A DNA stretch of 64,000 nt from an archaeon (lineage in GTDB: Archaea; Aenigmatarchaeota; Aenigmatarchaeia; QMZP01; JAFGSV01), in contig JANQNF010000046.1 of NCBI GenBank assembly GCA_028279705.1, positions 17,019-81,018 on the forward strand. Reading direction: 5' to 3'. Of this stretch, positions 1 to 64,000 are shown one piece after another. How positions within the stretch are numbered: position 1 is the stretch's first letter; every line of letters starts with the position of its first letter. The notes under the pieces were generated by a model. That model was given only the letters and a program-made list of their open reading frames with translations. It did no database searches and was not told where the DNA came from. The position numbers were made by a program, and so were the translations under genes.

Positions 1-41
1 GTTAAGATTTCAGGTAAGGATAGGTTGGAGTTGGTGCGTGT

Positions 42-800
42 ATGAAAATAGGCGATATTCCAGAAGAGGAGTGGGATGGATATATCAAATACCTTGAAGA
101 TAAGATGGCGTCCTTCGATGAACTCATGAAAGAGAGAAAAGTAAGCGATGATGAAAAGATGGCACAAAGCTATGAACACTACGAAAAGATGATAAGAAAA
201 TTGATTGCTGACGGTGTTCTTACAATCAGAGACATGAATTTCATAGAAACCCATGCTAAAGAGCAGGATGCTCAAAACATACTTACACTTGCAAAAATCG
301 GCGATGAAATAGTACCATTCATAAATTCCCCGGACGTCTTCTCTGATAGAGCAAAATGCTTTCTGGCGGCGTCGCTCTATCAGGCATCTTACGAAGCCGT
401 GTTCCTTATTCTAAGAAACATATCCCTCACAATCAATGCATACCACTTCAAAGAAACGGGCAAGAAGATTAAAAGTGATAAGGATATAAGAGAGAGCACG
501 AGTGCCTGCATCAAGGTCCTCTCGACATACTATGAGAAATTCAGGGACGTTTTCGACTTCTTGAACCCGGATATACGTGGTTCCATTGCACATTGGACAT
601 GGGCCATATTGGACGAAGGGAAGACGCTGCACTTTAAGCGTGGAAACATCAAAATCGGTAAGGAGGAGCTTGGAATGTACGTGGCCCGCACCGGGATGCT
701 ACTAAACATTATATTCAACGTATCAACGAAGCTCCAGCTTGAGCGTTCCCGGGCGCTTATGAAGCAACTCGAAGATGTGCGAAGAAGAAAGAAAAAGTAA
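42..800 (+). CDS. hypothetical protein (island cargo)
   Basis: 252-aa ORF with no recognisable motif; AT-rich context inside putative integrated element. Confidence 0.45.
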   Translation: MKIGDIPEEEWDGYIKYLEDKMASFDELMKERKVSDDEKMAQSYEHYEKMIRKLIADGVLTIRDMNFIETHAKEQDAQNILTLAKIGDEIVPFINSPDVFSDRAKCFLAASLYQASYEAVFLILRNISLTINAYHFKETGKKIKSDKDIRESTSACIKVLSTYYEKFRDVFDFLNPDIRGSIAHWTWAILDEGKTLHFKRGNIKIGKEELGMYVARTGMLLNIIFNVSTKLQLERSRALMKQLEDVRRRKKK

Positions 801-818
801 TTTGTGCCCCAAAGGTTA

Positions 819-2108
819 TTAATTCACCGGACATTTGACATTTATTGTGAACTTAGTTTCACCTATCTTCGTGTCCCATATGTTGGCATCAAGTATCATG
901 AAATAGTTATCTCCATAGATACGTGGTTCGCAATCGGTGTATTTCGGGAATACGCACGTCGCTGTACAATTCTTTCTATAAACTCTTAATGGAAACCGAT
1001 TGAATGTTATTCGCATAGGCAAATCAGGAACAGTTATGTTAAATATTTCAACACCCTCGCTGTCCAATGGTTTTGTTTCGATTTCAATAAAGTTAGCTAT
1101 TAAATACTTTTTACTCTTTGTTTCAATTCTGAATTCCAATGGTACCAAAGAGTGGTTAGAGAAATTTATAATTTTATATCCGTCTTCATCTCTTATTTCT
1201 ACCGTATCCTTGAGTGACCAATTGATAAGAGAGACGGTTTTCTCATCAACGTAATCTTCATCTTCTAGATAAAGCCAATTGACCATTAAATTTGGTGTTA
1301 TTGTTAGATTAGTTCTGGTATGATTCACAGCGTATACGTACCCCTCTTCGTAATGATCGTCAATGATCTCCAAATGATATAGTACGGGTTTTCCCACTTC
1401 TATCGAGGGGAACACAAATAAAAGAGGCATTAAAATGAAGAAGGAAATTATAATTATTGCTTGGATCTTGCTATCTATGAATTCTTTAAATGTAATTTTC
1501 GTTATTTTTTCAAAAGCGTCTCCCCATTTTTTTACACCGTCCTTGTGCATGATTCCGAAAAAACTTAATGTGACAAAATCAAAAATCAACGCTATAATCC
1601 AAACGACGAATATTTGTTTTGTGAAAACCGCATAGTGGGGGTTGAAGAATGATATTATGAAGAAAGGAAGTGATAGTATGAAAAGCATCAAAAATATTGC
1701 TAAACATTTTCCTAGATTTTCTCTCAGTCCAATTTTGTAATAATAAAGTGGCTTGTTGGATTTGCGTCTAATCATGAAGAAAGTTGCAGCTAAAATTCCC
1801 TGAGTAACCAACAAAATCCAGTAGTTCGTCCCGGTTCCTATCGGTGTTCCCGAAAAGAAATTAATTACGAGTTGGATTAGTGTTCCATTTATTCGTGAGA
1901 AAAAAATCAAATATATTGTTATTGTCACCGAGAAAAGTCCGATATATGCGGCCAATGTCGAATTGTCGATCTTCTCTTTACGTCTCCTATCAGGGTTTAA
2001 TTCAAAAAATATACACGCCAATATGACGAGAGAAAGGAATAGAGTAACCGGTAGTCCCGGGACATTCAAGTATAAATCGGAAAAAATCGGAATAATGTAG
2101 TCGTTCAT
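819..2108 (-). CDS. multi-pass membrane protein with C-terminal extracytoplasmic domain
   Basis: N-terminal ~230 aa of repeated hydrophobic helices, then a soluble domain rich in N-x-S/T sites; same strand as KAP NTPase, 70 nt downstream of it. Confidence 0.55.
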   Translation of the reverse strand: MNDYIIPIFSDLYLNVPGLPVTLFLSLVILACIFFELNPDRRRKEKIDNSTLAAYIGLFSVTITIYLIFFSRINGTLIQLVINFFSGTPIGTGTNYWILLVTQGILAATFFMIRRKSNKPLYYYKIGLRENLGKCLAIFLMLFILSLPFFIISFFNPHYAVFTKQIFVVWIIALIFDFVTLSFFGIMHKDGVKKWGDAFEKITKITFKEFIDSKIQAIIIISFFILMPLLFVFPSIEVGKPVLYHLEIIDDHYEEGYVYAVNHTRTNLTITPNLMVNWLYLEDEDYVDEKTVSLINWSLKDTVEIRDEDGYKIINFSNHSLVPLEFRIETKSKKYLIANFIEIETKPLDSEGVEIFNITVPDLPMRITFNRFPLRVYRKNCTATCVFPKYTDCEPRIYGDNYFMILDANIWDTKIGETKFTINVKCPVN

Positions 2109-2178
2109 TTTTATTAGAAGTGAAAGAGTGTTTTTATTGTTACGTTTAAACGCGGCAATTTAACGGTAAATGTCAAGA

Positions 2179-5100
2179 TCAGGTTTTCTTTTCAGAAGAC
2201 TTTTGGTGAGAATTGACAACTTCTGTAAGAAGTCTCCTGATTTCTTCATTGCCTTCATTGGCTATTCTAGAACGAATTTCATCAAAATATTTTTTGTATT
2301 TCTTTGGGAGTTTCAACGACGTTAAAGATGAAACTCCGAGCCTTATGGCGTCGGGATCCGAACCCACTTTCAATAAGTTTTCAACTATCATGTGAATGTA
2401 GTTGTCCTTCAAATCATCCGTTAATGTCCCCCAATTTAAGACAATACTTCTTAGACTATATTCGTGATCAGGTGTGATAAGGTTTCTCTGTGATATTGTT
2501 TTCAGTGTCTCCTGTGCAATATCTTGCTTTTCCGTTTTTGTTATGTAACTTTTTGCACCCTCGAGAATTTCGTATCCAAGTCTTTGTGAATTCGGGTCAT
2601 TGGAAAACAAATTCTCCTTTATCTGGCTCACAAGTATTTTTTTGTTTTCTGCATCATTTCCGCATTTCATCGCATTCACTTTCTCGTAGAATAGTTTTCT
2701 ACTTCCAACGTCAATTTGTGGTATTCTAGAAAGTATTATTGAAATTGCACGTTTTTTATCTATTTGTGACCTGAATGATGCGCTTTCGAGCAGCTTGATT
2801 AATCTCTCATAGTTATTAGAATTTATGACCGCAGTGAAAATACTCATTCTGTTTTCGGTGTTTGAAATTTCCCATAATGCTTTGAAGAAGTCTTCAGCTT
2901 GTACACATCTATTGTTGATTGCGCCCGCGAATTTTGCTATAATATTCTGTTTATAATTAGGTATATTTTCAAAGACGTATTTTATATCATCCACAGAACC
3001 AACATTGTTAAAGAAGTTGGTTATAGAATCAATTGCACCACCGTTTTTGATACCAAGTATTGATACCATTGAAATGATTGGTGGCAGGAAGTATCTCTTT
3101 TCCGACCATGAATCGATCTTGTTGACACCTTCTACCAGATTTCCTAATAAAGCTTCAAGATTTATTCCTTCTTTTTCATCATCTATATGAATTTCACATT
3201 CGTTCAGAAATTTCTGTATTAATTCTGTTAAATTCCTTTTTTGATTTCTCATCGGTTTTAAATTTTCGTATTTTAGAAGTTCAACAAATTTTTTGATTAT
3301 TTCAATCGGAATATGTTTACTGACATTCAATTTTAACTTCAAGAACAAATCAACTTTTGAATTAAGTACTTCTATATTTTCCACGTCATTTTCAGAAATC
3401 GTTTGAACAAATTTGGAAACGGTCGCATCTGTAATAAAGTATTTTTGAGCTTCTTCGTTGTCTCTGAAAAGACTCATTATATTAATATTAGAATAGTAAA
3501 CTTCTGACATGGCATTTGCTATAGCGGATCTTTCTTTTTCGAAGAGTTGAACATTTTTGATAATCTCTGCGAATAGACTTTCTGCCCACTCATTACTTAC
3601 CTCTATAATCTTAGTTTCTTGTTTTTGCTGTTTCAATATTTCTGCACACATCTTCACAATTTTTGGTACCAGTAGCTTATCACATTTGTATATTATTTGA
3701 TTGAACAATAATGGGGGTTCTATGAATTGTATGTTTTCTCTATTAGAGTTGAAATATCCCGCGATTTTGTTATAGAAATTGATGTTTTCAGGCTCAATCT
3801 GGTACTTTTCTAGTGCGGGGAGAATGGATAGTATTACATTAAGTTGCGGTAATGTCCTCCTTTTATTATCATCTAAGGTACGCTCAACAAATGATAATAA
3901 ATTTTTCACACCTTCTGAATTTCCACGCAGTTTCAGTATTTCGCTATCGACAACTTCTTTCTTATTGTCAACAAGTGCGTTTTTTATCTCTTCCGCGTTT
4001 TCTAAATTCAATTCATCACTTGACTGTTTTAGATATATGAACGGTTTTATACGACTAATATTTTTTCTCGGTATTGACATGGTTGAAACAAGAAAATCCT
4101 TTAAATGCGGTTTATAATCTTCGAGAATATCTTTTTCCTCTTTCTCTTTTTGACCCTCACCAAATCTGCTAATTTCCGAAGAGTCCAAATTATCCCTCTT
4201 CATTTTTTCATAAGCTTTTGGATACTTATTCTCCAATATCAGAAGCTTTGTTAGAAAACTCACATCATTTGTTACTGCACCTTTTGGTACAATCAACCCA
4301 CATTCTTCTCTTTTTTTGGCAAGCATATAGCGGGATAACAAAGTATTGATGAATTGTTTTATTTCTCGTGGGTTGTTTCTGAATGCAGCTGTTATCACAA
4401 ATGCGACATTTCGATTATCAATTTCTTTAATTCCCGTCTCCTTCAGCAGAAATTCTGTGTAGGTTTGAAGATCCGTGTCGAGGAATTCTGGTATTCTTAA
4501 ATATGTATTAAAAAACTTGCGCAGAAATTCGTCAGCATCAAATCCTTCGCCTCTAATACCTTCTGTTTTGTAAATGTTTTGAAGATGATCTCTTATTGCA
4601 TCATCATCACACGGGATTATGAATGTGCATGATGCACGTTCTTTAGGGACTTCTAAGAATGTTTTTATTGTAGAGAGTAACTCTATAGCCTTCTCATGGT
4701 AGCATCGGTCCAAATTGTCTATTATTATGACTATCCTTTTCTTACCAATTTTCTTGACAATTTCTTCGAATTTCTTCTCAAATTGTTCAGGACTTTCTAT
4801 AGATTTTTTAGAAGTAGTCCGCTGGTCGGTTACAATCAAATGTCTTGATTCGCTAATTATTACCAGAAGCATAGGAATTATCAATGATTCCAGAAGAATC
4901 TCATTGATCCCCAAAATAGCCCTTTCAGAACCCCTGGAGAAAAAAAGTACAACTAATGTAATAACATAAGAGATGATAAGAAAAGGTAACATTCTCAAAA
5001 TGCTACTGAAACTAAACCTACTTTCACCTTCTGATGTCACAGATATCGTATTGTAAAAGTCATCTTCTAATTTGTATTCACGTTTAATTATTTTTTGCTT

Positions 5101-5406
5101 TTTCAGTTCATCCACTAGTGTTTCTAGAAAAGTGCGTCTTAGAGCATCCTTTTCATATTTCCAAACATCAAATTTGACAACAACGAAGTTCGATTTCTTC
5201 AACTTTCTTTCTAAGAAGTTACTTATTGTACTTTTACCAGCTCCCCACTTACCAAAAATTCCTATTGTGAAAGGTGTCGGTGATGTTTCAACAACCTTCT
5301 TTACGGTCTCTGAAATTCCTTCACAGTCGAATTTATCATTTTTTATCTCCTCACACTTCAGTGGCTGGTCGGAGAGAAAATTGATAGTTTTTTTCGACTT
5401 CACCAT
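2179..5406 (-). CDS. KAP-family P-loop NTPase (1075 aa) with long C-terminal helical-repeat region
   Basis: Walker A GIFGKWGAGKST, KAP motif FDVWKYE, two TM helices inserted in the NTPase core (LPFLIISYVITLVVLFF and LIIPMLLVIISES), Walker B IIIDNLDRC, IPCDDD. Confidence 0.85.
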   Translation of the reverse strand: MVKSKKTINFLSDQPLKCEEIKNDKFDCEGISETVKKVVETSPTPFTIGIFGKWGAGKSTISNFLERKLKKSNFVVVKFDVWKYEKDALRRTFLETLVDELKKQKIIKREYKLEDDFYNTISVTSEGESRFSFSSILRMLPFLIISYVITLVVLFFSRGSERAILGINEILLESLIIPMLLVIISESRHLIVTDQRTTSKKSIESPEQFEKKFEEIVKKIGKKRIVIIIDNLDRCYHEKAIELLSTIKTFLEVPKERASCTFIIPCDDDAIRDHLQNIYKTEGIRGEGFDADEFLRKFFNTYLRIPEFLDTDLQTYTEFLLKETGIKEIDNRNVAFVITAAFRNNPREIKQFINTLLSRYMLAKKREECGLIVPKGAVTNDVSFLTKLLILENKYPKAYEKMKRDNLDSSEISRFGEGQKEKEEKDILEDYKPHLKDFLVSTMSIPRKNISRIKPFIYLKQSSDELNLENAEEIKNALVDNKKEVVDSEILKLRGNSEGVKNLLSFVERTLDDNKRRTLPQLNVILSILPALEKYQIEPENINFYNKIAGYFNSNRENIQFIEPPLLFNQIIYKCDKLLVPKIVKMCAEILKQQKQETKIIEVSNEWAESLFAEIIKNVQLFEKERSAIANAMSEVYYSNINIMSLFRDNEEAQKYFITDATVSKFVQTISENDVENIEVLNSKVDLFLKLKLNVSKHIPIEIIKKFVELLKYENLKPMRNQKRNLTELIQKFLNECEIHIDDEKEGINLEALLGNLVEGVNKIDSWSEKRYFLPPIISMVSILGIKNGGAIDSITNFFNNVGSVDDIKYVFENIPNYKQNIIAKFAGAINNRCVQAEDFFKALWEISNTENRMSIFTAVINSNNYERLIKLLESASFRSQIDKKRAISIILSRIPQIDVGSRKLFYEKVNAMKCGNDAENKKILVSQIKENLFSNDPNSQRLGYEILEGAKSYITKTEKQDIAQETLKTISQRNLITPDHEYSLRSIVLNWGTLTDDLKDNYIHMIVENLLKVGSDPDAIRLGVSSLTSLKLPKKYKKYFDEIRSRIANEGNEEIRRLLTEVVNSHQKSSEKKT

Positions 5407-5463
5407 AAGCGTAATTTATTAAGAAGGAATAAAAAACTAGGTTTAAACAACGATGCGGTGAAA

Positions 5464-6825
5464 TCAAGAATTTCCATATCTAGATAAGTATTCAGCCCAT
5501 AAACCCGGGCATCTATTTTCTGACGAATAGTTAATTCTAACGCTGTTAGGTGAAACAGAAGATGCGGGGACAGTATGTTGTATTAGAAGAGTTTTAGTTT
5601 CTTTGGGATCAAGATCTAGTTTAACGCAGAATTCTGTATCTCCATAGCATTCTTTTATTCTGTTGAGTTCTATTCCATCCAAACAAACGAGATAGTCTTC
5701 TTGAACGTGGACTCTGAAACCTCTTATTGGTAAATCATTCATATTTTTTATTCTATCTTCGCTTATGTGATAGTCAAGATTTGGGTCCTCTTTATATCTC
5801 GTATTTGTGGCATAACCTAGCAACTGTCCGTATCTCGCTATATTATATTCATGATCTGGTGAGACGCTTTGGTGATTCCACCAACGGTGATTTGGGTAGG
5901 CCAAATTTGACATTTCAATATCGGCCTTTTCCATTATGTAAATATTAAAGTTGACTTCCTTTGTAGAAAAGAAACCAGTGTCCAAGCTTACTCTAAGCTT
6001 ACCGTTACTGTCTTCTAAATCTATGTTTGTACTGCGGTTGAAATATTTGGTTGGAATTTTAATATAGGGATTATGTTCGTAAAGGGAACCGATTAGGTAT
6101 ACCTTCTGACTAGGATACCAAATTAGGTCATCTTCAAATGGTGAAAAATAGCCCGGAACTTTCAAATCTATATTATTGCCAAAAAAAGGTGCGACGGGAG
6201 CCTCTATCTTATAAGAAACCCTATGCACTGTGTAATATTCCCTGCCATCTTCAAAGAACTGTACATAAAGTGGTGTAATTTGCATATCGGACAATCTCGG
6301 TGTAAACAGTGGCTGAACTAATTGGTTTGATATTATTCCCGTAATTATCAAACCAGAAAAGAACGCGACTATTTTCAGCTTATCCTTGCTGTTTACTGTG
6401 AATAATGCGCATAATACGACAATCAAGAAAATAACGCGAATTATTATATCGATTTCCCAGACAATAGCTATTATTAATGATAACAAGAAAATAGCTATCC
6501 TGACCAGAGGCAATGAATTAGCAATTTCCTTCACGTCTCTTTTTTTGTTCGATTTTCTAGATTTATCTGGGATTTCTTTCGGGTTCAGTTTCCAAGATCT
6601 AAATGCGAACCAGCACAGAAAGAGGAATGTGAAAAATAATACAATGACCCAGAATATAAAATGGGCTATGAAATTCAAGTATCCCAATGGGTCTTTGGGA
6701 ACACCTCCACTTGCCATTAAAACTACTAAACCGGAAAAAAGACCCGCATAGACACTAATAACAAAATTTCTAATCCATGACTCATTATTTTTGAAAAAAT
6801 CCCCCAATATATTTACTAAGTCCAT
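5464..6825 (-). CDS. multi-pass membrane protein with large C-terminal domain
   Basis: N-terminal TM helices (VISVYAGLFSGLVVLMASG, FIFWVIVLFFTFLFLCWFAF, etc.); directly upstream of and co-oriented with the KAP NTPase. Confidence 0.55.
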   Translation of the reverse strand: MDLVNILGDFFKNNESWIRNFVISVYAGLFSGLVVLMASGGVPKDPLGYLNFIAHFIFWVIVLFFTFLFLCWFAFRSWKLNPKEIPDKSRKSNKKRDVKEIANSLPLVRIAIFLLSLIIAIVWEIDIIIRVIFLIVVLCALFTVNSKDKLKIVAFFSGLIITGIISNQLVQPLFTPRLSDMQITPLYVQFFEDGREYYTVHRVSYKIEAPVAPFFGNNIDLKVPGYFSPFEDDLIWYPSQKVYLIGSLYEHNPYIKIPTKYFNRSTNIDLEDSNGKLRVSLDTGFFSTKEVNFNIYIMEKADIEMSNLAYPNHRWWNHQSVSPDHEYNIARYGQLLGYATNTRYKEDPNLDYHISEDRIKNMNDLPIRGFRVHVQEDYLVCLDGIELNRIKECYGDTEFCVKLDLDPKETKTLLIQHTVPASSVSPNSVRINYSSENRCPGLWAEYLSRYGNS

Positions 6826-6935
6826 AACTCAAAACCGTAATAATTTCTAAATTAAAGGTGTATAGAAGAGTTAAAAGTCTATGTTTAACCGTTGAAAGTC
6901 TGTAGATAAATATATTTCGTTCATTTCACCTGAAT

Positions 6936-7196
6936 TCACATCGAATCCTTCTTAATATCTGAGAACACTTCCTTCCCTTTATCTGTTAGAGCATATATTT
7001 TTCCCATTCTCGATGAAGGTGTTAGACATCCTATAAGATTTCTACTTTCGAGTTGCTTTAGTGTCCTACTAACTTGTGTTGTACTGGCATTGAGATTCTT
7101 GGCTATTTGTGATGGTGACTTTTTACTCTCAAGCTGCATGAAAACATTTTTTCTAAATTTGCCGCTCACTACAAAACTGTAGTTTTCTATGTTCAT
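6936..7196 (-). CDS. small winged-helix transcriptional regulator
   Basis: 86 aa; HTH-like segment SPSQIAKNLNASTTQVSRTLKQLESRNLI. Confidence 0.45.
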   Translation of the reverse strand: MNIENYSFVVSGKFRKNVFMQLESKKSPSQIAKNLNASTTQVSRTLKQLESRNLIGCLTPSSRMGKIYALTDKGKEVFSDIKKDSM

Positions 7197-7282
7197 ATTT
7201 AATTCGATTAAGAAACTATAAACTTACCATTAACGAACATATAGAGAACAAATAGAGTACATTTATAAATAATAGATATGAA

Positions 7283-7507
7283 ATGATCATAATGGAAAGA
7301 AGAAAACAAGAAGAGATTGCAGTCTATATATTCTTGGGTGCCTTTTTCGGTATGTTTATTTGGAGCATCATCGGAAGAGCTGTAACACTATTCACAGTGT
7401 TTTTAGTTGCGTATTGGGTAATCAGTAAGAAAAGCCCGGTGTTTGGTTTGGTGGCAGGTTTTGCTACTGGTATGATTATTGGGACATTTGCTAACGCAGC
7501 TTTTTAA
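7283..7507 (+). CDS. small 2-TM membrane protein
   Basis: 74 aa, two hydrophobic helices. Confidence 0.3.
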   Translation: MIIMERRKQEEIAVYIFLGAFFGMFIWSIIGRAVTLFTVFLVAYWVISKKSPVFGLVAGFATGMIIGTFANAAF

Positions 7508-7532
7508 CAAGTGAAACGTTTAATCCAAGTCA

Positions 7533-8402
7533 CTAGTAGTTCATACACTGGTCTTTTCTATATGGTTTCAGAGAGTAAAAGCGGTAGTCTTGGCCACCCA
7601 AACAATCGATTTCACGGCTTCCTAAAAGTCTAAACGATTCATGATAACCACTTTCGAAAGCATCCTGTAAAGATTTATGCTTTTTGACATCTATGACAAA
7701 ATTACTCAGTGGTAAATATTCTGTTATTTCACCAAGTGAATTTTTGCATACTATGGTAAGCTCCAGATTAACAAAATCGATACCATTGTCAGTCATTATT
7801 TTCGTGAGATCCTCGAACTTATCGATTCTGCGACCATAAGGTCCATCCTTTCTATCAAAATACCTCTTCTTTTCACGGTAGTGAATGAAATATTTAGGAA
7901 TGATGTCAAATTTTACCATCTCAGAAGATTTTAAAACTGTATTATAGTAACCGCTCCTCTCTGGATATGCAACCCAGCCGTTTTCACATATTCTGTTTTT
8001 CTGACCCTTGAAATTATCAAATAGAGTCTTAGGTTCGAATCCCCATTCTACTGATGCATGAAGCTTATCATTTTTCATTAAGTAGTCATTTATTTTCAGT
8101 CTTGATGTTGAAAAATTAGAGTAGACCCCTATCGAATATGCATCACCATTCCCAGCATTTTTCAATTTGAAGCTGACACGATTTTTTACAAATTTTATAT
8201 CTTTGACTTCCAAAAATGGATTCGATGACGCGTGATGAATTTCAGCCTGCCTTCTTATTAATTCCGCTTGTACATTACTCGTTTTTGCCAATTTCCATGT
8301 GAATAAAGCTAACATGATCGTTCCTAATGAAACTCCCATGTTGACCATGAGACTCAAGCCTGTCGGAGATAATCCAATTGAAGCTAGCAGAGATTCGAAC
8401 AT
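7533..8402 (-). CDS. membrane-anchored hypothetical protein
   Basis: 289 aa, N-terminal TM anchor then soluble domain; no motif recognised. Confidence 0.5.
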   Translation of the reverse strand: MFESLLASIGLSPTGLSLMVNMGVSLGTIMLALFTWKLAKTSNVQAELIRRQAEIHHASSNPFLEVKDIKFVKNRVSFKLKNAGNGDAYSIGVYSNFSTSRLKINDYLMKNDKLHASVEWGFEPKTLFDNFKGQKNRICENGWVAYPERSGYYNTVLKSSEMVKFDIIPKYFIHYREKKRYFDRKDGPYGRRIDKFEDLTKIMTDNGIDFVNLELTIVCKNSLGEITEYLPLSNFVIDVKKHKSLQDAFESGYHESFRLLGSREIDCLGGQDYRFYSLKPYRKDQCMNY

Positions 8403-8649
8403 GAGTATGATTTGAGTTCGTGTTTAATAACATTACGATCTCGTTATATAGTCAATAAGCTAAACTAATATAGAAAGCGCTAGAACTACTACTACGCCTT
8501 TTACTTGAAACAAAAGCGATATCTTGCACCTCCTTTGAAACCTACCATTTATAAGTAGTTTTTGTCATTTTTTGTAAAAATAGCTACGTCAAAAGCGATA
8601 TCTATCAAACCTGTCTGGAAAATGGAAAACACTGAAAATTTGCGTATTT

Positions 8650-9888
8650 CTATCCTATGTACGGTGTCTCAACATTTTCAGGGATCTGTATTTGTGCGTA
8701 GAATAAATCAAGCAGCGCTAATATGGCTCTGGAATTGGCTTCTATCGCCTTTTCATTACTTTCGTGCATTTCATATATTTTATGTGATGTGATCGGTCTA
8801 TCCTTGACACTGTTAAACAGTTCTTGTATGACCACACTATTTCTTATTGCGTCCTTACCGATGGTTTCCAGTTCTTCGAGGTTAAGGCTATTGTCTATAG
8901 TTAACCACAATCCTTCTTCATCATAGACCTCTAATTTCTCTTTCCTTCTTAGGTAGTCCTTTGCCAGAGCATTCTTGACGAGCGCGCAATGAGAGCTTGA
9001 AATTCTGAATCTGTAACCCTTCCCAATCTTGAATATGCCCGGCTGACATTTCAGCTTGTTTTCGAGTTTCTTTATTATATAGATTATCCTCGAAGTGGCG
9101 CTGACTAGCGCTTTTGGGGCTGTATCAGCATACCAGCTATTTGGGAGGTAAATCACTATGGTTTTGTCATAGAGCATTATTGTCTTGACATCAGCAATAG
9201 ATATGCGCTGGCCATGTTGTATAGGTTCAAATGGCACTTTTGCTCTTTTCAGAAACACAACCCTTTTAATCCACCACTTCATGAGACTTTTCTTAATTTT
9301 CAACACGACACGACAGTCATGTAGTCTCACGGTGTCACTTTTCAAACATTTGGGATGGGTGTGCGCCATAGTCACACGGTGTTCTTTTTTCAACCTTGTT
9401 ATTTCAGCTTCTGACTGTTCAACACCGACTATTTCCCATGTTCCATAGCCAACATTTCTAACCAAATCCAGCTTCTTGAGAAGACCTGTATGGTATTTCA
9501 CCACATTTTCTTTCAGTGTATTTTTCTTCCAGAGTTCGGAAGGGGATCCGCCATTCTTTATGTGTTCATATACGGTAAAGGTAGAATTCGACGTTCTTTG
9601 TTTTGTTGGATGTTCGGAATTGGAATTCTCAGAGATGTATAGACCACGATTTGCGCTTGTTATATTGTTACAGCTTGAGATGAGTTTCTTGGTTTTCTCC
9701 TTAGAGAGGTGAAGTTGTTGCGACGCTGCTTTGAAAAAGTCACTTCTTCGGACAAATAAACCACGCTTTGTTGCTTTCTTGGACTCTTTTGGGATTGCAT
9801 CCAAAATCAAAGATACTATGTAGTCATTACCCGATGGTTCATTTAAGCTTCTACGTTGAAGACGTTTTATGGTGTTCGTTCCTAACAC
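8650..9888 (-). CDS. hypothetical protein (island cargo, 412 aa)
   Basis: Long ORF with no recognised catalytic motif. Confidence 0.5.
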   Translation of the reverse strand: MLGTNTIKRLQRRSLNEPSGNDYIVSLILDAIPKESKKATKRGLFVRRSDFFKAASQQLHLSKEKTKKLISSCNNITSANRGLYISENSNSEHPTKQRTSNSTFTVYEHIKNGGSPSELWKKNTLKENVVKYHTGLLKKLDLVRNVGYGTWEIVGVEQSEAEITRLKKEHRVTMAHTHPKCLKSDTVRLHDCRVVLKIKKSLMKWWIKRVVFLKRAKVPFEPIQHGQRISIADVKTIMLYDKTIVIYLPNSWYADTAPKALVSATSRIIYIIKKLENKLKCQPGIFKIGKGYRFRISSSHCALVKNALAKDYLRRKEKLEVYDEEGLWLTIDNSLNLEELETIGKDAIRNSVVIQELFNSVKDRPITSHKIYEMHESNEKAIEANSRAILALLDLFYAQIQIPENVETPYIG

Positions 9889-9963
9889 CTCCCTTGGCCG
9901 GGTCTTTATTGGCCCGGTCGAGTTCCCATTTTACGCAAATACGAATGATATCATCAATCTTCA

Positions 9964-10110
9964 CTAGATCCCCTCCCTCCATACACGGTCAATTATCCTT
10001 CTCATAGCTTCGCTACGTGAGGTGGCGCCTATGTTCGCTCTTACGTCATCCAGCTTCTTCTTGTCCATATCGGTTAACGCGAAAGTCGAGTTCTTCGTTA
10101 CTCTTGTCAT
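9964..10110 (-). CDS. small ribbon-helix-helix-like protein (48 aa, not in ORF track)
   Basis: Hand translation: MTRVTKNSTFALTDMDKKKLDDVRANIGATSRSEAMRRIIDRVWREGI; sits just upstream of the 412-aa gene. Confidence 0.3.
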   Translation of the reverse strand: MTRVTKNSTFALTDMDKKKLDDVRANIGATSRSEAMRRIIDRVWREGI

Positions 10111-10148
10111 GATTTTTATTCAAATCGAAAACTACATATTTCCTTTTT

Positions 10149-10697
10149 TTGCATCGATGCAAAATATTCAAAAAGCTGAATAGTACATTAAGTAGTATGT
10201 TAAGTGAAAAGAACCAAATGTTACTAATCGAATTCTATAAGTCGAAGGTTTCGAGTAAACCGGTTCCGGAGTTTATAGCCATGCGAAAAGAACTTGAGAA
10301 ATTGAATGTTTATCACGGAACTTCTTTATCCAATGTCCTTAAGAAATTCAAAGAAATGGGCCTTGTCGAAATCAAAACATGGAAGCAATTGAAAGATGAA
10401 ACGGGATTAAACAAACTGGTTGATAGAGATGCAGTCAGAAAGTCGAGAAAGGATGCCAGAAGTTTGAAAGTTCTAATGAAAAGGAAGTATAAAGAACATG
10501 TTGAAAAAAATAAGAAAATTTCAGAGGAAAACAAATTAGAAAATGAATACAAAAACGCTATCATAAAAGCCAATGAACTTATGGAAAACGTTTTCTATAT
10601 TCATGGTAATGATCCAAAAGAAAAGAACGTATTGTTGACAAAGAAAGGGATATCAGTAGCCGAAAAACTATGCGAACTTCAGAAGCTACTTGACTAG
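10149..10697 (+). CDS. hypothetical protein, possible DNA-binding
   Basis: 182 aa, Lys-rich and coiled-coil-like; overlaps the integrase stop. Confidence 0.4.
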   Translation: MHRCKIFKKLNSTLSSMLSEKNQMLLIEFYKSKVSSKPVPEFIAMRKELEKLNVYHGTSLSNVLKKFKEMGLVEIKTWKQLKDETGLNKLVDRDAVRKSRKDARSLKVLMKRKYKEHVEKNKKISEENKLENEYKNAIIKANELMENVFYIHGNDPKEKNVLLTKKGISVAEKLCELQKLLD

Positions 10698-11903
10698 GCT
10701 TTCACTTATCTCCTGATACTTTTCCGGGTATTCATTCTTGAAGAACTGCACAAACATGCTCATGTTATTTCGGAGTTCTTCCACTTCATACCTTAGGGAT
10801 CTCTCCTCACGCACCATTTTCATGCACGTTTGCTTGTCGAGGCCCATGCCACATTTGACGCATATTCTAGCGTCAATTCCGTTTATTTCCTGACATCTGG
10901 GACATCCCTTTGGTTTCAGTGCACTTTCTTTAGTTTCCTCTTTTTTACGCTTCCCGTGCGCTTCCAGAAATGCATCTGTAAGGTGTTCGCTGCTCAGATG
11001 GACGTACGTGTTGACCATCTTGCTGTCTCCAGACCATCCGAAATACATCCTGAGTTGCGGTTCCTTTAACTTACCTGCGAGTAACGTGGCCTGACTGTGC
11101 CTGAAATTGTGAGGGTTGACCTTCTTCACAATTCCGGACTTATCAGCGACTTTTCTCAGAATTTGGTTAATGATGTTGTAGCTTAGCGCTTTCTCATGGT
11201 TTGTCATTAGAGCGCAAAACACCTTCGCTTTTGGGTTCTTCCTTGCGGGGTGTTGCTCTATCCATCTTGTCAGGTATGGTATCGAGTTCATTATCGGGAT
11301 CTTTCTAAGGCCCGTCTTTCCGTTGAGTGTGACATGGGTTACATCACCGTTGGATTGGATGTCCTTTATCCTAAGGTTCATGAGTTCGCCTACTCTGCAT
11401 CCGGTGTCAAAGAGGAAAGCTATCATTGCTCTGTCTCTGAGGTTATTTGCGAATGACATCATCTTCACTACTTCCTCCTCTGTCAGCATGTCTTCGGAAC
11501 GCTTGTTGTTCCTGTTTGGAACCTTGGGTTTCATCCACTTAACGACCTCTGGAAAGTCCGGCCTCTCCGTTCCATATAGCCACGGGAAGAAGCAGTTCTT
11601 GATGATTATCTGGTATGTGTACTTAGTCCATTCCTTGTAGTCGTCGCGTTCCAAGAGTTTCCTCACATATCCTTGGATGTCTGCCTTGCACATCTCTTTG
11701 AATGGTTTCCCTACGTCATTGCTGAGTGGACTTAACGCGTCTATATACCTGTCTATTCGTCTTCTGCCTATTCCTGTCGCAACGGAATAGCTTACAAAAT
11801 CGATTAAGGTAAGCACGTTACCTTCGTGCTTCACTCTACTTTTTATCACATCTTCGTGTGATTTCATATTGTGAACACCTCCGTTTGTCCTTTTATTTAC
11901 CAC
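10686..11903 (-). CDS. int: tyrosine recombinase/integrase with C-terminal zinc ribbon
   Basis: Catalytic-domain motifs HNFRHSQATLL and Tyr in NTYVHLS; C-terminal CPRCQ...CVKCG; N-terminus 26 nt from the tRNA-Ser 3' end. Confidence 0.85.
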   Translation of the reverse strand: MVNKRTNGGVHNMKSHEDVIKSRVKHEGNVLTLIDFVSYSVATGIGRRRIDRYIDALSPLSNDVGKPFKEMCKADIQGYVRKLLERDDYKEWTKYTYQIIIKNCFFPWLYGTERPDFPEVVKWMKPKVPNRNNKRSEDMLTEEEVVKMMSFANNLRDRAMIAFLFDTGCRVGELMNLRIKDIQSNGDVTHVTLNGKTGLRKIPIMNSIPYLTRWIEQHPARKNPKAKVFCALMTNHEKALSYNIINQILRKVADKSGIVKKVNPHNFRHSQATLLAGKLKEPQLRMYFGWSGDSKMVNTYVHLSSEHLTDAFLEAHGKRKKEETKESALKPKGCPRCQEINGIDARICVKCGMGLDKQTCMKMVREERSLRYEVEELRNNMSMFVQFFKNEYPEKYQEISESLVK

Positions 11904-11929
11904 GGTAGGCGTTCACACTTCTTTCCTAG

Positions 11930-12012
11930 CGCCGAGGATGGGATTTGAACCCATAAGTCCAGAGGACACTAGATTTCCAGTCTAGCGCGTTACCAGATTC
12001 TGCCACCTCGGC
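11930..12012 (-). tRNA. tRNA-Ser (anticodon GGA), no encoded CCA
   Basis: Hand-folded: acceptor GCCGAGG/CCTCGGC, anticodon stem CTAGA/TCTAG with loop CUGGAAA, long variable arm, T-loop GGTTCAAATCC. Confidence 0.8.
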
Positions 12013-12050
12013 ATGTGAAAATAATTATAGCACGTTATTTTAATAGGTTA

Positions 12051-12593
12051 TTACTTCTTTTCGGTCGTCTTTTCGATGACTTCGACCTTCGAATCCATGC
12101 CGAAATGCCATTTCAGTATCTCGCATGCAAACGGTGCGAACTTCCCAGGACTTTCCATAACGAGCTTCTTCAATTCTTCCACGTGCACGAATTCTATTGC
12201 CGTGATCTCGTCTTTGCCAAACGATACCTTACCGTCATATTGCAGCTTGTATATGACGCTTACCATGTTATCGTTCACGTCGCCGTAGTTCATCCGTATC
12301 TTTGCTATCTTCTCCGGCCTGGGTTCGCTTATACCCATTTCATCTTCTGCTTCTCTTTTCATGGCCTCGTCAAAGGTCTCGCCAGATTCCACGTGGCCCG
12401 AGACGGATATGTCATACACGCCTGGGTACTTGTCCCGCTTGGAGTCCCTCACCTGCAGTATGAGCTCGTCCCTACTGTTGAACACCAGTATATGAACACC
12501 TCTGTGCCACGAAGTGCTGCTGTGTACATTCTTCCTCGTGTCCCTTCCTATCACGTTGTCATCCTTGTCCACCATGTCGATAAATTCAGCCAT
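12051..12593 (-). CDS. Nudix hydrolase
   Basis: Nudix box GHVESGETFDEAMKREAEDEMGI; likely start is MAEFIDMV, because upstream ORF sequence overlaps a small Zn-ribbon gene. Confidence 0.75.
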   Translation of the reverse strand: MAEFIDMVDKDDNVIGRDTRKNVHSSTSWHRGVHILVFNSRDELILQVRDSKRDKYPGVYDISVSGHVESGETFDEAMKREAEDEMGISEPRPEKIAKIRMNYGDVNDNMVSVIYKLQYDGKVSFGKDEITAIEFVHVEELKKLVMESPGKFAPFACEILKWHFGMDSKVEVIEKTTEKK

Positions 12594-12642
12594 GTTTTGC
12601 ACTTGAATGTCGTAGAATAAAAACATAACGTAAACTGTGTGA

Positions 12643-12795
12643 TCAGTGCCCTTTCGTAGTCTGTGCAGCGCATCTCTTGCATAGGCCAAGGCTGTCGTCA
12701 AAGCAGCTGTGACAGACTATTGCGCCGCAGGCGTTGCACGTATAAGCAGGCTTTGCAATTCCCCCGCATCCAGAACAAATGCCGGGAACCTCCAT
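12643..12795 (-). CDS. small zinc-ribbon protein (50 aa, not in ORF track)
   Basis: Hand translation: MEVPGICSGCGGIAKPAYTCNACGAIVCHSCFDDSLGLCKRCAAQTTKGH; starts 2 nt after the antiporter stop. Confidence 0.4.
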   Translation of the reverse strand: MEVPGICSGCGGIAKPAYTCNACGAIVCHSCFDDSLGLCKRCAAQTTKGH

Positions 12796-12796
12796 A

Positions 12797-14149
12797 TCAG
12801 TCCCCTTCTTTTTCATCGTAGTCGAGCATCAGCGAGACATCCTCTTCCTTCTTAACCGTCACTTCTGGTGTCTCTTCTTCCTTCTCAACCTTCTTTGCCT
12901 TCTTCCTGACTTCCTTGAACCTATCCATGCTTCCTATCGCGCCGACCACTGTACTGAATAGTACTGAAAGCAGTATCACCATGAACACGATGTTTACCAT
13001 CTGCCCGGCAAGAACGGGCTGCCCTGCAGCTATCACAGTCGCCGCAACTATCGGTATCATTGCAGCCGATGAAAGTCCCCTTGGAGCTATGAAGCTCATG
13101 ATCAGCATCTCCTTTCGTGTGAACTTCTCGCGCAGCTCTCCCATGAGCGATATGATCATTATCGGCCTTATCGCAACCACCATCACGAAGAACAGAAGTA
13201 TGTATGCAAGTTCCCCAAGCCCTATTAGAAGCGTCACCTGCGCACCAAGCAGCGTGAAGACGGATATCCTAAGCATCTCGGAGAACTGGTCCTGGAAGTG
13301 TAGTATCTCTTCCCTGTCATCCCTTCCGCGCAGAGTGAAGTTGCCTGCAACGAGGCCACAGATTGCAACGGCAAGCATGCCGCTACCACCAACTCCCGTT
13401 GCAAGCGCATACGTTATGAGCGCTATTGCAAAGAGCAGAAGTGAAGTGTACTCCTTCATTATGCCCTTGAAAAGCCTTGATGCAGCAAGGCCCACTATGA
13501 GTCCCGTGCCGACACCGACAGTTATCATCATCCAGAACTGGGAAAGATACCTCATCGGCTCGATGAGCGCCCCGGGTGTGATGTTCACAAGATCAAGGAA
13601 TATCAGCGGTACCAGCACAGATATGGGGGAATTGAATATGGATTCCACTTTCAGTATGGTAAGCGCGTTCTTCGCCTTTGAAAGCGCCTTCTCGAATGCA
13701 AAAACGACACCGCTTCCGGTGCCGCTTATCACGGCTCCAAGAAGCATCGCAAACACAATATCCATCTGGAAGAAGAAGCTTGCAACGAGTCCTAGTACGA
13801 CCGTATTGAACAGTACACCGACAAATGCGAGCTTAAGCGATATGTTGGAATACTTCTTGAAAACACCGAAGTTCAGGTTGAAAGTCCCTATGAATATGAC
13901 AAGTATCAGTGCAAGCGTCCTGAAGAAATCAGGTATCATTCCCATCGATTCTACGTCCACAAGCTCTATCGACACGTACTGCGTTATCGCAGGATTTGCA
14001 AACACGGTAGGCCCAAACAGCAGACCGAGCAGCAGCAAAAAGAACGTGTCAGGGATGTTTCTTTTCTTTAGGATGTTTGCAACAAGGACGCCGAAACCAA
14101 GCAGTATGGCAAAGTACATAACCGAAAGTGAAACAGCATCCAGAGCCAT
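12797..14149 (-). CDS. Na+/H+ antiporter (CPA1/NhaP type)
   Basis: About 12 TM helices and a C-terminal charged tail, typical cation:proton antiporter pattern. Confidence 0.8.
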   Translation of the reverse strand: MALDAVSLSVMYFAILLGFGVLVANILKKRNIPDTFFLLLLGLLFGPTVFANPAITQYVSIELVDVESMGMIPDFFRTLALILVIFIGTFNLNFGVFKKYSNISLKLAFVGVLFNTVVLGLVASFFFQMDIVFAMLLGAVISGTGSGVVFAFEKALSKAKNALTILKVESIFNSPISVLVPLIFLDLVNITPGALIEPMRYLSQFWMMITVGVGTGLIVGLAASRLFKGIMKEYTSLLLFAIALITYALATGVGGSGMLAVAICGLVAGNFTLRGRDDREEILHFQDQFSEMLRISVFTLLGAQVTLLIGLGELAYILLFFVMVVAIRPIMIISLMGELREKFTRKEMLIMSFIAPRGLSSAAMIPIVAATVIAAGQPVLAGQMVNIVFMVILLSVLFSTVVGAIGSMDRFKEVRKKAKKVEKEEETPEVTVKKEEDVSLMLDYDEKEGD

Positions 14150-14180
14150 AACTATTTTTTACTGACCGTATATTAATGTG

Positions 14181-14654
14181 TTAGGGAAGCTTTATCCCGG
14201 AAAGAAGGTTCACGTACTTTTCAAGGCGCTTTATGTCCTTCTCAAGAATGTCAAGCGTCTTCAGAAGATAATCTCTTTCTACACCCTTGAGTTTTGATAC
14301 TTCCTTTCTCCTGTTGTCAAGGTCTGCAAGGGAACTCTCCACGCCGTTCTTCACCCTCATGGTTATGGCCTTCTTAAGTATTGTAAGAAGATCACCGTCA
14401 AGCTGGATGTAAAGCTTCCTGTCGCTTGCCTTCTTCGTCTTCTTTATGACACCAAGCACTTCAAGAAGGTCAAGGCTTAGCGATATCATGCCCGTTGAAT
14501 AGTTGGTCCTCTTGGCAACTTCCTGAAGCGATACCGGCTCTTCCTCTGCAAGCAGCGCTCCTATTATCTTCCCGTGTATGGGGGAATACCCAAGCATTCC
14601 CGCAAGTTCTGAGAATATGGAGAATACCCCGTCCCCGACGTCTTTTTCGCTCAT
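14181..14654 (-). CDS. winged-helix transcriptional regulator
   Basis: HTH segment VSLQEVAKRTNYSTGMISLSLDLLEVLGVI; start placed at MSEKDV; divergent from radical SAM gene across an AT-rich TATA-containing spacer. Confidence 0.55.
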   Translation of the reverse strand: MSEKDVGDGVFSIFSELAGMLGYSPIHGKIIGALLAEEEPVSLQEVAKRTNYSTGMISLSLDLLEVLGVIKKTKKASDRKLYIQLDGDLLTILKKAITMRVKNGVESSLADLDNRRKEVSKLKGVERDYLLKTLDILEKDIKRLEKYVNLLSGIKLP

Positions 14655-14734
14655 GATGCACCAATTATTTATATATGTTAGAATAATTCTAATTATATAT
14701 TTAAAACTTTTAAAATCTATTAAAAGTTGATAGC

Positions 14735-16324
14735 ATGGCAGCAAAGAAAAAGCACATAACCGACACGGGATCCATATGCCCCGAATGTCTCGCCATACTC
14801 AAGGCAGAGATATTCGAGCGCGATGGTAAGGTCTGGATAAGCAAGACATGCAAGAAGCACGGCACTACCGAGGAGCTCTACTGGGGTTCTGCTGAAATGT
14901 ACAACAAGGCCAAGAAGTTTGCGCATGACGGCAAAGGCATCGAAAACCCAAGCGTCGGCAAGAAGAACCCGGTCTGCCCAAAAGACTGTGGTCTCTGCAA
15001 CATGCACAAATCCCACACAGCGCTTGCAAACGTCGTGCTCACAAACCGCTGCGACCTCAGCTGCTGGTACTGCTTCTTCTATGCAAAGAGGATGGGCTAC
15101 GTCTACGAGCCGACGAAAAAGGAAATTGACGAGATGGTAAGGACGCTTGTAAACGAGAAACCCGTAGCATGTAACGCCGTGCAACTTACCGGAGGCGAGC
15201 CTACGCTAAGGGAAGATCTCATCGACATAATCAACATATGCAAAAAGCACAACCTCGACCACGTCCAGCTAAACACCAACGGCCTGAAGCTTTCAAAGGA
15301 CCTGGCACTCATGAAAAAGGTCAGGGAGGCGGGAGTAAACACGCTTTACCTCAGCTTCGACGGCGTTACCCCAAAGACCAACCCGAAGAACCACTGGGAA
15401 ATACCCGGGGTACTCGACAACTGCAGGAAGGCAGGTGAAATGGGTGCAGTGCTTGTTCCCACTATCATTAAGGGCGTAAACGACCACGAGATAGGCGACA
15501 TGATCAGGTTCGGTTTCGACAACAACGACGTAGCAAGGGGTGTCAACTTCCAGCCGGTATCACTCGTAGGAAAGATAACAAATGCTGACAGGAAGAAGAT
15601 GAGGATAACCATACCAGACGTCATAGCCAGGATGGAAGAGCAGACAGACGGTCAGGTAGGAAAGGAAGACTTCTACCCGGTCCCGACTCCGTGGCCGTTT
15701 ACAAGGTTCGTCGAGGCAATGACAGGAAAGCCAAAATACGAGCTTTCAAGCCACTTTGCATGCGGCATGGCAACTTACGTCTTCAACGTCGACAACAAGA
15801 TGATACCAATAACCAGGTTCGTTGACGTAGAAGGTGTCATGGAATACCTAAACGAGCGTGCTGAGAACCTGGAAAAGGGCGGTAACAAGTACGTGACCAG
15901 CCTCAAGCTGCTGTTCAAGCTGGGATCATTCATAGACAAGGAAAAGGCCCCGAAAGGATTCAGCATAAAAAAGATACTCTTCAACTCCCTGATGAAGCAC
16001 AACTACAGGGCGCTTGGTGACCTTCACCACAAGTCCCTGTTCGTTGGCATAATGCACTTCCAGGACCTCTACAACTACGACATAGAGCGTGTCAAGAGGT
16101 GTACGATACACTACGCGATGTCTGATGGCAGGATTGTCCCGTTCTGCGCTTTCAACGTCATACCGGAATGGTACAGGGACAAGGACATGGAATCCCAGGG
16201 ACTTTCGTTTGATGGCTGGGAAAAGAAGACGAAAATGAAGCTCAAGGACGACATGTACAAGAGGGATGTGAAAGCACTAGAAAGCTCAGAACTCTACAAG
16301 AAGACTTACAAGAGCTTCATCTAG
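14735..16324 (+). CDS. radical SAM enzyme with N-terminal zinc ribbon (529 aa)
   Basis: CPEC...C..C ribbon; radical-SAM cluster motif LTNRCDLSCWYCF; glycine-rich SAM motif QLTGGEPTL. Family assignment uncertain; tetraether-synthase-like is only one possibility. Confidence 0.75.
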   Translation: MAAKKKHITDTGSICPECLAILKAEIFERDGKVWISKTCKKHGTTEELYWGSAEMYNKAKKFAHDGKGIENPSVGKKNPVCPKDCGLCNMHKSHTALANVVLTNRCDLSCWYCFFYAKRMGYVYEPTKKEIDEMVRTLVNEKPVACNAVQLTGGEPTLREDLIDIINICKKHNLDHVQLNTNGLKLSKDLALMKKVREAGVNTLYLSFDGVTPKTNPKNHWEIPGVLDNCRKAGEMGAVLVPTIIKGVNDHEIGDMIRFGFDNNDVARGVNFQPVSLVGKITNADRKKMRITIPDVIARMEEQTDGQVGKEDFYPVPTPWPFTRFVEAMTGKPKYELSSHFACGMATYVFNVDNKMIPITRFVDVEGVMEYLNERAENLEKGGNKYVTSLKLLFKLGSFIDKEKAPKGFSIKKILFNSLMKHNYRALGDLHHKSLFVGIMHFQDLYNYDIERVKRCTIHYAMSDGRIVPFCAFNVIPEWYRDKDMESQGLSFDGWEKKTKMKLKDDMYKRDVKALESSELYKKTYKSFI

Positions 16325-16734
16325 AACACTTTCTTTCCACACGAAACGCAGTCATCCCTGTGGACGCACACTACGCCGCCGCAGTTCCTGCACTTCCATC
16401 TCGACTTTTCCTTCCTGACAAATTCCCTTATTCCGAGCTTCCTGATATTCTCAAGATTCTCAATCATGCCCATATGGTACTTGTCGCGGTAGCGCTTGTC
16501 GAGGTTCTTTATCCTTGCGCATGGGAATTTCTCACAGAATGAGCAGAATTTCTTTCTTTTACCCTTGAGCATCTCGCACCCTTTTATCGCGCATTTCCTG
16601 CAGTAGTTTGGCTTTCCAGCATCCATGCCATTGCATCCGACACATTTGTTCTTGTCTCTTTGGTATGAGATGCACAATGCACAGTTCATGCCACATGGTG
16701 CAATAAGAACAGACTTTATGGTGACACCTTTCAT
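16321..16734 (-). CDS. Cys-rich DUF3795-like protein
   Basis: 137 aa with about 20 Cys in CxxC/CxC patterns; paralogous to 23563..24009. Confidence 0.55.
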   Translation of the reverse strand: MKGVTIKSVLIAPCGMNCALCISYQRDKNKCVGCNGMDAGKPNYCRKCAIKGCEMLKGKRKKFCSFCEKFPCARIKNLDKRYRDKYHMGMIENLENIRKLGIREFVRKEKSRWKCRNCGGVVCVHRDDCVSCGKKVF

Positions 16735-16771
16735 ATTCTGTTATTTGTCAGCGGATGTTCTAAAAAGAGAC

Positions 16772-16975
16772 TCACTTTACCCACAGGCAGTACTTGCCCT
16801 TCTTCGTTATCTGTAGGTGCTGTGCAACTTCTGAGCCATTTGGATCGTTTATGAATGCCACGCCCTTCCAGGAGTGTGAGAAGTTTTTCTCGCTGCACTG
16901 TGGGCACTGGTCGCCTTCAACAAAAAGCTTGCAGTTCCTGCACACCTTTGCTCTCTGGTCCTTCATGATTGACAC
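16772..16975 (-). CDS. spt4: transcription elongation factor Spt4 / RNA polymerase subunit E''
   Basis: 67 aa, zinc ribbon CRNC...CPQC; immediately downstream of rpoE', overlap ATGA. Confidence 0.75.
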   Translation of the reverse strand: MSIMKDQRAKVCRNCKLFVEGDQCPQCSEKNFSHSWKGVAFINDPNGSEVAQHLQITKKGKYCLWVK

Positions 16976-17545
16976 CTAGCCCTCAGCCTTTGCAGCTTTC
17001 TTTTTTTGCCTTGCCTTGTTTTCCTTCAGCCAGTCAAGAGTCCCAAGGTTTGGCTGCCTTGCAGTAAGTCCTATCTTGTAGTCGCTTCCTGCAACTGAAA
17101 CTGAAATTATCCTCGCTCGCACGACATCGCCTTCCTTCATCCTCTGCTTGCTTTCCTTGCCCATGAAGATCGCGTTCTTCCTGTCGAAGTTCACAAAGTC
17201 GTCCATAAGCTGGCTTACGTGCACCATGCCGTCAACAGGTCCAAGTCTTAGGAAAACACCGAATTCGGTCACGTCTATTATCTCACCTTCAACGATCTCG
17301 TGCTGGTTCGGCTTGTATACAAGGACTTCAAATTCCACAGGGTAGTGGATAGAGCCGTCGCCTGCATATATCCTGCCCTCGCCGGTGTTCTTCACGTTTG
17401 TGACAACCAAAACGACGCCAAGCCTCTTGTCTATGACACCGTCCCACCTGTCCATGAGGCTCTGCTTTACTGCTTCCTCGAGTCCCAGTTCGAACTTTGA
17501 AGGCTGGACCTTTATTTCATCTTCAACTTGGATTATCTTGTACAT
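16976..17545 (-). CDS. rpoE: DNA-directed RNA polymerase subunit E' (Rpo7)
   Basis: N-terminal Rpb7-like domain and S1 domain (GDVVRARIISVS); conserved rpoE-spt4 operon. Confidence 0.85.
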   Translation of the reverse strand: MYKIIQVEDEIKVQPSKFELGLEEAVKQSLMDRWDGVIDKRLGVVLVVTNVKNTGEGRIYAGDGSIHYPVEFEVLVYKPNQHEIVEGEIIDVTEFGVFLRLGPVDGMVHVSQLMDDFVNFDRKNAIFMGKESKQRMKEGDVVRARIISVSVAGSDYKIGLTARQPNLGTLDWLKENKARQKKKAAKAEG

Positions 17546-17748
17546 AACCTAAACACCAATCACTTACAATGTTTATTGCATTAATTATATAAGTAATTAC
17601 CTGTTCAATGGAATAACTATATGGAAGCATGCAAATAAAAATATATGCCTCCATTCCATTCTCCACTGAACATGATGCACAGTTAATGATTTAACTGTGG
17701 AAGTCAATAATATAACGGAATTACCGTCATTCCACTATAGGTGTTTTA
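17546..17748. promoter_or_regulatory. candidate replication origin (ORB-like inverted repeats around an AT-rich core) upstream of orc1/cdc6
   Basis: Inverted TTCCAyTATAG / TCCACTG elements (ggaataactatatggaag, cattctccactgaac, gtcattccactatagg) flank gcaaataaaaatatatgcc; adjacent to orc1. Confidence 0.4.
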
Positions 17749-18798
17749 ATGTCGTACCCGGAGATGAGTATAATACGGGACATACGCGTCCTGACCGAGA
17801 AATTCATACCAAACAGGATACTCCACAGGACAGGCCAGCTTGAAGCAATAAGAGACGACATAAAGCCTCTTCTTGAGGGCAGCGTCCCGCGCCACGTATT
17901 CATACACGGAAATCCTGGCACGGGAAAGACGTGCATGGCAAGGTATGTCGCAGGGGAGCTTGAATCATACAGTTCCGACATAGTCCAAAGCTACACAAAC
18001 TGCTGGGAGAACCCAAGCAGGTTCAGGATACTCTACAACATTGCAAAGGACGTTAGCAGCGCACCGATAATACACAGGAAAGGCACGCCCACAGACGAAA
18101 TACTCGAGATGATAAAAAGAAGCCTCGAAGGCAAGCACTGCGTCGTCATACTCGACGAAGTTGACAAGATAGAGGACGACCGCGTCCTCTATGATCTCAT
18201 AACGCTGCAGAACGTTTGCATGCTCATGATAGCCAATTCCTCAACTGCCCTCTACAACGTCGACTCGAGGATACGAAGCAGGCTGGCATCTTCGGACAAC
18301 ATAGAATTCCGTCCATATAGCAGCAGTGAAATAATCGACATATTAAGCGACAGGTCAGAATGGGGGCTCATACCAGGGGTCATAACTGGACAGCAGATAG
18401 AAATGATTGCCGCAAGCGTGTCTGGAGATTGCCGTGCTGCAATAGATATCATGAGGGTTGTTTCAGAAGAGGCTGAACGAAGCGAACATGAAAAGATAAC
18501 AGACGACATGATAGAAAGATCTCTCCCAAGGATCGAGATGTTCAAAAAGGAATTGAGCATGGGAGCACTCAATCCCCACCAGAAGCTCATAATGGAGATA
18601 GTCACCGGCGCAGGCGGTACGATAGATTCAGGAGAACTCTTCAGGAAACTTTCGGAACTTTCCGCTAGCAAAGGCATGGAAAGCATAGTGGACAGGACGT
18701 TTCGAAACTACACTAACAAGCTCGTCAAGTACTCCTTTTTGAATTCTTCCGGTGACGGCCGCTGGAGGACTTTCGCCCTTCCAAAAAAGCAGTTCTAG
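17749..18798 (+). CDS. orc1: Orc1/Cdc6 replication initiator
   Basis: Walker A GNPGTGKT, Walker B VVILDEVD, C-terminal winged helix. Confidence 0.9.
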   Translation: MSYPEMSIIRDIRVLTEKFIPNRILHRTGQLEAIRDDIKPLLEGSVPRHVFIHGNPGTGKTCMARYVAGELESYSSDIVQSYTNCWENPSRFRILYNIAKDVSSAPIIHRKGTPTDEILEMIKRSLEGKHCVVILDEVDKIEDDRVLYDLITLQNVCMLMIANSSTALYNVDSRIRSRLASSDNIEFRPYSSSEIIDILSDRSEWGLIPGVITGQQIEMIAASVSGDCRAAIDIMRVVSEEAERSEHEKITDDMIERSLPRIEMFKKELSMGALNPHQKLIMEIVTGAGGTIDSGELFRKLSELSASKGMESIVDRTFRNYTNKLVKYSFLNSSGDGRWRTFALPKKQF

Positions 18799-18859
18799 CG
18801 GAATAGCGGAAAGCTGCCCTTCCGTTTTCTTTATAACCGGTTTTTGAGAAGCACTTATT

Positions 18860-19828
18860 GTGAGCAAGACTCAAAATGGTGAAAAAATGCAATATCCTGC
18901 AATTGCCCAAAGGTTCCTCCAAGGCGTCAATGACGGGAGGGGATACCTCGAAATATCCCCTTCCGAAGACTGCCGTCTGAGTGACTGCGTAAATGACGCA
19001 AGATCGCTTGAAATCGAGCTGAAATCAAGAGGTTTCAGCAAAAAGACTGTGAAGTCCTACCTTTACTATAACGCAGACTTTCTCAGGTTCGTTGGAAAGA
19101 GCGCAGGTGAGGCTACGGAAGAGGACGTCAAGAACTACATGGCATTCCTCATCGAGAACAGGAGCGCGTCGACTGCAAGCCTCGCCCTCGCAGCGATACG
19201 GTTTTTTTCAAAAAGAGTGCTGATGAAGGACTTTGAGCATATAAATAACCCAAAACGCGAGACTAAGCTTCCAGACATACTCACAAGGGACGAGGTCAGA
19301 AAGATGATAGAAATGACATCAAACATCAAGCACAAGATACTCCTTGAACTTCTTTACGGGTGTGGATTGAGGGTTTCTGAGGTAGTAAACCTCAGAATCA
19401 CTGACGTTAGCGTGCACGAACGTGTCATACACGTTCGTAATGGTAAAGGCGGGAAAGACAGGATGGTGCCGCTTCCAAGACTTACTGCACAGAAGCTTGA
19501 ATTCTTCATGAAAGTAAGGGACGAGAACAATCCCTATCTCATACCATCCGCAAGGGGAGGTAAGATAACCACAAAGACCGTCTATCTCGTGGTAAAACAA
19601 TCTGCTGAGAGAGCCAGGGTAAGAAAGAACGTCCACCCGCACACGCTGAGGCATTCGTTCGCTACACACCTTCTCGAAAACGGACATGACATCAGGGTCA
19701 TTCAAAAGCTTCTTGGTCACGCTGACATAAAGACGACCCAGATATACACTCACATCTCAAGAGATTTCCTAAGGAATGTCACAAGCCCGCTTGACAGCAC
19801 GTTGTACGAAGGGGGCGCTTTGAGATGA
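18860..19828 (+). CDS. xerA: tyrosine recombinase XerA
   Basis: RHS..THLLENGHDIRVIQKLLGH..TQIYTH catalytic motifs with tyrosine. Confidence 0.88.
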   Translation: MSKTQNGEKMQYPAIAQRFLQGVNDGRGYLEISPSEDCRLSDCVNDARSLEIELKSRGFSKKTVKSYLYYNADFLRFVGKSAGEATEEDVKNYMAFLIENRSASTASLALAAIRFFSKRVLMKDFEHINNPKRETKLPDILTRDEVRKMIEMTSNIKHKILLELLYGCGLRVSEVVNLRITDVSVHERVIHVRNGKGGKDRMVPLPRLTAQKLEFFMKVRDENNPYLIPSARGGKITTKTVYLVVKQSAERARVRKNVHPHTLRHSFATHLLENGHDIRVIQKLLGHADIKTTQIYTHISRDFLRNVTSPLDSTLYEGGALR

Positions 19829-20380
19829 TATCTTTATTTTCAAGACTAGCTGAGAGGGTAAAGTACGGTGAATACTCAAAAACACCCGAATTCGCCATAT
19901 CAAGAAGCTACCGGAAATGGGACAATATGCTCAGAAACCTGAATGCACTTCCACAAGAAGCGCATTAACGGAATTTTACTTCCGATAACGCATGTTATAT
20001 TCAATCGAGAAAAGGCAAACCTTAAATTTGGTGAAAACCAATTATTGATTAATGTGTGTGAATTTACCAGTTTGGGCCGAACCGATAGTTTTATTCGCGG
20101 CTCCGTTGATAGTATTGGTTTTGTATATTGTCCTTACAAGAACTGGCACGGTTAAGCTGGAAGATAGGAAAAAATTGAAGATATTCAGTATAATATTTGC
20201 GATTATACTTACTTGGGTATCTTTCTCTTTTAGTTTCATGTGGCTTTGTTGATACTCCTGCCTTTTCTCGACTTCGTCGCTTCGCTCCGACCAAAGGGAA
20301 CATAACATACGCTAACAGGCTTTGGTTATTCCTGCTCTGCCCAAATTCCGATGTGTATCCCTCTGTCCATAAGCGGGCTT

Positions 20381-20920
20381 CTAAAGAGTACATTTCTTCA
20401 TGAAATCATTGTCCATCAACACGGACCGGTCGCATGTTTGCCTCAGGTGCCATGAATGGCCCGATTTGAAGTGTGCATTTTCAATGTGTTTGCCAAAACT
20501 CTGCGCGGCCTTCACTGCGGGCACAAAGTCTCCGTCGCCGCTTACGAGTATAGCTGTATCATAAGAATTACTTTGTGCCAGCATGACCATGTCCACTGCT
20601 ATGTGGATATCATCACCCTTGACCGCATAATGAGTTTTCCCATCCACCTTGCGCTTTTGCAGCCTTACTAATACCAGTTTGAAATTCGGTATGTTCCTCA
20701 GCCCGGAAAAGAACTTCTGCTGCTTCTTGTAGCTTTCCTTGTCGTGGCTCATGTCCAGCGGTGCGTTGTAATAATATGTCCTTATAAGTTTCCTGTCTTT
20801 TCCGCAGAGCTTTTGTGATATTTTTTCAAAATCGATTTTCATGTCACCTAGATCCTTTCTCATGCAGTGGTAGAAGTTGCTCCCGTCTATGAATATGCAA
20901 ACACGCTCTGTATTGGCCAT
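20381..20920 (-). CDS. NYN-domain (LabA-like) putative nuclease
   Basis: VCIFIDGSNF, DIHIAVDMV, VSGDGDFVPAV motifs; start placed at MANTERV. Confidence 0.7.
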   Translation of the reverse strand: MANTERVCIFIDGSNFYHCMRKDLGDMKIDFEKISQKLCGKDRKLIRTYYYNAPLDMSHDKESYKKQQKFFSGLRNIPNFKLVLVRLQKRKVDGKTHYAVKGDDIHIAVDMVMLAQSNSYDTAILVSGDGDFVPAVKAAQSFGKHIENAHFKSGHSWHLRQTCDRSVLMDNDFMKKCTL

Positions 20921-21071
20921 AATATGAATGTTTGATTCGAGAAATAAATATGAACCTGCCCTTACCGAAGTAATGGCAGGGAGTATATGATACATAGTAG
21001 TCATGTTTCATTTATAAATGTTCTGAAGCCCACTTCGTTCATCGGAACTTCTGTTAGCTGTTTAGTTATAT

Positions 21072-21494
21072 TCAATCAGATTTCGCCTTTCCAACTTTCC
21101 TAAGCATATCTATATTGGTTAATATTTCAACTTTCTCTTGTTCCTTGAAATGAGGGTCATGTGTCCATATACCCTCTGAGTCAGTTGCAAGGCAGGCGGC
21201 TATATATGGAATATCTTTTGGGTCTTTTATCGAATGTTTGATTTTTGCTATCAAATCAAGGTATTTTGTTTGTGGAATAATTGATATGTTCTCGAAAATT
21301 AGAAGCAATAAAACCTCGAATTCTTCATTTGTTAACTGTGCGGCCTTAGTAACCCTCTTTTCATGCTTTCTGATTTCAGATATTATATTATCTGGAGCGA
21401 AGAATTCGAATAACGGGTCAAATAATATTTCTCTTGTTGTTCCTTTCTTTATCATTGAAGCGAGAACTCTGTTTGCATCTATAACTATTCTCAT
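21072..21494 (-). CDS. vapC: PIN-domain toxin VapC
   Basis: IVIDAN N-terminal acidic motif; DIPYIAAC..IWTHDPHF. Confidence 0.8.
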   Translation of the reverse strand: MRIVIDANRVLASMIKKGTTREILFDPLFEFFAPDNIISEIRKHEKRVTKAAQLTNEEFEVLLLLIFENISIIPQTKYLDLIAKIKHSIKDPKDIPYIAACLATDSEGIWTHDPHFKEQEKVEILTNIDMLRKVGKAKSD

Positions 21495-21727
21495 TTAACC
21501 AGACCGTGACTTTTAGCTATCCCTTTGTTTATTTCTTTTCCTACTTCCAATGCGTCTTTCTCGCTCAACTTGCTCTTTGATAGTATATTTTCCATGAGTT
21601 CTAATTTTCTCGCCTGCTCCCACATAGCTTGTCTTGCAACTTCACTCCATTTGATCTCTTTATGTTTTTGCATCATTTCGTGCAAATCCTGTGGAACGGC
21701 AAGAGTCATATTAGTCATATTTACCAC
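21491..21727 (-). CDS. vapB: VapB-like antitoxin
   Basis: 78 aa, 4-nt overlap with vapC start. Confidence 0.55.
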   Translation of the reverse strand: MVNMTNMTLAVPQDLHEMMQKHKEIKWSEVARQAMWEQARKLELMENILSKSKLSEKDALEVGKEINKGIAKSHGLVK

Positions 21728-21796
21728 CTAAGTAATTTATGTATATTATTTATTTTTACTTATTTATATATTTAACGGCGAAATCTGACTCTTCGC

Positions 21797-21900
21797 CACT
21801 ACGTGGCTTGTCTTCCAGAGAATATAACATGCAATATCAGGCTTCCTGCTGGAAGTCTCAAATGTTGTGCATACACAACATTTCAGATATCGCTATAGTT
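21797..21900 (+). repeat. structured repeat copy 1 (two hairpins)
   Basis: GGCTTCCTGCTGGAAGTC hairpin, then AAATGTTGTG-cata-CACAACATTT hairpin, then ttcagatatcgctatagtt. Confidence 0.6.
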
Positions 21901-22399
21901 AGATGTAATTGAGAAAACTGCTGTGGGTCTGATAAGCCTTTCCGCAACACGGTGCACCAAAACCAAGTTCCTTTTTCATTTGTTCAGGACTCAGACTAAT
22001 AATATCAGAAACTGTGTAATCAATTTCTCTATCTTTCCAAGACTGTGCCAATAGAATCCTTGCTCTGTTTATTCCTGAAACACCACTATAATCATTGAGG
22101 TTCTTTTCACCATGAGAAATCGATTTTATTGCATTGGATAGCTCCCCATACGTCCTAATTTTATTGATATTGAGAACCTGCTTTTGCCCATTCCAATACT
22201 TTGGATTCCCATCTTTTTTGTATTCACCCGTCATGTTCACCCAATGTGTCTTTTTGCCTGTGTATACACTATGATTAAATTTTGCTTTCCTTCTTTTACT
22301 GGTTTTAGCTTTGTCGATTAGAAAATCCCAGTAAAGTTGGTTAAATGTGTCTGCTTCTCTTGCCTTCTTAAGACCTTTCATAACTCTACAATAAAGCAA
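21899..22399 (-). CDS. hypothetical protein flanked by repeat copies 1 and 2
   Basis: 166 aa, no motif recognised. Confidence 0.45.
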   Translation of the reverse strand: MLYCRVMKGLKKAREADTFNQLYWDFLIDKAKTSKRRKAKFNHSVYTGKKTHWVNMTGEYKKDGNPKYWNGQKQVLNINKIRTYGELSNAIKSISHGEKNLNDYSGVSGINRARILLAQSWKDREIDYTVSDIISLSPEQMKKELGFGAPCCGKAYQTHSSFLNYI

Positions 22400-22431
22400 A
22401 ATTTTAAAAAGGCAGTTTTCTCAACTTCCTC

Positions 22432-22536
22432 GACTACGTCTCGGACCCTCAGGGACATCTAACATGCAATATCAGGCTTCCAGCAGGAAGCCTCAAATAT
22501 CGTCCACAGATGATACTTCAGATATCGCCATAGTTG
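22432..22536 (+). repeat. structured repeat copy 2
   Basis: Same flanks as copy 1 (gactacgt...taacatgcaatatcaggcttcc...ctcaaat...ttcagatatcgccatagtt); hairpin 2 stem is AAATATCGTC/GATGATACTT with three compensatory pair changes versus copy 1. Confidence 0.6.
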
Positions 22537-22562
22537 TATCTAATTCGGCTGGCACATAATAA

Positions 22563-22835
22563 TTACTTCATTGTGTTGATAATTTTCTTTGCGTTTTCGC
22601 TAGTTAGGGGAATTGTGTCGACGACGCCATCGTTTAAATCTAATATCAAGTTTGTTTCCAGGTTTTTAATGGTCGGTGCTTTCGATGACACCACGCTCGC
22701 ATTTTTCGGCTTCAGGTAATCTGAGTTTGTATTCTCATTATTTAAATGATCAGCGAATATCATTCCACCATAAAATCCAAGACCGCCAACCACACCACTT
22801 GCTATATACTTAATATAATTACCAAACTTTGACAT
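22563..22835 (-). CDS. small membrane-anchored protein
   Basis: 90 aa, N-terminal TM (IASGVVGGLGFYGGMIFA). Confidence 0.35.
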   Translation of the reverse strand: MSKFGNYIKYIASGVVGGLGFYGGMIFADHLNNENTNSDYLKPKNASVVSSKAPTIKNLETNLILDLNDGVVDTIPLTSENAKKIINTMK

Positions 22836-22958
22836 ATTCTACAATAAGGTAGAGTTAACTTTTTAAACCTTCCTTCATACAGACGCCAGCCGAACTCCGG
22901 CACTTCCTACCCACCTGGCTCGTGAGTGCCTATACACGACATGAGATTATTAGGATTT

Positions 22959-23020
22959 GACTACGCACCTTACGCTGCCAAATCTCAAACTGTCGCAGAG
23001 CGACAGCTTCTAATAATCCT
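22959..23020 (+). repeat. degenerate repeat copy 3 (hairpin CTGTCGC-agag-GCGACAG)
   Basis: Shares gactacg, ctcaaa + perfect hairpin + cttctaataatcc with copies 1 and 2; lacks the first hairpin. Confidence 0.35.
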
Positions 23021-23111
23021 GAGTTATACGAAATTTCAAACCCCGCTCCAGAATTTAGATATTTTTATATAGACTCATTTTTAATTATTAGAGAAAGGTA
23101 AGAAAGGTATT

Positions 23112-23573
23112 ATGAAAATTAACTATAAAAAAGCGATAATTTTTGGAACCATTGTGATACTATTGCAAATGGTGTTTGGCAACCTGTTATACATAAATCC
23201 CATTGCAATGGAAATCAACAAGCAGTTCGAAGGCCACCCCTCAATAAAATCCTTTGATTTCATAGGGGGAATGGGTAATTGGCTTCTGCTGACACTTGTT
23301 TTTAGTATTTTTCTCATGGTTCTCTGGATCGTATTGTATACATTCCTGTACAAGGCTATTCCCGGGGAAGGTTGGAAAAAAGGGTTATTTTTTGGTCTTG
23401 CACTGTCCTTCATAAAGGCAGTCCCAGAAGCATTCAACCAATGGATGATCTTTGTTTATCCCAGTGAGCTGATTATATTACAACTTGTTAATACATTTCT
23501 AGGTTTAGCAGTTTTTGGAATATTGCTAGGATTTTTCTATAAAAAATTCAATGTGATCAATTATGAAAAATGA
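23112..23573 (+). CDS. 4-TM membrane protein
   Basis: 153 aa hydrophobic ORF; overlaps start of the next gene. Confidence 0.5.
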   Translation: MKINYKKAIIFGTIVILLQMVFGNLLYINPIAMEINKQFEGHPSIKSFDFIGGMGNWLLLTLVFSIFLMVLWIVLYTFLYKAIPGEGWKKGLFFGLALSFIKAVPEAFNQWMIFVYPSELIILQLVNTFLGLAVFGILLGFFYKKFNVINYEK

Positions 23574-24009
23574 AAATGAAGACATGATCGCCTATTGTGG
23601 CCTGTGCTGCTTGGACTGTCACGGCTTTCAACAAAAAATACCAGACCTTGCAAGGGACCTGAGAAAAGAGCTAAGAGCTTCAAAATACAGAAAATTCGCG
23701 GAATTCCTTGCAACTACTACATTTGGAAAGGGCTTTAAAGAGTACGACAAGTGTTACGAAGTTTTGGGGAATATGGTAAAGTTCAGGTGCCACAAAGGAT
23801 GCCGGAATGGGGGAGGAAACCCTTTCTGTAAAATCAGGAAATGCTGCCAAAAGAAGAAATATGAAGGTTGCTGGGAATGTGATATCTTTGAAGAATGCGA
23901 GAAACTTGCTTTTTTGGAACCAGTCCATGAAAAAGGGCATGTAAAAAACTTAAAAATAGTCAAAAATAAAGGGAAAGCCGAATTCTTAAAATGTAAAAGA
24001 CATTGGTAG
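23563..24009 (+). CDS. Cys-rich DUF3795-like protein
   Basis: YCGLCCLDCHGF, CHKGCRNGGGNPFCKIRKCC, CWECDIFEEC; paralogue of 16321..16734. Confidence 0.55.
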   Translation: MKNENEDMIAYCGLCCLDCHGFQQKIPDLARDLRKELRASKYRKFAEFLATTTFGKGFKEYDKCYEVLGNMVKFRCHKGCRNGGGNPFCKIRKCCQKKKYEGCWECDIFEECEKLAFLEPVHEKGHVKNLKIVKNKGKAEFLKCKRHW

Positions 24010-24088
24010 TGGCTAGTTCTCGGGAGCGACAGCGGAAGAATAACGGTTAAAAAACTATCTGCCTATACAATCCTTATAGGTGAATTGA

Positions 24089-24574
24089 ATGGGAGAACTG
24101 ATAATACCACAGGGGCTGGTTGGAAAGAATCCGGGTATCGAAAATGGAATCTATCAAGATTCATATGTCAATGAAATGAACGGGATTTATCCAATAAAAG
24201 AAATAGTAGGCACACCAAATGAACATGAATACAAAAGCATGTTCATACGTAAGTTGCGTTCACTATTCAATGAAGCGATTCCCAATGCTGAAGAATGTGC
24301 CGTTTTATTGCCAATTTATATTTCCAGTGCAAAAAATGGTTCATGGGTGCCAGGTAAACTTGAAACAGATGCCATAAAGTCTGCTACGGGTATGAATCCA
24401 GAGGAATATGTTGAATATCTCATTAGTGATAACAACAAACGCCCTTATCGTGGTACAACACAATTACATAACGCAACAAAAAGAGGACTACTGATCAATA
24501 CTGTTTACGAAGGAGATTTCTTTTCTATACTAACCGAGCAATTTGCCAAACATTTGCAATCAAACAAAACGTAG
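24089..24574 (+). CDS. hypothetical protein
   Basis: 161-aa ORF. Confidence 0.4.
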   Translation: MGELIIPQGLVGKNPGIENGIYQDSYVNEMNGIYPIKEIVGTPNEHEYKSMFIRKLRSLFNEAIPNAEECAVLLPIYISSAKNGSWVPGKLETDAIKSATGMNPEEYVEYLISDNNKRPYRGTTQLHNATKRGLLINTVYEGDFFSILTEQFAKHLQSNKT

Positions 24575-24724
24575 CCCTCCCCCGAAAATTGCATCTAACA
24601 TCTCGATTAAGAGAAGTTGATTTTTTGAGACATCCCACAAAAATTATTTTTTGTTCTTACTCATTACGATAGGCTTTCCTCAATATTCAAATTTCAGCAT
24701 TTTATAATTTACTTATTTAGAAAA

Positions 24725-25207
24725 CTATACAAGCATTGATATTTTCTTTGCAAATGCCTGGATGTTATTTTTTGCACTATCAAAAAGTCTTTCGCAATCA
24801 TCGTAGTTCACTTCATCGAACAACTTATCTTTTAAGATATAATCAAATCTATTTGGATCTGGAGACATTGTGTATGCATGTTTTGCTTTACTTAATTTAT
24901 CATGATAGCTAATTTGCGTCTTGCGGTTCATCCCCGATAGCCAAATTTCGTATTCAAATTTATTATGCGTAAAAGCGATAACAAACTTAAGGCCTTTTGA
25001 TTGCAGTTCATCATTAGTGAATTGGAAATAGGAATAATCCATGTTGTTTTCAACAATATTCCCTGTGAACTTATATTCAGATAAGTTACCAGCCAAATAA
25101 GTCCTAAAACCTCTAAAAAACTTAACAAATTCCTGGTAACCTTTTTGCAGGTTTGTAGACTGGAGAATTTTTTTATATTCGCTGATGTAATTCGAATTAA
25201 TTTTCAT
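24725..25207 (-). CDS. hypothetical protein
   Basis: 160-aa ORF. Confidence 0.4.
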   Translation of the reverse strand: MKINSNYISEYKKILQSTNLQKGYQEFVKFFRGFRTYLAGNLSEYKFTGNIVENNMDYSYFQFTNDELQSKGLKFVIAFTHNKFEYEIWLSGMNRKTQISYHDKLSKAKHAYTMSPDPNRFDYILKDKLFDEVNYDDCERLFDSAKNNIQAFAKKISMLV

Positions 25208-25396
25208 AATATTATCTTTAAGATTGAAGTGTATTTAAAATTTGTTTTCTGAAAGCATATCTTCTTTACTTCAAGAAAATTTTTTGAATCGCGTATAACT
25301 CTGATAATCTCATGTTATTGTGAGCTGCTTACTGGGCGGCGAAGTTTTCGGATGTAGGTGTTTTGTTTAAAAAAATTATTATCATAAAATTAACTT

Positions 25397-25622
25397 TATG
25401 AGCAAATCCGCATTTTTCACTAAAAGAAGATATTGAGGAAATTGCTGCAAAATTGCCGGGAGAATACAAATCAAAGTTGTATAAAATTGCAAGTAAAATA
25501 TTCATGGGTGCATATATGACAGGTGACCTGATTGGAACCAGGGGTGACAAAGGAGATAGAACGTTTTTTTCCAGAAAAATGGGAGAAATATCGGAACAAT
25601 GTGAAAATTCTGACGAGTTTTA
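25397..25622 (+). pseudogene. frameshifted small gene remnant
   Basis: MSKSAFFTKRRY-stop, then the +1 frame continues EDIEEIAAKLPGEYKSKLYKIASKIFMGAYMTGDLIGTRGDKGDRTFFSRKMGEISEQCENSDEF. Confidence 0.25.
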
Positions 25623-25694
25623 ATAAGTACGCATCCGAAAATTTACGATAACATCAGGGTTAACCGATTCTACCAGTTATCTTCTAATTTGTGC

Positions 25695-25760
25695 GAACGG
25701 AGTGAGTCGGTTATTGCATGTTAGATGAGTCCTTTAGGACCAAGCGAAGTGTAGAGTTCG
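25695..25760 (-). repeat. repeat family copy A (shares catctaacatgcaata core with copies 1 and 2, reverse orientation)
   Basis: Reverse complement of 25703-25718 is ctcatctaacatgcaata; small hairpin GTCC-ttta-GGAC. Confidence 0.4.
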
Positions 25761-25778
25761 GGGCCGTTGTTGTGACAT

Positions 25779-26030
25779 CTAAACAGGATCATAATTTTTG
25801 ATCGGTGTGGATATTTGAGTCAAAGAAACTATGTCACCTGTTTTTATGTTGTATAAGAATGGTCCTGACCTAGACTGATTATAACCAATTCCAAGATGTT
25901 CTAAATTGTTAGTTGTATCCACTTTTACCGAATAGTCATCATGACCATTCTTTATCAGAGGACCTACAACAAATTCCGAACCACCGGAAATGTTAACCAT
26001 TACCCTTTTATCAACCATACCATCGTTCAT
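25779..26030 (-). CDS. small hypothetical protein flanked by repeat copies A and B
   Basis: 83-aa ORF. Confidence 0.3.
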   Translation of the reverse strand: MNDGMVDKRVMVNISGGSEFVVGPLIKNGHDDYSVKVDTTNNLEHLGIGYNQSRSGPFLYNIKTGDIVSLTQISTPIKNYDPV

Positions 26031-26154
26031 ATTATCACTATTTAATAGTTAAATAACTTTTATAAACTTATCGTCGACCTGAATTTCTTATAACTAAAAA
26101 GCTAACAGATGTTACCGCTATCTGCGGTAATTTGGGCGGAACAGGAATAAACAA

Positions 26155-26215
26155 AGTCTGTTAGCGCATGTTACACATCCGTTAGGTCGGTGTGAGCGAA
26201 GAGGGCGGAGAAGTA
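26155..26215 (-). repeat. repeat family copy B (degenerate)
   Basis: gcatgttacacatccgttagg...agcgaagagggcgg aligns with copy A (gcatgtta, tccNttagg, agcgaag). Confidence 0.3.
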
Positions 26216-26257
26216 ATGCACCAAAAGGTATAAAAAACTACTAAACTTCTACATCTC

Positions 26258-26653
26258 ATGGGAGATTGTCCATACTGTAAAGAAGAGTATCAAAGCTCTG
26301 AACGGAACATATTAGAAAACGAATCGTGGATTGCTAATTTTGACGGACATCCAGTAAACCCCGGACACATGAAAATAATTTCAAAAAGACACGTTGTTTC
26401 AATCAGTGAACTCAATAACGAAGAATTGATTTCAATGAGGGAAATGATGAAAAAAGTCGAGTCACTAGGGGAAGAACAATTTAAAACAGATGAATATAAT
26501 TGGGGTTTCAACAAAGGAAAGAATGCCGGTCAAACAAAATTCCACCTACACATACATTATATACCAAGATATGAGGGAGACGTGGAAGACCCGATTGGCG
26601 GGGTAAGAAACATTATCCCCGAAAAAGGAAATTACCTCAAATTAAAAAAGTAA
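26258..26653 (+). CDS. HIT-family (histidine triad) nucleotide hydrolase
   Basis: N-terminal CPYC, histidine triad HLHIHYIP. Confidence 0.8.
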   Translation: MGDCPYCKEEYQSSERNILENESWIANFDGHPVNPGHMKIISKRHVVSISELNNEELISMREMMKKVESLGEEQFKTDEYNWGFNKGKNAGQTKFHLHIHYIPRYEGDVEDPIGGVRNIIPEKGNYLKLKK

Positions 26654-26819
26654 TATTTGGTACATTGTTGCGTATAACATCGGTTTATTAGAAGTTGCCT
26701 CTGTGCGGCAATTTGAGATTCAGCAGCTGAAAAATGCGTAGCTGAATCCTAATAATATTATGCTATATTCAATAATTTGAGGGGCTGAAGGTAAAAGGGA
26801 GCAATTTTATAAAAATAAT

Positions 26820-27620
26820 TTATCCTAACCACTTATTTTCAATTTCTTTAAGTTTACCACTCCTTTTCATTTCTCTTAGGATTTTATTAATCTCATCCAT
26901 CAAAGCATTATTGCCAAGTCTTGTTGCAATACCATAAAATTCTTGTGTTAACGGCTCTCCAACAAGTTTCAAATCGTCAGGGTGTGCTTTAACAGCTCCA
27001 ACTCCAGCTACATAATCTCCGACAACAGCTTCTACTGTATCATTCAAAAGACCTGCTATCGCTTCCTCTCCGTTGACAAAAAGATATAATTGATCTTTTT
27101 CAACATATTCTAATGCAGCTTTTTCACAAGTTGTTCCACCTATAGTTCCTACCATCCTATCTCTCAAATCTTCAGGGAATTCTATCTGATCATGATTCTT
27201 TTTTACAACTATTACCTGACCCCCGATGAAATATGGAACACTGAATAATATTTCTTCAGACCTTTCAGGTGTGATGGTCACAGAAGAGATTACAACATCA
27301 ACACTATTCGATTTGATTTTTGTAAAAAGTTCTTTCCAGTCACTTTGTTTTATTTCTACTTCCACTCCCAGCCCATTACTTACCTCGTTTATTATTTCCA
27401 TATCTACTCCCATGAAATTTCCTGATTCATCGGTAAATGTCATCGGGTAATAATCACCAGTTGTTCCAACTATCAGCTTTCCCCTTTCCTGTACATCCAG
27501 AAGCGATGTGTCAGTTATTTCCACTACCTGATCATCCTGCACGGTCTGTGCACATCCGGAAATTAAGAGTAACAGTAAGAAAACCGATAAAATCGCGAAT
27601 CCATTTTTCATGAATTTCAC
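26820..27620 (-). CDS. family-3 solute-binding lipoprotein (amino-acid ABC type)
   Basis: Lipobox LLLLISGCAQ; ends KWLG; paralogue of 61176..62024. Confidence 0.75.
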   Translation of the reverse strand: MKFMKNGFAILSVFLLLLLISGCAQTVQDDQVVEITDTSLLDVQERGKLIVGTTGDYYPMTFTDESGNFMGVDMEIINEVSNGLGVEVEIKQSDWKELFTKIKSNSVDVVISSVTITPERSEEILFSVPYFIGGQVIVVKKNHDQIEFPEDLRDRMVGTIGGTTCEKAALEYVEKDQLYLFVNGEEAIAGLLNDTVEAVVGDYVAGVGAVKAHPDDLKLVGEPLTQEFYGIATRLGNNALMDEINKILREMKRSGKLKEIENKWLG

Positions 27621-27699
27621 TCTTTATTATTAATGTCAGCAGACTTGAATATATAATTTCGTCTTTCATGAGCAATTCTCAGAATAAGTTGATACGATT

Positions 27700-28089
27700 T
27701 CAACAACCTTTCTCTGCTGCCACGACGTACCTTCCCTGCCTCAGGGTGAGAACCTTCACGCGGCCTTTCAGTAGCATGTCTTTCAGCTTCCTGTCCAGGG
27801 TGCATACCGTCATGTCACCCTCTTTTGCAACTTTCAGGAGCGTAAGGTCCGTGCTGCCTTTAGCTGCCGCCAGCACTTTTACGTACTTTCTGACAAAATC
27901 AAGCGCCACGCTTGCGTTGTCCGCGTCGTTTCCCCTACCAGAAGAGAGTATCTCCAGTTCTTTTACCACGAGGTCCAGAGTGAGCAGTTCGGGTTTTCCA
28001 AACTTCATGAGTTCTGCTTGGAGGTCTGCCTTGTTTTCCACAACTTTTACAAGAAAGCTCGTGTCAAGCAGCACCTTCATTTGTGGCAC
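27700..28089 (-). CDS. PIN-domain protein (COG1412/Fcf1-like)
   Basis: MKVLLDTSFLV start and acidic residues; 129 aa. Confidence 0.45.
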   Translation of the reverse strand: MPQMKVLLDTSFLVKVVENKADLQAELMKFGKPELLTLDLVVKELEILSSGRGNDADNASVALDFVRKYVKVLAAAKGSTDLTLLKVAKEGDMTVCTLDRKLKDMLLKGRVKVLTLRQGRYVVAAEKGC

Positions 28090-28673
28090 CCCTTCACTAT
28101 TTCACCATTTGGGGCCCTTTCCCTGAATATATCTGAATGGAAACTGTATATGCGCACATCGTCTTCTGCCCACTCGCCTGACGGAAGGCCCGCCTTCATG
28201 CAGAGATTGGAAAGAAACTCTCTGACATCCCACTTCCACTCCACCGGTACCTGTGGAAGCAGCAGTCCCCTGTCAAAACCCTTCTCTATTATGAGGCCGT
28301 CCCTTCCGATCCTGATCTTTCTCAGGTATTCCTGCGGGTCACTCACCTTTATCAGTTCCGGAGGAGATAGTACGGAGACCTCTACTACGATCTTTCCAAG
28401 CTCTTTTTCTGAAAGCGCCGGGAACCTGGGGTCCCTCGTCACGGAAATCGCCGATTCCGTGAGCGCGTCTATCAGCCTCATAATGGGCTCCGGATACCCT
28501 ATGCATCCGCGCAGTTCATTTCCAGGATGCGTGTGTATGGTCGTAAAGACGCCCGCCCTTGCTTTGAATTCAGGGGAAATTGCAACAGGCAAGTACTTAT
28601 TTCCGGACTTAACGTATTCTTCCATGACCTTCCGCGCGGTCTTGACGAGGAACCTCCCCTTTTCAATGTCCAT
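28077..28673 (-). CDS. AMMECR1-domain protein
   Basis: LRGCIGY and GRDGLIIEKGFDRGLLLPQVP motifs. Confidence 0.85.
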   Translation of the reverse strand: MDIEKGRFLVKTARKVMEEYVKSGNKYLPVAISPEFKARAGVFTTIHTHPGNELRGCIGYPEPIMRLIDALTESAISVTRDPRFPALSEKELGKIVVEVSVLSPPELIKVSDPQEYLRKIRIGRDGLIIEKGFDRGLLLPQVPVEWKWDVREFLSNLCMKAGLPSGEWAEDDVRIYSFHSDIFRERAPNGEIVKGCHK

Positions 28674-28700
28674 GAACAGAATTGGGTGACTGTAAATAAA

Positions 28701-29396
28701 TTAACCAGCTTTTTCCAGCACGCCAAGAATCTCATCGAACTTCTTTATGGTAAAGTCTGCCTTTCCCTTCGAGCTCTTGTCTGAAAGGTGAACTGCGGTC
28801 ATACCCAAATGCTTTGCCCCTTCAACGTCCTGTTCAAGTGAGTCCCCAAGCATCACGGCTTCCTCCGGAAGACACCCTGCCTTCTTCAGCGCAAGCAGGA
28901 AAACCGCCGGATGGGGCTTCTCCTTTCCGGCTTCCTGGCTGGTGACCACGAAATCTATGTAATCCTCCACTCCGAGCCTTTCAAGCTTTTTTATCTGAAC
29001 GTCTGCGACGAGGTTTGTTGCAAGCCCTATCAGTATACCGCTTTTCTTGATCTTCTTCATGGCTTCCATGACACCGGGAAAAAGGCTGAGGTTCGAATAA
29101 GTGGACTTCCAGTATACTTCCGTTATGTCGCTCAGTGTTCCCGGCTCGAACGGAAGCTTCATCCGCTCAGACATCCTCTGGAAGTAAAGGAACCTGTCGT
29201 GCATCGATGCAGTCCCGCTGAGTTCGAGATGTATCTCCTTTCTAGCTTCCATGTAGTTCTCGACAAAGTCCTTCTTGCTTACATCCAGGTGCATCTTCCT
29301 GAAGAACTCGTAGCACTCTTCAAGTGCCTTTTCATAAGCCTGCGTGGCATTGCATATTGTGTCGTCTATGTCAAGCATGAGAAGTTTCTTTCTCAC
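28701..29396 (-). CDS. HAD-superfamily hydrolase
   Basis: Motif I LMLDIDDTI; GDSLEQDVEGAKHLGM. Confidence 0.8.
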   Translation of the reverse strand: MRKKLLMLDIDDTICNATQAYEKALEECYEFFRKMHLDVSKKDFVENYMEARKEIHLELSGTASMHDRFLYFQRMSERMKLPFEPGTLSDITEVYWKSTYSNLSLFPGVMEAMKKIKKSGILIGLATNLVADVQIKKLERLGVEDYIDFVVTSQEAGKEKPHPAVFLLALKKAGCLPEEAVMLGDSLEQDVEGAKHLGMTAVHLSDKSSKGKADFTIKKFDEILGVLEKAG

Positions 29397-30366
29397 TACA
29401 CTCCACCTTTGGCTTTTTTAGATAAGTGTTTGCATGATGCATGAACTTGTCAAGTGTCCCTCTAGGTATCCTCGCACCAGCAGCTCCCGGGTGGCCGCCA
29501 CCGGAGCCGCCAACGGCATCTGCACACGTGTCCATCATGTCGTTTAAAAGGACATCGCTTTTTCTCTTCCTCACAGTGATGTCTATGTGGTCGCCTCTTT
29601 CCAGTATGAACATGCCAACCTCGGTGTCACCGACGGTTGCAGAAAAAAGCGCTGCAGGTCCCCTGAAACCGAAGTTTGGCATGTTCTGTACCACGCCAAT
29701 TTTTCCGATCTTCTCTGCATGTGCCTTTACATATTCGTAAAGCTCAAACTCCCTGGTAACGGCAAGCTTTGCTGACCTCACAAGGCCGGGAACGTCTGAT
29801 GGATTCTTGCCAAGGGACAGCGTCTCCACGATGTCCCTTTTGGCATCGTAGCTTCCAAACTGTTTGCTCTTTATACCCAGTATGAGCGTTGAAACCTCAA
29901 AATAAAGCGCCCTCCTGTCCCAGTTGAACATCCTCTCGTGCACAAACTCCGTATCATCCTCATAGTCGCCTATGGCACCGTAAAGTGCTATCCAGATCCT
30001 TTCCTTTGGTATGTCATTCTGGTAATGCCTGTAAACAAGCTCTGACGCGCTCACGTTCAGCTTGTGAATGTATTCGATATCAGAGAAATCCTCCCTGGTT
30101 ATGTTGTCGGGTATCCTGTGGTGGTCGAAGTATGTTATCTGTGTCTTCCTTGACTTGTTCTTCAAAAGCTTCACTATCTTCTGTGCGTCCTTTCTTGTGA
30201 TGGCAATGTCTGCTATGATTATCTTGTCGGCGTTCGTCTGCGAAAGATCACTGAGAAAGGAAACAGGCTTTGTGAAGAACACTTCAGCGTCAGGGTACTT
30301 GGCCTTTGCTATCGCACCGGAGCACATGCCATCGCAGTCGGCGTGAGTGAGAATAACTGTTTTCAT
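29371..30366 (-). CDS. DHH/DHHA1 phosphoesterase (NrnA-like)
   Basis: HADCDGMCSGAI, FDHHRIP, GGGHPGAAGA. Confidence 0.8.
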   Translation of the reverse strand: MKTVILTHADCDGMCSGAIAKAKYPDAEVFFTKPVSFLSDLSQTNADKIIIADIAITRKDAQKIVKLLKNKSRKTQITYFDHHRIPDNITREDFSDIEYIHKLNVSASELVYRHYQNDIPKERIWIALYGAIGDYEDDTEFVHERMFNWDRRALYFEVSTLILGIKSKQFGSYDAKRDIVETLSLGKNPSDVPGLVRSAKLAVTREFELYEYVKAHAEKIGKIGVVQNMPNFGFRGPAALFSATVGDTEVGMFILERGDHIDITVRKRKSDVLLNDMMDTCADAVGGSGGGHPGAAGARIPRGTLDKFMHHANTYLKKPKVECSEKETSHA

Positions 30367-30503
30367 AACTTATCTTAGTCGTTTTCAAATAAATATGAAA
30401 TATTTACCGGCTGAGACGGTATGTGAATGAACTTTATCTACAAACAATTTTGGGACACTCGATATGGTTAATTATTTAAACAGGTGATTACAAAAATAAA
30501 CAC

Positions 30504-31058
30504 ATGGTTAAAAAAATAACCACATCATTTAACTTAAGGGAAGATATACTCAGGCTTTTTTTTGATAGTCCGAGAAGAAAATACCATATTAGGGAGGTAG
30601 CTTCGTTGGTCGGTGTCGCACCGAGAACTGCAAAGAGGTATCTTGAGAACATGCGGGAAATGAAGCTTCTTTCACTGAGTAAGGATAAGCTATACGATTC
30701 ATATGTTGCTGACATAGAGTCAGTGGATTTCAAAAACTCCAAGGTTTTCTATGTTATGAAAAAAATAAGAGATTCCGGTCTTGTCGATTTTATTGAAAGG
30801 AAATTCAACTATCCAGCGATAATACTTTATGGAAGCGCCTCCAGAGGAGAAGACGTTGAAAATAGTGACATAGATATATTTGTGGTAGCAAAGAAGTGCG
30901 AAGATGTCAATGTTGATAAATTCAGTCAGTTCATTGGAAGGGAAATGCATGTGATGTGTATGAGTGAGGGTAGTTTCAAATCTGGTAAAAACAGCGAACT
31001 GATAAATAACGTGATAAACGGGATTGTAATATCAGGTTTTTTGGAGGCCTTTGAATGA
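30504..31058 (+). CDS. minimal nucleotidyltransferase (MNT) with N-terminal HTH
   Basis: YGSASRGEDVENSDIDIFVV. Confidence 0.75.
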   Translation: MVKKITTSFNLREDILRLFFDSPRRKYHIREVASLVGVAPRTAKRYLENMREMKLLSLSKDKLYDSYVADIESVDFKNSKVFYVMKKIRDSGLVDFIERKFNYPAIILYGSASRGEDVENSDIDIFVVAKKCEDVNVDKFSQFIGREMHVMCMSEGSFKSGKNSELINNVINGIVISGFLEAFE

Positions 31059-31477
31059 GATGGGAAGAATGTGTGGAGCGTGGTACGGCACGAAAGGGTA
31101 GGCCAGACTTCCAGCGTGCCAAATCTCTGTTTGCCATGGCGGAAGTAAGACTCGATGTAATTAAGGAGATTGAAATGGACGATGACAGCGCTTCTGTCAT
31201 ATTCACAATGATGTATGAATCCATCCTTGAGTTTGCCCATGCATTGGCTGCATTGAGTGGGTATAAGATACTGGATCATGTTTGCACGAAAGCGTTCCTT
31301 GAAGATATGGGAATTAGATCAATCGCCGCCAAGTTCGACATCTACAGGAAAAACAGAAACAGTGTAAACTACTACGGGAAGAAACTTGAGCGTGAGTATG
31401 TGGAAATCTCACTTCGGGAAATGAACGGCGTGATTGGAAAGCTGAAGAGCGAATATGCGAAATTAACCAGCAGATAA
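31055..31477 (+). CDS. HEPN-domain protein, partner of MNT
   Basis: Overlap ATGA with MNT; helical HEPN-like sequence. Confidence 0.65.
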   Translation: MRWEECVERGTARKGRPDFQRAKSLFAMAEVRLDVIKEIEMDDDSASVIFTMMYESILEFAHALAALSGYKILDHVCTKAFLEDMGIRSIAAKFDIYRKNRNSVNYYGKKLEREYVEISLREMNGVIGKLKSEYAKLTSR

Positions 31478-31517
31478 CGTTCAAAATAACAAACAATTGT
31501 TTGATATTTTTACACGA

Positions 31518-32807
31518 CTAAAACTCTTCCCTGCTGCTGTCAACCTGGTACTTCCCTTTCTTCATGTACGTGCTATTCATCTGATACGTTATTTCGGACT
31601 TATATGAACTGGTTCCGATTTCATCTTCAAGCTTAAAATCATACCGCTTTACTGGTGTTTCGTTCTCGATTTCCGTGTCTTCGAATTTCACTTCCACCTC
31701 AAAGCCTTCGTAAGCCGGTGGATAATTCGAGGGTGACCCGTCTGCTCTGAATTTCCAGATAATTTCGCCGCTTTCAGTGTCAAGTGCGTAGAAATTGCAG
31801 TCATATGAGCCGAAGTATACTTTTCCTTCCCATATCGCAGGCTGCCACCAGTTTATCTCACGTGTCCTGAACTTCCACAACACAATCCCGTTCATGTCGA
31901 TGCAGTAGAGGTTCTGGTCCTCACATGTGAAGTATATCTTGTCGTTGTATATCGTCGGCTGGCCTGTGGGTTTTGTGGTCGAGAATTTCCAAAGGGCTTT
32001 CCCGTCAAGGTCGAAACCGAACACGTTCCCGTCCTCCGTAGGTACAATCAGGATATCATTGTGAATCACTGTACCGCATGTCATGCCGTATTGGCTTATC
32101 TTCTTCTTCCATATTATCTGACCGGTCCTCGCGTCTGCCTTCCTCAGAAGATTGTCGAGTGATGTGAGGTATATGAATCCATCCTTTATTGCGAAGCCTC
32201 CTGAATTCGTTATGTTCTGCTCTGTTCTTATCTTCCATATGAAACGTCCTGAAACACTGTCCATGCAGTAGAAGTTCTTGTCATATGAGCCAAAGATAAC
32301 CGTGTTTTCGAAGAAAATTGGATCTGCAAGTATCTTGTCATGCGTTTTGTATTTCCATACAAGGCTTCCATCGTTTGCGCTGACAGCGTAGAAGTTCTTG
32401 TCAAGGGAACCGAAATAGACAATACCGTCTCTCACGCTCACGCCAGATATTATCGCATTCTCTGTTCTGAACTTCCATATAAGCTCTCCCGTGTCTGCAT
32501 CGAATGCGTAGAGGTTGTGGTCATGTGAGCCAATGAAAATCATACCATCATAAACATCTGGGGAACATATTCCGATTCTGTCTTTGGTCTTGTACTTCCA
32601 GACGAGTCTTCCGGTTGCAGCATCGACACAGTGCATGTTGTGATTGTAGGACCCGAAATATACTTTTCCATTGTGTATGAGTGGATGCTGGTCTATGCTT
32701 CCACCAGTGCTGATTCTCATTATACGGTCAAATTCCTTGACCTGTTTTACTTCATACTCTCCCATCTCAAGGGAGAAATCGTTGAGATCAAATGAGGCTT
32801 CTTCCAT
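31518..32807 (-). CDS. PQQ-repeat beta-propeller protein
   Basis: About 8 repeats of the GxxYxGSxDxxxYAxD type. Confidence 0.8.
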   Translation of the reverse strand: MEEASFDLNDFSLEMGEYEVKQVKEFDRIMRISTGGSIDQHPLIHNGKVYFGSYNHNMHCVDAATGRLVWKYKTKDRIGICSPDVYDGMIFIGSHDHNLYAFDADTGELIWKFRTENAIISGVSVRDGIVYFGSLDKNFYAVSANDGSLVWKYKTHDKILADPIFFENTVIFGSYDKNFYCMDSVSGRFIWKIRTEQNITNSGGFAIKDGFIYLTSLDNLLRKADARTGQIIWKKKISQYGMTCGTVIHNDILIVPTEDGNVFGFDLDGKALWKFSTTKPTGQPTIYNDKIYFTCEDQNLYCIDMNGIVLWKFRTREINWWQPAIWEGKVYFGSYDCNFYALDTESGEIIWKFRADGSPSNYPPAYEGFEVEVKFEDTEIENETPVKRYDFKLEDEIGTSSYKSEITYQMNSTYMKKGKYQVDSSREEF

Positions 32808-32905
32808 GACGTAATAATGTAGCTAAAATTAAAGTATGTTACCCCAAGAATAAAACGGGACTATTCTTTCAGATGCGACAGACAACTTGTCACACACAGT
32901 CGGCG

Positions 32906-32982
32906 TGGGTAAGAATTACTGTTTTCATAACTTATCTTAGTTGTTTTCAAATAAATATGAAATAATTCCAGGTGTGACAGTA
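32906..32982. repeat. about 77-bp duplicate of the DHH gene promoter plus its first 10 codons (30345..30420), now upstream of the PQQ gene
   Basis: cagtcggcgtgggtaagaattactgttttcataacttatcttagttgttttcaaataaatatgaaata versus cagtcggcgtgagtgagaataactgttttcataacttatcttagtcgttttcaaataaatatgaaata. Confidence 0.7.
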
Positions 32983-32996
32983 TTTAATCAGAGTCT

Positions 32997-33242
32997 TTAC
33001 TTGTATACTTTCTTGCGGTGTTCAAAACAGTTGATTACTATACAGTTTTTCTCAAGTCTGTAAACAACCCTGAAAGGCTTTATAACAAGCCTTCTATGTC
33101 CCTTTAGTTCGTGTCTCAATGGCCTGCCGGATTCTGGTATTTCTTTCAGTTTGCTTATAGCTTTGATTATCTTTTCCCGGAGAAAGTGGTCCTTGATTCT
33201 TTTATAGTCCTTTCTGAACTGCTCGGAAAATATTATTTCCAT
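32997..33242 (-). CDS. RelE/ParE-family toxin
   Basis: 81 aa, basic, typical RelE length; directly follows the antitoxin gene. Confidence 0.65.
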   Translation of the reverse strand: MEIIFSEQFRKDYKRIKDHFLREKIIKAISKLKEIPESGRPLRHELKGHRRLVIKPFRVVYRLEKNCIVINCFEHRKKVYK

Positions 33243-33243
33243 T

Positions 33244-33522
33244 CTATTCTCCCATCAGAAGGTCATCTATTTCCTTGAAAGACATGCTCGTATCGGCCTT
33301 GACTACTCTTCCCTTCTTGATGTCTTCCTCTCCTTTTTCAATCCTGTTCATTAAGTCCATCTCCTCTATGAGCATTTTGTCTTTTATTGGCTTCAGCATG
33401 ATATTGCCATTCTCATTGAAGATGAGGAACTTTGTCTGAGGTTTCAATCTTGAGTCTCTTCTTATCTCTACCGGGATTACCACCTGGCCGTTTGTAGACA
33501 TCTTTGTTATGGACACTTCCAT
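33244..33522 (-). CDS. AbrB/MazE-type antitoxin
   Basis: MSTNGQVVIPVEIRR swapped-hairpin motif. Confidence 0.6.
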   Translation of the reverse strand: MEVSITKMSTNGQVVIPVEIRRDSRLKPQTKFLIFNENGNIMLKPIKDKMLIEEMDLMNRIEKGEEDIKKGRVVKADTSMSFKEIDDLLMGE

Positions 33523-33735
33523 AATAACACCTTATTCATTTAAAATATATTTTAATATTAAAATATATTATATAAAAAGCTATCGTTTATCTGTGGCTAA
33601 AACTCTTCCTCTTTACTGTCTATCTGGTACTTCCCCTTTGAAGCATATTGGGTGGAGATTTGGTAGGTTATGCGGGATTGTATGTGCTTTTGCTCTCTTA
33701 CTCAAGACTTCGTCGTTGGTGTATGCAATGTCGCA

Positions 33736-35112
33736 TTAATCATTGTCAGGTTTCCCTCCAAGTTTCCTGATAACTTTCTTCAGTTCAACCATTTTCAGTT
33801 CCCTGCCTATAGCCAATTTATTGAATTTTTCGAGTTCTTCGTTTTTGGATTCCAGTTCTATTGTTCTTTTCTTAACAGTCTTCTCAAGATTTTCACTGTA
33901 CTTTTCAAGCTCGTTCCTTTGGTTATTCAGCGTCTCTGCCATTTGGTTAAAACCGGAAGCAAACTCACCCAATTCGTCGCCAGATTCAACTCTCACCCTC
34001 ACACTGAGATCACCTTCAATGATCTTATTCACAGCGCTTTTCAATTTGCTGATGGGTTTTGATATTGAACGGGAAATTGAAAATGCAATGAAAATCCCTG
34101 ATATGACTAAAATTGCAGTGAAAGATATTATGTTGTTCTTCAGTATGAAGATTGGCTCCAATACTTCATTTTCATCCTGCTGGACCATTATGATCCACTG
34201 CATCCCTTCAAAATCTCCGTATTTTTCGGGACGTGTATATGAAAGCAACTTTTTCTTTCCACCCTCCTCGAAAATGAAAAAGCCTTCGTTGTCTTTCATG
34301 TTCTTGAAAAAATCCTTGTCGGACACGTCTTCTGAAAATTTGAATGCATCGCTTGAATATACAAGATTTCCCTTTTCTGTCATGATTTTAATTTCAGTTG
34401 TCCTGAACTTCTCTATTTCAAAGGTTTCCTTCACAACCCATTCAAATGGTATGACAGCCTTTAAAACCCCGATGAAGTTACCGTTTTCATCATCGACCCT
34501 TACTCCTATACTTATTGAATACATGCCAGCACTTTCATCATACTCGACATTGCCTGCGTATGTGCCCTGAGATGCAGTCTTCTGCCACCATAATTCATCA
34601 TCCTGCTTATAATCAGATGTTTTTGATGTCAGGGCAACGATTGCTCCGTATTTGTTGGTTACAAATATTTCACCAAATACGTTGTAACCGTATTTTTTCC
34701 TGTAAAAATCTATCAATTCCCTGTTCATGTTATTTGACAATTCATTTGTTAGCAGATCACGCATAAAAGGGGTGATTTCATCACCCGGGGCAGAACTCCA
34801 TCCATGATTTTTTTCATCCAGATATTCCCTGAAATTTTCCATTTCTTCAAATTCCCCGTTTGATTCTGAGACAAATTTCTGGATCAGTGAATATTTTGAA
34901 TATGTTTGCAGGCCTTCCATCTTTACATAGATCTCATTATCTATTCCTTTTAAAATGTGTTTTGCTGTGGATATGGAATTCATTCCAACGGAGTGCTCAA
35001 GGGATTCTTGACTAACATTGACCGAATAGAGAGCCAGGACAACCACCATCATTATAAGAAATAAGTAGCTCACTGCCAATTTTGTAACTATGCTGATTTT
35101 CATTACCATCAC
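33736..35112 (-). CDS. membrane sensor: TM - Cache-like periplasmic domain - TM - HAMP - short coiled coil, no catalytic output
   Basis: Two TM helices bracket a ~280-aa domain; HAMP ISKLKSAVNKIIEGDLSVRVRV...ELGEFASGFNQMAETL; ends in heptad-repeat tail. Confidence 0.7.
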   Translation of the reverse strand: MMVMKISIVTKLAVSYLFLIMMVVVLALYSVNVSQESLEHSVGMNSISTAKHILKGIDNEIYVKMEGLQTYSKYSLIQKFVSESNGEFEEMENFREYLDEKNHGWSSAPGDEITPFMRDLLTNELSNNMNRELIDFYRKKYGYNVFGEIFVTNKYGAIVALTSKTSDYKQDDELWWQKTASQGTYAGNVEYDESAGMYSISIGVRVDDENGNFIGVLKAVIPFEWVVKETFEIEKFRTTEIKIMTEKGNLVYSSDAFKFSEDVSDKDFFKNMKDNEGFFIFEEGGKKKLLSYTRPEKYGDFEGMQWIIMVQQDENEVLEPIFILKNNIISFTAILVISGIFIAFSISRSISKPISKLKSAVNKIIEGDLSVRVRVESGDELGEFASGFNQMAETLNNQRNELEKYSENLEKTVKKRTIELESKNEELEKFNKLAIGRELKMVELKKVIRKLGGKPDND

Positions 35113-36206
35113 ACATATTTGAAATTCTGTCGCCCAATCTGGGCAGGATAGAGGGGAAAAGTGATGTCATGGTCCCCCTTTTCTACGTTGAGGCAACCAA
35201 AAACTCCGCAATAGACAAACCCGTCTCCGAGAATATCTTTAATGGACGTACGTGATGTCTTTTCATCTTCCAGTAATCCTTTCAGTATTCTTATGAAATC
35301 GTAACCAATGCCTGCGTAATGATTAAACGATTTGCCATACTTGGTTTCATATTTTTTTCTGACATCGCGGGAAAAAATGAAGTTGGGATCATAGATTATT
35401 GGCGCTGCCGTGTACGCCCCTCTCGTCCAGGATGAATCTGAAACAGGTGGCGATGAAGTTGCAGAAGACCCTATTATGAACTCACTGAAATCCATTTCTC
35501 TTAACTGTCTTAGGACAATTTCCAGATGACTTTCCATTCCTAAAACATAGATCGCATCCATGTCCCCAAGGTCTTTGATTTTATCTCTGAAATCTGTATT
35601 ATCCAGCCCGAAAGATTCGCTTTTGAAAGATGTACCTTTCATCTCAAATTCACCCTTCAATATTTCGTGGAAATGTGAGAATTCAGTCGTGTTCAAGTAC
35701 AGAACACCCAAGCTTTCTATTCCCAGCTCGCCCAATAGTGGAAGCATGTATCGTATTTCATCCTCAGGTACCGTATAATAACTGAAAGACCATTCTCTTT
35801 TCGGGACTTTAACTGAAGTTGCCAGGCCCACGAGAGTGACTTCATTTTCTTCAGCCTGTTCGGAAAGTGGCAGTGAAACACCGCTTTCTGTCGATACGTA
35901 CAGGACTGGCCGGTGTTCGGCTTCCATTTCATTGAACACCTCGATACCTCTTTTGGGGTCTGTCCGGCTATCCTCTATGACCAATTCTATCTTTCTTCCG
36001 TTCAGCCCACCCCAGTAGTTTATTTCTTCAATTGCCAGAAGCATCCCGTCCCTTACCTCTTCTCCTGTGTAGGATGCCGGACCGGAAAGTGAGAGAACTG
36101 CGCCTATTTTGATAGTTCTGTCGGCATCATTTACCTGGAAAGCGAAAAAGACGATAATGCAAATTGACATTGTTGCGATAAGCGAATAAATAATCTTTCT
36201 CTCCAT
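35109..36206 (-). CDS. LivK-like (Peripla_BP_6) solute-binding protein
   Basis: IKIGAVLSLSGPASYTGEEVRDGMLLAIEEIN..GRKIELVIEDSRTDP. Confidence 0.8.
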   Translation of the reverse strand: MERKIIYSLIATMSICIIVFFAFQVNDADRTIKIGAVLSLSGPASYTGEEVRDGMLLAIEEINYWGGLNGRKIELVIEDSRTDPKRGIEVFNEMEAEHRPVLYVSTESGVSLPLSEQAEENEVTLVGLATSVKVPKREWSFSYYTVPEDEIRYMLPLLGELGIESLGVLYLNTTEFSHFHEILKGEFEMKGTSFKSESFGLDNTDFRDKIKDLGDMDAIYVLGMESHLEIVLRQLREMDFSEFIIGSSATSSPPVSDSSWTRGAYTAAPIIYDPNFIFSRDVRKKYETKYGKSFNHYAGIGYDFIRILKGLLEDEKTSRTSIKDILGDGFVYCGVFGCLNVEKGDHDITFPLYPAQIGRQNFKYV

Positions 36207-36233
36207 TTTCCTACCCGTTTTTTTATCACGCCG

Positions 36234-37538
36234 CTATTCGGGAGAAGGGTACCAGTACCTTTTTTCAGCTGCATCCAAAGGCCATATGGTAACAAGTTCG
36301 CCGTTCTGCCACTGCATTACCAGTGTTGAAAGTTTGTTCTGGTTGGTGAAATCATCGAAATTCTCAAATTTGATAGGTCCAAATGGGCTGTCTCTATCTG
36401 TTTTTTTAAGCGCTTCGATGAGGTCTTCTGATCCGAGTGATTCTGTTCTTTCTAGAGCATCTATCAGGACTAAGAATGACGAATATCCTCTTGCACCGTG
36501 GTAACTTGGGACTTCCCCGTACCTCGATTCATAATCACTGCTGAATTTGCTAGCTCCGGAATATTTGACCCCGGATGTCCATGTGGCAATGGTGACGACA
36601 GCATCTGCAGCGTCCCCTGTGACCGTGCCGAAGTCCTGGACAGCGAATCCTCCGCCACCTCCGACAAACAGCTTGGGACTCACCTCCAGCTCTTTTGCCT
36701 GTTTCATTAGAAGTGAGCCGTCTTCCAGATAAGACACCATGAACACAATGTCAGGATTTTTACCCTTTATTTCAGTTAGCATCTGGCTGAAATCGGTAGT
36801 ATCCTCGGCGTATGATTGATCATACACAACTTCTATACCCTCGTTTGCGCTGAATTCCCTCATAGTTTCTGCAAGACCCGTACCGAAATCACTGGATTCG
36901 TATATCAATGCTATCGTATCCGGTTTGGCAACGCTGGTTAAAAAATCCTGCAGGCCGGAAGGGTACTGGCTGTTTGATGGGAGTATTCTGAACACGTTAT
37001 CCCATCCCTGCTGGGTAATTTTATCAGAAGAGCCTGACTGGATCAGGTAAGGAGTGTTATGCTCCGCGGCAATCTGTGCCACTTCCCATGTTTTGGAACT
37101 TCCATAAAAACCATAAAGTATTGGTGTTTTGTCCTCAACGATCAACCTTGTTGCGATTTCTTTTACTTTTTCCGTATCCCCGCCGGTATCTTCAAATGAG
37201 AGTACCATTTTTTTCCCTTGCAGAATCCCTTTCTTGAATCCGCCCGCGTCATTGAACTCATTCAGTGAGATGATCATTGACCGTTTTATTATTTCTGCAA
37301 ATTCTGATTTTGACCCGGAAAACGGCAGTGGTACACTCAGAGTGAATGCGTCCGGATCTTCAACCGGTCCGGACTTGGTGATGGGTAGGGTTTCCACTAC
37401 ATCTTTTTCGCTACCCGCGGTTTCAGAGATTTTGTTGGTGTCTGTCTGGACATCATCTGTGACAGAGGTGTTGGTGCATCCGCTGCTTGTGAGTAGTATT
37501 AGAAAGAGAATTGAAAAAAATACATAACATTTTTTCAT
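36234..37538 (-). CDS. LivK-like solute-binding lipoprotein
   Basis: Lipobox LLTSSGC; Peripla_BP_6-like core. Confidence 0.7.
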   Translation of the reverse strand: MKKCYVFFSILFLILLTSSGCTNTSVTDDVQTDTNKISETAGSEKDVVETLPITKSGPVEDPDAFTLSVPLPFSGSKSEFAEIIKRSMIISLNEFNDAGGFKKGILQGKKMVLSFEDTGGDTEKVKEIATRLIVEDKTPILYGFYGSSKTWEVAQIAAEHNTPYLIQSGSSDKITQQGWDNVFRILPSNSQYPSGLQDFLTSVAKPDTIALIYESSDFGTGLAETMREFSANEGIEVVYDQSYAEDTTDFSQMLTEIKGKNPDIVFMVSYLEDGSLLMKQAKELEVSPKLFVGGGGGFAVQDFGTVTGDAADAVVTIATWTSGVKYSGASKFSSDYESRYGEVPSYHGARGYSSFLVLIDALERTESLGSEDLIEALKKTDRDSPFGPIKFENFDDFTNQNKLSTLVMQWQNGELVTIWPLDAAEKRYWYPSPE

Positions 37539-37902
37539 TTTAGCACACTTTTTATTATAATGGTTTAAGTATATATTGTTTTTTGATATACTAAAGTTGC
37601 ATTAATATGATTTATTGAGTGGGCGTTTAAGGATTTCCCTCTTCTCCTGTTCTCGAATATTACAAGTGTTGCAGGTATCAGTGTTATTGAAGCGAGAAAC
37701 GAATAAAGCACGCCGAACAATCCAGACTTCATGGTAACGCATTGCGAAACTTCCAAAAATCGAAATAAGGCAAAGCATTCTATGAATCCATTCTATTTTT
37801 CATGGGACAGGATCCCATGAGCGGGCTCTTCGGAAATCGTGAAAAAGAATGCGGCGTAATCACAATCACATATATTAATGGAAATCGCATATTGATAATT
37901 GT

Positions 37903-38500
37903 ATGGAGCAAGAGCCTGATGGGGATTCGAAGCTGATGGAAAATGCGCTCATGGGCATGTGGATCACCTGCTCTAACAATGCCATCAAGGCCATTTCGGG
38001 AACCATGCAAAAGGAAGCCGAGATAAAGAGTCAGTCCATAAAGAGGATGTCACTGAAAGATGTCCCCAAGTTCCTCGATTCTGACAGCCATAAGAGCACG
38101 ATAGTTTGGATGCAGCTCAAGGGCGAAGTGGAAGGTGCAATTTTGATGAGTTTCTCCGTTGACGACATACTTAAACTGGAGAACATACTGCTTCACAAGA
38201 AAGTGGAATATTTCCAGACGCTCAGTGAAGAGAACACTGTGGTAATCAAGGAGCTTGCAAAGATAATAGCATACTTCTACATGGAGGAGCTTGTAAAACT
38301 CTTCGATTTCAAATTGAAAGATCCCTCTTTGTCGACCAGCCCGTACAGGGTGCCTGAGTTCCTTGGCATGGGAGACACAGAGAATGATAGCATCGGAGTA
38401 CTGGCTCTTGAGGCTTTGATGAACATCCCGCAGGAAGACATATCAGTGAATGTTTTCCTTCTGTTCAGGGAAGATTTCTCAAGCGTGATCTCAGACAACA
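37903..38500 (+). CDS. CheC/CheX-like domain protein (catalytic Asn not conserved); true 3' end uncertain
   Basis: Profile resembles CheC (SLKDVPKFL; STIVWMQLKGEVEGAILMSFSVDDILKLENILL) but the E-x2-N motif is absent; ORF track runs on to 38787 across the antisense REC gene. Confidence 0.4.
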
Positions 38501-38762
38501 TCCGCACCACGCTCAAAATCGCCAGTTTCAGGTCCTTTTTCTTCGGATCCTTCCTGATCTTTTCACACAGTTCTGTCCCTGTCATGGACGGCATCATCAC
38601 ATCGATGAGTATCAGGTCAGGCCTTATCTTTTCGAGCTTATCAAGACATTGCTGGCCGCTTTGTGCCGTTACAACTTCGTATCCTTCATTTTTGAGAATC
38701 TGCTCAAGAAGTACCCGGATGTCATTCTCATCATCGACAACCATGACGGTTTTTTTGGACAT
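38400..38762 (-). CDS. CheY-like receiver domain protein (divergent C-terminal half)
   Basis: VMVVDDEND, phospho-acceptor LIDVMMP, T/S in LAILSVV, degenerate K(T)F in place of KPF. Confidence 0.55.
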
Positions 38763-38807
38763 GTTGAATATTTCTTCTGATAGTTAAAATAATATAGTGT
38801 AAGAGCA

Positions 38808-39323
38808 TCACCGATCCGTGTGTGTGGGGTGATTGGAAACTTCTGCGATCGCGAGTGCTTCAACGACACCTTCTTTCACAGCTTCGTTCCCACCGTAAAT
38901 TTCTAACGGAACGCCCATGCTTAAAAAGTCTAATCCTGCTTGAGCCACCGGGCTCACCTCATCTTCTTTACCATTGCCGTTATTATTATCGCAATGCCAG
39001 ATAATTTTCGGTGCCCATTCGTATTTTTTTTCAAAATCGTGAAGCTTCTCGAAGAGATTATAGTAGATACCCAAGGAACCGCAAGTACTGATACTATCAA
39101 GTTTAATGCGAATCTTTGAGAATGTTCTACCCTTTTTTTTCATCTTATCTTCTAAAAAATCAGAGACCTCATCGTAAAATTGAGAAGAATCATGTCCATA
39201 AGAACGACCGCGTATAGTTAAAAAATCATAGCAATTCGTAGTATCTTCTCGGTAAGTAACGCGTGGTTTGTTTTCTGATCCCTCAAAGAAAACGTCGCTT
39301 TTCAATACCCTTTTTATTATCAT
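38808..39323 (-). CDS. DUF1987 (SiaC-like) protein
   Basis: Pattern LTIRGRSY..QFYDEV.DFLE...F..L.Y.NTSS-like, IIWHCD resembles SiaC partner-switch proteins. Confidence 0.35.
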   Translation of the reverse strand: MIIKRVLKSDVFFEGSENKPRVTYREDTTNCYDFLTIRGRSYGHDSSQFYDEVSDFLEDKMKKKGRTFSKIRIKLDSISTCGSLGIYYNLFEKLHDFEKKYEWAPKIIWHCDNNNGNGKEDEVSPVAQAGLDFLSMGVPLEIYGGNEAVKEGVVEALAIAEVSNHPTHTDR

Positions 39324-39450
39324 TAATTATTTGCAATGCAAAGTTTTATAAACAGTAAATGAAATTGCATTTTTGGTACATTATACCGCACCAAATATCG
39401 AGATGTGTTTAAACCTGGTTATTTAGATAGGTCACTGTAATAATTAAACA

Positions 39451-41859
39451 ATGAGACTTGTTCATTTTGCCATATTTGGAATTGTCTGCGTGATTATTCT
39501 CACTTCCGGCTGTGTTCAGAATGAGATGCCAGCTGCGGAAACCGAATCAGGAGACGACTCACTACCTGTTGAAGAAAACGAAGGTGTCGTTGACGATGTC
39601 GGCGCTCCTTCTGAAGTTGAAGCGGGTCCAATCGCGATGCCGGACTCAGTAAGGAATAACTGTATAGGCTTCCTTATAGGGGACCCCGCTGAGACCATGA
39701 CGATCAGTAGAATTGGTGGCGCGTGGGCAAGGCCGCACCCGGGTCCATTCTCATGGGGATATATAGAGACGTCCAAGGGTGTCTACGATTTCAGCCAGAC
39801 TGATTCCTGGGTCAGAAAAACCCAGGAAAATGGCGTCGCGCTTCTTGTGACGTTCTGGCCGTTTGCCGACTGGGACCAGGATGGATGCAAGCCCGCTGAA
39901 TGCGACGCTGGCCAAGAGAGCATATTCTACCCAAGGGACGAAGGCTTCACAGACGACAAGAAGGGCGACCTGATGGGAGGTGAGCCTGAAAAGGATTTCA
40001 TAGAATCGTTTGTCCCAAGATGGAGGTGCACGCCTTGCAATTTCAGCGATTACAAGAACTTCCTAAAGAAGCTCGTTGACAGGTATGACGGTGACGGGAA
40101 AAACGACATGCCGGGCCTTACCATGCCGATACTTTACTGGGAGGTATCAAACGAGCCTGACATGCAGCACGGCTTCCACACGTTCTTCATAGGAACGCCG
40201 GGCGAATACACCCAGATACTCGAGGCAAGTTACGAGGCGATAAAGGAGGAGTGCCCTGAATGCATGGTCGTGCAGGGCGGCGCTGCGGGAATAGATGATG
40301 ATATGATCACGTTCTGGGACGGAGTTTTCAAGGCAAAAGGTGGTAACCATTTCGACATCGCAAACATCCACTACATCAATTACGGGGACATTTCAACGCT
40401 CAACGTGAAGAGGTTCAGGCAGCTTATGGACGACAACGGTGTGGGAAAACCCATATGGGTGACCGAAGTCGGCCTTGAAGACGAAAACGACGTAGTGCCA
40501 TCACTTATCGGTGCAATTGGGGCAGGAGCAGAAAAAGTCTTCCTCACGCAGTTCCATTTCATGACGTCAAAGGACGAGAAGACGGAAAAGACGATGGGCA
40601 CTTATTCAGAGGTTTTCGAAGGAATCGCGCAGAACTGTGAATCAGTCAAGCAGGAAGCTGTGGAAACTGCAGGAGATGTCGAGGAAGAACCGAAATCTTC
40701 ACTGAGCATGGACGCATATGTCAGCCTTTCAAGTCATCCTTGGCCGACGTTTCATGCAAACAATCAAAGGACGGGATTGAGCCCTTATGACACGAGCCAA
40801 GTAGATGGCACGATACTTTGGTCATACGATACAGGTAACGGCATAGAATCATCTGCTGCCATAAGCAAGGATGGAATGATATACTTTGGCTCACATGACG
40901 GATACCTTTACGCATTGGATGTCGACGGCAATTTCAAATGGAAGGCAAGTCTTGGAACGCCTGTTGAAAAGGACCATTACGGCCACATGATCAGTACGGC
41001 ATCATCGCCTGCCATTGCAGATGATGGAACTATCTATATAGTCTCGATGGAACAATATCTTTTCGCGTTCTCTCCATCGGGTGAAGAGCTGTGGAGGTTC
41101 CCCATTGGCGTATCCTTTGATACATGGGCATCCCCAGCCGTCGGCAGTGACGGAACTATATACATAACGTCAACCCAGCCAAAGGAGGGTGTGTATGCAG
41201 TCAATCCGGACGGTACGCGGAAATGGCTATACAGCGGGGATGAATCAAACATGTTCAATTCTCCTTCGATAGGAGCAGACGGGACTATATACGTAGGAAT
41301 ACCCACGAACCCTACACGTAACGAAGTAATAGCCATAAAACCCAGCGGCTCAAAGAAGTGGAGCTTAAGGACGTCGCTATTCCTCGAGTCATCGCTTGCC
41401 ATTGCAGATGACGGTACTATATACGTTGGTTCTTTTGTCGACGGCGATACCGGAGCTAGCCTTTATGCCGTAAAAGACGGAAGAGAGGTTTGGGAATTTG
41501 AAACACAGACAAAAGAAGTAATGTCGACTCCTGCCATCGGCAGTGACGGTACTATATACATGGGCGATTACAGGGATGATGGCAGCAGCCTGCACGCATT
41601 AAACCCGGACGGTACCGAGAAATGGAGCTTCCCCGTAGGCGGCTCAATAAGTTCTTCACCTGCGATAGGGTCTGACGGGACGGTATACTTTGGAGTCAGC
41701 TCACCTGGTGATGATCCATGTTTCTATGCGCTTAATCCGGACGGGACAGTGAAGTGGTCGCTTACTAGTATGGCTTCGTTCAGTGCATCACCGGCAATAG
41801 GAGCTGACGGAACGATATATATCGGGGCGTGGGATGGAAAATTCTATGCCATAGGTTAA
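39451..41859 (+). CDS. secreted lipoprotein: GH5-like glycoside hydrolase domain fused to PQQ-repeat beta-propeller
   Basis: Lipobox ILTSGCV; ILYWEVSNEPD (GH5 NEP catalytic acid); C-terminal repeats DGTIYIGS / GSDGTIYI. Confidence 0.65.
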   Translation: MRLVHFAIFGIVCVIILTSGCVQNEMPAAETESGDDSLPVEENEGVVDDVGAPSEVEAGPIAMPDSVRNNCIGFLIGDPAETMTISRIGGAWARPHPGPFSWGYIETSKGVYDFSQTDSWVRKTQENGVALLVTFWPFADWDQDGCKPAECDAGQESIFYPRDEGFTDDKKGDLMGGEPEKDFIESFVPRWRCTPCNFSDYKNFLKKLVDRYDGDGKNDMPGLTMPILYWEVSNEPDMQHGFHTFFIGTPGEYTQILEASYEAIKEECPECMVVQGGAAGIDDDMITFWDGVFKAKGGNHFDIANIHYINYGDISTLNVKRFRQLMDDNGVGKPIWVTEVGLEDENDVVPSLIGAIGAGAEKVFLTQFHFMTSKDEKTEKTMGTYSEVFEGIAQNCESVKQEAVETAGDVEEEPKSSLSMDAYVSLSSHPWPTFHANNQRTGLSPYDTSQVDGTILWSYDTGNGIESSAAISKDGMIYFGSHDGYLYALDVDGNFKWKASLGTPVEKDHYGHMISTASSPAIADDGTIYIVSMEQYLFAFSPSGEELWRFPIGVSFDTWASPAVGSDGTIYITSTQPKEGVYAVNPDGTRKWLYSGDESNMFNSPSIGADGTIYVGIPTNPTRNEVIAIKPSGSKKWSLRTSLFLESSLAIADDGTIYVGSFVDGDTGASLYAVKDGREVWEFETQTKEVMSTPAIGSDGTIYMGDYRDDGSSLHALNPDGTEKWSFPVGGSISSSPAIGSDGTVYFGVSSPGDDPCFYALNPDGTVKWSLTSMASFSASPAIGADGTIYIGAWDGKFYAIG

Positions 41860-41886
41860 ATGTGTAAAATTAAGGTGAATACGTAA

Positions 41887-42405
41887 TCAGAATTCCATGC
41901 ATTCAGGTTCGTAGTATTCTTTTGGGTGCTTGCACGACGGGCACTTCTCGGGAGGCTCCTTCCCGTTGTGTATATAGCCGCATTTTGCGCACTTCCAGTT
42001 TATTGGTTCGTCCCTCTTGAACACTGTGCCTTTTTCTACCATCTCAAGAAGCTTCTTGTACCTGTCCCTGTGCTCGGCCTCGACTTTTGCAATCATCCTG
42101 AAAAGTATGGCAGCTTCCTTGTTGCCTTCCTTTTCTGCCTGCTGGGCAAACTCTGGATACATCTTAGTAGTCTCGTAGTCCTCACCTTCAATGGCCTCCT
42201 TCAGGTTAGTCTTGGTGTCCCCTATGCCTTTGAGTAGCTTGAACTCGTCCTTTGCGTGCTGCATCTCATTAATCGCGGTTTCCCTGAATATCTTGGCTAT
42301 GTACAGGTACCCTTCCTTCTCGGCAACCTTTGCGAAGTAGTCGTACTTGTTCCTTGCCTGGCTCTCGCCAGAAAATGCAGCCTTGAGATTTTCCTCAGTT
42401 GACAT
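41887..42405 (-). CDS. rbr: rubrerythrin with C-terminal rubredoxin-like domain
   Basis: Diiron E..H motifs; CAKCGY...CPSCKHP. Confidence 0.85.
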   Translation of the reverse strand: MSTEENLKAAFSGESQARNKYDYFAKVAEKEGYLYIAKIFRETAINEMQHAKDEFKLLKGIGDTKTNLKEAIEGEDYETTKMYPEFAQQAEKEGNKEAAILFRMIAKVEAEHRDRYKKLLEMVEKGTVFKRDEPINWKCAKCGYIHNGKEPPEKCPSCKHPKEYYEPECMEF

Positions 42406-42454
42406 GATTAATCCTCCTGTAGAGATTATTGCGGACTCATATAAATAAGAATAA

Positions 42455-43123
42455 TTACAGCGCCGCTGCGATGAGGTCAGGTATTATGTCTATCACGCCG
42501 TTAATCATGAACTGTATTGCTATTGCCATGACCAGTAGGCCCATGAGCCTCGTTATGATGTGCAGGCCGCCTTCCTTTACTACCTTGCTGATCCTTTCCG
42601 AGTTGACCATCATCGTGTAGGTCACGACCGCAAGCATGATTATGCCGACGAACACGCCCAGTGCGGAGAATATCCCGTTTAGAAATCCGTCAGTCACCGT
42701 CATGTTAAGAGCTTCCGTCATGAGGAGGACCACTGTCACTATGCATGCAGGCCCTGCAGTAAACGGAACCGAAAGGGGCATGAGCGAAATCTCGTTATAG
42801 TCCATTTCAGTGGCTTCTATGTGCCTCTGCTTGTGATTCATCATGTGGATTGCCATTGTGAAAAGAAGTATGCCGCCGGCTATCCTGAACGCACCTATGC
42901 TGAATCCGAACAGCTGGAATATGAAAAATCCCGTGAGCCCGAAAAACATCAGTATGGTAGCCGAGAACTTCACCGAACGTTTTGCTATCTCCCTTTTGTC
43001 GCTCTTCTTCATACCTTCGGTGAGTGATATGAAAACCGCTGAAGTGGAAACGGGGTTTGATATGACTATTATGGACACGATAGCCCCTATTATGAAACTC
43101 CCCACGACTGCAAGGTCAATCAT
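42455..43123 (-). CDS. MarC-family (UPF0056) membrane protein
   Basis: 6 TM helices, typical MarC profile. Confidence 0.7.
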   Translation of the reverse strand: MIDLAVVGSFIIGAIVSIIVISNPVSTSAVFISLTEGMKKSDKREIAKRSVKFSATILMFFGLTGFFIFQLFGFSIGAFRIAGGILLFTMAIHMMNHKQRHIEATEMDYNEISLMPLSVPFTAGPACIVTVVLLMTEALNMTVTDGFLNGIFSALGVFVGIIMLAVVTYTMMVNSERISKVVKEGGLHIITRLMGLLVMAIAIQFMINGVIDIIPDLIAAAL

Positions 43124-43145
43124 AATAACAGTTTGTACTTAACTG

Positions 43146-43901
43146 CTACTTAAAAAGTTTCGCTTCTTCACGGAGGAATCTGACTATTTGGTCAGCAGTT
43201 TCAGGCACGGAACCGTTGTACTCGAACCACTTTATCATGGGATTTCTGTTAAGTTCGAGATACTGCCTTTTTGCAAGCTCTATGATATCATTAGTTATGG
43301 TATCTTTTGCCTGTGGCAGGATAAGTTTGCCGTCTATGTATTTCTTCAGCGGAACGATTGCAACGCTCTTGCTGGCAAGGAATGAGTTTTCTTCGCATAA
43401 GATTTTCTCAAGATCAGCTACGGTCTCATCGGTCACTTCCATTTCAACCCTGTCTCTCACCTTACCCTTGAGCTCATCGCCGTCAATGACACCCTTTCGT
43501 TTTATACCGATTGTGGCAGGGTAAGTTATTTTGCTGTCGTACCCGTTCCCGATCAGTGTATTGAGAAACTTCATGTAGCAGCCCTCGAATATGGGGATTT
43601 TTCCACCGTTTTCCGAGACATTTTTAGCCGCCTCTCCTGCAAGCTTTTTGTACTCTTCCGCGTCGATGTCCTGGTCAATATCCAGGAATTCGTAAAGATG
43701 TGTTCCCACGTTCTTGTACCATTCAATTTCGCTGTTCCTTTTGACATCAACAAGCCCTGTAAAATTAGGAAAGTCCCTGTACATCATGAACTTGTCGGAG
43801 TTTACCAGGTCACCCTTTTCCATTGCCGCTATTTCGAACGCAATGTCGGTTTTTCCCGAAGTCGTGGGGCCAGTTATGACGATACAGTTCTTGTATGGCA
43901 T
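43146..43901 (-). CDS. isopentenyltransferase (IPT; MiaA/Tzs family), short form
   Basis: P-loop ITGPTTSGKTD; NSDKFMMYRDF (DSxQxYR-like); LAKRQYLELNRNPMIKWF (AKRQ.TWFR-like). Confidence 0.45.
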   Translation of the reverse strand: MPYKNCIVITGPTTSGKTDIAFEIAAMEKGDLVNSDKFMMYRDFPNFTGLVDVKRNSEIEWYKNVGTHLYEFLDIDQDIDAEEYKKLAGEAAKNVSENGGKIPIFEGCYMKFLNTLIGNGYDSKITYPATIGIKRKGVIDGDELKGKVRDRVEMEVTDETVADLEKILCEENSFLASKSVAIVPLKKYIDGKLILPQAKDTITNDIIELAKRQYLELNRNPMIKWFEYNGSVPETADQIVRFLREEAKLFK

Positions 43902-44210
43902 TTCATCAGCCTGTGATATTAAATAATGGCAACTTTTTTAAATGGTGGCGCATGTTCGCTTCGAACGGAATGTGTGATCAATGCTTAAATTATTTTGCTA
44001 CAACTATAAAACATGTCGCCAGACCTTTACGAGCCTGCAATGAATGACGTCCTGGACACGCTTCTTGTGAATCTTGAGCAATTCACTTATTTTGCGAAAA
44101 ACGCTCTTTACATTGCAGGCGGTGTACTTGGAGCATCCGCATTGGCAGCCGGATTATGTTCGTTTGATGACGAGAATGTCCCTGAAGCCAGAAAGGAATA
44201 CCAGCTGTAA

Positions 44211-45290
44211 TCACTTAAGCAGTGCATTCATCATGTTCAGCACTTTTGGCTGTATGTAATGGTTTATCGTGACGTTGTAACTCTCTTTCCATTCATTATC
44301 CTTCTTTGAGAACCGCTTGTGGCCAAGCCTTGCAGCAAGGAACCTGTAGAATTCCAAAAGCTCCTTCTTGTCAACTTCATCGTGCATCGATATGAACTCT
44401 TTTGCCTTCTCGGTAGCGTAATATGACCTTACTATATGGGGATAGAACGCATGGCCGCAGTACCTGTCGAACGCTTTCTTGAATTGTGCGTCGCTCAGCG
44501 GGTGGCCGGTCTTCTGGTTCACGAAAACGAAATCAGTTGGTTTCCTGTCAGAGAGTACATTCTTTAGCCTTTTCATATACGACGGCGGAAAGTCCTCAGT
44601 GAATTCCCTCGGTACCCCGCCTTTTGATATGTACTTGAAAGTGACGGAGTTCCCCTTCAGCCTCATGTCCTTTTTCTTAAGAGTCGTAAGCCCCTTGCTT
44701 CCGTGCGCCTTGTAATACATCTCGTTGCCCACCCTCATATGGGTCTTAAGGAGCGTGTACATGGCAAGCGCCATGTCATCATTCGGGTTGTCTAGCGCCT
44801 TTGTCACCTTGGCATCGATCTCCGGGTAAAGCTTCCCAAAAAGTTCCACTTCCTTGTACTTCTTCTTTACGGACTTTTCCTTCTTGTCGAGCGTGTAGCA
44901 GTACGAATAAGTACCCCCGGGGTTCCTGTAAAGCACGTCCCAGTGCGTGTTCGATGCTTCGTCGTGTATGGTCAGGTGGTCAGAAAACAATGAAAACGCC
45001 TTGTCTATCTTCCTGTTGTCGGGAAGCACGTTTATCCTCGCGCCCTGGCACTTGCCGTCCGGGGAAAGCTGCCCCTTCAGAAAATGCATGTCATTTGCGT
45101 CTATAAGAACACTGAAGTTGCTGTATGCCTTGTAAAGCTCTATAACGTGAATGGCACCCGGAAACACCCTCTCAGAAAGCTTCCATCCAGAAGAAGTCTT
45201 CTCGTAAGGCTTCAGGTCCTTGACTTTTATCCGTATCGTCCCGTTAGGAATAGTTTTCTTCTTGCTTGAAACAGGCTTTTTCTTCGTCAC
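44211..45290 (-). CDS. topIB: type IB DNA topoisomerase
   Basis: LKTHMRVGNEMY (RxGNE) and active-site region SYNVTINHYIQPKV, similar to GTSKLNYLDPRI. Confidence 0.7.
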   Translation of the reverse strand: MTKKKPVSSKKKTIPNGTIRIKVKDLKPYEKTSSGWKLSERVFPGAIHVIELYKAYSNFSVLIDANDMHFLKGQLSPDGKCQGARINVLPDNRKIDKAFSLFSDHLTIHDEASNTHWDVLYRNPGGTYSYCYTLDKKEKSVKKKYKEVELFGKLYPEIDAKVTKALDNPNDDMALAMYTLLKTHMRVGNEMYYKAHGSKGLTTLKKKDMRLKGNSVTFKYISKGGVPREFTEDFPPSYMKRLKNVLSDRKPTDFVFVNQKTGHPLSDAQFKKAFDRYCGHAFYPHIVRSYYATEKAKEFISMHDEVDKKELLEFYRFLAARLGHKRFSKKDNEWKESYNVTINHYIQPKVLNMMNALLK

Positions 45291-45663
45291 ATTTTATTAT
45301 ATGCCGAATGTTGTTAAATTTATGAGAAGATGTTCAGAATTGTATTATTTTTGGTAATCATTTCCCAACCATTTAAGCTTCTGTGTTACGTTGACTGTGT
45401 TGTATGGAGAGTTGAAGCTCCCATTGTATCCTGTTCCCGGCCTGCCATTTTGCATGACCATCATGATCTTGCTCTTGTTCTTCCACCCGGCTTTCCTGTA
45501 AATTGGCATGAAGTCCATAAAGGAATAATATTCGGCCGTCAATTTTATAAACCTTTGTATAAGCGAACCCCTTTGGGGCTTCTTATTTAAATAAGTGGTA
45601 TAATTAATAGTAATCTTAGCCGCAGAGCAATGTGCTAAGTTGATGCTAAGTTAAAAAAATAAG

Positions 45664-48300
45664 GTGGTTTGTAATATGACAAAATCAGAAAAAATGGTAT
45701 ACTTCTTCGGCGAAGGGGATACTAAGGATAAAAAGCTTCTTGGAGGTAAGGGTGCAAATCTCGGCAGCATGACCAAGATCGGTCTTCCGGTGCCGCCCGG
45801 TTTCACAGTCACCGCCAAGGTGTGCATAAATGTTAACAAGACGGGGAAGTGGCCCGCAAGGCTTCTTGGTGAGATAGAGGAAAACGTAGTGGCGCTTGAG
45901 AAGAAGATGGGCAAGAAGTTTGGGGACAACCAGAACCCGCTTCTCATGTCCGTACGTTCGGGTGCTGCAGTTTCAATGCCGGGAATGATGGATACGGTCC
46001 TCAATCTCGGACTCAACGACGAGGCAGTCGAGGGACTTGCAAAGCAGTCCGGCAACGAAAGGTTTGCATGGGACTCCTACAGGAGGTTCATACAGATGTT
46101 TGGCGACGTCGTCATGGGCGTCGAGCATTCAAGCTTTGAGCACGCGCTTGAGAAGGTCAAGGCAGGAAGGCAGGACACCGATCTCTCCGTAGACGACCTC
46201 AAGAATGTCGTTGAGAGTTACAAGATGGTCGTAAAGGAAAGCGCAGGAAAGCTTTTCCCCCAGGACCCCATGCACCAGCTGAAGATGTCAGTAGACGCCG
46301 TTTTCAACTCATGGGATGGAAAGAGGGCTAAGGTCTACAGGAGGCTCAACGGCATTCCTGACGACATGGGAACTGCAGTGAACGTACAGGTAATGGTATT
46401 CGGTAACCTCGGCTGGGAATCCGGCACAGGTGTCGGCTTCACGAGGAACCCGGCGACGGGTGAGAACCTCCTTTACGGTGAATACCTCATGAACGCGCAG
46501 GGTGAGGACGTCGTTGCAGGCATAAGGACACCAAAGCACTTTGACGATATGAAAAAGGAGCTTCCAGGAAGCTACAAGGAACTCCAGGAGATCAGAAAGA
46601 CCCTGGAGAAGAACTACAAGGACATGCAGGACTTCGAGTTCACGATCGAGAAGGGCAAGATGTACATTCTGCAGACAAGGGACGGCAAGAGGACCGCAAA
46701 GGCTGCGGTGAAAGTCGCTGTTGACATGGTAAAGGAAAAGCTCCTCACAGAAGACGAGGCGCTCATGAAGATGAAGGCAGACCAGCTCGACCAGCTGCTT
46801 CACAAGCAGATAGACCCGGAAGCAAAGAAGAAGGCAGTGGCGATCGCAAAGGGCCTCCCTGCATCACCCGGTGCAGCTGTAGGCAAAGCCGTATTCACAG
46901 CAGACGAGGCTGCAGCCATAAAGGAGAAGAACCCAAAAGAAAAGCTCGTCCTTATACGAACGGAGACAAGTCCCGAAGACATTGAGGGCATGGACGCTGC
47001 AGAAGGCATCCTTACCGCAAGGGGCGGTATGACTTCCCACGCAGCAGTCGTTGCCAGGGGCATGGGCAAGTGCTGCGTTGCAGGCTGTGAGTCAATCAGT
47101 GTAAACGACAAGACAAAGGAGTTCAAGGTCGCTGAAAAGATCATAAAGGCTGGAGAGATCGTAAGCCTTGACGGTTCCACTGGCGAGGTGTACGACGTTG
47201 CTCTCGACCTGATAGAGCCAGAAATTGGCGGGGACTTCGGGACCATAATGGAATGGTGCGACAAGCGAAAGAAGCTTTCCGTCAAGACGAACGCCGACAC
47301 GCCGCACGACTCTGAGATAGCCAAGAAATTCGGTGCAGAAGGCATCGGGCTCTGCAGGACAGAGCACATGTTCTTCAAGCCTGAAAGGATCATGGCTGTA
47401 AGGGAGATGATCCTCGCAGAAGACCTTGAGGGAAGGCACAAGGCACTCGCAAAGATACAGCCGTTCCAAAAGGAGGATTTCAAGGGACTGTTCAAGGTGA
47501 TGAGCGGGATGCCGATCGTGATAAGGCTTCTGGACCCGCCGCTTCACGAATTCCTTCCGCACGAGGACAAGGAGATAAACGAAGTATCCAAGCAGATGAA
47601 CGTTCCGGCGTCAAAGCTTAAGGAAACCATGGAAGGGATGAAGGAATTCAACCCGATGCTTGGCTTCAGGGGATGCAGGCTTGGTGTCAGGTATCCTGAG
47701 ATAAACGCCATGCAGGCACGCGCAATCTTCGAGGCTGCATTCGAGGCCAAGAAGGAAGGCGCCGACCCGAAACCGTGGATCGAGGTGCCGCTCATAGGAA
47801 GCGTCAAGGAGCTGACGATGGTAAAGGAGATAATCGAAGGCGTTGCAGTGGAGCTTGGCGCAAACGGAAAGATCGATTACAAGATCGGGACCATGATAGA
47901 AGTTCCAAGGGCAGCGATGACCGCAGACGAGATTGCAAAGGAAGCGGACTTCATGTCATTTGGAACAAACGACCTCACCCAGATGGGCTGTGGTTTCAGC
48001 AGGGACGATGCAGCAAAGTTCCTAAAGATTTACGTCGAGAAGGGAATATACGTAAGCGACCCGTTCCAGGTGCTCGACCAAAGCGGCATAGGAAAGCTCA
48101 TGGAGTATTGCATAAACCTTGCCAAGAAGGCAAAGCCTGACATCCACATAGGAATATGTGGTGAGCACGGCGGCGAGCCCGAATCAGTCAAGTTCTGCCA
48201 CAGGGCGGGACTTCACGAGGTGAGCTGTTCACCGTTCAGGGTGCCGATAGCAAGGCTTGCTGCGGCACAGGCTGCAATCGAGGAGAAAATGAAAAAGTAG
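45664..48300 (+). CDS. ppdK: pyruvate, phosphate dikinase
   Basis: Phosphohistidine loop GGMTSHAAVVARGMG, RTEHMFF, CGEHGG. Confidence 0.95.
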   Translation: MVCNMTKSEKMVYFFGEGDTKDKKLLGGKGANLGSMTKIGLPVPPGFTVTAKVCINVNKTGKWPARLLGEIEENVVALEKKMGKKFGDNQNPLLMSVRSGAAVSMPGMMDTVLNLGLNDEAVEGLAKQSGNERFAWDSYRRFIQMFGDVVMGVEHSSFEHALEKVKAGRQDTDLSVDDLKNVVESYKMVVKESAGKLFPQDPMHQLKMSVDAVFNSWDGKRAKVYRRLNGIPDDMGTAVNVQVMVFGNLGWESGTGVGFTRNPATGENLLYGEYLMNAQGEDVVAGIRTPKHFDDMKKELPGSYKELQEIRKTLEKNYKDMQDFEFTIEKGKMYILQTRDGKRTAKAAVKVAVDMVKEKLLTEDEALMKMKADQLDQLLHKQIDPEAKKKAVAIAKGLPASPGAAVGKAVFTADEAAAIKEKNPKEKLVLIRTETSPEDIEGMDAAEGILTARGGMTSHAAVVARGMGKCCVAGCESISVNDKTKEFKVAEKIIKAGEIVSLDGSTGEVYDVALDLIEPEIGGDFGTIMEWCDKRKKLSVKTNADTPHDSEIAKKFGAEGIGLCRTEHMFFKPERIMAVREMILAEDLEGRHKALAKIQPFQKEDFKGLFKVMSGMPIVIRLLDPPLHEFLPHEDKEINEVSKQMNVPASKLKETMEGMKEFNPMLGFRGCRLGVRYPEINAMQARAIFEAAFEAKKEGADPKPWIEVPLIGSVKELTMVKEIIEGVAVELGANGKIDYKIGTMIEVPRAAMTADEIAKEADFMSFGTNDLTQMGCGFSRDDAAKFLKIYVEKGIYVSDPFQVLDQSGIGKLMEYCINLAKKAKPDIHIGICGEHGGEPESVKFCHRAGLHEVSCSPFRVPIARLAAAQAAIEEKMKK

Positions 48301-48309
48301 GTGACATGA

Positions 48310-48954
48310 ATGGTGAAGATGATATTCCTCGGCGCACCGGGTGTTGGAAAAGGCACCCACTCAAATCTCGTTGCAGAAGCCCACGGAATCGTCAAGATAT
48401 CGACAGGCGACCTCCTGAGGGAGAACGTCAAGGCAGGGACCGAGCTGGGACTGAAGGCAAAGGAATACATGGATGCTGGGGGCCTTGTTCCAGACGACCT
48501 TGTCATAGCGCTTCTGAAGGACAGGATATCAAAGGATGACTGCGGGAAGGGCTTCATCCTTGACGGCTTCCCAAGGACAATACCTCAGGCAGAGGCTCTT
48601 TCCGGCATAACGGAAATAGACCTCGTTGTCAACCTTTCGGCACCAGAAGAAGTCATAATAGGAAGGCTCTCCGGAAGGTGGACGTGCAAAAAGTGCGACG
48701 CCATCTACCACGAGCTCAACATAAAGCCAAAGGTCGAGGGCGTGTGCGACAAGTGCGGCGGCGAGCTTTACCAAAGGGACGACCAGAAGCCAGAAGTCGT
48801 GAAGAAGAGGCTTGAGACCTACCAGAAGGACACCGCACCTCTCATAGACTTCTACAAAAGCAAGGGAAGCTTCATCGAAGTCAACGTCGAAGGAAACGTC
48901 GAGGAAGTCAACAAAAGGGTGCAGGAAGCAATTAACGATAAACTTAACGGTTGA
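48310..48954 (+). CDS. adk: adenylate kinase (zinc-lid type)
   Basis: GAPGVGKGT; lid CKKC...CDKCG. Confidence 0.9.
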   Translation: MVKMIFLGAPGVGKGTHSNLVAEAHGIVKISTGDLLRENVKAGTELGLKAKEYMDAGGLVPDDLVIALLKDRISKDDCGKGFILDGFPRTIPQAEALSGITEIDLVVNLSAPEEVIIGRLSGRWTCKKCDAIYHELNIKPKVEGVCDKCGGELYQRDDQKPEVVKKRLETYQKDTAPLIDFYKSKGSFIEVNVEGNVEEVNKRVQEAINDKLNG

Positions 48955-48955
48955 A

Positions 48956-49564
48956 ATGAAAGGGCGCTTGATAGTCTTTGAGGGCATTGACGGCTCAGGT
49001 ACGGAAACCCAGTCGAAGATGCTTCTCGATGCTTTCAAATCCAAAAAAGCAGATTCTGTAAGGGTAGAGTATCCTGACTATGAGGGAGACCTCGGAAAGC
49101 TGATAAGACAGTTCCTTGACAAAAAGCAGGAACTATCTGCTGAGATGCAGTTTCTCCTCTACGCAGGCGACATGGTAAAGGACAAGGATAAGATAGGTGC
49201 CTGGCTCAGGGCTGGCAAGACAGTCATATGCGACAGGTACTTCAACTCGACGCTCGTCTACCAGGGCATCCGGGGTTTCAGCCAGGAGAAAGCGCTAAAG
49301 TTCGCAGAGGACTTCTGGATACCAAAACCGGACATAGTCTTCTTCCTAAAAATTTCTGAGGACGAATCACTCCGGAGAAAGATGGACGAGCACGGAAAGC
49401 TCGACAGGAACGAAGCTGACAAGGCGTTCCTCGCAAAAGTCAACTCATCCTACGAGAAGATGTCAGTCGACAACGTCTTCGGCAAGTGGTTCGTAATAGA
49501 CGGATCTAAGAGTAGGAACGAAATACACAAAGAAGTTCTGAACGTGCTGGAAACCGCATTTTAG
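48956..49564 (+). CDS. tmk: thymidylate kinase
   Basis: FEGIDGSGTETQ P-loop; DRYFNS. Confidence 0.85.
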   Translation: MKGRLIVFEGIDGSGTETQSKMLLDAFKSKKADSVRVEYPDYEGDLGKLIRQFLDKKQELSAEMQFLLYAGDMVKDKDKIGAWLRAGKTVICDRYFNSTLVYQGIRGFSQEKALKFAEDFWIPKPDIVFFLKISEDESLRRKMDEHGKLDRNEADKAFLAKVNSSYEKMSVDNVFGKWFVIDGSKSRNEIHKEVLNVLETAF

Positions 49565-49566
49565 GC

Positions 49567-49947
49567 CTACGCCGCTTGCCGTGTTATATTTTTGAGATAT
49601 TCGTGCTTTTTCCCAAGCCCGTCGAGTATGTTATTTGCATGCGGGTTAAGCTTTATGTCGGCAGGTATGCCGTTGTTTCTGAATTTTTCAATCTGGCCGC
49701 CGATATAGTCGATTCCGATATTTTTTCCGCTTGTCATCCCGAGCAGTTCCCTGTAGATTTCCGATGTGACATGGTCCAGTGACTCATCCCCTGCGTCAGT
49801 CATGTACTTTTTTACTATTCCCGGCAGTTCCTTCTTCAGATATTCCTGCATTTTTGCCCCGAGTCTTTTCTTTCCGAACATTGTTATTACTACGCAGTCA
49901 CAGTTTATAAAGCTTTCGGTACCCATGCTATAAAAACGTGTCCGCAT
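49567..49947 (-). CDS. hypothetical protein
   Basis: 126-aa ORF; possibly continuous with 49982..50233 if frameshifted. Confidence 0.35.
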   Translation of the reverse strand: MRTRFYSMGTESFINCDCVVITMFGKKRLGAKMQEYLKKELPGIVKKYMTDAGDESLDHVTSEIYRELLGMTSGKNIGIDYIGGQIEKFRNNGIPADIKLNPHANNILDGLGKKHEYLKNITRQAA

Positions 49948-50245
49948 GATATCGTTTTACATAAAACCGCAAACAAGGTCGTCATAAAACGCAGTTAAGC
50001 TTGTAAGATTTCGCAGCGTTGCAAAAAATCGAATGCAGGCGAGAACCTAATCCGAGTTCTCCAAGCTTTTCAATGTCCCTGAAATTGTAATCTGTCCCCT
50101 CAAGCTTCTCTGTGATGACTTTGTGTGCATTTCCACTGTCCGAGAGATTTATTTTTCCATCTATCAGTAAATTTACGCATTCATTATAGACCCCTTCGAG
50201 ATCATTCACTGCCATCTCTCTTAATTGATGCAAAGTTTTTAAAAG

Positions 50246-50797
50246 TCACCAGGGTTCCTTTTTCACTTTGATCTTGTATGCTATCACACATGCCGTGATG
50301 TGGAATATGGGTGTCAGCACCGCCATTAAGATGAACCATTCTATCCTAACGATGGTGATTATGGATGCAAAAAGCATTGCACCTACAAGAAAGTCCAGCT
50401 GGTCCATCACCGGTGCCTTCTGCCCCCTCTCAAGCTTCAGCCGCCTCTTGATGAAAGAACCTGCAGAATCGCCTGCCATGGCACCGAGCCCCAGCATGAA
50501 ACCAAGTGCAGGCCCCATTGGTGCAAGCACAAGCGCTACTTCGGAAAGCTCCCATGGAAGGTAGGGAAACGCAAGCATCTCCACAATGCCTATCAGGGTG
50601 CCAATTAGAGCCCCATAAATGAGCCCTTCTATGCTTTTTCCAGGCCCGAGTATTGGACGTCCGTCTATGAAATTCCTGCCAAAATCAAGCCGTTTTTTGC
50701 CCCTGAAGAGCGGTACGAGGCCGTTAGCCGCGTACGCCGGCAGTATCAGCCAGGTGGCTTCCACGAGAATGTAGATGTTGAAAATGTCAACGATCAT
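50246..50797 (-). CDS. carS: CDP-archaeol synthase
   Basis: DUF46 profile FIDGRPILGPGKSIEG, AGDSAGSFIKRR; 5 TM. Confidence 0.85.
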   Translation of the reverse strand: MIVDIFNIYILVEATWLILPAYAANGLVPLFRGKKRLDFGRNFIDGRPILGPGKSIEGLIYGALIGTLIGIVEMLAFPYLPWELSEVALVLAPMGPALGFMLGLGAMAGDSAGSFIKRRLKLERGQKAPVMDQLDFLVGAMLFASIITIVRIEWFILMAVLTPIFHITACVIAYKIKVKKEPW

Positions 50798-50839
50798 CTA
50801 TATTATGTAGGAACTGTCCGTTAAAAGTTTTGTTTCAGT

Positions 50840-51460
50840 TCACCTCGAAAACCTGACTTCTCCCGCAAAACCGGACCCTTCTATTTCACCCATATAATTA
50901 CGCTTCAAGATTTCAAGGTTATGCTTATCGATTCCGCCATTGAGTTTGATATAGACCATGTCTATATTTTCCGGGTTTATGCGCTTTATCGCAACCAAGG
51001 CATCATTACGGGGACTCACCAATGTATTTTCTTCCATGTAACCTGGAAGAAGTATTGCGCTTTTTGATGTTATGGCGTATCCGTCTTTTGTTAGGTTGTC
51101 ATCACATGATTGATGCCATGGATATCCTTCGGTACTCAGGGTGTCGTGGATTATAGCATTGTCGTCAGTATCTCCTGTATATCCGTTGCCCCCGTTAAAG
51201 CCGTTCTTTACTATCCCCATGAGGTCTGCATAAACGGTACTGCCGCCGTTTCCAGTGATGCAGTGGACAAAGCAACATTCCTCGATCAAGGAATCTCCCC
51301 GTACCCAGAACGGAGTAAAGGATTCACCATTCTCGGTAAGGAGCAAGTACACAGCCATGTGACTGCCAACATCGGTGCTGAGTGATTTCGCATGCACATA
51401 ATGTTTATCGAAATCTATGTAAGAATTTCTGAGTTCATCCGGATCTATGATCATTATCAT
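50840..51460 (-). CDS. hypothetical protein (possible Cys-His-Asp hydrolase)
   Basis: 206 aa; CCFVHC..IIHD; weak. Confidence 0.4.
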   Translation of the reverse strand: MIMIIDPDELRNSYIDFDKHYVHAKSLSTDVGSHMAVYLLLTENGESFTPFWVRGDSLIEECCFVHCITGNGGSTVYADLMGIVKNGFNGGNGYTGDTDDNAIIHDTLSTEGYPWHQSCDDNLTKDGYAITSKSAILLPGYMEENTLVSPRNDALVAIKRINPENIDMVYIKLNGGIDKHNLEILKRNYMGEIEGSGFAGEVRFSR

Positions 51461-51507
51461 AAAAGCATGGAAAATTTAAAAAGTAGTAACGTACTAGAAT
51501 TCAGAAG

Positions 51508-51579
51508 GGGCCGGTAGATCAGTGGTAGATCGCTTGGTTCGCATCCAAGAGGCCAGGGGTTCAAATCCCCTCCGGTCCA
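51508..51579 (+). tRNA. tRNA-Ala (anticodon CGC), no encoded CCA
   Basis: Hand-folded; G3:U70 Ala identity pair; anticodon loop uuCGCau; T-loop GGTTCAAATCC. Confidence 0.8.
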
Positions 51580-51769
51580 CTGGATTTATACGGTTCGAAT
51601 TATATTACTGCCTTACGTTGGGCCATTTAAGATCGACTTCGTTACATCATCAGACCGATTTCAGTTTCAGTTCTTTACGGTCTGCATGCATTTATCGATT
51701 TTACGCATTCCAATTTTTGAAATATTCTCGACGAAATCTGCGGGAACCGGATGTCAGGCCCCACTTAGT

Positions 51770-52315
51770 TCATTCACACTTGATTTCCCTTTCTTCCAGA
51801 ACAGATAATGCAGTATCTCTGAACTTCCCTATTCCAAGTTCATTTTTATGGTGCCGTGATATCACATTGTTGAGATCTTCCTCAGTGAATTGGATTTTTT
51901 CAATCAGAACTTTGGCGTCCGCGTTTTCCTCTTCACTTTTCTTTAACCTGTACTTGTAGAAGTCGTATGCATTATTGAGACCTTCTCGCGGATGGGCAAA
52001 ATTTGCCACTCTTGAAAGTCCACTTTTTCCTGGTTTGCACGTGATGTTGTTTCCGAGTTTGGTACTCTCGAGTTCTCTGATGAAGTATTTCTTTTCAGGG
52101 TCATTGTAAGGGAGTATCCTCCAGAGAATGGAAATGTCGTCCTTGGTCACGTTGTCGATTACGCCACTTTCCCTTAGGTCAGTGAAATACGCCATTGTCG
52201 ACGTTTCGAGTATAAGTTCATTCGACTTCCATCCACGCGCATTTGAAGTTTCCTTGAAATTCACGTATTCGCAGAACAGGTTGTGTACCTGCTTGTTGTA
52301 CAGATATTTTCCCAT
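51770..52315 (-). CDS. hypothetical protein
   Basis: 181-aa ORF. Confidence 0.4.
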   Translation of the reverse strand: MGKYLYNKQVHNLFCEYVNFKETSNARGWKSNELILETSTMAYFTDLRESGVIDNVTKDDISILWRILPYNDPEKKYFIRELESTKLGNNITCKPGKSGLSRVANFAHPREGLNNAYDFYKYRLKKSEEENADAKVLIEKIQFTEEDLNNVISRHHKNELGIGKFRDTALSVLEEREIKCE

Positions 52316-52417
52316 TTACGAATTCTGGTGCGAATTTTTTTAAACGCGACGCTCCTGCCACTCTCCAGAAAACCGCAGTAACGTTTCACTCTTTTGATAG
52401 TTTTAGCTTCCGAATGC

Positions 52418-52681
52418 TTAATCGGCAGGTCCGGACTGTAACTTCTTGATAGCTTTTGAGAAGTAATCAAACGCACTTCCCTTTTCGGTAGCATGCAATT
52501 TACTTCCCAAGTTGGCAATGGCATTTACGGTGTAATCCACATCGGGACGATTTTTTATGAAAATTGATGCAAGTTTTTCCCCGCGATCGTCGGGGATTAC
52601 TGTGTATTTTTTCATATCAGCTATCTCTTCTTTGAAATCCGTGTATACCTCAAGCAATGGTGTATTTATCATGACAAACAT
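52418..52681 (-). CDS. hypothetical protein
   Basis: 87-aa ORF. Confidence 0.3.
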   Translation of the reverse strand: MFVMINTPLLEVYTDFKEEIADMKKYTVIPDDRGEKLASIFIKNRPDVDYTVNAIANLGSKLHATEKGSAFDYFSKAIKKLQSGPAD

Positions 52682-52779
52682 ATATCAGAAAGCTTTAAAT
52701 CTGTTAAGTGTCACTTCTCTCCTTTGGCCAGCGTCCTGTCAACCTGTACGGACTGTGTGGCTACAGTGACTGGCGATGA

Positions 52780-55700
52780 TCAGTCCTTTGAGAGATTGAC
52801 CTTCCGCGACACTTCAAAATCCTTTATGATGCATACGGTGGAGTCCGGTGCAATCTCTGCGACCTTTTTCATCTCTTCGGGCGAGAGTATCTTTCCTTCT
52901 ATCTTCAGTACGTCCTTTACCCCAAGCCTGCTGCTTGGAAGGTTCGTCACCATGCTGACTATCGAATTGGGATAGCCCTTCCTGACTCCAAGCACTTCAA
53001 GCACTTCGTATGCCTTGTTCGACGGCAGGTGGTCTATCACCGTGCCGTTCTCGATCTTTGCGATCTTGTATTCCCTTTCCATTCCAGATAACCTCCAGTA
53101 TTCTTTCAATTCTCTTGCCTCCATTTTCGGCTTTTTGAGAAGAGCATCAGCGAATGCCTCTATGAGGGACATCTGCGTGAATATGGGAACCCCAAGAGTC
53201 GCAAGTTCCCTTCTTATTTCACTGTCGTCACCGGCATCTATCAGAACGTCTGGTTTGGTACCGTCATACTCTGTCATGACATTGAAACCCGCCTTCTTGA
53301 GTTTTTCCGCAACGCCTCTTCCCACATTGTTGAGAAGCACGTTGCCGCCGATCCTAAATCCGGACTCTGTCGCGATCATGGATTTGATGAGGGCCTCTTC
53401 GAAAGTTGTTCCCATGCATGCGATTTCTCCAGTGGAGACCATCTCGACCCCGAGTTTTGGGTCTATTCCCTTGAACCTTGCCCATGAGAACATCGGAAAC
53501 TTTACTGAATAGGTCTTGAGGTGGTTTGTCACAAGTCCCCTCGGGAGAGGCTCGCCCGTCATGCACCTCGTCGCGGTCTTTATCAGGTTTATCCCAGCGC
53601 TCTTGCTCGTGTAAGGCATGGACCTCGATGCCCTGAGGTTGCATTCGATGACGTATATCCTCTCACCCTTGACCATGTACTGGATGTTGAACGGGCCCTT
53701 TATTCCAAGTTCCCTCGATATCTTTTCGGTGTAATCATAAATCCTCTCCTTGACACCCTCGCTTATCGATACGGGAGGAATCACCATGCTTGCATCACCG
53801 CTATGGACGCCAGCTGGTTCTATGTGCTCCATCACTGCCCCTATGAAAGCGTTCCTGCCGTCACCGACGCCGTCGACTTCCACTTCCTTTGCGCCCGTTA
53901 TGAACTTCGACACGACGACCGGGTAATCCCTTGAAAGGCTTACTGCGCCTGACAGGTATTCCTTGAGTTCGCTCTCGTTCCTGGCAACCTTCATTGCAGA
54001 CCCCGAAAGCACGTATGACGGCCTTATGATGACAGGATAGCCGATCTTTTCGACAAAGCTTTTGACACCTTTCATTGTCGTGAATGAATCCCATTCGGGC
54101 TGTGCGATCGAAAGCCTGTCAAGCATTGACGAGAACTTGTGCCTGTCTTCTGCCGAGTCTATGTCCCTTCCTGTGGTTCCAAAAAGCGTCACACCCCTCT
54201 TGCTCAGCGAATATGCAAGGTTATTTGAAGTCTGGCCGCCGACGGATACTATCGCACCAAGCGGCTTTTCCTTGTCTATTATGTCCATCATGCGCTCAAG
54301 GCTCAACTCCTCGAAATATAACTTGTCGCTCATGTCGTAGTCAGTGGAGACCGTTTCAGGGTTGCAGTTTGCAACAACCGTCGTATAGCCCTTCTTCTTC
54401 AGTTCCCACACGCAGTTCATCGTGCACCAGTCGAACTCTACACTTGATCCTATCCTTATAGGTCCTGCGCCTATTACGAGCATCTCTCCCTTTTCAGAGA
54501 AGTCTATGTCGTCAAACGAGCCGTTGTATGTCATGTACAGGTAGTTGGTCTTCGCAGGATACTCTGCTGCAAGGGTGTCTATCTGCTTTACAACCGGAAG
54601 TATACCGTAATGCTTTCGTAGCGTCCTTACCCTCTCCGGTGCGACACCCATGCATTCTGCTATCTTGTTGTCAGAGAACCCGATCTTTTTGGCTTCAACG
54701 AGTTCATCCTTGAAACCATCGTCTGAAAAGCGGACTTTATTGAGCTTTTCGTGCATGTCCGTGATGTTTTTTATCTTGTAGAGGAACCATCTGTCTATGC
54801 CGCTTATGTCATGTATCTCATCGACCGTCATGCCCATCCTGAACGCGTCTGCGACGGCAAACAGCCTCTGGTCAGTCGGTGACTTGAGTTCTTCCTTGAT
54901 CTTCTCAGTATCTTCGAATACGGGACTGTCTTCTGTGACCTCCCTTCCTATCTCAAGCATGCGTATGGCCTTCTGTATCACTTCCTCGAAGTTCCTGCCG
55001 ATTGCCATGACCTCGCCGATAGCCTTCATCTGCGAGCCGAGATTCGGATCCACTCCCGGGAATTTTCGCGCCTCCCACCGCGGCACCTTGACTACGATGT
55101 AATCGAGAGCCGGTTCAAAGCACGTTGACGTCACCTGCGTTATCTTGTTCGACACCTGCGGCAGCGTATATCCGACGGAAAGCTTTGCCGCAACGTATGC
55201 GAGCGGATAGCCGGTCGCTTTTGATGCGAGCGCCGAGGACCTCGAAAGCCTTGCGTTCACCTCGATTATGCAGTGTTCAAGCTTGTTTGGATTGAGCGCA
55301 AACTGTATGTTGCATTCACCAACGATCCCAAGCTCACGTATGACGTTTATCGAGACCTTTCTGAGATAATGATATTCCGTGTCAGACAGCGTCTGGCTCG
55401 GCGCGACGACTATGCTGTCGCCCGTGTGGACGCCCATGGGGTCGAAATTCTCCATGCAGCACACCGTTATGCAGTTGTCGTCCTTGTCCCTCATAACCTC
55501 GTATTCGACCTCTTTCCAGTGGTGTAGGTACTTCTCGATGAGCACCTGGTTTATCATGGAGTGTTCGAGACCCTTTTTCACGACCTGTTCAAGTTCATTT
55601 TCATTCCATGCAATTCCTGACCCAAGTCCGCCAAGTATGTATGCTGGCCTTACCATGATGGGGTAGCCGATTTCTGTAGCAGCTTTTCTTGACTCGTCTA

Positions 55701-56154
55701 TTGAATTGCACGATATGCTCTGCGCGACGTCTCCGCCGGCCTTCTCGACAGCTTCCTTGAACCTCTCCCTGTCTTCAGACCTCATTATGGATTCGACAGG
55801 AGTGCCGAGAACTCTCACCCCGTACTTCCTGAGAACGCCTTCCTCGTAAAGCTTAACGCCCATGTTGAGCGCGGTCTGGCCGCCAAAACCAAGGAGTATG
55901 CCGTCAGGTCTTTCCTTCTTTATGATCTTTTCCATGAACTCAAGCGTTATCGGCTCCATGTACACCTTGTCCGCAAGATCGTGCGAGGTCTGTATGGTTG
56001 CAACGTTCGGATTGACGAGTACTGTCTCGATACCCTCTTCTTTTAGCGCCTTCAGTGCCTGGGAACCGCTGTAGTCGAACTCTGCCGCCTGTCCTATCCT
56101 TATGCCGCCTGACCCTATTATCAGCACTTTCCGGACGGACTTGTCTGCGCTCAT
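52780..56154 (-). CDS. carB: carbamoyl-phosphate synthase large subunit with an extra C-terminal PyrI-like allosteric domain
   Basis: Two ATP-grasp halves and an MGS-like domain. The last ~100 aa (KIAKIENGTVIDHLPSNKAYEVLEVLG...NLPSSRLGVKDVLKIEG...STVCIIKDFEV) match the N-terminal allosteric domain of aspartate carbamoyltransferase regulatory chain PyrI; no zinc domain. Confidence 0.9.
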   Translation of the reverse strand: MSADKSVRKVLIIGSGGIRIGQAAEFDYSGSQALKALKEEGIETVLVNPNVATIQTSHDLADKVYMEPITLEFMEKIIKKERPDGILLGFGGQTALNMGVKLYEEGVLRKYGVRVLGTPVESIMRSEDRERFKEAVEKAGGDVAQSISCNSIDESRKAATEIGYPIMVRPAYILGGLGSGIAWNENELEQVVKKGLEHSMINQVLIEKYLHHWKEVEYEVMRDKDDNCITVCCMENFDPMGVHTGDSIVVAPSQTLSDTEYHYLRKVSINVIRELGIVGECNIQFALNPNKLEHCIIEVNARLSRSSALASKATGYPLAYVAAKLSVGYTLPQVSNKITQVTSTCFEPALDYIVVKVPRWEARKFPGVDPNLGSQMKAIGEVMAIGRNFEEVIQKAIRMLEIGREVTEDSPVFEDTEKIKEELKSPTDQRLFAVADAFRMGMTVDEIHDISGIDRWFLYKIKNITDMHEKLNKVRFSDDGFKDELVEAKKIGFSDNKIAECMGVAPERVRTLRKHYGILPVVKQIDTLAAEYPAKTNYLYMTYNGSFDDIDFSEKGEMLVIGAGPIRIGSSVEFDWCTMNCVWELKKKGYTTVVANCNPETVSTDYDMSDKLYFEELSLERMMDIIDKEKPLGAIVSVGGQTSNNLAYSLSKRGVTLFGTTGRDIDSAEDRHKFSSMLDRLSIAQPEWDSFTTMKGVKSFVEKIGYPVIIRPSYVLSGSAMKVARNESELKEYLSGAVSLSRDYPVVVSKFITGAKEVEVDGVGDGRNAFIGAVMEHIEPAGVHSGDASMVIPPVSISEGVKERIYDYTEKISRELGIKGPFNIQYMVKGERIYVIECNLRASRSMPYTSKSAGINLIKTATRCMTGEPLPRGLVTNHLKTYSVKFPMFSWARFKGIDPKLGVEMVSTGEIACMGTTFEEALIKSMIATESGFRIGGNVLLNNVGRGVAEKLKKAGFNVMTEYDGTKPDVLIDAGDDSEIRRELATLGVPIFTQMSLIEAFADALLKKPKMEARELKEYWRLSGMEREYKIAKIENGTVIDHLPSNKAYEVLEVLGVRKGYPNSIVSMVTNLPSSRLGVKDVLKIEGKILSPEEMKKVAEIAPDSTVCIIKDFEVSRKVNLSKD

Positions 56155-57260
56155 TTCGACCTCTCCACCATTTTCATGAACTTGTCAAAAAGGTACCCCG
56201 TATCCACAGGGCCAGGTCTTGCCTCGGGATGGTACTGCACGCCAAACACCGGAAGCTTCTTGTGCTCTATTCCTTCCACTGTCCCGTCGTTGACGTTTAC
56301 AAAGCTTATGTCGACGTCCTTGTCCTTTACGGACTCCGGGCTGATAGTGAACCCGTGGTTCTGGCTTGTGATGTAGCACTTCCCGGTACTCTTCTCCATC
56401 ACAGGATGGTTCTGCCCCCTGTGGCCGAACTTCAGCTTGTATGTGTCACAGCCAAGGGAAAGCCCTATTATCTGGTTTCCAAGGCATATGCCCATAACCG
56501 GAAGCTTGTACTCGATGAGATCGCTGACCGTCTTTATGGTCTTTATTGCCATCTTCGGGTCACCGGGACCGTTTGATATGAATATGCCGTCAGGCGAGAG
56601 GTCCATTATCTTTTTCGTGCTGTATTCGGCAGGGACCCGTGTCACGCTGGCTCCGCGCAAAAGAAGCGACTGGGAAATGCCCGCTTTCATCCCGCAGTCT
56701 ATTATCACGATCCTCTTTCCCTTTCCGGGGTACGTCACCGGCCGGTTTATCGATACCTCGGTCACAAGGTTTCTTTCGTTTGGGTCCTCTGCAGTCTTTG
56801 CAGCGTTGAGAATCTCTGAAACGTCTATTGGGTTTTCAGACACCTCGAGTGCGCCAAGCATGGTCCCCTCATTCCTGAGCACCTTCGTAAGCTCTCTTGT
56901 GTCTATTCCTTCTATTCCGGGTATCCCGCCTGACTTCAGCCACGTGTCAACGTCCATCGTGGACGTGTAATGTGATGGTCCCCTGCAGAGTTCATAGATT
57001 GCATAGCCCTGTATCTTGGGGCCGTCCGACTCAAACTCCTGCCTGCTGACGCCGTAGTTTCCTATGAGAGGATAAGTCTGGGCGAGTATCTGCCCGGTGT
57101 ACGATGGGTCCGTCACAGACTGCGTGTATCCCATCATGCCTGTGTTGAAAACAACTTCTCCGGTTATCTTGCCGGTAGCGCCAAAGCCCTTTCCATGCCA
57201 GACCGATCCGTCGCGGAGTGCGAGCGCTGCATGAAGAATACGTGTGTTATTTTTTTGCAT
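56151..57260 (-). CDS. carA: carbamoyl-phosphate synthase small subunit (glutaminase)
   Basis: GICLGNQ catalytic Cys; HPE; 4-nt overlap with carB. Confidence 0.9.
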   Translation of the reverse strand: MQKNNTRILHAALALRDGSVWHGKGFGATGKITGEVVFNTGMMGYTQSVTDPSYTGQILAQTYPLIGNYGVSRQEFESDGPKIQGYAIYELCRGPSHYTSTMDVDTWLKSGGIPGIEGIDTRELTKVLRNEGTMLGALEVSENPIDVSEILNAAKTAEDPNERNLVTEVSINRPVTYPGKGKRIVIIDCGMKAGISQSLLLRGASVTRVPAEYSTKKIMDLSPDGIFISNGPGDPKMAIKTIKTVSDLIEYKLPVMGICLGNQIIGLSLGCDTYKLKFGHRGQNHPVMEKSTGKCYITSQNHGFTISPESVKDKDVDISFVNVNDGTVEGIEHKKLPVFGVQYHPEARPGPVDTGYLFDKFMKMVERSK

Positions 57261-57393
57261 TTGTTTTCTTTCCAGTGTTTTGGTCACCTTCAAAAAGACC
57301 CTGCACTATTTAAGGAATGTCTGATATTTAAACATTCCTCTACTGGCGTAGATATATGGATTTTATTTAAGCCGTCACTGCCATAAAAATGAT

Positions 57394-57687
57394 ATGAACA
57401 TGAGGGAATGGCTGTCGAAATGGCTAGAGCCGGAACGAAGGATATGGCTCGTCTTTCTGGCAATTTTCCTCGTATCCCAGGCGTTCAACATCGAGGCACG
57501 TTTCCCGGACTACAGCGGATGGTCAGGGTTCGGCTTCCCGTTCAACTATTTCCAGTGGCACGGTGAAATAGAGTATTCGTATTTCAACGTCATAAACCTC
57601 GTAATTGACATTGTCATCATGTTCATCGTCGCAAGGATACTGCTCTTTGGGTACATCCAGTTCACCAAGTACAAGATAATGAAGTGA
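57394..57687 (+). CDS. small membrane protein
   Basis: 97 aa, 2 TM. Confidence 0.35.
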   Translation: MNMREWLSKWLEPERRIWLVFLAIFLVSQAFNIEARFPDYSGWSGFGFPFNYFQWHGEIEYSYFNVINLVIDIVIMFIVARILLFGYIQFTKYKIMK

Positions 57688-57691
57688 TTGT

Positions 57692-58024
57692 ATGGAAAAG
57701 GGACTTCACCATTACCACCAGAGAAAAAGACTCCACGAAAAGAAGGAGAAGTATCCTCATCCTGACAAATGGAAGAGGATAATGGACAAGCTGATATACG
57801 TAGTCGGAATAATCGGTCCACTCACTTCGATCCCTCAGATGATAAACATATGGGTTTATGGCATGATCGAGGGAGTGTCCGTCATAACATGGGCTGCACT
57901 TGCGGTTGTGGCATTCTTCTGGGTCATTTACGGTGTCATGCACAGGGAAAGGCCCATAATAGTCGCGCACGGTCTCTGGGTGATTTTCGATATCCTCATA
58001 GTTCTGGGTGTCCTTCTCGTATGA
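57692..58024 (+). CDS. small membrane protein
   Basis: 110 aa, 3 TM. Confidence 0.35.
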   Translation: MEKGLHHYHQRKRLHEKKEKYPHPDKWKRIMDKLIYVVGIIGPLTSIPQMINIWVYGMIEGVSVITWAALAVVAFFWVIYGVMHRERPIIVAHGLWVIFDILIVLGVLLV

Positions 58025-58025
58025 T

Positions 58026-59405
58026 CTAGAAGTAGATGTCCCGTTCGCCTTTCTCTATCCGTGAAAGGCGCTCTTCTGTCTCAACTCTCACTTTCTCTTT
58101 GTCTATATTTTCCAGGTATTTTGATATTATCTTCTCACCGAGCTTCTTGACCTGCGGTGACGCGTAATCTTCCAGATACTCCTTGAAAGTAAGAAGCGCG
58201 TTCGGCCTGCACAGATGGTGTATGTTACCGGGTTTTGCAAGATCCATGAACGCTTTTCCTGTCCTTTCTTCCCTGTAGCATGCCGTGCAGAAGCTTGGAA
58301 GCAGCCCCTGCTTCAATATGCTCAGCATGACGTCGTCAAGGGACCTGTGGTCGGAAAGGTCAAACTGCGAAAGCCCGCTGTCCTTTGTGTACCCGCCAGG
58401 AGACGTCCTTGAAGCAGCAGATGTCTGCGATATCCCAACCTTGAATGCCTTGGCCCTGAGATCGGGACTTTCCCTGGTTGAAATTATCATGCCGGTGTAT
58501 GGCACAGCCATTCTGAGTATCGCGATTATCTTCAGCAGTTCGTAGTCTGAAATGTTTACAAGCGGCTTGTTCCATTCAACCGTTTCCGAAGGCTGCCACC
58601 TCGGCACCGAGAACGTGTGCGGACCGACCCCGTACGTACTGTCGAGATACTGCGCGTGCGAAACAAGTGCCATCACCTCGAACCTGTAATCGTATAAGCC
58701 AAAGAGTACGCCAAGACCCACGTCGTCAATGCCCGCCTCAAAAGCCCTGTCATGTGCGAAAAGCTGCCTTTCATAATCAGCCTTTGGTCCGCAGTGAAGC
58801 TTCTCGTAGGTTTCCCTGTGGTAAGTCTCCTGGAAGAGCTGGTATGTGCCTATTCCCACTTCCTTGAGCTTCTTGTAATCTTCCACGCTGGTTGCGGCCA
58901 CGTTGACGTTGACGCGCCTTATCTCACCCTTTCTGATCTTGGTATCATAAATCGTCTTGATGGAATCCACTATGTAGTCTATGTCATTGTTCACCGGGTC
59001 CTCACCGAACTCAACAAGGAGCCTCTTGTGCCCCATCTTCTCAAGCGTTTTCACCTGGCTTCTTATCTCGTCCTGGGTAAGCTTCTTTCTAGGTGCATTG
59101 TTTCTCTTGTGAAAGCCGCAGTATTCGCAGTCGTTGACACAGTGGCTGGAAACGTAAAGCGGTGCAAAAAACACCATCCTCTCCCCGTATATCTTCTCCT
59201 TTATCTTTGCCGCAGTCTCAAGCATCCTGTCAACGAAGTTTGGGTGGTCGGCATTTAGAAGGTATGCTACCTCCTCAAGAGAAAGTCCCTTCATCCTGAG
59301 CGCCTTGTTCAGTATCTCGTGTATCTTCCCAGGCGGCCTTGATTTTGTCCTCTCAAGCGCCTTCTCTATCTCCATCACGTTTACGATTTCCTCTGCTTTT
59401 GGCAT
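58026..59405 (-). CDS. hydG: HydG-like radical SAM tyrosine lyase (ThiH/HydG family with C-terminal auxiliary-cluster motif)
   Basis: LYVSSHCVNDCEYCGF cluster motif; C-terminal FCTACYR followed 22 residues later by Cys (CX2CX22C), a HydG feature absent from ThiH. Confidence 0.8.
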   Translation of the reverse strand: MPKAEEIVNVMEIEKALERTKSRPPGKIHEILNKALRMKGLSLEEVAYLLNADHPNFVDRMLETAAKIKEKIYGERMVFFAPLYVSSHCVNDCEYCGFHKRNNAPRKKLTQDEIRSQVKTLEKMGHKRLLVEFGEDPVNNDIDYIVDSIKTIYDTKIRKGEIRRVNVNVAATSVEDYKKLKEVGIGTYQLFQETYHRETYEKLHCGPKADYERQLFAHDRAFEAGIDDVGLGVLFGLYDYRFEVMALVSHAQYLDSTYGVGPHTFSVPRWQPSETVEWNKPLVNISDYELLKIIAILRMAVPYTGMIISTRESPDLRAKAFKVGISQTSAASRTSPGGYTKDSGLSQFDLSDHRSLDDVMLSILKQGLLPSFCTACYREERTGKAFMDLAKPGNIHHLCRPNALLTFKEYLEDYASPQVKKLGEKIISKYLENIDKEKVRVETEERLSRIEKGERDIYF

Positions 59406-59409
59406 ATTA

Positions 59410-60696
59410 TCACAATCCTAAATCCGTCGGTGCCCTTCCCAGTGAATATAACAATTCGATAGTATCATTTATATTCTCTTCGGTCTTTTTGTCGTTTCCT
59501 GCCTTACCAGGGTATATCCTGTAAAGGTCCCTGTATTTTGAAGGAGTTATGTTTATCATAAGCGAATTCCCCCCGGACATAAGACCCTTCTTCTTTGCAC
59601 CCTTATCGACAGTCTCAAGCGCAGTCGTTACAAGTATCTTTGACTTCCTGTCCATGAACCGGGCAAGCGCCGTTGCCTTCAGGACCCTGTCCACGTCAGG
59701 CTTACTCTCACTTTGAAGCGGCGTCCCGTCAGTTGGTATGAACGGCCCAAAGGAATACATGTCCGCGCCAAGTTCTTTTGTCAGCAGTATGTTGTTGACA
59801 AGGTCCTCGTTTGTCTCACCTGGAAGTCCCGTAAGAAAGCCCGTCGCAACGACGTATCCCATGTCGTTTAAATCGCGTATCAGCTGCACCCTGTCCTCGA
59901 GTTTCGTTCCAGGTCTCAGTTTCTCAAACAGATCTTTATTTGAAGTCTCAAACCTGAGGAGCGCAGCCCTCGCGCCGGCATCATAAAGCCTTTTGTAAGT
60001 TTCCTTTGGCCTCATTCCTATGCTGACGAATATGAGAACGTCAAGCCTTCTCACTTCCCTTACAATCCTTTCAAGCTTTTCGTCATCATACCACGGGTCC
60101 TCGCCCGACTGCAACACAAGCGCCTTGAATCCCAGTTCCTTTGAAGCGTGCCTGGCAGCATCTATGATCTCTTCTGGTGTCATCCTGTATCTTTTGACGC
60201 TGCTGCCCTTTCTTATTCCGCAGTACATGCAGTCCTGCGTGCAGTAATTGGAGAACTCAAGTATCCCGTGGACGCAGCATGCGTTGTCGTGGTCCTTCTG
60301 CCTTACGTTGTTTGCAGTCTCCATTATCAGCTTGATGTCTTCCCCGTCGTCCGTCCCTAACAGTTCGAGCGCGTCCTTTTTGCCAAGTTCCTGGTTCCTG
60401 TTCACCTTCTGGAGTATTTGCAGTATGTTACCTGAAGCGTCGGCATTTTCGTGTATTTTGGACGTAGTGCGGTCTAACTCCTTCAGCTCGAAGAACTTCT
60501 CCTTCCACGCTTCAAGGATTTCGACAGCTTCCTTTTCCGGTATCTTGCTTATCAGCACGCCGCCCTGTGCGTACACGTATTCGCCTTTCCGGACATCGGC
60601 AAAGTCGCAGAGGACGTTCCTCTTTTCGCCGAAGTAGTCCACGACAGCGACGCCGTCCTTGACTTCAGCGACCCTTCCAGGAATAGCGTAGCACAT
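59410..60696 (-). CDS. hydE: fusion: HypC/HupF-like N-terminal domain + HydE-like radical SAM enzyme
   Basis: N-terminus MCYAIPGRVAEV...GEYVYAQGGVLISKIPEKEAVEILEAW (HypC signature MC-x-AIPG and OB-fold tail); core NYCTQDCMYCG, KRYRMTPEEI, VLQSGEDP, GLPGET, GPFIP, YRDLYRIYPGK (HydE-type). Confidence 0.8.
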   Translation of the reverse strand: MCYAIPGRVAEVKDGVAVVDYFGEKRNVLCDFADVRKGEYVYAQGGVLISKIPEKEAVEILEAWKEKFFELKELDRTTSKIHENADASGNILQILQKVNRNQELGKKDALELLGTDDGEDIKLIMETANNVRQKDHDNACCVHGILEFSNYCTQDCMYCGIRKGSSVKRYRMTPEEIIDAARHASKELGFKALVLQSGEDPWYDDEKLERIVREVRRLDVLIFVSIGMRPKETYKRLYDAGARAALLRFETSNKDLFEKLRPGTKLEDRVQLIRDLNDMGYVVATGFLTGLPGETNEDLVNNILLTKELGADMYSFGPFIPTDGTPLQSESKPDVDRVLKATALARFMDRKSKILVTTALETVDKGAKKKGLMSGGNSLMINITPSKYRDLYRIYPGKAGNDKKTEENINDTIELLYSLGRAPTDLGL

Positions 60697-60782
60697 AGTA
60701 ACAGAATGTCACGGCTATTTAAAAGATGTCACAATCAGGGACTCGTTAACAAATAAAAAATGAAATAACAAGGATTAACCGC

Positions 60783-61166
60783 ATGAAAGGTTTTTACAGG
60801 AAATTGCTCCCGATCTTTGGCGCACTGGTAGTCAGCTCCTGCATTAAAAGCGGCGAAGAATCTGTAGGGAAATTGTTTAATGTAAAGTACCCGTCCGGGG
60901 AAAGCGACACCATCTTCAGTTCATACGATGGCACTGTCAAGCCGCTCGTTTCAGAGGACGGCGTTCGATTCTTAAAGGAAAGCCATGGTATGTACAGGAT
61001 CGATGGCAGGATAATCCACTACACGTCCATGGCTACAGTCTCAGGTGACGGGTTCTATAACGATGTCAGTCTGTATGAATGCGACGGTAACGGGAATGTG
61101 ATTTCCAAGATAGAGAACGAAAATATCCGTGAAGCCCTAATAGAAAAAATAAATTCCATCCAGTAA
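60783..61166 (+). CDS. small lipoprotein
   Basis: Signal/lipobox ALVVSSCIK. Confidence 0.4.
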   Translation: MKGFYRKLLPIFGALVVSSCIKSGEESVGKLFNVKYPSGESDTIFSSYDGTVKPLVSEDGVRFLKESHGMYRIDGRIIHYTSMATVSGDGFYNDVSLYECDGNGNVISKIENENIREALIEKINSIQ

Positions 61167-61175
61167 GACCTTTTC

Positions 61176-62024
61176 TCAGCCAAGCCACTTGTCTTTTATT
61201 TCCTTGAGCTTTCCGCTTGTCTTCATTTCCCTCAGTATGCTGTTTATCTCTTTCATCAGGGCGTCGTTTCCAAGCTGCGTTGCTATCCCGTAGTATTCCT
61301 GGGTGAACGGATCGCCTACTATCTTAAGCGACGGGTTGTTTTTCACAACTCCGCTTGCACCGACAAGGTCCTCGACAATCACATCGACTTCCCCGTCCAG
61401 AAGGCTGTTTACCCTGTCTTCCTTTTCCTCGGCAACTTTGACCATGGAAGGGTCTATGTAGTCCAGTGCAAGCACGGCCTTCTCGCCTGTCGTGCCGCTC
61501 ATCACGCCAATCATCTTTCCTTCCATGTCCCCTGGTGTGGTGATGTTGTCGTTGTCACCCATTACGACCATGGTCTGGCCGGCATCAAAGTATGGTATGC
61601 TGAAAAGCATTTCTTCAGACCTTTCGGTTGTGATCGTTATTGCAGAGAGTGCTATGTCGATTTCACCGCTTTTTGCCGCTTCGAGCATGTCTGGGAAAAA
61701 GATGTCCTGAAATTCCACGGAAACACCGAGCTTGGATGCGATTTCTTTTGCTATCTCAATGTCGTGGCCTACAAACTCGCCTGAGTCATCGAGATATGTC
61801 ATTGGATCGAGTTTTGCATACGTCCCGATAACGATCTTGCCGCTCTCTTTTATATCGAGAAGCGAACTGTCCGTTGGGCCGTTCTCCTGCTCGACCTGTT
61901 GTACAGTCTGTGTGCAGCCTGAAATGAGAACTGCTGCAAGCAATGCGACAAAAACGTAGTGAAATTTCATTTCCCCACAATGTTTACTAGAACCAATCTT
62001 CAATATATATGTATCGTTTCCCAT
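61176..62024 (-). CDS. family-3 solute-binding lipoprotein
   Basis: Lipobox ISGCTQ; paralogue of 26820..27620, ends KWLG. Confidence 0.75.
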   Translation of the reverse strand: MGNDTYILKIGSSKHCGEMKFHYVFVALLAAVLISGCTQTVQQVEQENGPTDSSLLDIKESGKIVIGTYAKLDPMTYLDDSGEFVGHDIEIAKEIASKLGVSVEFQDIFFPDMLEAAKSGEIDIALSAITITTERSEEMLFSIPYFDAGQTMVVMGDNDNITTPGDMEGKMIGVMSGTTGEKAVLALDYIDPSMVKVAEEKEDRVNSLLDGEVDVIVEDLVGASGVVKNNPSLKIVGDPFTQEYYGIATQLGNDALMKEINSILREMKTSGKLKEIKDKWLG

Positions 62025-62081
62025 GCAGTAAAAAATAAACCAAATGTAATTTTGTTTAAACGTGATCTTACTGCAAAGTTA

Positions 62082-63338
62082 CTACTTATTTATCTTGCCC
62101 CTTCTTTTGACTATCTTTATCCTCTTTATGACTGAAGGGTCGTCGTGATCAACGTCTATCACAGTAAGCGTGAAATTCTTCAGCTTTATGCTCTTACCGC
62201 GTTTTGGCCTGCCGTCAAACCTGGCAGAAAGCAGGTCAGAGACCGTCGCGAATTTGCCCTTGAACGGCACCCCTATCTTCTCCTGCACGTCCTTTACGAG
62301 CATGTCACCCCTCACTATCGCGGTTTTCTTGTCAATGTGGTGGACCCTTACCCTCTTCCTGTCAGACTCGTCGTAGATCTCACCGACGATTTCCTCAAGG
62401 AGGTCCTCCATCGTGACTATGCCCTTCACGTTCCTCTTCCTGTCAAGCACTACGGCCATGTGAGCGCTGTGCTCTTTCAGCCTGTCGAACGTATCGTCGA
62501 GCATGTCATCGTCGCGCACGGATATCACGGGATCAAGCACGTCCTGCACCTTGACCTCGAAGCGCTTGTTCTTTATGTACTTCAGTATGCTTCTCAGGTT
62601 CACGACGCCTATGACCTTCCTTGCCTTCTTGCTGTAAACGGGTATCCTGCTGTACTTTGTCTTGAGCATCGTTGTGATCACGTCCATTATCGTCTGGCTG
62701 GGATCTATCGTAACCATCCTCTTCATCGGGGTGTACGCCTCATCTACCTTGCTTTCCCCAAAGTCTATGACGTTTTGCATCATCTCCTCCTCGTCCCTGT
62801 CAATCGCCCCGGATTCTGCCGCAAGTGAGAGTGCTGCCATTATCTCCTCCTCGGTTATCTCGTCCTTCTTGCTCTTCGTGCCGATTAATCTCAGGATGCC
62901 CCTGCTTATCAGTTCGACTATTATGATTATCGGATAGAGTACGTATGTCAGTATGTAAAGCGGCCTTGCGACAATGAGAGACATCTTCTCGGCGTTCTGG
63001 TGGAAGAACGTCTTTGGCGTTATCTCGCCGAATACCAGCACGAGGAATGTCATTATTCCCGTCGCCAGGCCGATGCCTGTGGACCCGAACATGTCTGTGA
63101 ATATGATGGTCGCGAGTGCTGCGGCGCCAATGTTCACCACGTTGTTTCCGATGAGTATCGTGACAAGCATCCTGTGCGGGTTCCCTTTCAGCTTCTTCAG
63201 GGTCTTTGCGCCGCTTCTTCGTTCCTTGACAAGCTTTCTCACCTTTATCTGGCCGAGTGAGAACAATGCTATCTCGGCCCCTGAGAACAGTCCCGAAAGC
63301 GCTATTAGAACGACCAGTAATAAGATTTCGAATATCAC
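62082..63338 (-). CDS. CNNM/CorC-type Mg2+/Co2+ transporter (DUF21-CBS pair-CorC_HlyC)
   Basis: N-terminal 4-TM DUF21, tandem CBS, C-terminal transporter-associated domain. Confidence 0.85.
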   Translation of the reverse strand: MIFEILLLVVLIALSGLFSGAEIALFSLGQIKVRKLVKERRSGAKTLKKLKGNPHRMLVTILIGNNVVNIGAAALATIIFTDMFGSTGIGLATGIMTFLVLVFGEITPKTFFHQNAEKMSLIVARPLYILTYVLYPIIIIVELISRGILRLIGTKSKKDEITEEEIMAALSLAAESGAIDRDEEEMMQNVIDFGESKVDEAYTPMKRMVTIDPSQTIMDVITTMLKTKYSRIPVYSKKARKVIGVVNLRSILKYIKNKRFEVKVQDVLDPVISVRDDDMLDDTFDRLKEHSAHMAVVLDRKRNVKGIVTMEDLLEEIVGEIYDESDRKRVRVHHIDKKTAIVRGDMLVKDVQEKIGVPFKGKFATVSDLLSARFDGRPKRGKSIKLKNFTLTVIDVDHDDPSVIKRIKIVKRRGKINK

Positions 63339-63383
63339 GCAAATTCACTAATTGAATATTATGAGACCGCTAGTATTAATTGG

Positions 63384-64000
63384 TTAGACGGACTCGTTTA
63401 CAGGTTCCATAAGACACGCGCCCTCAACGCATCCGTAATCGCATAGTATTGCTGACGTTGTTGCGCCTCCGGCCTCCGTGCAGATACCCTCGGCAACATA
63501 CGAATCAGACGAGCAGACGTCTATTATGCTGGGACCGGTGTTACCTTCAAACCACACTTCACCGTAAGTGAACTCGTCCACGCCGTCTTGGTCTATGCAT
63601 TCCTGCCCTGACGTCTCGTTTATGCATTCCCCGCCTTCGCATCCGTTCTCACATTCCGTGACGACGTATTTGGCAGTCCCGCATGAGTCGAAAGCGTAAA
63701 CATCGCCGCCGTGGCAGTCAAATGAAACGTTCTCCACGCAGTCTTCCTCACTGACACACGCCCCGTCGGCACATCCATATTGGCAGTTGTACAGTTTTGA
63801 TTTCAGTGTGCTGGCAGAGCAGTAGTGTTCCCTGAGGTAGCCTTCCTCCACGCCTTCGGTGCCGCAGTAGTCCTCCTCTGTTTTGAGGACTACACCCTTC
63901 TCGGAGTATGTTGCAACTCCCTTCTCGAAATAGTTGAGTCCGTCACTGTATGCGCTGTTCTCGTCACTGTCGGTGCATTCGTACCCGACAACGCATGCGC
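63384..64000 (-). CDS. Cys-rich secreted protein, 5'-partial (continues past window end)
   Basis: Reading frame open to position 64000; repeated C-x-x-G-x-C modules. Confidence 0.45.
   Translation of the reverse strand, partial: ACVVGYECTDSDENSAYSDGLNYFEKGVATYSEKGVVLKTEEDYCGTEGVEEGYLREHYCSASTLKSKLYNCQYGCADGACVSEEDCVENVSFDCHGGDVYAFDSCGTAKYVVTECENGCEGGECINETSGQECIDQDGVDEFTYGEVWFEGNTGPSIIDVCSSDSYVAEGICTEAGGATTSAILCDYGCVEGACLMEPVNESV

Follow-up and report, generated by a model that had tools for sequence, protein, structure and literature searches.

A cluster of attC-like repeats beside a recombinase gene

We analysed a window of 64 kb (the whole stretch of DNA under study) from an archaeal, DPANN-like chromosome. 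Between 20.3 and 26.8 kb it carries a cluster of eight structured repeats, here called attC-like sites, which are interleaved with small, mutually unrelated genes and preceded by a tyrosine recombinase gene. The features are as follows, with bit scores from covariance model R1, built from the six full copies:

10686–11903: second integrase
18860–19828, plus strand: tyrosine recombinase of the archaeal XerA type (Pfam Phage_integrase and SAM-like domains)
19978–20005, plus: attI-like (or dif-like) core site, ACTTCCGATAA CGCATG TTATATTCAAT, adjoining the recombinase gene; weak covariance-model match
20042–20308, minus: 88-aa ORF, first cassette; no Pfam family above cutoff
20300–20353, plus: 5′ half of a split attC-like site (R'', L'', hairpin 1, CCCAAAT, 5′ arm of hairpin 2); aligns with cB
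20381–21004, minus: NYN-domain gene (Pfam NYN), inside the hairpin-2 loop of the split site
21040–21071, plus: 3′ half of the split site (3′ arm of hairpin 2, ACTTC, L', spacer, R' GTTATAT)
21072–21727, minus: VapC (PIN) and VapB-like toxin-antitoxin cassette (Pfam PIN_2; RHH_12 in the Logan annotation)
21822–21904, plus: attC-like site c1 (79 bits; fold z-score −4.6)
21899–22399, minus: 166-aa cassette ORF without a family match, the TTA of G↓TTAGAT being its stop codon (the arrow marks the cassette boundary)
22457–22539, plus: attC-like site c2 (82.6 bits)
22563–22835, minus: 90-aa cassette ORF (from the ORF list)
22934–23029, plus: attC-like site c3 (68.4 bits; R'' degenerate)
23112–24574, plus: three ORFs of 153, 148 (DUF3795) and 161 aa, between the two blocks of sites
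about 24589–24700, minus: degenerate attC-like site cD (3′ arm intact, 5′ part decayed)
24725–25207, minus: DUF7000 cassette ORF (domain match)
25646–25726, minus: attC-like site cA (68.1 bits; holds the reverse copy of a 16-mer)
25779–26030, minus: 83-aa cassette ORF (from the ORF list)
26088–26176, minus: attC-like site cB (80.3 bits; fold z-score −4.0)
26258–26653, plus: HIT-family cassette ORF (domain match)
26672–26768, minus: attC-like site c6 (68.9 bits), the final site ahead of core genes

The six full copies score 68–83 bits (E-values of 1e-12 to 1e-15), and scanning the window with model R1 found nothing comparable elsewhere in the 64 kb. The sites are spaced 0.5–1.1 kb apart and form two opposed blocks. 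An earlier sequence-only reading of this DNA had described copies 1–3 (c1–c3) and a few relatives. The first two are real: c1 and c2, both on the plus strand (repeat family D3), are 81% identical across 89 nt, and the three double substitutions reported for hairpin 2 (G:C to A:T, T:A to C:G and G:C to C:G) are exact, with one G·T and one mismatch in addition. The third copy does keep the architecture while carrying a different perfect hairpin, the loop of which is, however, AGA and not agag. The 16-mer noted in reverse orientation is also present, at 25712–27 rather than 25703–18, and what had been taken for a degenerate relative at about 26155–26215 turned out to be the full copy cB. Our analysis adds c6, cD and the split site.

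Sites c3 and c6 are an inverted homologous pair (inverted repeat I7) with compensatory changes in both hairpins (alignment A2) and with degenerate R'' boxes in both. The surviving 3′ arm of cD reads AACTTC TCTTAAT CGAGAT GTTAGAT GCAAT. When the two halves of the split site are joined, they adopt the family structure on folding; the intervening NYN insert has a 7-bp inverted repeat on both sides and encodes neither a reverse transcriptase nor a transposase.

That some sites resemble each other in pairs (c1 and c2, c3 and c6, cB and the split copy) would suit miniature transposable elements, which the sequence-only reading had raised, or remnants of local tandem duplication. We find this scarcely credible: the copies are confined to a 7-kb cluster rather than dispersed, have no target-site duplications and no terminal inverted repeats beyond the R boxes such as MITE or REP elements would show, are separated by genes unrelated to one another, and recur with the same architecture and different sequences in dozens of unrelated contigs. 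A CRISPR array or a simple tandem duplication was likewise considered and set aside, the units being 80–100 nt long and irregularly spaced with unrelated genes between them.

The sites have attC-type anatomy and covarying arms

In the alignment, all six full copies show the order R''–spacer–L''–hairpin 1–CAAAT–hairpin 2–(A)CTTC–L'–spacer–R'. The R box follows RYYYAAC/GTTRRRY, with AAC/GTT invariant or nearly so. In the folded form, the ..TAAC of the R box pairs with GTTA.. to start a base stem that continues through an unpaired spacer of 4 × 6 nt into an 8-bp L box, ATTAnnnG paired with CnnnTAAT, and opens into a three-way junction of hairpin 1, CCAAAT, hairpin 2 and AACTTC, in which the CCAAAT and AACTTC motifs are conserved and single-stranded. 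Most sites are 80–100 nt long, within the 50–150 nt of attC sites, and like attCs they have inverse core sites and paired L'' and L' boxes. They depart from attCs in one respect: the 8-bp L box is free of bulges across 30 plus 116 sites, so that the extrahelical base of the R''–L'' arm is missing, and the sole asymmetry of the base stem is that of a 4-nt against a 6–7-nt spacer. A further conserved module lies upstream of R''.

A rule-based attC scan recovered three copies only, amid chance matches, and covariance models were used instead. Taking the minus strand as the 'top' strand of copies 1–3, as the ORFs on that strand would suggest, was considered and rejected on the grounds of published archaeal attCs (with a 5-nt spacer on the R'' side), of the ORF-direction count and of the orientation of the attI-like site.

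Covariation was assessed on 116 metagenome sites, none of which had been used in building the model. The L box is paired in 96.7% of cases and its covariation score is 0.369 compared with 0.129 for shuffles (0 of 500 as high), falling to 0.078 or less once the pairing partners are slid. Each of the three central L-box pairs shows three to five standard pair types. Such free covariation of L'' with L' over 50–130 nt, nearly devoid of wobble pairs, argues for a need of the arms to pair. The two checks that the sequence-only reading had proposed, a covariance-model count and a covariation test, both spoke for the family; the count came to some 180 additional sites across DPANN genomes and metagenomes.

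Several copies have fold z-scores of −4 to −5. Such stable folds, together with intergenic positions and an upstream module that could be transcribed, might point to a structured RNA family (3′-UTR, terminator or sRNA) that merely accompanies small genes, which covers the small-RNA option of the earlier reading. G·U is usually tolerated in RNA helices; here, only 8 of 928 L-box cells are G·T. Rfam 15 gave no match at E ≤ 1 within 19500–27500, the genes lie on either strand relative to their site, and, as detailed below, units of horizontal transfer terminate precisely at GTT, and a recombinase and an attI-like site accompany the arrays. We therefore regard an RNA family as very improbable. A tRNA scan of the region returned nothing relevant.

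The recombinase is of the XerA type and adjoins an attI-like site

The sequence-only reading had placed no transposase or integron integrase nearby. In fact, the tyrosine recombinase gene at 18860–19828 lies 2 kb upstream of copy 1, and the second integrase lies further out in the window. The recombinase passes the NCBIfam XerA equivalog model XerA_Arch (NF040815) at 260.9 bits, against a cutoff of 220, and matches the integron integrase model TIGR02249 in two stretches at 224 bits, below the cutoff of 265. Taken with five relatives, the ranges are 229–261 and 196–224 bits, respectively; bacterial IntIs give the opposite outcome on the two models. Its best matches among solved structures are the XerA structures 4a8e and 5hxy. 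When aligned with four bacterial IntIs, the protein lacks both IntI insertions (~30 aa and ~11 aa), and the additional domain near patch III that marks the IntI family is absent from it and from the five relatives. The insertions were found in none of 38 recombinase-selected archaeal contigs, and the nine recombinases present in 120 attC-selected contigs all lack them. An exact look-up of the recombinase sequence in public assemblies, with either start codon, gave no match.

The attI-like site at 19978–20005 is common to the window and the related locus L002, 3′ of the recombinase gene, and homology stops past the site. Its consensus, ..GATAW-N5-6-GTTAnnnnCAAT, occurs in 17 genome-collection and seven metagenome contigs, in the stretch directly upstream of the recombinase gene (in L030, the 57 nt of that stretch closest to the gene are coding). 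On the right, the arm of the attI-like site matches those of the attC-like sites; in L035 and in the window its match to the first attC is exact, and in the window the 13 nt starting at R' of the 3′ half of the split site (GTTATATTCAATC) recur unchanged at the attI-like site. The layout is 11-6-11 and dif-like, with weak dyad symmetry (6 of 11 arm positions).

Archaeal dif is also an 11-6-11 site, cut at the ends of its spacer (PMC8371274). The 3′ arm of every attC, read as duplex, has the same layout of 11-nt arm, ~6-nt spacer and 11-nt arm (ACTTCnnnTAAT-N6-GTTAnnnnCAAT), and alone amounts to a complete core site. It could thus be argued that the cassettes are IMEX-like elements stacked at dif by two-strand exchange of an ordinary Xer/dif system on double-stranded DNA, the inverted repeats serving termination, regulation or the like. 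This is quite improbable in our estimation, given that L'' and L' covary freely across 50–130 nt almost without wobble, that fully active duplex sites in direct repeat would delete the array, and that neither the asymmetric 4 × 6 spacer nor the single-stranded junction motifs have a role in duplex DNA.

Related arrays are co-oriented and share the recombinase geometry

With model R2 we detected 30 sites in the window and genome-collection contigs and 148 sites in 79 of 100 metagenome contigs, the latter chosen via a DNA pattern and not via the recombinase. The same pattern had 21 matches in a viral collection, none of which the covariance model confirmed; these are chance matches and serve as a false-positive control for the pattern. 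In all 35 metagenome contigs with at least two sites, every site is on one strand, the spacing has a median of 1005 nt and is below 4 kb in 94% of cases, and short ORFs lie between. The relatives are thus co-oriented arrays, unlike the window, the sites of which run in both orientations as two opposed blocks.

Of the recombinase-selected archaeal contigs, 18 extend 2 kb or more upstream of the recombinase gene, and 13 of these have sites there, on the opposite strand. The same geometry is seen in all eight attC-selected contigs in which a recombinase and a model-confirmed site occur together. Among 26 other recombinase-bearing contigs with enough flank, most have arrays upstream, divergent and past the attI-like site. 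The platform in the window is rearranged: recombinase and attI-like site point into the array rather than outward. The flipped orientation of the distal sites would fit an inversion between c3 and c6, and the decayed cD suggests that the array may be partly fossil.

This geometry bears on a conventional explanation, i.e. an ordinary CALIN whose attCs would be recombined in trans by a canonical IntI encoded at another locus or in another cell, with the XerA protein as a housekeeping resolvase and the 'attI-like' site as the chromosomal dif where arrays accumulate. The recombinase does pass the XerA model, the R and L boxes do resemble canonical attCs, the recombinase-selected archaeal loci each come from a different assembly (suggesting one copy per genome), and a canonical IntI may lie elsewhere in these incomplete genomes. 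Moreover, archaeal arrays are mostly CALINs, and archaeal attCs have been recombined by bacterial IntI1 (Ghaly et al. 2022, PMC9668308). We nevertheless consider this explanation unlikely: even distant lineages keep one geometry of recombinase, attI-like site and array, the attI-like site and the attCs have matching right arms, the bulge read by a canonical IntI is absent, and IntI insertions are missing from the 38 recombinase-selected contigs and from the nine recombinases of the 120 attC-selected ones.

Cassettes in relatives end at the GTT of the R' box

The earlier reading correctly noted that copies bracket minus-strand ORFs; this is the general cassette arrangement, however, and nothing special to the two ORFs it named. 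Among 76 cassettes, ORF and site point the same way in 53 and the ORF is antisense in 18; in the plus block of the window, the cassette ORFs are antisense to their sites. The VapB match of the toxin-antitoxin cassette at 21072–21727 is weak, under the curated cutoff. Homologues of the NYN gene are present in the arrays of L035 and L048.

The same two relatives show cassettes as discrete mobile units. Positions 6961–9451 of L035 correspond to 269–2843 of L048 at 84–88% identity, a block of about 2.5 kb that comprises three ORFs with their own site and occupies different array positions in the two. Homology begins and ends exactly at GATGTT↓, the GTT of R', and three identical sites within L035 diverge directly after GTT. 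The sequence-only reading had suggested checking whether copies mark cassette boundaries in related genomes, and in this shared cassette they do; the G↓TT bounds were found in these relatives, not in the window itself.

Interpretation and proposed mechanism

Taken together, site anatomy, covariation, array organisation, the GTT boundaries in relatives and the adjoining recombinase and attI-like site make it probable that this DPANN-type archaeal chromosome carries an integron-like array of gene cassettes, with the repeats as its attC-type recombination sites. This is the attC-like option among those listed by the sequence-only reading.

Which enzyme moves the cassettes is a separate question, for which synteny and site similarity suggest the product of the gene at 18860–19828 as the candidate cassette recombinase. 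By its scores it is an ordinary archaeal XerA, and its role may be no more than the housekeeping resolution of chromosome dimers. It also has no IntI-specific domain; integron function reportedly depends on that domain (PMC8138268), and a recombinase of this kind may fail on folded sites. Our tentative proposal, which we hold to be possible although not the likelier outcome, is a DPANN 'Xer-integron', in which a single housekeeping-type XerA without the IntI domain captures and shuffles promoter-bearing cassettes at a dif/attI-like site by its own gene, using attCs with a conserved three-way junction and no extrahelical bases.

In the arrays, a cassette starts with the TT of one GTT core, spans one or a few genes, which probably carry their own promoters, and closes with the G of its own site. 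The single-stranded site would fold into the three-way junction, the base stem of which would rebuild a Xer-type core site; the XerA-like recombinase would bind the R and L boxes, cut at G↓TT and exchange strands. Exchange with the attI-like site at 19978–20005 would constitute capture, exchange with another attC would constitute excision or shuffling, and resolution would come about by replication, by analogy with bacterial integrons and with CTX-phage integration by XerCD. The single-stranded substrate, the choice of folding strand and the role of this recombinase as catalyst are what we infer from comparing sequences.

Comparison with integrons and Xer systems

Integrons are defined by an integrase with an extra domain that reads flipped-out bases of the folded attC. 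The arrays described here share with bacterial integrons (class 1 and Vibrio chromosomal) the RYYYAAC/GTTRRRY R box, the ATTAA../..TTAAT L box and the unpaired central spacer, sites of 70–130 nt in co-oriented arrays at ~1-kb spacing with a G↓TT boundary, a candidate attI-type site between recombinase gene and array (divergent in most relatives), and cargo of toxin-antitoxin and many unknown small genes. They differ in the recombinase, which has no IntI insertions and scores as XerA, and in the sites: no base of the L box is extrahelical, the spacer measures 4 × 6 rather than 5 × 6 nt, the variable region forms a three-way junction in which CCAAAT and AACTTC are conserved, and conservation of the right arm extends over ~11 nt. 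Antisense cassettes make up a quarter of the total, which suggests cassette-borne promoters and not a common Pc.

Archaeal integrons are already known, and archaeal chromosomes, including those of Nanoarchaeota and Aenigmatarchaeota, bear attC arrays, mostly with no IntI detected (Ghaly et al. 2022, Sci Adv, PMC9668308). As in the window, toxin-antitoxin cassettes are common there and a putative attI lies directly downstream of intI. The six IntIs of that study have the IntI-specific domain, its nine tested archaeal attCs are classical single hairpins with spacer–L''/L'–spacer arms, and the canonical attCs in its primer list have the ATT-C-AA bulge in those we inspected in detail; no Xer-type integrase was proposed (PMC9668308). 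Seven array-bearing assemblies that we checked appear in none of the tables of that IntegronFinder-based archaeal survey. In the literature searched (XerA with attC, integrons in DPANN, integron-like tyrosine recombinases), we found no description of a Xer-type integrase paired with bulge-less attCs.

With Xer/dif systems the arrays share the XerA-family enzyme and a core of 11-nt arm, ~6-nt spacer and 11-nt arm with inner ends ..TAA/TTA.., but there are dozens of sites per locus against a single dif, and the dyad symmetry of the attI-like site is weak. The xerS gene adjoins its difSL site, as the recombinase gene does here. Single-stranded DNA of CTX phage folds into a Xer site with an unpaired centre, and this folded attP, recombined by XerCD, is the closest mechanistic analogue of our sites; unlike IMEX and CTX elements, however, the units here are promoter-carrying gene cassettes and not phage or island genomes. 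The split site recalls the attC-targeting insertions of group IIC-attC introns and IS1111-attC elements, in that a gene-bearing insert (NYN, 20381–21004) interrupts the variable region of an attC, but this insert has no reverse transcriptase or transposase and sits in the hairpin-2 loop within its 7-bp inverted repeat.

The cassette arrays of this widespread archaeal lineage have the other integron hallmarks, with a candidate attI, and are tied by synteny to a plain Xer-type recombinase, the flipped-out bases of their sites having been lost or never present. If the Xer-integron proposal were true, it could represent the ancestral state, with IntIs later gaining the extra domain and bulged attCs, or an independent origin of folded-DNA cassette capture. 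If the link between recombinase and array is functional, surveys keyed to the IntI domain, and perhaps to the standard attC model as well, would undercount archaeal gene-capture platforms; the system would be a natural counter-example that makes the extra-domain requirement directly testable; and a concrete intermediate would connect Xer/dif dimer resolution with integrons, which bears on the open question of integron origin. A functional link would also explain the frequent assembly breaks next to the recombinase gene in these small genomes. Looking up the cassette proteins in public assemblies led to the same population only (SRR20820740), the contigs of which break inside the array.

A family of structured repeats in the window

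The two main repeat copies described in the sequence-only reading are real and share 81% identity across 89 nt. They belong to the following set, in which c1 to c3 are the three copies first seen on the plus strand:

21822-21904, plus strand: c1
22457-22539, plus strand: c2
22934-23029, plus strand: c3
25646-25726, minus strand: cA
26088-26176, minus strand: cB
26672-26768, minus strand: c6, an extra copy and homologue of c3
about 24589-24700, minus strand: cD, an extra copy, decayed
20300-21071, plus strand: an extra copy in two halves (the split copy)

Taken from the sequence, hairpin 2 is AAATGTTGTG-CATA-CACAACATTT in c1 and AAATATCGTC-CACA-GATGATACTT in c2; the three two-sided pair changes that had been claimed (G:C to A:T, T:A to C:G and G:C to C:G) are all present, together with one G·T pair and one mismatch. 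As also claimed, c3 keeps the same layout with another hairpin; this is CTGTCGC-AGA-GCGACAG, with the loop AGA and not agag as first read. Between c3 and c6 both hairpins have changed in a compensatory manner, hairpin 1 from GATTTG/CAAATC to GATTCAGC/GCTGAATC and hairpin 2 from CTGTCGC/GCGACAG to TTGCC/GGCAA. Reverse-strand copies do exist, but not at the coordinates first assigned to them: the reverse 16-mer, contained in cA, is at 25712-27, and cB, which had been taken for a degenerate relative, is a complete copy. The six copies used to build a covariance model score 68-83 bits with it, and a scan of the 64-kb window with the model yielded nothing else, bar a weak match at 19948-20003; such clustering in one place is far above chance. 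A short hairpin with R boxes only (GTATAAC-N14-GTTATTG, 25296-25323), located between the DUF7000 gene and a small ORF, may be the remnant of a site.

Read on what we designate the top strand, a site consists of ..TAAC (R''), a spacer, the 8-nt L'', hairpin 1, C(C/T)CAAAT, hairpin 2, an (A)ACTTC-like linker, L', a second spacer and GTTRRRY (R'), where R''/R' and L''/L' are the paired boxes at the base of the attC fold; R' is followed by ..AAT in every window copy. The R''-side spacer has 4 nt and the R'-side spacer 6-7 nt, except in c3 and c6, where they have 5 and 5-6 nt, respectively. The layout agrees with that of published archaeal attC top strands: RYYYAAC, spacer of 5 nt, L''...L', spacer of 5-8 nt, GTTRRRY. 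However, canonical attCs carry an additional base in L'' (ATT-C-AA...) and have an unconserved tip, whereas window-type sites have a perfect L box and a three-way junction whose single-stranded linkers are conserved. We are highly confident that the repeats are attC-type sites that bound cassettes.

The ‘gactacgt’ flank (21797-21821 and 22432-22456) is part of a loosely conserved additional module upstream of R'', seen in many loci 70 nt 5' of R'' (e.g. contigs L030, 9607-9660, L137, L173 and L189) and composed of a CTTCG-rich stretch and a small hairpin with the loop ACGTTGCACT or CGCCTTGCAGGC. The 6-mers CTTCGG, CTTCGC and TTGCAC are present in 45-54 of 165 flanks upstream of R'', and the module's YTTGCAS motif also occurs in hairpin-1 loops. 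Possible roles for the module are that of a terminator or of a binding site for an accessory factor.

Independent sites support pairing in DNA

A second covariance model that included cross-genome members found sites at no fewer than 15 loci of relatives of the recombinase described below. Independently, at least 120 metagenome contigs were picked by the site pattern alone; among the 100 longest, 79 were confirmed by the second model, with 148 sites. The same pattern gave 21 matches in a viral collection, none of them confirmed by the model, so these are chance matches.

Covariation was assessed on 116 metagenome sites, none of which had been used in model building. The L box is paired in 96.7% of cases, with 3-5 standard pair types at each of its three central pairs. 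The covariation score is 0.369, compared to 0.129 for shuffles (0/500 as high) and at most 0.078 with the pairing partners slid. G·T occupies just 8 of the 928 L-box cells. This near absence of wobble pairs, together with the presence of genes on both strands, argues for pairing in DNA rather than for an RNA element; a search of Rfam returned no match to the repeat region.

A XerA-like recombinase accompanies the arrays

The earlier statement that no transposase or integron integrase is present locally overlooked a tyrosine recombinase gene, which lies directly after cdc6:

18860-19828, plus strand: tyrosine recombinase, 322 aa
19825-19968: 47-aa ORF, between the recombinase and the attI-like site
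19978-20005: attI-like core site, ACTTCCGATAA CGCATG TTATATTCAAT

The protein passes the NCBIfam archaeal XerA model (260.9 bits, cutoff 220) and fails the integron-integrase (IntI) model (224 bits, cutoff 265), which it matches in two pieces; among solved structures, those of XerA match it best, with Vibrio IntI4 next. For six DPANN recombinases the XerA model is passed and the IntI model failed; bacterial IntIs do the opposite. Alignment to the IntIs from Aliivibrio, Shewanella, Treponema and Cellvibrio shows that both IntI-specific insertions (~30 and ~11 aa) are missing from the recombinase and from its relatives. Among one-genome-per-species contigs, the relatives come from DPANN archaea (Pace-, Woese-, Nano- and Aenigmatarchaeota), with 43-54% identity and, in one further case (contig L002), 71%.

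When loci are oriented with the recombinase on the plus strand, nearly all sites lie upstream on the minus strand in 13 of the 18 archaeal loci with at least 2 kb of upstream sequence. The attC-first metagenome sample contains a recombinase in nine contigs, always of the XerA-like type (36-49% identity) and without the insertion, and the geometry is the same in 8/8 contigs with both a recombinase and a confirmed site. Just 5' of the recombinase gene, on the array's strand, is a conserved core site (17 genome-collection and 7 metagenome loci; consensus ..TTnnGATAW, 5-6 nt, then GTTAnnnnCAAT), which in L035 is identical to the first attC over 18 nt from GTT onward. We consider it likely that the recombinase acting on these sites is the adjacent XerA-like enzyme.

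Cassettes in relatives are bounded at GTT

All sites are on one strand in 35/35 metagenome contigs with two or more sites, with a median spacing of 1005 nt (94% below 4 kb). Within cassettes, the largest ORF is codirectional with the site in 53 and opposed to it in 18, while a further five lack an ORF. Contigs L035 and L048 share a 2.5-kb block of three ORFs with its own site (84-88% identity), but its distance from the recombinase differs, at 0.8 kb and 7.4 kb. Homology starts directly 3' of GATGTT in the preceding site, which itself differs between the genomes, and ends directly 3' of GATGTT in the block's own site; similarly, three identical sites inside L035 diverge directly after GTT. Judged from these boundaries, the block and the sites behave as integron cassettes exchanged at G|TT would.

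L035 also carries, at 9439-9750, two identical 213-nt cassettes without an ORF, in tandem and adjoining the attI-like site; their attC occurs a third time at 5816-5914, and this looks like an empty cassette re-inserted repeatedly.

In 19 of 38 archaeal recombinase loci, less than 1 kb of upstream sequence precedes the contig end, as expected if a variable array lies there. Assembly breaks tend to fall at arrays (contig ends of L004-L034 and L083-L162), metagenome sites are often within 100 nt of a contig end, and the DUF7000 gene inside the window's array (~24870-25185) is where two Logan contigs of SRR20820740 end, one on each side of it. Such breaks suggest cassette variation at the strain level.

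Relation to known integrons

A 2022 study reported archaeal integrons from 75 MAGs, mostly as CALINs, i.e. attC arrays without an integrase, and the six archaeal IntIs all have the extra domain (PMC9668308). The attCs tested in that study are classical hairpins, in contrast to the three-way junctions of window-type sites, and its tables include none of seven array-bearing assemblies that were checked. In the literature searched we found no account of a Xer-type recombinase linked to attC-like arrays.

Since the IntI domain and extrahelical bases, two features of the integron definition that we tested, are absent here, the window-type system is outside the integron family as currently defined. 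We propose that it may nevertheless be integron-like in its working: single-stranded site DNA would fold, the base of the fold would offer R and L boxes flanking an unpaired spacer, and the XerA-like enzyme would cut at G|TT, exchanging one strand with the attI-like site or another attC. The data themselves establish site structure and covariation, the arrays, cassette boundaries at GTT, recombinase synteny, and the absence of both the IntI domain and the L-box bulge. These two absences fit each other; in the VchIntIA-VCR structure (PDB 2A3V) the extra domain touches the flipped-out bases.

The locus of the window

The window is archaeal, with Orc1/Cdc6 (17749-18798), an Rpb7-like gene (16976-17545) and Spt4 (Logan annotation) as markers. 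Between the repeats lie genes typical of cassettes, namely those for a VapC/VapB-like toxin-antitoxin pair and for NYN, HIT, DUF7000 and DUF3795 proteins, and several small ORFs without a match in the family search.

In the window and L002 the platform is rearranged and, in the order cdc6, recombinase, 47-aa ORF, core site, is directed into the array. This order is common to window 17749-20005 and L002 3859-6130 (protein identity 74% and 71%); conservation runs through the core site, past which the two are unrelated. The cassette platform in this lineage adjoins a likely replication origin; in other DPANN loci cdc6 is not beside the recombinase.

The plus-strand block is arranged as follows, in order:

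Cassette 1: 88-aa ORF and the split site, with an NYN gene in the hairpin-2 loop
Cassette 2: VapBC, then c1
Cassette 3: 166-aa ORF, then c2
Cassette 4: 90-aa ORF, then c3

All ORFs of this block are antisense to their own sites, and 13 nt of the core site (GTTATATTCAATC) are repeated at the end of the split site. Opposite in strand are cD, cA, cB and c6. As c3 and c6 are inverted homologues with R' ends facing inward across 23024-26677, we infer that a single inversion of this segment would align all sites but c6. The segment may be invertible; this would account for the presence of sites on both strands in the window, in contrast to the 35 metagenome arrays. Given the degenerate R'' boxes of c3 and c6 and the decayed cD, the array may in part be inactive.

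The ~680-nt insert in the split copy carries the NYN gene (20381-21004, minus strand) and is flanked by an additional 7-bp inverted repeat, GGGCTTC/GAAGCCC; in the L035 and L048 arrays, NYN homologues occur as ordinary cassettes. Two readings are possible: a gene may have been inserted into a recombination site, or the variable arm of a site may tolerate one.

Elsewhere in the window, a second tyrosine integrase (10686-11903, minus strand) abuts tRNA-Ser (11929-12012, minus strand), and upstream of it are a KAP-family NTPase (2179-5406) and several genes without a family match; the region 1-12012 probably represents an element that has integrated at this tRNA gene. Finally, a 76-nt direct repeat (30335-30410 and 32897-32972, 91% identity) spans the start and upstream sequence of two unrelated minus-strand genes, for a DHH phosphoesterase and a PQQ-like beta-propeller protein, and has the appearance of a promoter and 5' end that were duplicated.

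Follow-up and report, generated by a model that had tools for sequence, protein, structure and literature searches.

Textbooks use aspartate transcarbamoylase (ATCase) and its regulatory chain PyrI to illustrate allosteric feedback, and carbamoyl-phosphate synthase (CPSase), which stands where the arginine and pyrimidine pathways branch, to illustrate an enzyme with many effectors. Allosteric signals in ATCase travel through the zinc domain and the r-c interfaces. Regarding CPSase, the effectors of the MGS-like domain are UMP, IMP and ornithine in E. coli, which act there on the ATP site of carbamate phosphorylation, and N-acetylglutamate in human CPS1. Within ATCases, 'fused' enzymes of class B are also known (PMC6022934).

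Investigation of the window, the 64-kb stretch of DNA analysed here, revealed a carB gene whose product ends in a domain of the PyrI type. This tail shares with the PyrI proteins of E. coli, Sulfolobus (1pg5/2be9) and M. jannaschii (2yww) the family PF01948, the fold (TM ~0.8, rmsd 1.1-1.8 Å) and the nucleotide-site residues, but unlike PyrI it has no Cys4 zinc domain (PF02748), the domain that docks PyrI onto PyrB, is joined to or, in relatives, encoded beside CarB rather than PyrB, and carries a 'YPNS' insertion. As in the fused PyrB-PyrI ATCases (NF009916), the PyrI module is attached covalently at the C-terminus of the enzyme which it is here predicted to regulate; there, however, ATCase is joined to a full PyrI including the zinc domain, whereas here CPSase carries the allosteric domain only. 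Its place at the end of CarB is that of the MGS-like domain of E. coli CPSase and human CPS1, of which a remnant and the terminal helix are retained, but unlike in those enzymes an unrelated ferredoxin-like, predicted nucleotide-binding domain has been added after the remnant. With CAD CPSase II and Bacillus PyrAA/PyrAB it would share, by analogy, a pyrimidine-nucleotide feedback at the CPSase step, although those enzymes sense UTP, UMP or PRPP by the MGS-like domain itself and have no PyrI-type domain. Similarly, stand-alone proteins consisting of PyrI_N only, encoded by three tandem 93-aa genes at another locus (L002), have PF01948 without the zinc domain (~93-107 aa) and share the GTVIDH motif and the K...K pocket residues, but unlike the CPSase-associated modules they are not encoded beside carB and lack 'YPNS'.

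Searches of the accessible literature gave no description of the carB-PyrI_N arrangement; public databases do contain the architecture, unremarked and annotated simply as CarB. Fragments of such fusions were also seen there under the mistaken name 'aspartate carbamoyltransferase regulatory subunit'.

The carB-pyrI_N gene and its C-terminal domain

The features of the locus are given in the table below. The protein exceeds the equivalog cutoffs for CarB of TIGR01369 (1446.4 bits against 1027) and NF003671 (1325.7 bits against 599), and a Pfam search of the core detected PF25596 and PF02786 twice each and PF02787 at residues 421-501. The AF2 model of CarB has a mean pLDDT of 86.8, and the dN/dS of the core is 0.05-0.09. 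Window positions 52780-53135 encode residues ~1007-1124 of this protein and the stop codon. The product is identical to a protein (P0162) recovered from both NCBI and Logan, the same 1124-aa sequence, junction included, being present in an independent read-level assembly (Logan SRR20820740), and the junction was also detected in five GTDB species genomes.

Features of the carA-carB locus in the window
Feature	Position	Strand	Basis or remark
carB-pyrI_N fusion gene	52780..56154	-	1124 codons + stop (stop codon 52780-52782); single ORF
carA, CPSase glutaminase small subunit	56151..57293	-	PF00988 + PF00117; 4-bp overlap with carB start
CarB catalytic core, residues 1-930	53365..56154	-	two preATP-grasp/ATP-grasp halves + oligomerisation domain
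Reduced MGS-like (native allosteric) domain, residues ~931-1007	53134..53364	-	alignments; no PF02142 match
Native CarB C-terminal segment + conserved linker 'KPKMEARELKEYWRLSGMEREY', residues 1008-1029	53068..53133	-	alignment with CPS1 C-terminal segment
GGAGG + in-frame ATG (Met1025)	53080..53096	-	internal start, relic or possibly live
PyrI_N (ATCase regulatory-chain allosteric) domain, residues 1030-1121	52792..53067	-	PF01948

The tail matches positions 2-92 of the 93 in the PF01948 profile (E 1.2e-25; 90 bits against a cutoff of 25), and the chain ends three residues past this match. Of the model of full-length PyrI (TIGR00240) only the N-terminal 93 of 150 positions align, with 90.7 bits, which is below the cutoff of 148.55. 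The best PDB sequence matches of the tail are 1pg5_B/2be9, 2yww and E. coli PyrI. A Foldseek search with a model of the tail only (pLDDT 87.8) returned ATCase regulatory chains at all of ranks 1-23, with TMq up to 0.80 and a best rmsd of 1.1-1.2 Å, while PII and ACT folds were matched only at E > 0.02. The Cys4 zinc domain (PF02748) was not detected in this CarB by Pfam search, the ORFs downstream of carB (52418..52681 and 51770..52315) gave no Pfam matches, and tblastn with two PyrI zinc domains found none in the 64-kb window. The OTCace domains (PF02729 and PF00185) are likewise absent from this CarB, which scores 30 bits with NF009916 against a cutoff of 800.

Thus several claims of the first-pass annotation of this DNA hold. 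It had described one frame running without a stop from CarB into the tail, and the gene is a single ORF, free of frameshifts, which encodes the quoted peptide exactly; its assignment of the tail to the allosteric domain of PyrI, for which it proposed a domain search, agrees with the PF01948 and fold matches; and the zinc domain that it reported missing from both the protein and the downstream ORFs was found by neither Pfam nor tblastn. It was aware of no description of the architecture, and the literature search found none. The native end of CarB, which it placed at '...ALLKK', has to be moved: the CarB C-terminus runs on past that point to take in 'PKMEARELKEYWRLSG', a stretch alignable to the C-terminal segment of both human CPS1 and canonical archaeal CarBs, so that the PyrI_N module was added at the natural end of CarB.

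Regarding the nucleotide site, which in E. coli PyrI we take to consist of D19, H20, K56, K60, T82, N84 and K94, the predicted equivalents in the window protein are D1041, H1042, K1080, K1084, T1106, C1108 and K1118. These positions were compared in a set of 38 CPSase-associated modules (35 from fused CarBs and three encoded separately, see below). The equivalents of D19, H20, K56, K60 and K94 are invariant in 38/38, the T82 position is T or S in all of them, and the N84 position is N in 35/38, the copy in the window having a Cys. Conservation of the pocket in the 38 modules matches that in 60 canonical PyrIs and is for this reason uninformative on which nucleotide binds or with what effect. 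The tail is under purifying selection, with a dN/dS of 0.10-0.16 and 72-76% amino acid identity between species. The CPSase-associated modules share a signature insertion, '(K/E)(E/G)YPNS(I/V)'; its 'YPNS' is present in 34/35 fused proteins and in both split-gene sequences examined, but in only 1/72 canonical PyrIs.

The reduced MGS-like domain and the linker

The MGS-like domain was not detected as a PF02142 match in the window CarB, nor in any of the 35 fused and three split CarBs, whereas 80/82 of the next-ranked CarBs of the full-length search have this match. In alignment, 43 of the E. coli positions 937-1055 fall in gaps in the window CarB, and 42-46 positions are missing from the MGS-like domain across the aligned PyrI_N-associated CarBs, about a third of the residues of the domain being gone. 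The equivalents of K954, T977 and K993 (E. coli numbering) are deleted in 10/10 sampled PyrI_N-associated CarBs but are kept in 6-7/8 canonical archaeal relatives; T977 and K993 are published determinants of UMP binding in CPSase (PMC6245113). The position of T1042, in the ornithine site, is retained in the remnant, and that of N1015 is occupied by D. The alignment of the CarB profile models to the window protein ends near model position 985 of 1052, and alignment with CPS1 places an internal gap within the MGS-like region. No other part of the protein evolves as fast as the remnant, which has 49-53% amino acid identity between species.

The segment that follows (residues 1008-1029) shows 78-94% amino acid identity between species, and its 'YWRLSGM' linker is present in 30/35 fused clusters. 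In the AF2 model the linker is of low confidence at residues 1023-1035, with a pLDDT below 50 at 1026-1028.

Fused, split and canonical relatives

A survey of CarB orthologues for the extension, as proposed in the first-pass annotation, detected it by full-length search in at least 35 clusters of full-length CarB homologues from NCBI, JGI, ENA and Logan, which are 59-82% identical. An initial impression that the fusion was very rare was rejected: searches with the tail only and of 50% representatives had returned fragments only, a misleading picture, since at 50% identity the full-length fusions fall into the clusters of ordinary CarBs. The hosts are DPANN archaea together with a nested bacterial subclade (Acidobacteriota/Aminicenantes) of 16 members, two loci of which (L018 and L019) lie in bacterial gene contexts; the fusion was retained after transfer into bacteria, probably from archaea. 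One relative (L001), at one time read as a carB split by a frameshift, has a single in-frame TGA elsewhere in the gene, away from the junction, and that reading was rejected.

In three sister species the module is encoded by a separate 107-aa gene, matching PF01948 only, directly after carB; such a gene on its own would pass for a truncated pyrI. At the split loci (L008, L009, L010, L011 and L016) pyrI_N has its own Shine-Dalgarno sequence and ATG and either shares 17 bp with carB or begins 20 nt downstream of it. Split and fused forms differ by a 14-nt indel at the junction. All 38 CarBs of the CPSase-associated set thus carry or adjoin a PF01948 module, and in a neighbour-joining tree, calculated without support values, fused and split CarBs form one clade that is sister to the canonical CarBs of the Aenigmatarchaeota type.

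The canonical sister lineage has an operon of overlapping genes, carA-carB-pyrB-pyrI, and the PyrI_N module was probably derived from the pyrI of an operon of this kind. An origin from the sister lineage's own PyrI found no support, the identity of the tail being 40% to that protein against 46-52% to other archaeal PyrIs. Regarding pyrB, argF and the PyrI zinc domain, none was detected in the window or the loci, either with an approximate E. coli PyrB or with real Aenigmatarchaeota PyrB and PyrI as queries, and no pyr or arg genes were found among 20 more ORFs of the window annotated with Pfam. Shared contigs, sought among the 120 closest PyrB relatives, were seen with canonical carBs only and never with a fused one.

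Candidate roles of the PyrI_N module

We consider it fairly probable that the ~95 C-terminal residues are a functional PyrI-type nucleotide-binding domain serving as an allosteric sensor of CPSase. The grafting of a nucleotide sensor onto CPSase, as first suggested for this gene, is strengthened by the invariant pocket, the purifying selection, the loss of the native site and the split form, in which the module has its own gene overlapping or next to carB. Fused and split forms make up a 'Rosetta stone' pair that shares the 'YPNS' signature, and their single clade and the retention of the fusion in bacteria also speak for this reading, whereas the Cys at the N84 position of the window copy and the low-confidence linker of the AF2 model speak against it. 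The MGS-like domain of the CarB of this lineage has lost the segment that binds UMP and IMP in E. coli, and nucleotide sensing would have been taken over by PyrI_N, either as a small subunit whose gene follows carB directly or as an extension of the CarB C-terminus. Since the UMP/IMP-site segment is lost in every PyrI_N-associated CarB, a sensor replacing the MGS effectors is favoured over one acting in addition to them. Judging from the sequences, nucleotides would then probably control carbamoyl-phosphate synthesis directly via PyrI_N. Regarding ligand, signal path and sign of regulation in CarB-PyrI_N, we infer that a nucleoside triphosphate, which ATCase suggests to be CTP, UTP or ATP, may bind the pocket of D1041, H1042, K1080, K1084, T1106 and K1118, and that its signal, of whichever sign, may be relayed by the conserved linker and the MGS-like remnant to the adjacent ATP site of carbamate phosphorylation, while dimerisation of PyrI_N may add to the regulation. 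As the zinc domain and the r-c interfaces are absent here, CPSase would need a new route of coupling.

Other readings account for part of these observations. That a frameshift or an assembly error joined carB to a truncated pyrI, or that the tail is a decaying remnant, is very improbable: in principle one sequencing error could interconvert the split and fused forms, which a 14-nt indel at the junction sets apart, and the carB of L001 does contain an in-frame TGA, but the identical product of an independent assembly, the at least 35 diverged clusters, the junction in five GTDB species, a dN/dS of ~0.1, the invariant pocket and the retention across the archaea-to-bacteria transfer all speak against it, and on these comparative data it was rejected. 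A role in oligomerisation only, with PyrI_N homodimers replacing the allosteric-domain contacts between CPSase (alpha-beta) units and no ligand involved, would fit the shrinkage of the MGS-like remnant by about a third; E. coli CPSase oligomerises partly via its allosteric domains, and PyrI_N domains are intrinsic dimerisers, as in the r-r pairing of ATCase. A structural role would not, however, demand that D19, H20, K56, K60 and K94, which we take to lie away from the r-r interface of PyrI, be invariant in 38/38 modules, and this makes it improbable.

A tether is also conceivable and, in our estimate, unlikely: PyrI_N would heterodimerise with a canonical PyrI bound to PyrB, by the r-r contact that allosteric domains make in ATCase holoenzymes, and dock CPSase on ATCase in a CAD-like, non-covalent metabolon channelling the labile carbamoyl phosphate. 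Archaea are known to have such channelling and such complexes (reviewed in PMC6022934), and the carB, pyrB and pyrI of the sister lineage are already co-expressed from one overlapping operon, but pyrB or full-length pyrI is found neither in the 64-kb window nor in the 10 kb around any carB of the fused or split type, no contig is common to a fused carB and one of the 120 closest PyrB relatives, and the loss of the UMP/IMP segment in exactly the same 38 proteins would be left unexplained. Tethering is compatible with a sensor role and the two are not mutually exclusive. Similarly, a module that has diverged from PyrI specificity and binds, say, an amino acid, PRPP or a nucleoside monophosphate in a pocket reshaped by the 'YPNS' insertion is really a variant of the sensor reading; it draws on an insertion common to the CPSase-associated modules and missing from canonical PyrIs, and on the known CPSase effectors being UMP, IMP, ornithine, PRPP and UTP but not CTP (PMC6245113). 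The residues of PyrI contacting the triphosphate and the ribose are all kept, however, which argues for an NTP-like ligand and leaves a different one rather unlikely.

Returning to PyrI_N as a nucleotide sensor, we tentatively suggest, as a broader and still doubtful proposal, that it is an unrecognised regulatory subunit or domain of CPSase, and that control moved from ATCase to CPSase by transplantation of the sensor and deletion of the UMP/IMP pocket in a DPANN-centred clade and was then passed to Aminicenantes/Acidobacteriota. An ATCase sensor domain is found on CPSase in the same proteins from which CPSase's own nucleotide pocket has been removed, and at least 38 diverged lineages have kept this arrangement, fused and split, across a gene transfer between domains. 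The portability of an allosteric module, and the re-wiring of its signal into a different catalytic scaffold, can thus be studied in a system that exists already, and if the proposal is true it would be a natural demonstration that such a module can be carried between two enzymes of one pathway. The arrangement also bears on how nucleotide metabolism is reconstructed for the DPANN archaea, a group for which the extent of biosynthesis is under debate.

The linker contains a further feature at the DNA level. A GGAGG (53092-53096, codons W1020-R1021) is followed, after a 9-nt spacer, by the in-frame ATG of Met1025 (53080-53082), which in alignment falls on the initiator Met of the split genes of L008 and L011. 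The same GGAGG...ATG is present in 11/11 fused loci with a YW-R linker and absent from the basal fused locus L017, whose linker differs. It is possibly a relic, or a live internal start, matching the start of the split pyrI_N gene, and may drive internal initiation, so that a fused gene would also yield free PyrI_N pairing with the tethered copy. Only 7/420 internal in-frame ATGs in the window have an upstream GGAGG, a test of usage that is suggestive of an internal start, though not decisively so.

Structure and recurrence of the carB-pyrI_N gene

The first-pass annotation had proposed that CarB of the window carries, in the same reading frame, the allosteric domain of PyrI, the regulatory subunit of ATCase, without its zinc domain, and this observation was confirmed in every detail. 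The carB frame runs on into the tail with neither a stop codon nor a frameshift, the peptide first noticed being the C-terminus of a single ORF preceded by carA. Pfam detected PyrI_N (PF01948) at residues 1030-1121 (profile positions 2-92 of 93, E 1.2e-25, 90 bits, gathering cutoff 25), together with the usual CarB domains. The Cys4 zinc domain is absent, as expected: PF02748 was not detected in the fused protein, tblastn with two PyrI zinc domains returned nothing window-wide, and the two ORFs 3' of carB had zero Pfam matches. Regarding known families, the protein scores far over both NCBIfam cutoffs (TIGR01369 and NF003671) and is a bona fide CarB save for an incomplete MGS-like domain (PF02142), while its tail differs from PyrI in having no zinc domain and no pyrB association within the window and in falling under the cutoff of the PyrI equivalog TIGR00240, which aligned only to position 93 of 150; nor is it a PyrB-PyrI fusion.

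A protein of 1124 aa identical to that of the window (P0162) is found both in NCBI and in a Logan assembly made independently at read level (SRR20820740, 39-kb contig), and scanning the GTDB species genomes for the junction itself revealed the same in-frame junction in five further archaeal MAGs, three of them with complete ORFs of ~1122-1127 aa. The extension is shared by CarB orthologues: searching 5.8 billion proteins with the full-length fused CarB gave at least 35 clusters (at 90% identity) of 1111-1133 aa, from 82% down to 59% identical to the window protein and every one with PF01948; tail-only searches recovered fragments alone, because full-length fusions are hidden within CarB clusters at 50% identity. 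The reading of the fusion as an artefact or pseudogene is refuted and retains next to no probability. The finding is real and conserved, and apparently undescribed: no description of this architecture was found in the literature, reviews included, and a 2018 review of carbamoyl-phosphate enzymes gives ATCase-regulatory and CAD fusions only (PMC6022934). By sequence comparison, CarB-PyrI_N is a new domain architecture, and the comparative case for its predicted function is coherent.

Public records name the fused proteins plain CarB, and two C-terminal fragments in the P0192 cluster, MCG2816310.1 and MFH2042785.1, bear the name 'aspartate carbamoyltransferase regulatory subunit, partial', a misannotation due to the PyrI_N tail. 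In P0015 a CarA N-terminal domain is directly followed by the 75 final residues of the CarB PyrI_N tail, which points either to a deletion variant or to chimeric assembly. The carB of L001, on a low-coverage metagenomic contig, has an in-frame TGA at ~1035-1037 where a Gly codon is conserved (window ...ARFKGIDPKLG... vs L001 ...SRLN*VDPSLG...); recoding, a pseudogene and an error in sequencing are all possible explanations.

Features of the window and of related loci
Feature	Location	Coordinates	Strand	Remarks
carB-pyrI_N fusion	window	52780..56154	minus	single ORF, 1124 aa
carA	window	56151..57293	minus	PF00988 + PF00117; 4-bp overlap with carB
GGAGG...ATG	window	53080-53096	minus	W-R codons TGG AGG, 6-9 nt upstream of in-frame Met1025 ATG
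CDP-archaeol synthase	window	50246..50797
KAP-family P-loop NTPase	window	2179-5406		1075 aa
Integrase	window	10686-11903		abuts tRNA-Ser (11929-12012)
Cdc6-like ATPase	window	17749-18798
Second integrase	window	18860-19828		adjoins Cdc6-like ATPase
Topoisomerase IB catalytic core	window	44211-45290	minus	PF01028, E 3e-14
Radical-SAM/BATS protein	window	58026-59405	minus
Radical-SAM/BATS protein	window	59410-60696	minus	HupF/HypC domain fused N-terminally
Stand-alone PyrI_N genes	L002	889-1170, 1251-1532, 1561-1842		93 aa, PF01948 only
ORF between carA and fused carB	L012	8583-10004		473 aa, no Pfam match
Fused carB	L018 (JGI 3300034378 contig)	10001-13354
Fused carB	L019 (JGI 3300033145 contig)	10001-13351

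The PyrI_N module and the native nucleotide site

The nearest solved chains to the tail are PyrI of Sulfolobus (1pg5/2be9, E 4e-21), M. jannaschii (2yww) and E. coli. Among the E. coli PyrI residues which we take to contact CTP/ATP (D19, H20, K56, K60, T82, N84 and K94), the equivalents of D19, H20, K56, K60 and K94 are each present in 38/38 CPSase-associated modules, that of T82 is T or S in 38/38 and that of N84 is retained in 35/38, a pocket conservation equal to that in 60 canonical PyrIs. The window equivalents are D1041, H1042, K1080, K1084, T1106, C1108 and K1118, and Cys at the N84 position is also found in 3 of the 60 canonical PyrIs. By the Nei-Gojobori method, with dS near saturation, the tail has a dN/dS of 0.10-0.16 and the catalytic core one of 0.05-0.09, and between-species identity was 72-76% for the tail vs 49-53% for the MGS remnant. 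At its C-terminus the full-length AF2 model (pLDDT 86.8, pTM 0.85) has an MGS remnant that is a reduced alpha/beta unit, then a linker modelled with low confidence at residues 1023-1035, and finally a beta-alpha-beta-beta-alpha-beta-beta domain at residues 1036-1120. When the tail-only model (pLDDT 87.8) was compared with PDB folds, the 23 best-ranked matches were all ATCase regulatory chains (TMq up to 0.80, rmsd as low as 1.1-1.2 Å), with PII and ACT folds below them at E > 0.02.

PF02142 was detected in 0/38 PyrI_N-associated CarBs and in 80/82 of the next CarBs. Human CPS1 aligns with both ends of the MGS-like region of the window protein, with a ~43-residue gap between, and in this alignment the 'KPKMEARELKEYWRLS' linker is the counterpart of the native CarB C-terminal segment, so that PyrI_N was added at the natural CarB end. 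Aligned with E. coli CarB (numbering verified by PDB alignment and published residue identities), every sampled fused or split CarB lacks 42-46 of positions 937-1055, including K954, T977 and K993, and has D at N1015; K/T/K/N is retained in 6-7 of 8 canonical archaeal relatives. Experiments have defined Thr977 and Lys993 as the residues that determine UMP binding and inhibition, whereas Thr1042 belongs to the ornithine site (PMC6245113). The Thr1042 position stays T or S in PyrI_N-associated CarBs. With K954, T977 and K993 deleted, the proteins that gained PyrI_N are thus precisely those that have lost the native nucleotide pocket.

PyrI_N is probably the nucleotide-sensing regulatory element of this CPSase and replaces the deleted UMP/IMP site, and its signal would reach the ATP site for carbamate phosphorylation by way of the conserved linker and the MGS remnant. 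Such an enzyme would resemble CAD and pyrimidine-specific CPSases in nucleotide feedback at the CPSase step, via a borrowed ATCase domain. A variant of this sensor reading, in which the module binds an altered ligand, is unlikely. Rather unlikely, too, is that the module tethers CPSase to PyrI/ATCase so that carbamoyl phosphate is channelled. Neither pyrB nor full-length pyrI was found in the window or, at any fused or split locus, up to 10 kb from carB, and contig matching among the 120 closest PyrB relatives placed no pyrB on a contig with fused carB. A pure dimerisation module is quite improbable.

Split form, origin and taxonomic spread

The next-best CarB matches after the fused set (P0197-P0199) are Aenigmarchaeota proteins of ~1025 aa without PF01948, and in all three split-form species carB is followed by a 107-aa PF01948-only gene, which overlaps carB by 17 bp in L008, L009, L010 and L011, lies 20 nt downstream in L016, and has its own ATG and Shine-Dalgarno sequence (GGAGG in L008, GAGGTG in L011). 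A '(K/E)EYPNS(I/V)' signature is common to the 107-aa proteins and the fused tails and was found in 1/72 canonical zinc-domain PyrIs. The two forms make up a classic Rosetta-stone pair, and the PyrI_N module is evidently a CPSase partner, covalently attached or not. What distinguishes fused from split genes at the junction is a 14-nt indel, which lies between the conserved Tyr codon and the ATG. GGAGG and an invariant in-frame ATG are present in the fused genes of the window, L001, L003-L007, L012, L013, L018 and L019, Met1025 aligning with the initiator ATG of split-form pyrI_N. Of the 420 in-frame ATGs internal to genes of the window, only 7 have GGAGG before them, although AGG is the dominant Arg codon. 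The motif may be an ancestral-start relic or a live internal initiation site giving free PyrI_N.

PyrI_N-only proteins evidently occur outside the CPSase context, as three tandem genes on an archaeal contig (L002) adjoin pyrophosphatase, Rpb7 and Spt4 genes, with no carB near and no 'YPNS'. P0022 is a full-length PyrI with a PurS-like domain fused to its N-terminus.

A neighbour-joining tree built on the CarB core, which has no support values, unites fused and split forms in one clade, with canonical Aenigmatarchaeota-labelled CarBs as its sister group; within the clade, the split forms and two fused proteins, P0194 and P0195, make up a basal subclade. L015 (GCA_038998295.1), a canonical sister, has a carA-carB-pyrB-pyrI operon with overlapping genes and a full-length pyrI, the product of which is 40% identical to the tail, no closer than other archaeal PyrIs. 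Canonical carB and pyrB lie on one contig in several cases. A plausible route leads from pyrB loss or relocation through zinc-domain loss and placement of pyrI_N beside carB to fusion.

Named sources of fused proteins are Candidatus Aenigmarchaeota and Diapherotrites (DPANN archaea), and the window is itself archaeal, since it encodes a CDP-archaeol synthase and a Cdc6-like ATPase. Nested in the archaeal fused clade is a subclade of nine clusters from bacterial genomes (P0181-P0185, P0187, P0189, P0190, P0192); the 16 members of P0192 come from Acidobacteriota / Candidatus Aminicenantes MAGs that were binned independently, and the surroundings of L018 and L019 are bacterial (ECF sigma-70 factors, sigma-54 activator, HisKA kinase, MacB/FtsX, RND membrane-fusion protein). 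This nesting implies that fused carAB moved between domains and was kept, and, in a tree without support values, points to transfer from archaea to bacteria. In the Diapherotrites MAG GCA_040755695.1 (L012) the ORF between carA and fused carB overlaps the carB start, and ThyX and thymidylate kinase are nearby.

Other features of the window

Positions 1-20000 are probably one or more integrated elements, with two integrases and a KAP-family NTPase; five large ORFs there have no Pfam matches. The two adjacent radical-SAM/BATS proteins are HydE/HydG- or BioB/ThiH-like, one with an unusual domain combination, and the topoisomerase IB core is of eukaryotic type.

What the first reader, a model, noticed from the sequence alone, without database searches (positions are those of the whole stretch)
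58026..60696. HypC-domain::HydE fusion co-transcribed with HydG in an archaeon, with no HydF or [FeFe]-hydrogenase in view
Seen in sequence: ORF 59410..60696 starts MCYAIPGRVAEVKDGVAVVDYFGEKRNVLCDFADV..GEYVYAQGGVLISKIPEKEAVEILEAW. This has the N-terminal Met-Cys, the MCxAIPGxV signature and the C-terminal helix of the HypC/HupF/HybG Fe(CN)2CO-carrier chaperones of [NiFe]-hydrogenase maturation. After a ~100-aa linker comes a radical-SAM core with CTQDCMYCG, KRYRMTPEEI, VLQSGEDP, GLPGET, GPFIP and YRDLYRIYPGK. As I recall it, that combination is characteristic of HydE rather than BioB or PylB. Four nt downstream, ORF 58026..59405 carries the ThiH/HydG cluster motif SSHCVNDCEYCGF. It also has a C-terminal CTACYR-x22-C, an exact CX2CX22C auxiliary-cluster motif that separates HydG (Fe-CO/CN synthon generator) from ThiH. 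Established knowledge: HydG makes an Fe(CO)2(CN) synthon from tyrosine, HydE processes it, HydF scaffolds delivery to HydA, and HypC with HypD carries Fe(CN)2CO for [NiFe] enzymes, whose CN derives from carbamoyl phosphate. Inference: fusing the [NiFe]-pathway iron carrier to the [FeFe]-pathway processing enzyme, next to HydG and without HydF, suggests a hybrid or novel route for building an iron-carbonyl/cyanide cofactor. It might bypass HypE/HypF or serve a different organometallic enzyme. The operon directly abuts carAB (carbamoyl-phosphate synthase), which may be coincidence but is noted.
Basis: partly seen in the sequence, partly recalled or inferred. Interest (0 to 1): 0.85.

Follow-up and report, generated by a model that had tools for sequence, protein, structure and literature searches.

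The report
HypC–HydE fusion linked to [NiFe] hydrogenases
A DPANN-type archaeon carries a two-gene module, an iron-carrier domain (HypC) fused to the radical-SAM enzyme HydE plus the CO/cyanide-making enzyme HydG, and in related genomes this module sits inside [NiFe]-hydrogenase operons exactly where the usual HypC/D/E/F genes would be, which points to an undescribed way of building the [NiFe] active site.

Summary
Window 59410..60696(-) is one ORF with a HypC domain (residues 1-66) fused to a full HydE. Four nt downstream, 58026..59405(-) is an orthodox HydG. The fusion is not an artefact: it is a conserved family with 283 relatives among GTDB species genomes (DPANN archaea, Omnitrophota, Patescibacteria, Margulisiibacteriota, Planctomycetota and others). 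It has about 20 clusters at 50% identity and includes natural HypC::HydE::HydG triple fusions.

In 1.25 Mb flanking 84 family loci there is no HydA, HydF, HypD, HypE, HypF or standalone HypC. In contrast, 28 of 51 well-flanked loci carry [NiFe]-hydrogenase genes, often in one co-oriented operon (β-γ-small-large-HycI-HypC::HydE-HydG, with HypA/HypB). In 80 hydrogenase-selected metagenome loci, the slot after HycI holds either HypF-HypC-HypD-HypE or the fusion (±HydG), never both.

Best reading (confidence about 0.65): a radical-SAM, tyrosine-based route that replaces HypCDEF in making the Fe-CO/CN unit of [NiFe] hydrogenases. No paper in the searchable library describes it.

Caveats: the evidence is genomic context only. 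Whole genomes could not be checked. This window and 10 kb beyond its left end contain no hydrogenase. The carAB adjacency is lineage-specific synteny.

The parts
59410..60696 (-). HypC::HydE fusion gene (428 aa plus stop)
   Evidence: It is conserved as a fusion in all 84 related loci.
60499..60696 (-). HypC-like OB-fold domain (residues 1-66) with an N-terminal Met-Cys (MCYAIPG, nt 60676-60696). The His51 position of E. coli HypC is an invariant Gln here (YAQGG, nt 60559-60573).
   Evidence: PF01455 at 55.4 bits. 2z1c HypC at 52.8 bits. Alignment with E. coli HypC. Coordinates.
60292..60498 (-). Conserved helical linker plus the N-terminal helices of HydE (residues 67-135). W64, F68, L71, K72 and D75 around its start are invariant.
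   Evidence: Alignment A1. AF2 helices H54-78, H89-99, H106-114 and H118-136 with block-mean pLDDT 79-96 across residues 51-140.
60265..60279 (-). Family-specific C-C-V-H-G motif (residues 140-144) at the start of barrel strand beta1. C141 and H143 are invariant. TmHydE has V-H-I-R-A at these positions.
   Evidence: A role as a metal or acceptor site is inference only.
59413..60291 (-). HydE radical-SAM barrel (residues 136-428), with CX3CX2C at residues 152-159 (nt 60220-60243). R248, M313, T357/T358, M380 and K398 are the equivalents of TmHydE R159, M224, T268/T269, M291 and K309.
59406..59409 (-). 4-nt spacer (TAAT) between the fusion stop codon and the HydG start codon. Co-transcription is inferred.
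58026..59405 (-). HydG (459 aa), a radical-SAM tyrosine lyase that makes the Fe-CO/CN synthon. CVNDCEYC at nt 59118-59141, GVGPHT at nt 58614-58631, C-terminal CX2CX22C at nt 58209-58289.
60716..60724 (-). TTTTAAATA, a possible archaeal TATA box centred about 24 nt upstream of the fusion ATG.
   Evidence: Read directly from the sequence. Not tested.

Best explanation
The two genes form a compact module that makes and carries the Fe-carbonyl/cyanide unit for [NiFe] hydrogenases. It takes the place of HypC, HypD, HypE and HypF.

Proposed mechanism:
(1) HydG cleaves tyrosine and builds an [Fe(Cys)(CO)2(CN)] synthon on its C-terminal auxiliary cluster. This is established HydG chemistry and is inferred here from near-complete conservation.
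(2) The HydE barrel takes up the synthon and uses SAM radical chemistry to strip the cysteine, giving a mononuclear Fe(CO)x(CN) species held at the conserved Met pair. This is established HydE chemistry and is inferred from conserved residues.
(3) Instead of releasing a 2Fe dimer to HydF, the enzyme hands the iron fragment to the free N-terminal Cys2 of its own covalently attached HypC domain, possibly with help from the family-specific Cys141/His143 pair. This step is inference.
(4) The HypC domain docks on the [NiFe] large-subunit precursor and inserts the iron unit. HypA and HypB then add Ni, and a HycI-type protease cuts the C-terminal tail. This is inferred from the operon partners seen in relatives.

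The second cyanide needed for Fe(CN)2(CO) could be the extra CN- that HydG makes from its second tyrosine. That point is speculative.

In this particular genome the target hydrogenase must be encoded outside the window.
For: Module reality:
- The family is conserved, with 283 relatives among GTDB species genomes. HydG is adjacent in 45 of 84 loci and in 33 of 34 DPANN loci.
- Natural HypC::HydE::HydG triple fusions exist (P0124, P0135).

Catalytic competence:
- HydG shares 554 bits with a crystallised HydG and keeps every motif.
- All 73 distinct fusions keep the SAM-cluster cysteines and the TmHydE residues R159, M224, T268/T269, M291, V105 and L157, with K309 as K or R.
- Cys2 is invariant and always N-terminal.

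Target:
- 29 of 84 loci have a [NiFe] large subunit within 10 kb. Of 51 loci with at least 13.3 kb of sequence, 28 have some [NiFe]-related gene (binomial p about 2e-23 against a 5% background).
- The genes are co-oriented in operons of the form beta-gamma-small-large-HycI-(DsbD_2)-fusion(-HydG), or Mbh/Mrp...HycI-HypA-HypB-HydG-fusion.
- An archaeal example, L170, reads HypA>fusion>HydG>...>beta>gamma>small>large.
- The large subunits carry canonical RxCGxCxxxH and DPCxxCxx(H/R) motifs plus C-terminal tails.
- A DPANN HycI-like protease sits beside the module in L004, L011, L016 and L052 and within the same locus in L009, L020, L056, L074 and L170.

Replacement:
- There are no HypD, HypE, HypF or standalone HypC hits, and no HydA or HydF motif matches, in 1.25 Mb of flanks, with a working positive control.
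- In LSU-selected metagenome loci the position after HycI holds either HypF-HypC-HypD-HypE or the fusion(±HydG), never both.

Literature:
- Papers state that [NiFe] and [FeFe] enzymes use different ligand machinery (PMC6802093).
- Most archaea with [FeFe] hydrogenases lack HydEFG (PMC11216029).
Against: - All evidence is gene context and residue conservation. Nothing biochemical was tested.
- Whole genomes could not be searched, so HypD/E/F, or HydF/HydA, could be encoded elsewhere.
- The window (64 kb, plus 10 kb to the left) has no hydrogenase, HypA/B or protease gene. Neither do its two closest relatives, L006 and L169.
- About half of the well-flanked loci show no hydrogenase link.
- In several bacterial lineages (MAGs labelled Gammaproteobacteria, Margulisiibacteriota, Mcinerneyibacterium) no HydG lies within 10 kb of the fusion.
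- HydG's known product is Fe(CO)2(CN), whereas [NiFe] sites need Fe(CO)(CN)2.
- Both methionines proposed to support HydE's dimerisation step are conserved, which fits a 2Fe product just as well.
- The HypC domain lacks the His51 equivalent and scores below the TIGR00074 cutoff (43.8 against 48).
Confidence: 0.65

Rival explanations
1. It is an [FeFe]-hydrogenase H-cluster maturation system. Either it is the ordinary kind, with hydF and hydA elsewhere in the genome, or it is a HydF-independent version in which the HypC domain acts as the carrier of the 2Fe precursor.
For: - HydG and HydE are the defining [FeFe] maturases and pass their equivalog cutoffs.
- All HydE residues are conserved, including the M224/M291 pair proposed for dimerisation.
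- DPANN archaea do encode active [FeFe] hydrogenases, and how these are matured is unknown (PMC11216029).
Against: - No HydA or HydF motif occurs in 1.25 Mb around 84 family loci.
- The recurrent operon partners are [NiFe] subunits, HycI, HypA and HypB.
- Greening et al. found HydE/F/G in only 8 of 130 [FeFe]-encoding archaeal genomes, so this module does not track archaeal [FeFe] enzymes.
Confidence: 0.12
2. The module assists rather than replaces the Hyp pathway. For example, it might supply only the CO ligand, or a pre-loaded Fe-CO, to a HypD/HypE/HypF set encoded elsewhere. That would fill the unknown anaerobic CO source.
For: - The origin of CO in [NiFe] maturation outside HypX-bearing organisms is unresolved. 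This rests on general knowledge of the field; PMC6802093 says only that the mechanism 'remained elusive' and covers HypX.
- Whole genomes were not checked.
- The ligand stoichiometry of HydG's product does not match Fe(CN)2(CO).
Against: - The fusion and HypC/D/E/F are mutually exclusive in the same operon slot.
- No HypD/E/F lies next to HypA/HypB/HycI in any fusion locus.
- Many hosts have very small genomes.
- The fused HypC lacks the His51 equivalent. By recollection, this residue contributes to Fe(CN)2CO binding in the standalone HypC-HypD complex.
Confidence: 0.13
3. The module builds an Fe-CO/CN, or other organometallic or sulfur-containing, cofactor for a non-hydrogenase enzyme. The hydrogenase adjacency reflects shared regulation only.
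For: The window and its closest relatives show no hydrogenase nearby. About half of the loci lack any hydrogenase link.
Against: No other gene family recurs with the module across phyla. The module shows tight same-strand operon placement between HycI/HypA/HypB and [NiFe] genes.
Confidence: 0.07
4. The fusion is an assembly or frameshift artefact joining a hypC gene to a hydE gene.
For: None found.
Against: The same fused ORF occurs in all 84 independent loci, in more than 120 database proteins and in about 20 clusters at 50% identity. The linker is conserved and the single-chain AF2 model is confident.
Confidence: 0.01

Closest known systems
HydE-HydG-HydF maturation of the [FeFe]-hydrogenase H-cluster
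   Same: HydG here is 554 bits to crystallised HydG and keeps all cluster motifs. The HydE domain has the TmHydE fold (TM 0.94, 40% identity) and all of its named active-cavity residues. HydE and HydG are adjacent or even fused, which fits the direct HydG-to-HydE synthon transfer reported for the canonical pair (cited in PMC11826987).
   Different: No HydF scaffold and no HydA target appear in any of 84 loci. HydE carries an N-terminal HypC domain and a CVHG motif that are absent from the canonical TmHydE and from the unfused HydE representatives, which match only from about residue 93 onward. It lacks the auxiliary-cluster cysteines. The operon partners are [NiFe] genes. The family is separated from unfused HydE by a clear score gap (at least 280 against at most 257 bits).
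HypC-HypD-HypE-HypF pathway for the Fe(CN)2CO unit of [NiFe] hydrogenases
   Same: It has a HypC-type OB-fold with the essential N-terminal Cys. It occupies the same operon position next to HycI, HypA, HypB and the structural genes. It presumably has the same client, the large-subunit precursor.
   Different: There is no HypD scaffold and no HypE/HypF carbamoyl-phosphate-to-cyanide chemistry. The ligands would come from tyrosine through radical-SAM chemistry. HypC is covalently tethered to an enzyme. The His51 equivalent is Gln.
HypX (aerobic CO synthesis from N10-formyl-THF for [NiFe] hydrogenases)
   Same: It is an accessory route that supplies a diatomic ligand to the [NiFe] site alongside or instead of the core pathway.
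   Different: The enzyme family and substrate are unrelated. HypX supplements HypCDEF, whereas this module appears to displace it.
HcgA/HmdB of [Fe]-hydrogenase FeGP cofactor biosynthesis
   Same: It is a HydE/BioB-like radical-SAM enzyme dedicated to a hydrogenase Fe-carbonyl cofactor in archaea.
   Different: The window protein scores only 84 bits on the HmdB model (cutoff 321), and no hmd or hcg genes are present.

Membership tests
HydG (TIGR03955) | Whole-protein score above the curated equivalog cutoff and above ThiH | tested here: met
   585 bits against a cutoff of 312. ThiH scores 295, below its cutoff of 380.
HydG (TIGR03955) | N-terminal CX3CX2C SAM cluster, C-terminal CX2CX22C auxiliary cluster, and the conserved His of GVGPHT | tested here: met
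   Residues 89-96, 373-399 and 259-264. Full-length alignment to 4wcx. The role of the His as ligand to the dangler iron is from prior knowledge.
HydG (TIGR03955) | Tyrosine lyase activity yielding Fe(CO)2(CN) | not testable with these tools
   Needs biochemistry.
HydE (TIGR03956) | Score above the equivalog cutoff and best among BioB/PylB/HmdB-like models | tested here: met
   260.3 against 254.6, which is marginal. PylB 146, BioB 105, HmdB 84.
HydE (TIGR03956) | HydE fold and the substrate/intermediate-binding residues R159, M224, T268/T269, M291 and K309 | tested here: met
   TM 0.94 and rmsd 1.3 A to 3cix. The residues are conserved in 73 of 73 or nearly all fusions, with K309 as K or R.
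Canonical HydEFG system | Presence of the HydF GTPase scaffold and an [FeFe] HydA target | tested here: not met
   None in the window or in 1.25 Mb of 84 related loci, by motif scans. Whole genomes were not testable.
HypC/HupF/HybG (PF01455, TIGR00074) | Domain score above the curated cutoff | tested here: inconclusive
   Pfam 55.4, above GA 28.5 (met). TIGR00074 43.8, below its cutoff of 48 (not met). PDB HypC 2z1c at E 2.9e-13.
HypC/HupF/HybG (PF01455, TIGR00074) | N-terminal Met-Cys with Cys2 exposed after Met removal | tested here: met
   MCYAIPG. Cys2 is invariant and the domain is always N-terminal.
HypC/HupF/HybG (PF01455, TIGR00074) | Conserved His (E. coli His51) and a small standalone protein that partners HypD | tested here: not met
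   The His51 position is an invariant Gln. The protein is fused rather than standalone. No HypD occurs in any locus.
Canonical Hyp [NiFe] maturation set (HypA-F) | HypD, HypE and HypF present with HypA/HypB and the endopeptidase | tested here: not met
   HypA, HypB and HycI are found in related loci, but HypD/E/F are never found. None of these genes is in the window itself.

The most novel reading that the evidence does not exclude
HypC::HydE plus HydG is a self-sufficient replacement for HypCDEF that is independent of carbamoyl phosphate. In these DPANN archaea and small-genome or uncultured bacteria, both the CO and the CN ligands of the [NiFe] active site come from tyrosine through radical-SAM chemistry. 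The iron unit is assembled on, and delivered by, the enzyme's own HypC domain. This would be the first crossover between the [FeFe] and [NiFe] maturation machineries. It would answer where CO comes from in these anaerobes. It might also produce a non-standard ligand set.
Probability: 0.5. Interest if true: 0.92.

Novelty: new variant of a known kind. Interest (0 to 1): 0.85.

Why it matters
Textbooks treat [FeFe] and [NiFe] hydrogenase maturation as two separate inventions: HydEFG with tyrosine, and HypA-F with carbamoyl phosphate. How anaerobes make the CO ligand of [NiFe] enzymes remains unsettled.

A widespread module in which [FeFe]-type radical-SAM maturases are wired to a [NiFe]-type iron chaperone, and which sits in [NiFe] operons in place of HypCDEF, would show that the two systems can be recombined. 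It would give a concrete and testable tyrosine-based source for CO and CN in [NiFe] enzymes. It would also explain how genome-reduced DPANN, CPR and Omnitrophota organisms could afford [NiFe] hydrogenases, with two genes instead of four. Finally, it could offer a compact two-gene cassette for heterologous [NiFe]-hydrogenase production.

It also matters for annotation. Such genes are currently named '[FeFe] hydrogenase maturase HydE', 'biotin synthase' or 'HypC family chaperone', which would mislead metabolic reconstructions.

Tried and rejected
- Frameshift or assembly artefact: rejected, because the fused ORF is present in every related locus and protein.
- PylB, BioB, ThiH, CofH, Mqn or HmdB identity for either radical-SAM protein: rejected on scores and on fold.
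- Ordinary hydEFG/hydA operon: no HydF or HydA in the window or in any related locus.
- Functional link to carAB (carbamoyl phosphate as a cyanide source): the adjacency is shared only by the closest relatives L006 and L169 and is absent elsewhere, and no HypF is present to use carbamoyl phosphate. I treat it as lineage synteny.
- An apparent co-occurrence of the fusion with HypFCDE in L128 turned out to be a lipoyl synthase hit of 48 bits.
- The 14 fusions flagged 'noHypC' were regex or start-codon artefacts.
- The window ORFs flanking the module (127 aa at 60783..61166; 110 and 97 aa at 57394..58024) are not the HycI-like or HypA-like small proteins seen in other DPANN loci.
- Extending beyond the window: the right end coincides with the end of the Logan contig. 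The left extension of 10 kb has no relevant genes.
- The supplementary tables of Greening et al. 2024 are not held.
- No paper was found on Mcinerneyibacterium.
- AF2 model coordinates are not exposed, so the Cys2-to-C141/H143 distance could not be measured.
- Seven completed literature searches found no description of the fusion or of HydG/HydE acting on [NiFe] enzymes. An eighth led only to the HypX paper.
Full report
**1. Observation**

Both ORFs are on the minus strand at the stated coordinates.

ORF 59410..60696 encodes 428 aa.
- Residues 1-64 match Pfam HupF_HypC (55.4 bits, gathering cutoff 28.5) and residues 147-301 match Radical_SAM.
- Against NCBIfam the protein passes the HydE equivalog model, though narrowly (260.3 bits against 254.6). 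It is far above PylB (146), BioB (105) and HmdB (84).
- Against PDB sequences, residues 92-423 align with T. maritima HydE (255 bits) and residues 1-66 align with T. kodakarensis HypC 2z1c (52.8 bits).
- An AlphaFold2 model built on 23 family members is confident over the whole chain (pLDDT 92.3, pTM 0.91). Its barrel superposes on TmHydE at TM 0.94, rmsd 1.3 A and 40% identity, including complex-B-bound forms.

ORF 58026..59405 encodes 459 aa.
- It is an orthodox HydG: 585 bits against a cutoff of 312, with ThiH below its own cutoff.
- It shares 554 bits over its full length with the T. italicus HydG structure 4wcx.
- It has the SAM-cluster motif, the GVGPHT histidine and the CX2CX22C auxiliary-cluster motif.

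The two genes are separated by TGA-TAAT-ATG. A TTTTAAATA element lies about 24 nt upstream of the fusion's start codon.

The host is an archaeon: CDP-archaeol synthase, Rpb7, Orc1/Cdc6 and Rpb6 are present. The best matches are uncultured DPANN and Aenigmatarchaeota MAGs at 72-78% identity.

**2. The fusion is a real and widespread family**

- A protein search returned more than 120 full-length fused homologues at 57-78% identity. Their sources name them variously HydE, biotin synthase, radical SAM protein or HypC-family chaperone.
- A scan of GTDB species genomes found 283 relatives. The best 80 come from DPANN archaea (Aenigmatarchaeota, Nanoarchaeota/Woesearchaeota, Micrarchaeota, Altiarchaeota) and from Omnitrophota, Patescibacteria, Margulisiibacteriota, Planctomycetota, Elusimicrobiota and MAGs labelled Gammaproteobacteria.
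- All 84 loci examined encode the HypC domain at the N-terminus of the HydE gene.
- In a library clustered at 50% identity, 19 of the top 150 representatives have the HypC N-terminus. There is then a sharp drop to unfused HydEs of 330-370 aa that match only from about residue 93 onward (at most 257 bits, 33-46% identity).
- Two representatives, P0124 (906 aa) and P0135 (881 aa), are HypC::HydE::HydG triple fusions.
- HydG is adjacent to the fusion in 45 of 84 loci, and in 33 of 34 DPANN loci.

**3. What the module travels with**

I clustered all ORFs from the 84 loci (up to 10 kb on each side) and identified the recurrent clusters with Pfam. They are:
- the [NiFe] large subunit (28-29 loci);
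- the small subunit, a Fer4_22 'beta' subunit, an NAD-binding 'gamma' subunit and a HycI-type protease (about 18 loci each);
- HypA, HypB and Mbh/Mrp membrane subunits (6-7 loci each).

NCBIfam places the four-subunit enzymes nearest the sulfhydrogenases (group 3b-like). It places the Mrp-linked large subunits with NuoD-like group 4 enzymes. The large subunits carry canonical RxCGxCxxxH and DPCxxCxx(H/R) motifs and C-terminal tails.

The arrangement is typically a single co-oriented operon. Examples are beta-gamma-small-large-HycI-(DsbD_2)-HypC::HydE(-HydG or rubrerythrin), and ...Fer4-HycI-HypA-HypB-HydG-HypC::HydE. In DPANN loci the hydrogenase lies 1.3-3.8 kb away in six of the seven cases and 9.1 kb away in L045. 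One archaeal contig, L170, whose fusion is 65% identical to the window's, reads HypA>fusion>HydG>ORF>beta>gamma>small>large on one strand.

A small DPANN ORF family (c12, about 127 aa) sits beside the module in L004, L011, L016 and L052 and within the same locus in L009, L020, L056, L074 and L170. It is a divergent HycI-type endopeptidase: it gives a weak Pfam hit, and its profile recovers bona fide bacterial HycI.

Of 51 loci with at least 13.3 kb of sequence, 28 hold at least one [NiFe]-related gene (p about 2e-23 against a generous 5% background).

**4. What is missing**

E. coli HypD, HypE and HypF seeds (taken from locus L086) found nothing in any of the 84 loci by phmmer or tblastn. Strict and loose motif scans for the HydA H-cluster, the HydF CxH...HCxxC motif and HypD found nothing in 1.25 Mb of sequence. 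The same HypD motif scan found five HypD genes in a control set. No standalone HypC is present in any locus.

**5. Reverse test**

I aligned [NiFe] large subunits from fusion loci (A2) and used the alignment to fetch 80 hydrogenase-selected loci from metagenomes. In these homologous operons the position after HycI is filled in one of two ways:
- by HypF-HypC-HypD-HypE, in L094, L123, L128 and L167; further loci (L093, L111, L120, L142, L161) carry Hyp C/D/E/F genes elsewhere beside the operon;
- by HypC::HydE with or without HydG (L089, L090, L141, L143).

No locus has both. The one apparent exception, L128, was a lipoyl synthase hit. This is the pattern expected for non-orthologous displacement in situ.

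**6. Mechanistic reading**

- HydG is essentially canonical, so it should make the [Fe(Cys)(CO)2(CN)] synthon.
- The HydE domain keeps the residues that the literature ties to binding that synthon and its Fe(I) products: M224, M291, K309, V105 and L157 (PMC11826987), together with R159 and T268/T269. In the window protein these are M313, M380, K398, V194, L246, R248 and T357/T358, and they are conserved in 73 distinct fusions.
- The family-specific features are three. First, the N-terminal HypC domain has an invariant Cys2, but the His51 position of E. coli HypC is an invariant Gln. Second, the linker helix is conserved. Third, an invariant Cys141-x-His143 pair lies at the start of barrel strand beta1, where TmHydE has V-H-I-R-A.
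- I infer that the iron fragment released in the HydE cavity is captured by the tethered HypC Cys2, possibly with C141/H143, and is carried to the large subunit. That would make HypD, HypE, HypF and HydF unnecessary.
- The HypC domain is always N-terminal. This fits the established requirement for a free N-terminal cysteine in HypC.
- Steps 3 and 4 of the proposed mechanism are inference. The mismatch between Fe(CO)2(CN) and Fe(CO)(CN)2 is unresolved. HydG's surplus cyanide is one possible source of the second CN.

**7. Limits**

- The window, the 10 kb to its left and its closest relatives L006 and L169 contain no hydrogenase, HypA/B or protease gene. Those relatives share the local order CNNM – fusion – HydG – carA – carB.
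- The carAB adjacency is therefore lineage synteny rather than a family trait.
- Whole genomes could not be searched with these tools, so a distant HypD/E/F or HydF/HydA cannot be excluded.
- In some bacterial lineages HydG is not within 10 kb of the fusion.
- The conserved methionine pair would also suit a 2Fe product.

**8. Comparison with what is known, and novelty**

The parts belong to known families (HydG, HydE, HypC). The architecture and the context do not match either canonical system. The module fails the HydEFG membership test because there is no HydF or HydA. It fails the Hyp test because there is no HypD/E/F, no His51 equivalent and no standalone HypC.

The literature held here states that [NiFe] and [FeFe] enzymes use different ligand-synthesis machinery (PMC6802093). 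It also reports that archaea largely lack HydEFG (PMC11216029). Seven completed searches found no description of this fusion or of HydG/HydE serving [NiFe] enzymes, and an eighth led only to the HypX paper.

I rate it a new variant of a known kind, with high interest. The claim rests on strong and internally controlled genomic context, but it still needs a whole-genome census and biochemistry.

Noticed in passing
window 52780-56154 (-): The carbamoyl-phosphate synthase large subunit (1124 aa) ends in a PyrI allosteric (nucleotide-binding) domain (PF01948, 95 bits on the last 100 aa). This is a CarB::PyrI fusion that could place CPSase under pyrimidine-nucleotide control. CarB genes of matching length occur in relatives L006 (1124 aa) and L169 (1123 aa).
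   Followed up: partly
window 1-11900 and 18860-27000: Low-GC islands (0.34-0.39, against about 0.48 elsewhere) carry two tyrosine integrases (10686-11903, 18860-19828), a 1075-aa KAP-family NTPase (2179-5406), NYN and DUF7000 proteins and many ORFs without Pfam hits. They are probably integrated mobile elements.
   Followed up: partly
window 14735-16324 (+): A third radical-SAM protein (529 aa) has an HMPTM-type N-terminal zinc ribbon. It is unrelated to the HydE/HydG pair, giving only weak cross-hits of 33-37 bits.
   Followed up: no
L045 (CP070804.1, closed Aenigmatarchaeota chromosome) 10001-10942: The fusion homologue (72% identical) matches only query residues 1-315, and no HydG lies within 10 kb. 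A [NiFe] large subunit lies 9.1 kb away. This may be a decaying copy or a sequencing frameshift.
   Followed up: no
L023, L026, L028, L030-L033, L043, L046, L061, L062, L072 and others: In MAGs labelled Gammaproteobacteria, in Margulisiibacteriota and in Mcinerneyibacterium, the fusion sits in or near [NiFe] operons but no HydG is within 10 kb. A DsbD_2-family membrane protein (9 loci) or a rubrerythrin (7 loci) is often the immediate neighbour. Where these organisms get the Fe-CO/CN synthon is unexplained.
   Followed up: partly
P0124 (906 aa), P0135 (881 aa), P0157 (803 aa): Natural HypC::HydE::HydG triple fusions exist, as does a HydE::HydG fusion without HypC. Other unfused HydE relatives (P0166, P0175, P0178) carry a different N-terminal extension of about 100 aa and unknown identity.
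   Followed up: partly
L011, L016, L020, L052, L056, L074, L009, L170, L004: A roughly 125-aa DPANN protein family (FGNP..DSLA ... HDFDLG motifs) is a minimal, highly divergent HycI-type [NiFe] endopeptidase. Pfam detects it only weakly (E about 1e-3), so it is easy to miss in annotation.
   Followed up: yes
L009 (archaeon DeMMO3_27) 7430-8710 and 20580-21869: Two separate [NiFe] hydrogenase gene sets flank a single HypC::HydE-HydG pair. One maturation module may therefore serve more than one enzyme.
   Followed up: no
window about 32900-33500 (L002 3547-4072): A ParE toxin and MazE-type antitoxin pair lies next to a dCache/HAMP sensor and two periplasmic-binding-protein genes.
   Followed up: no
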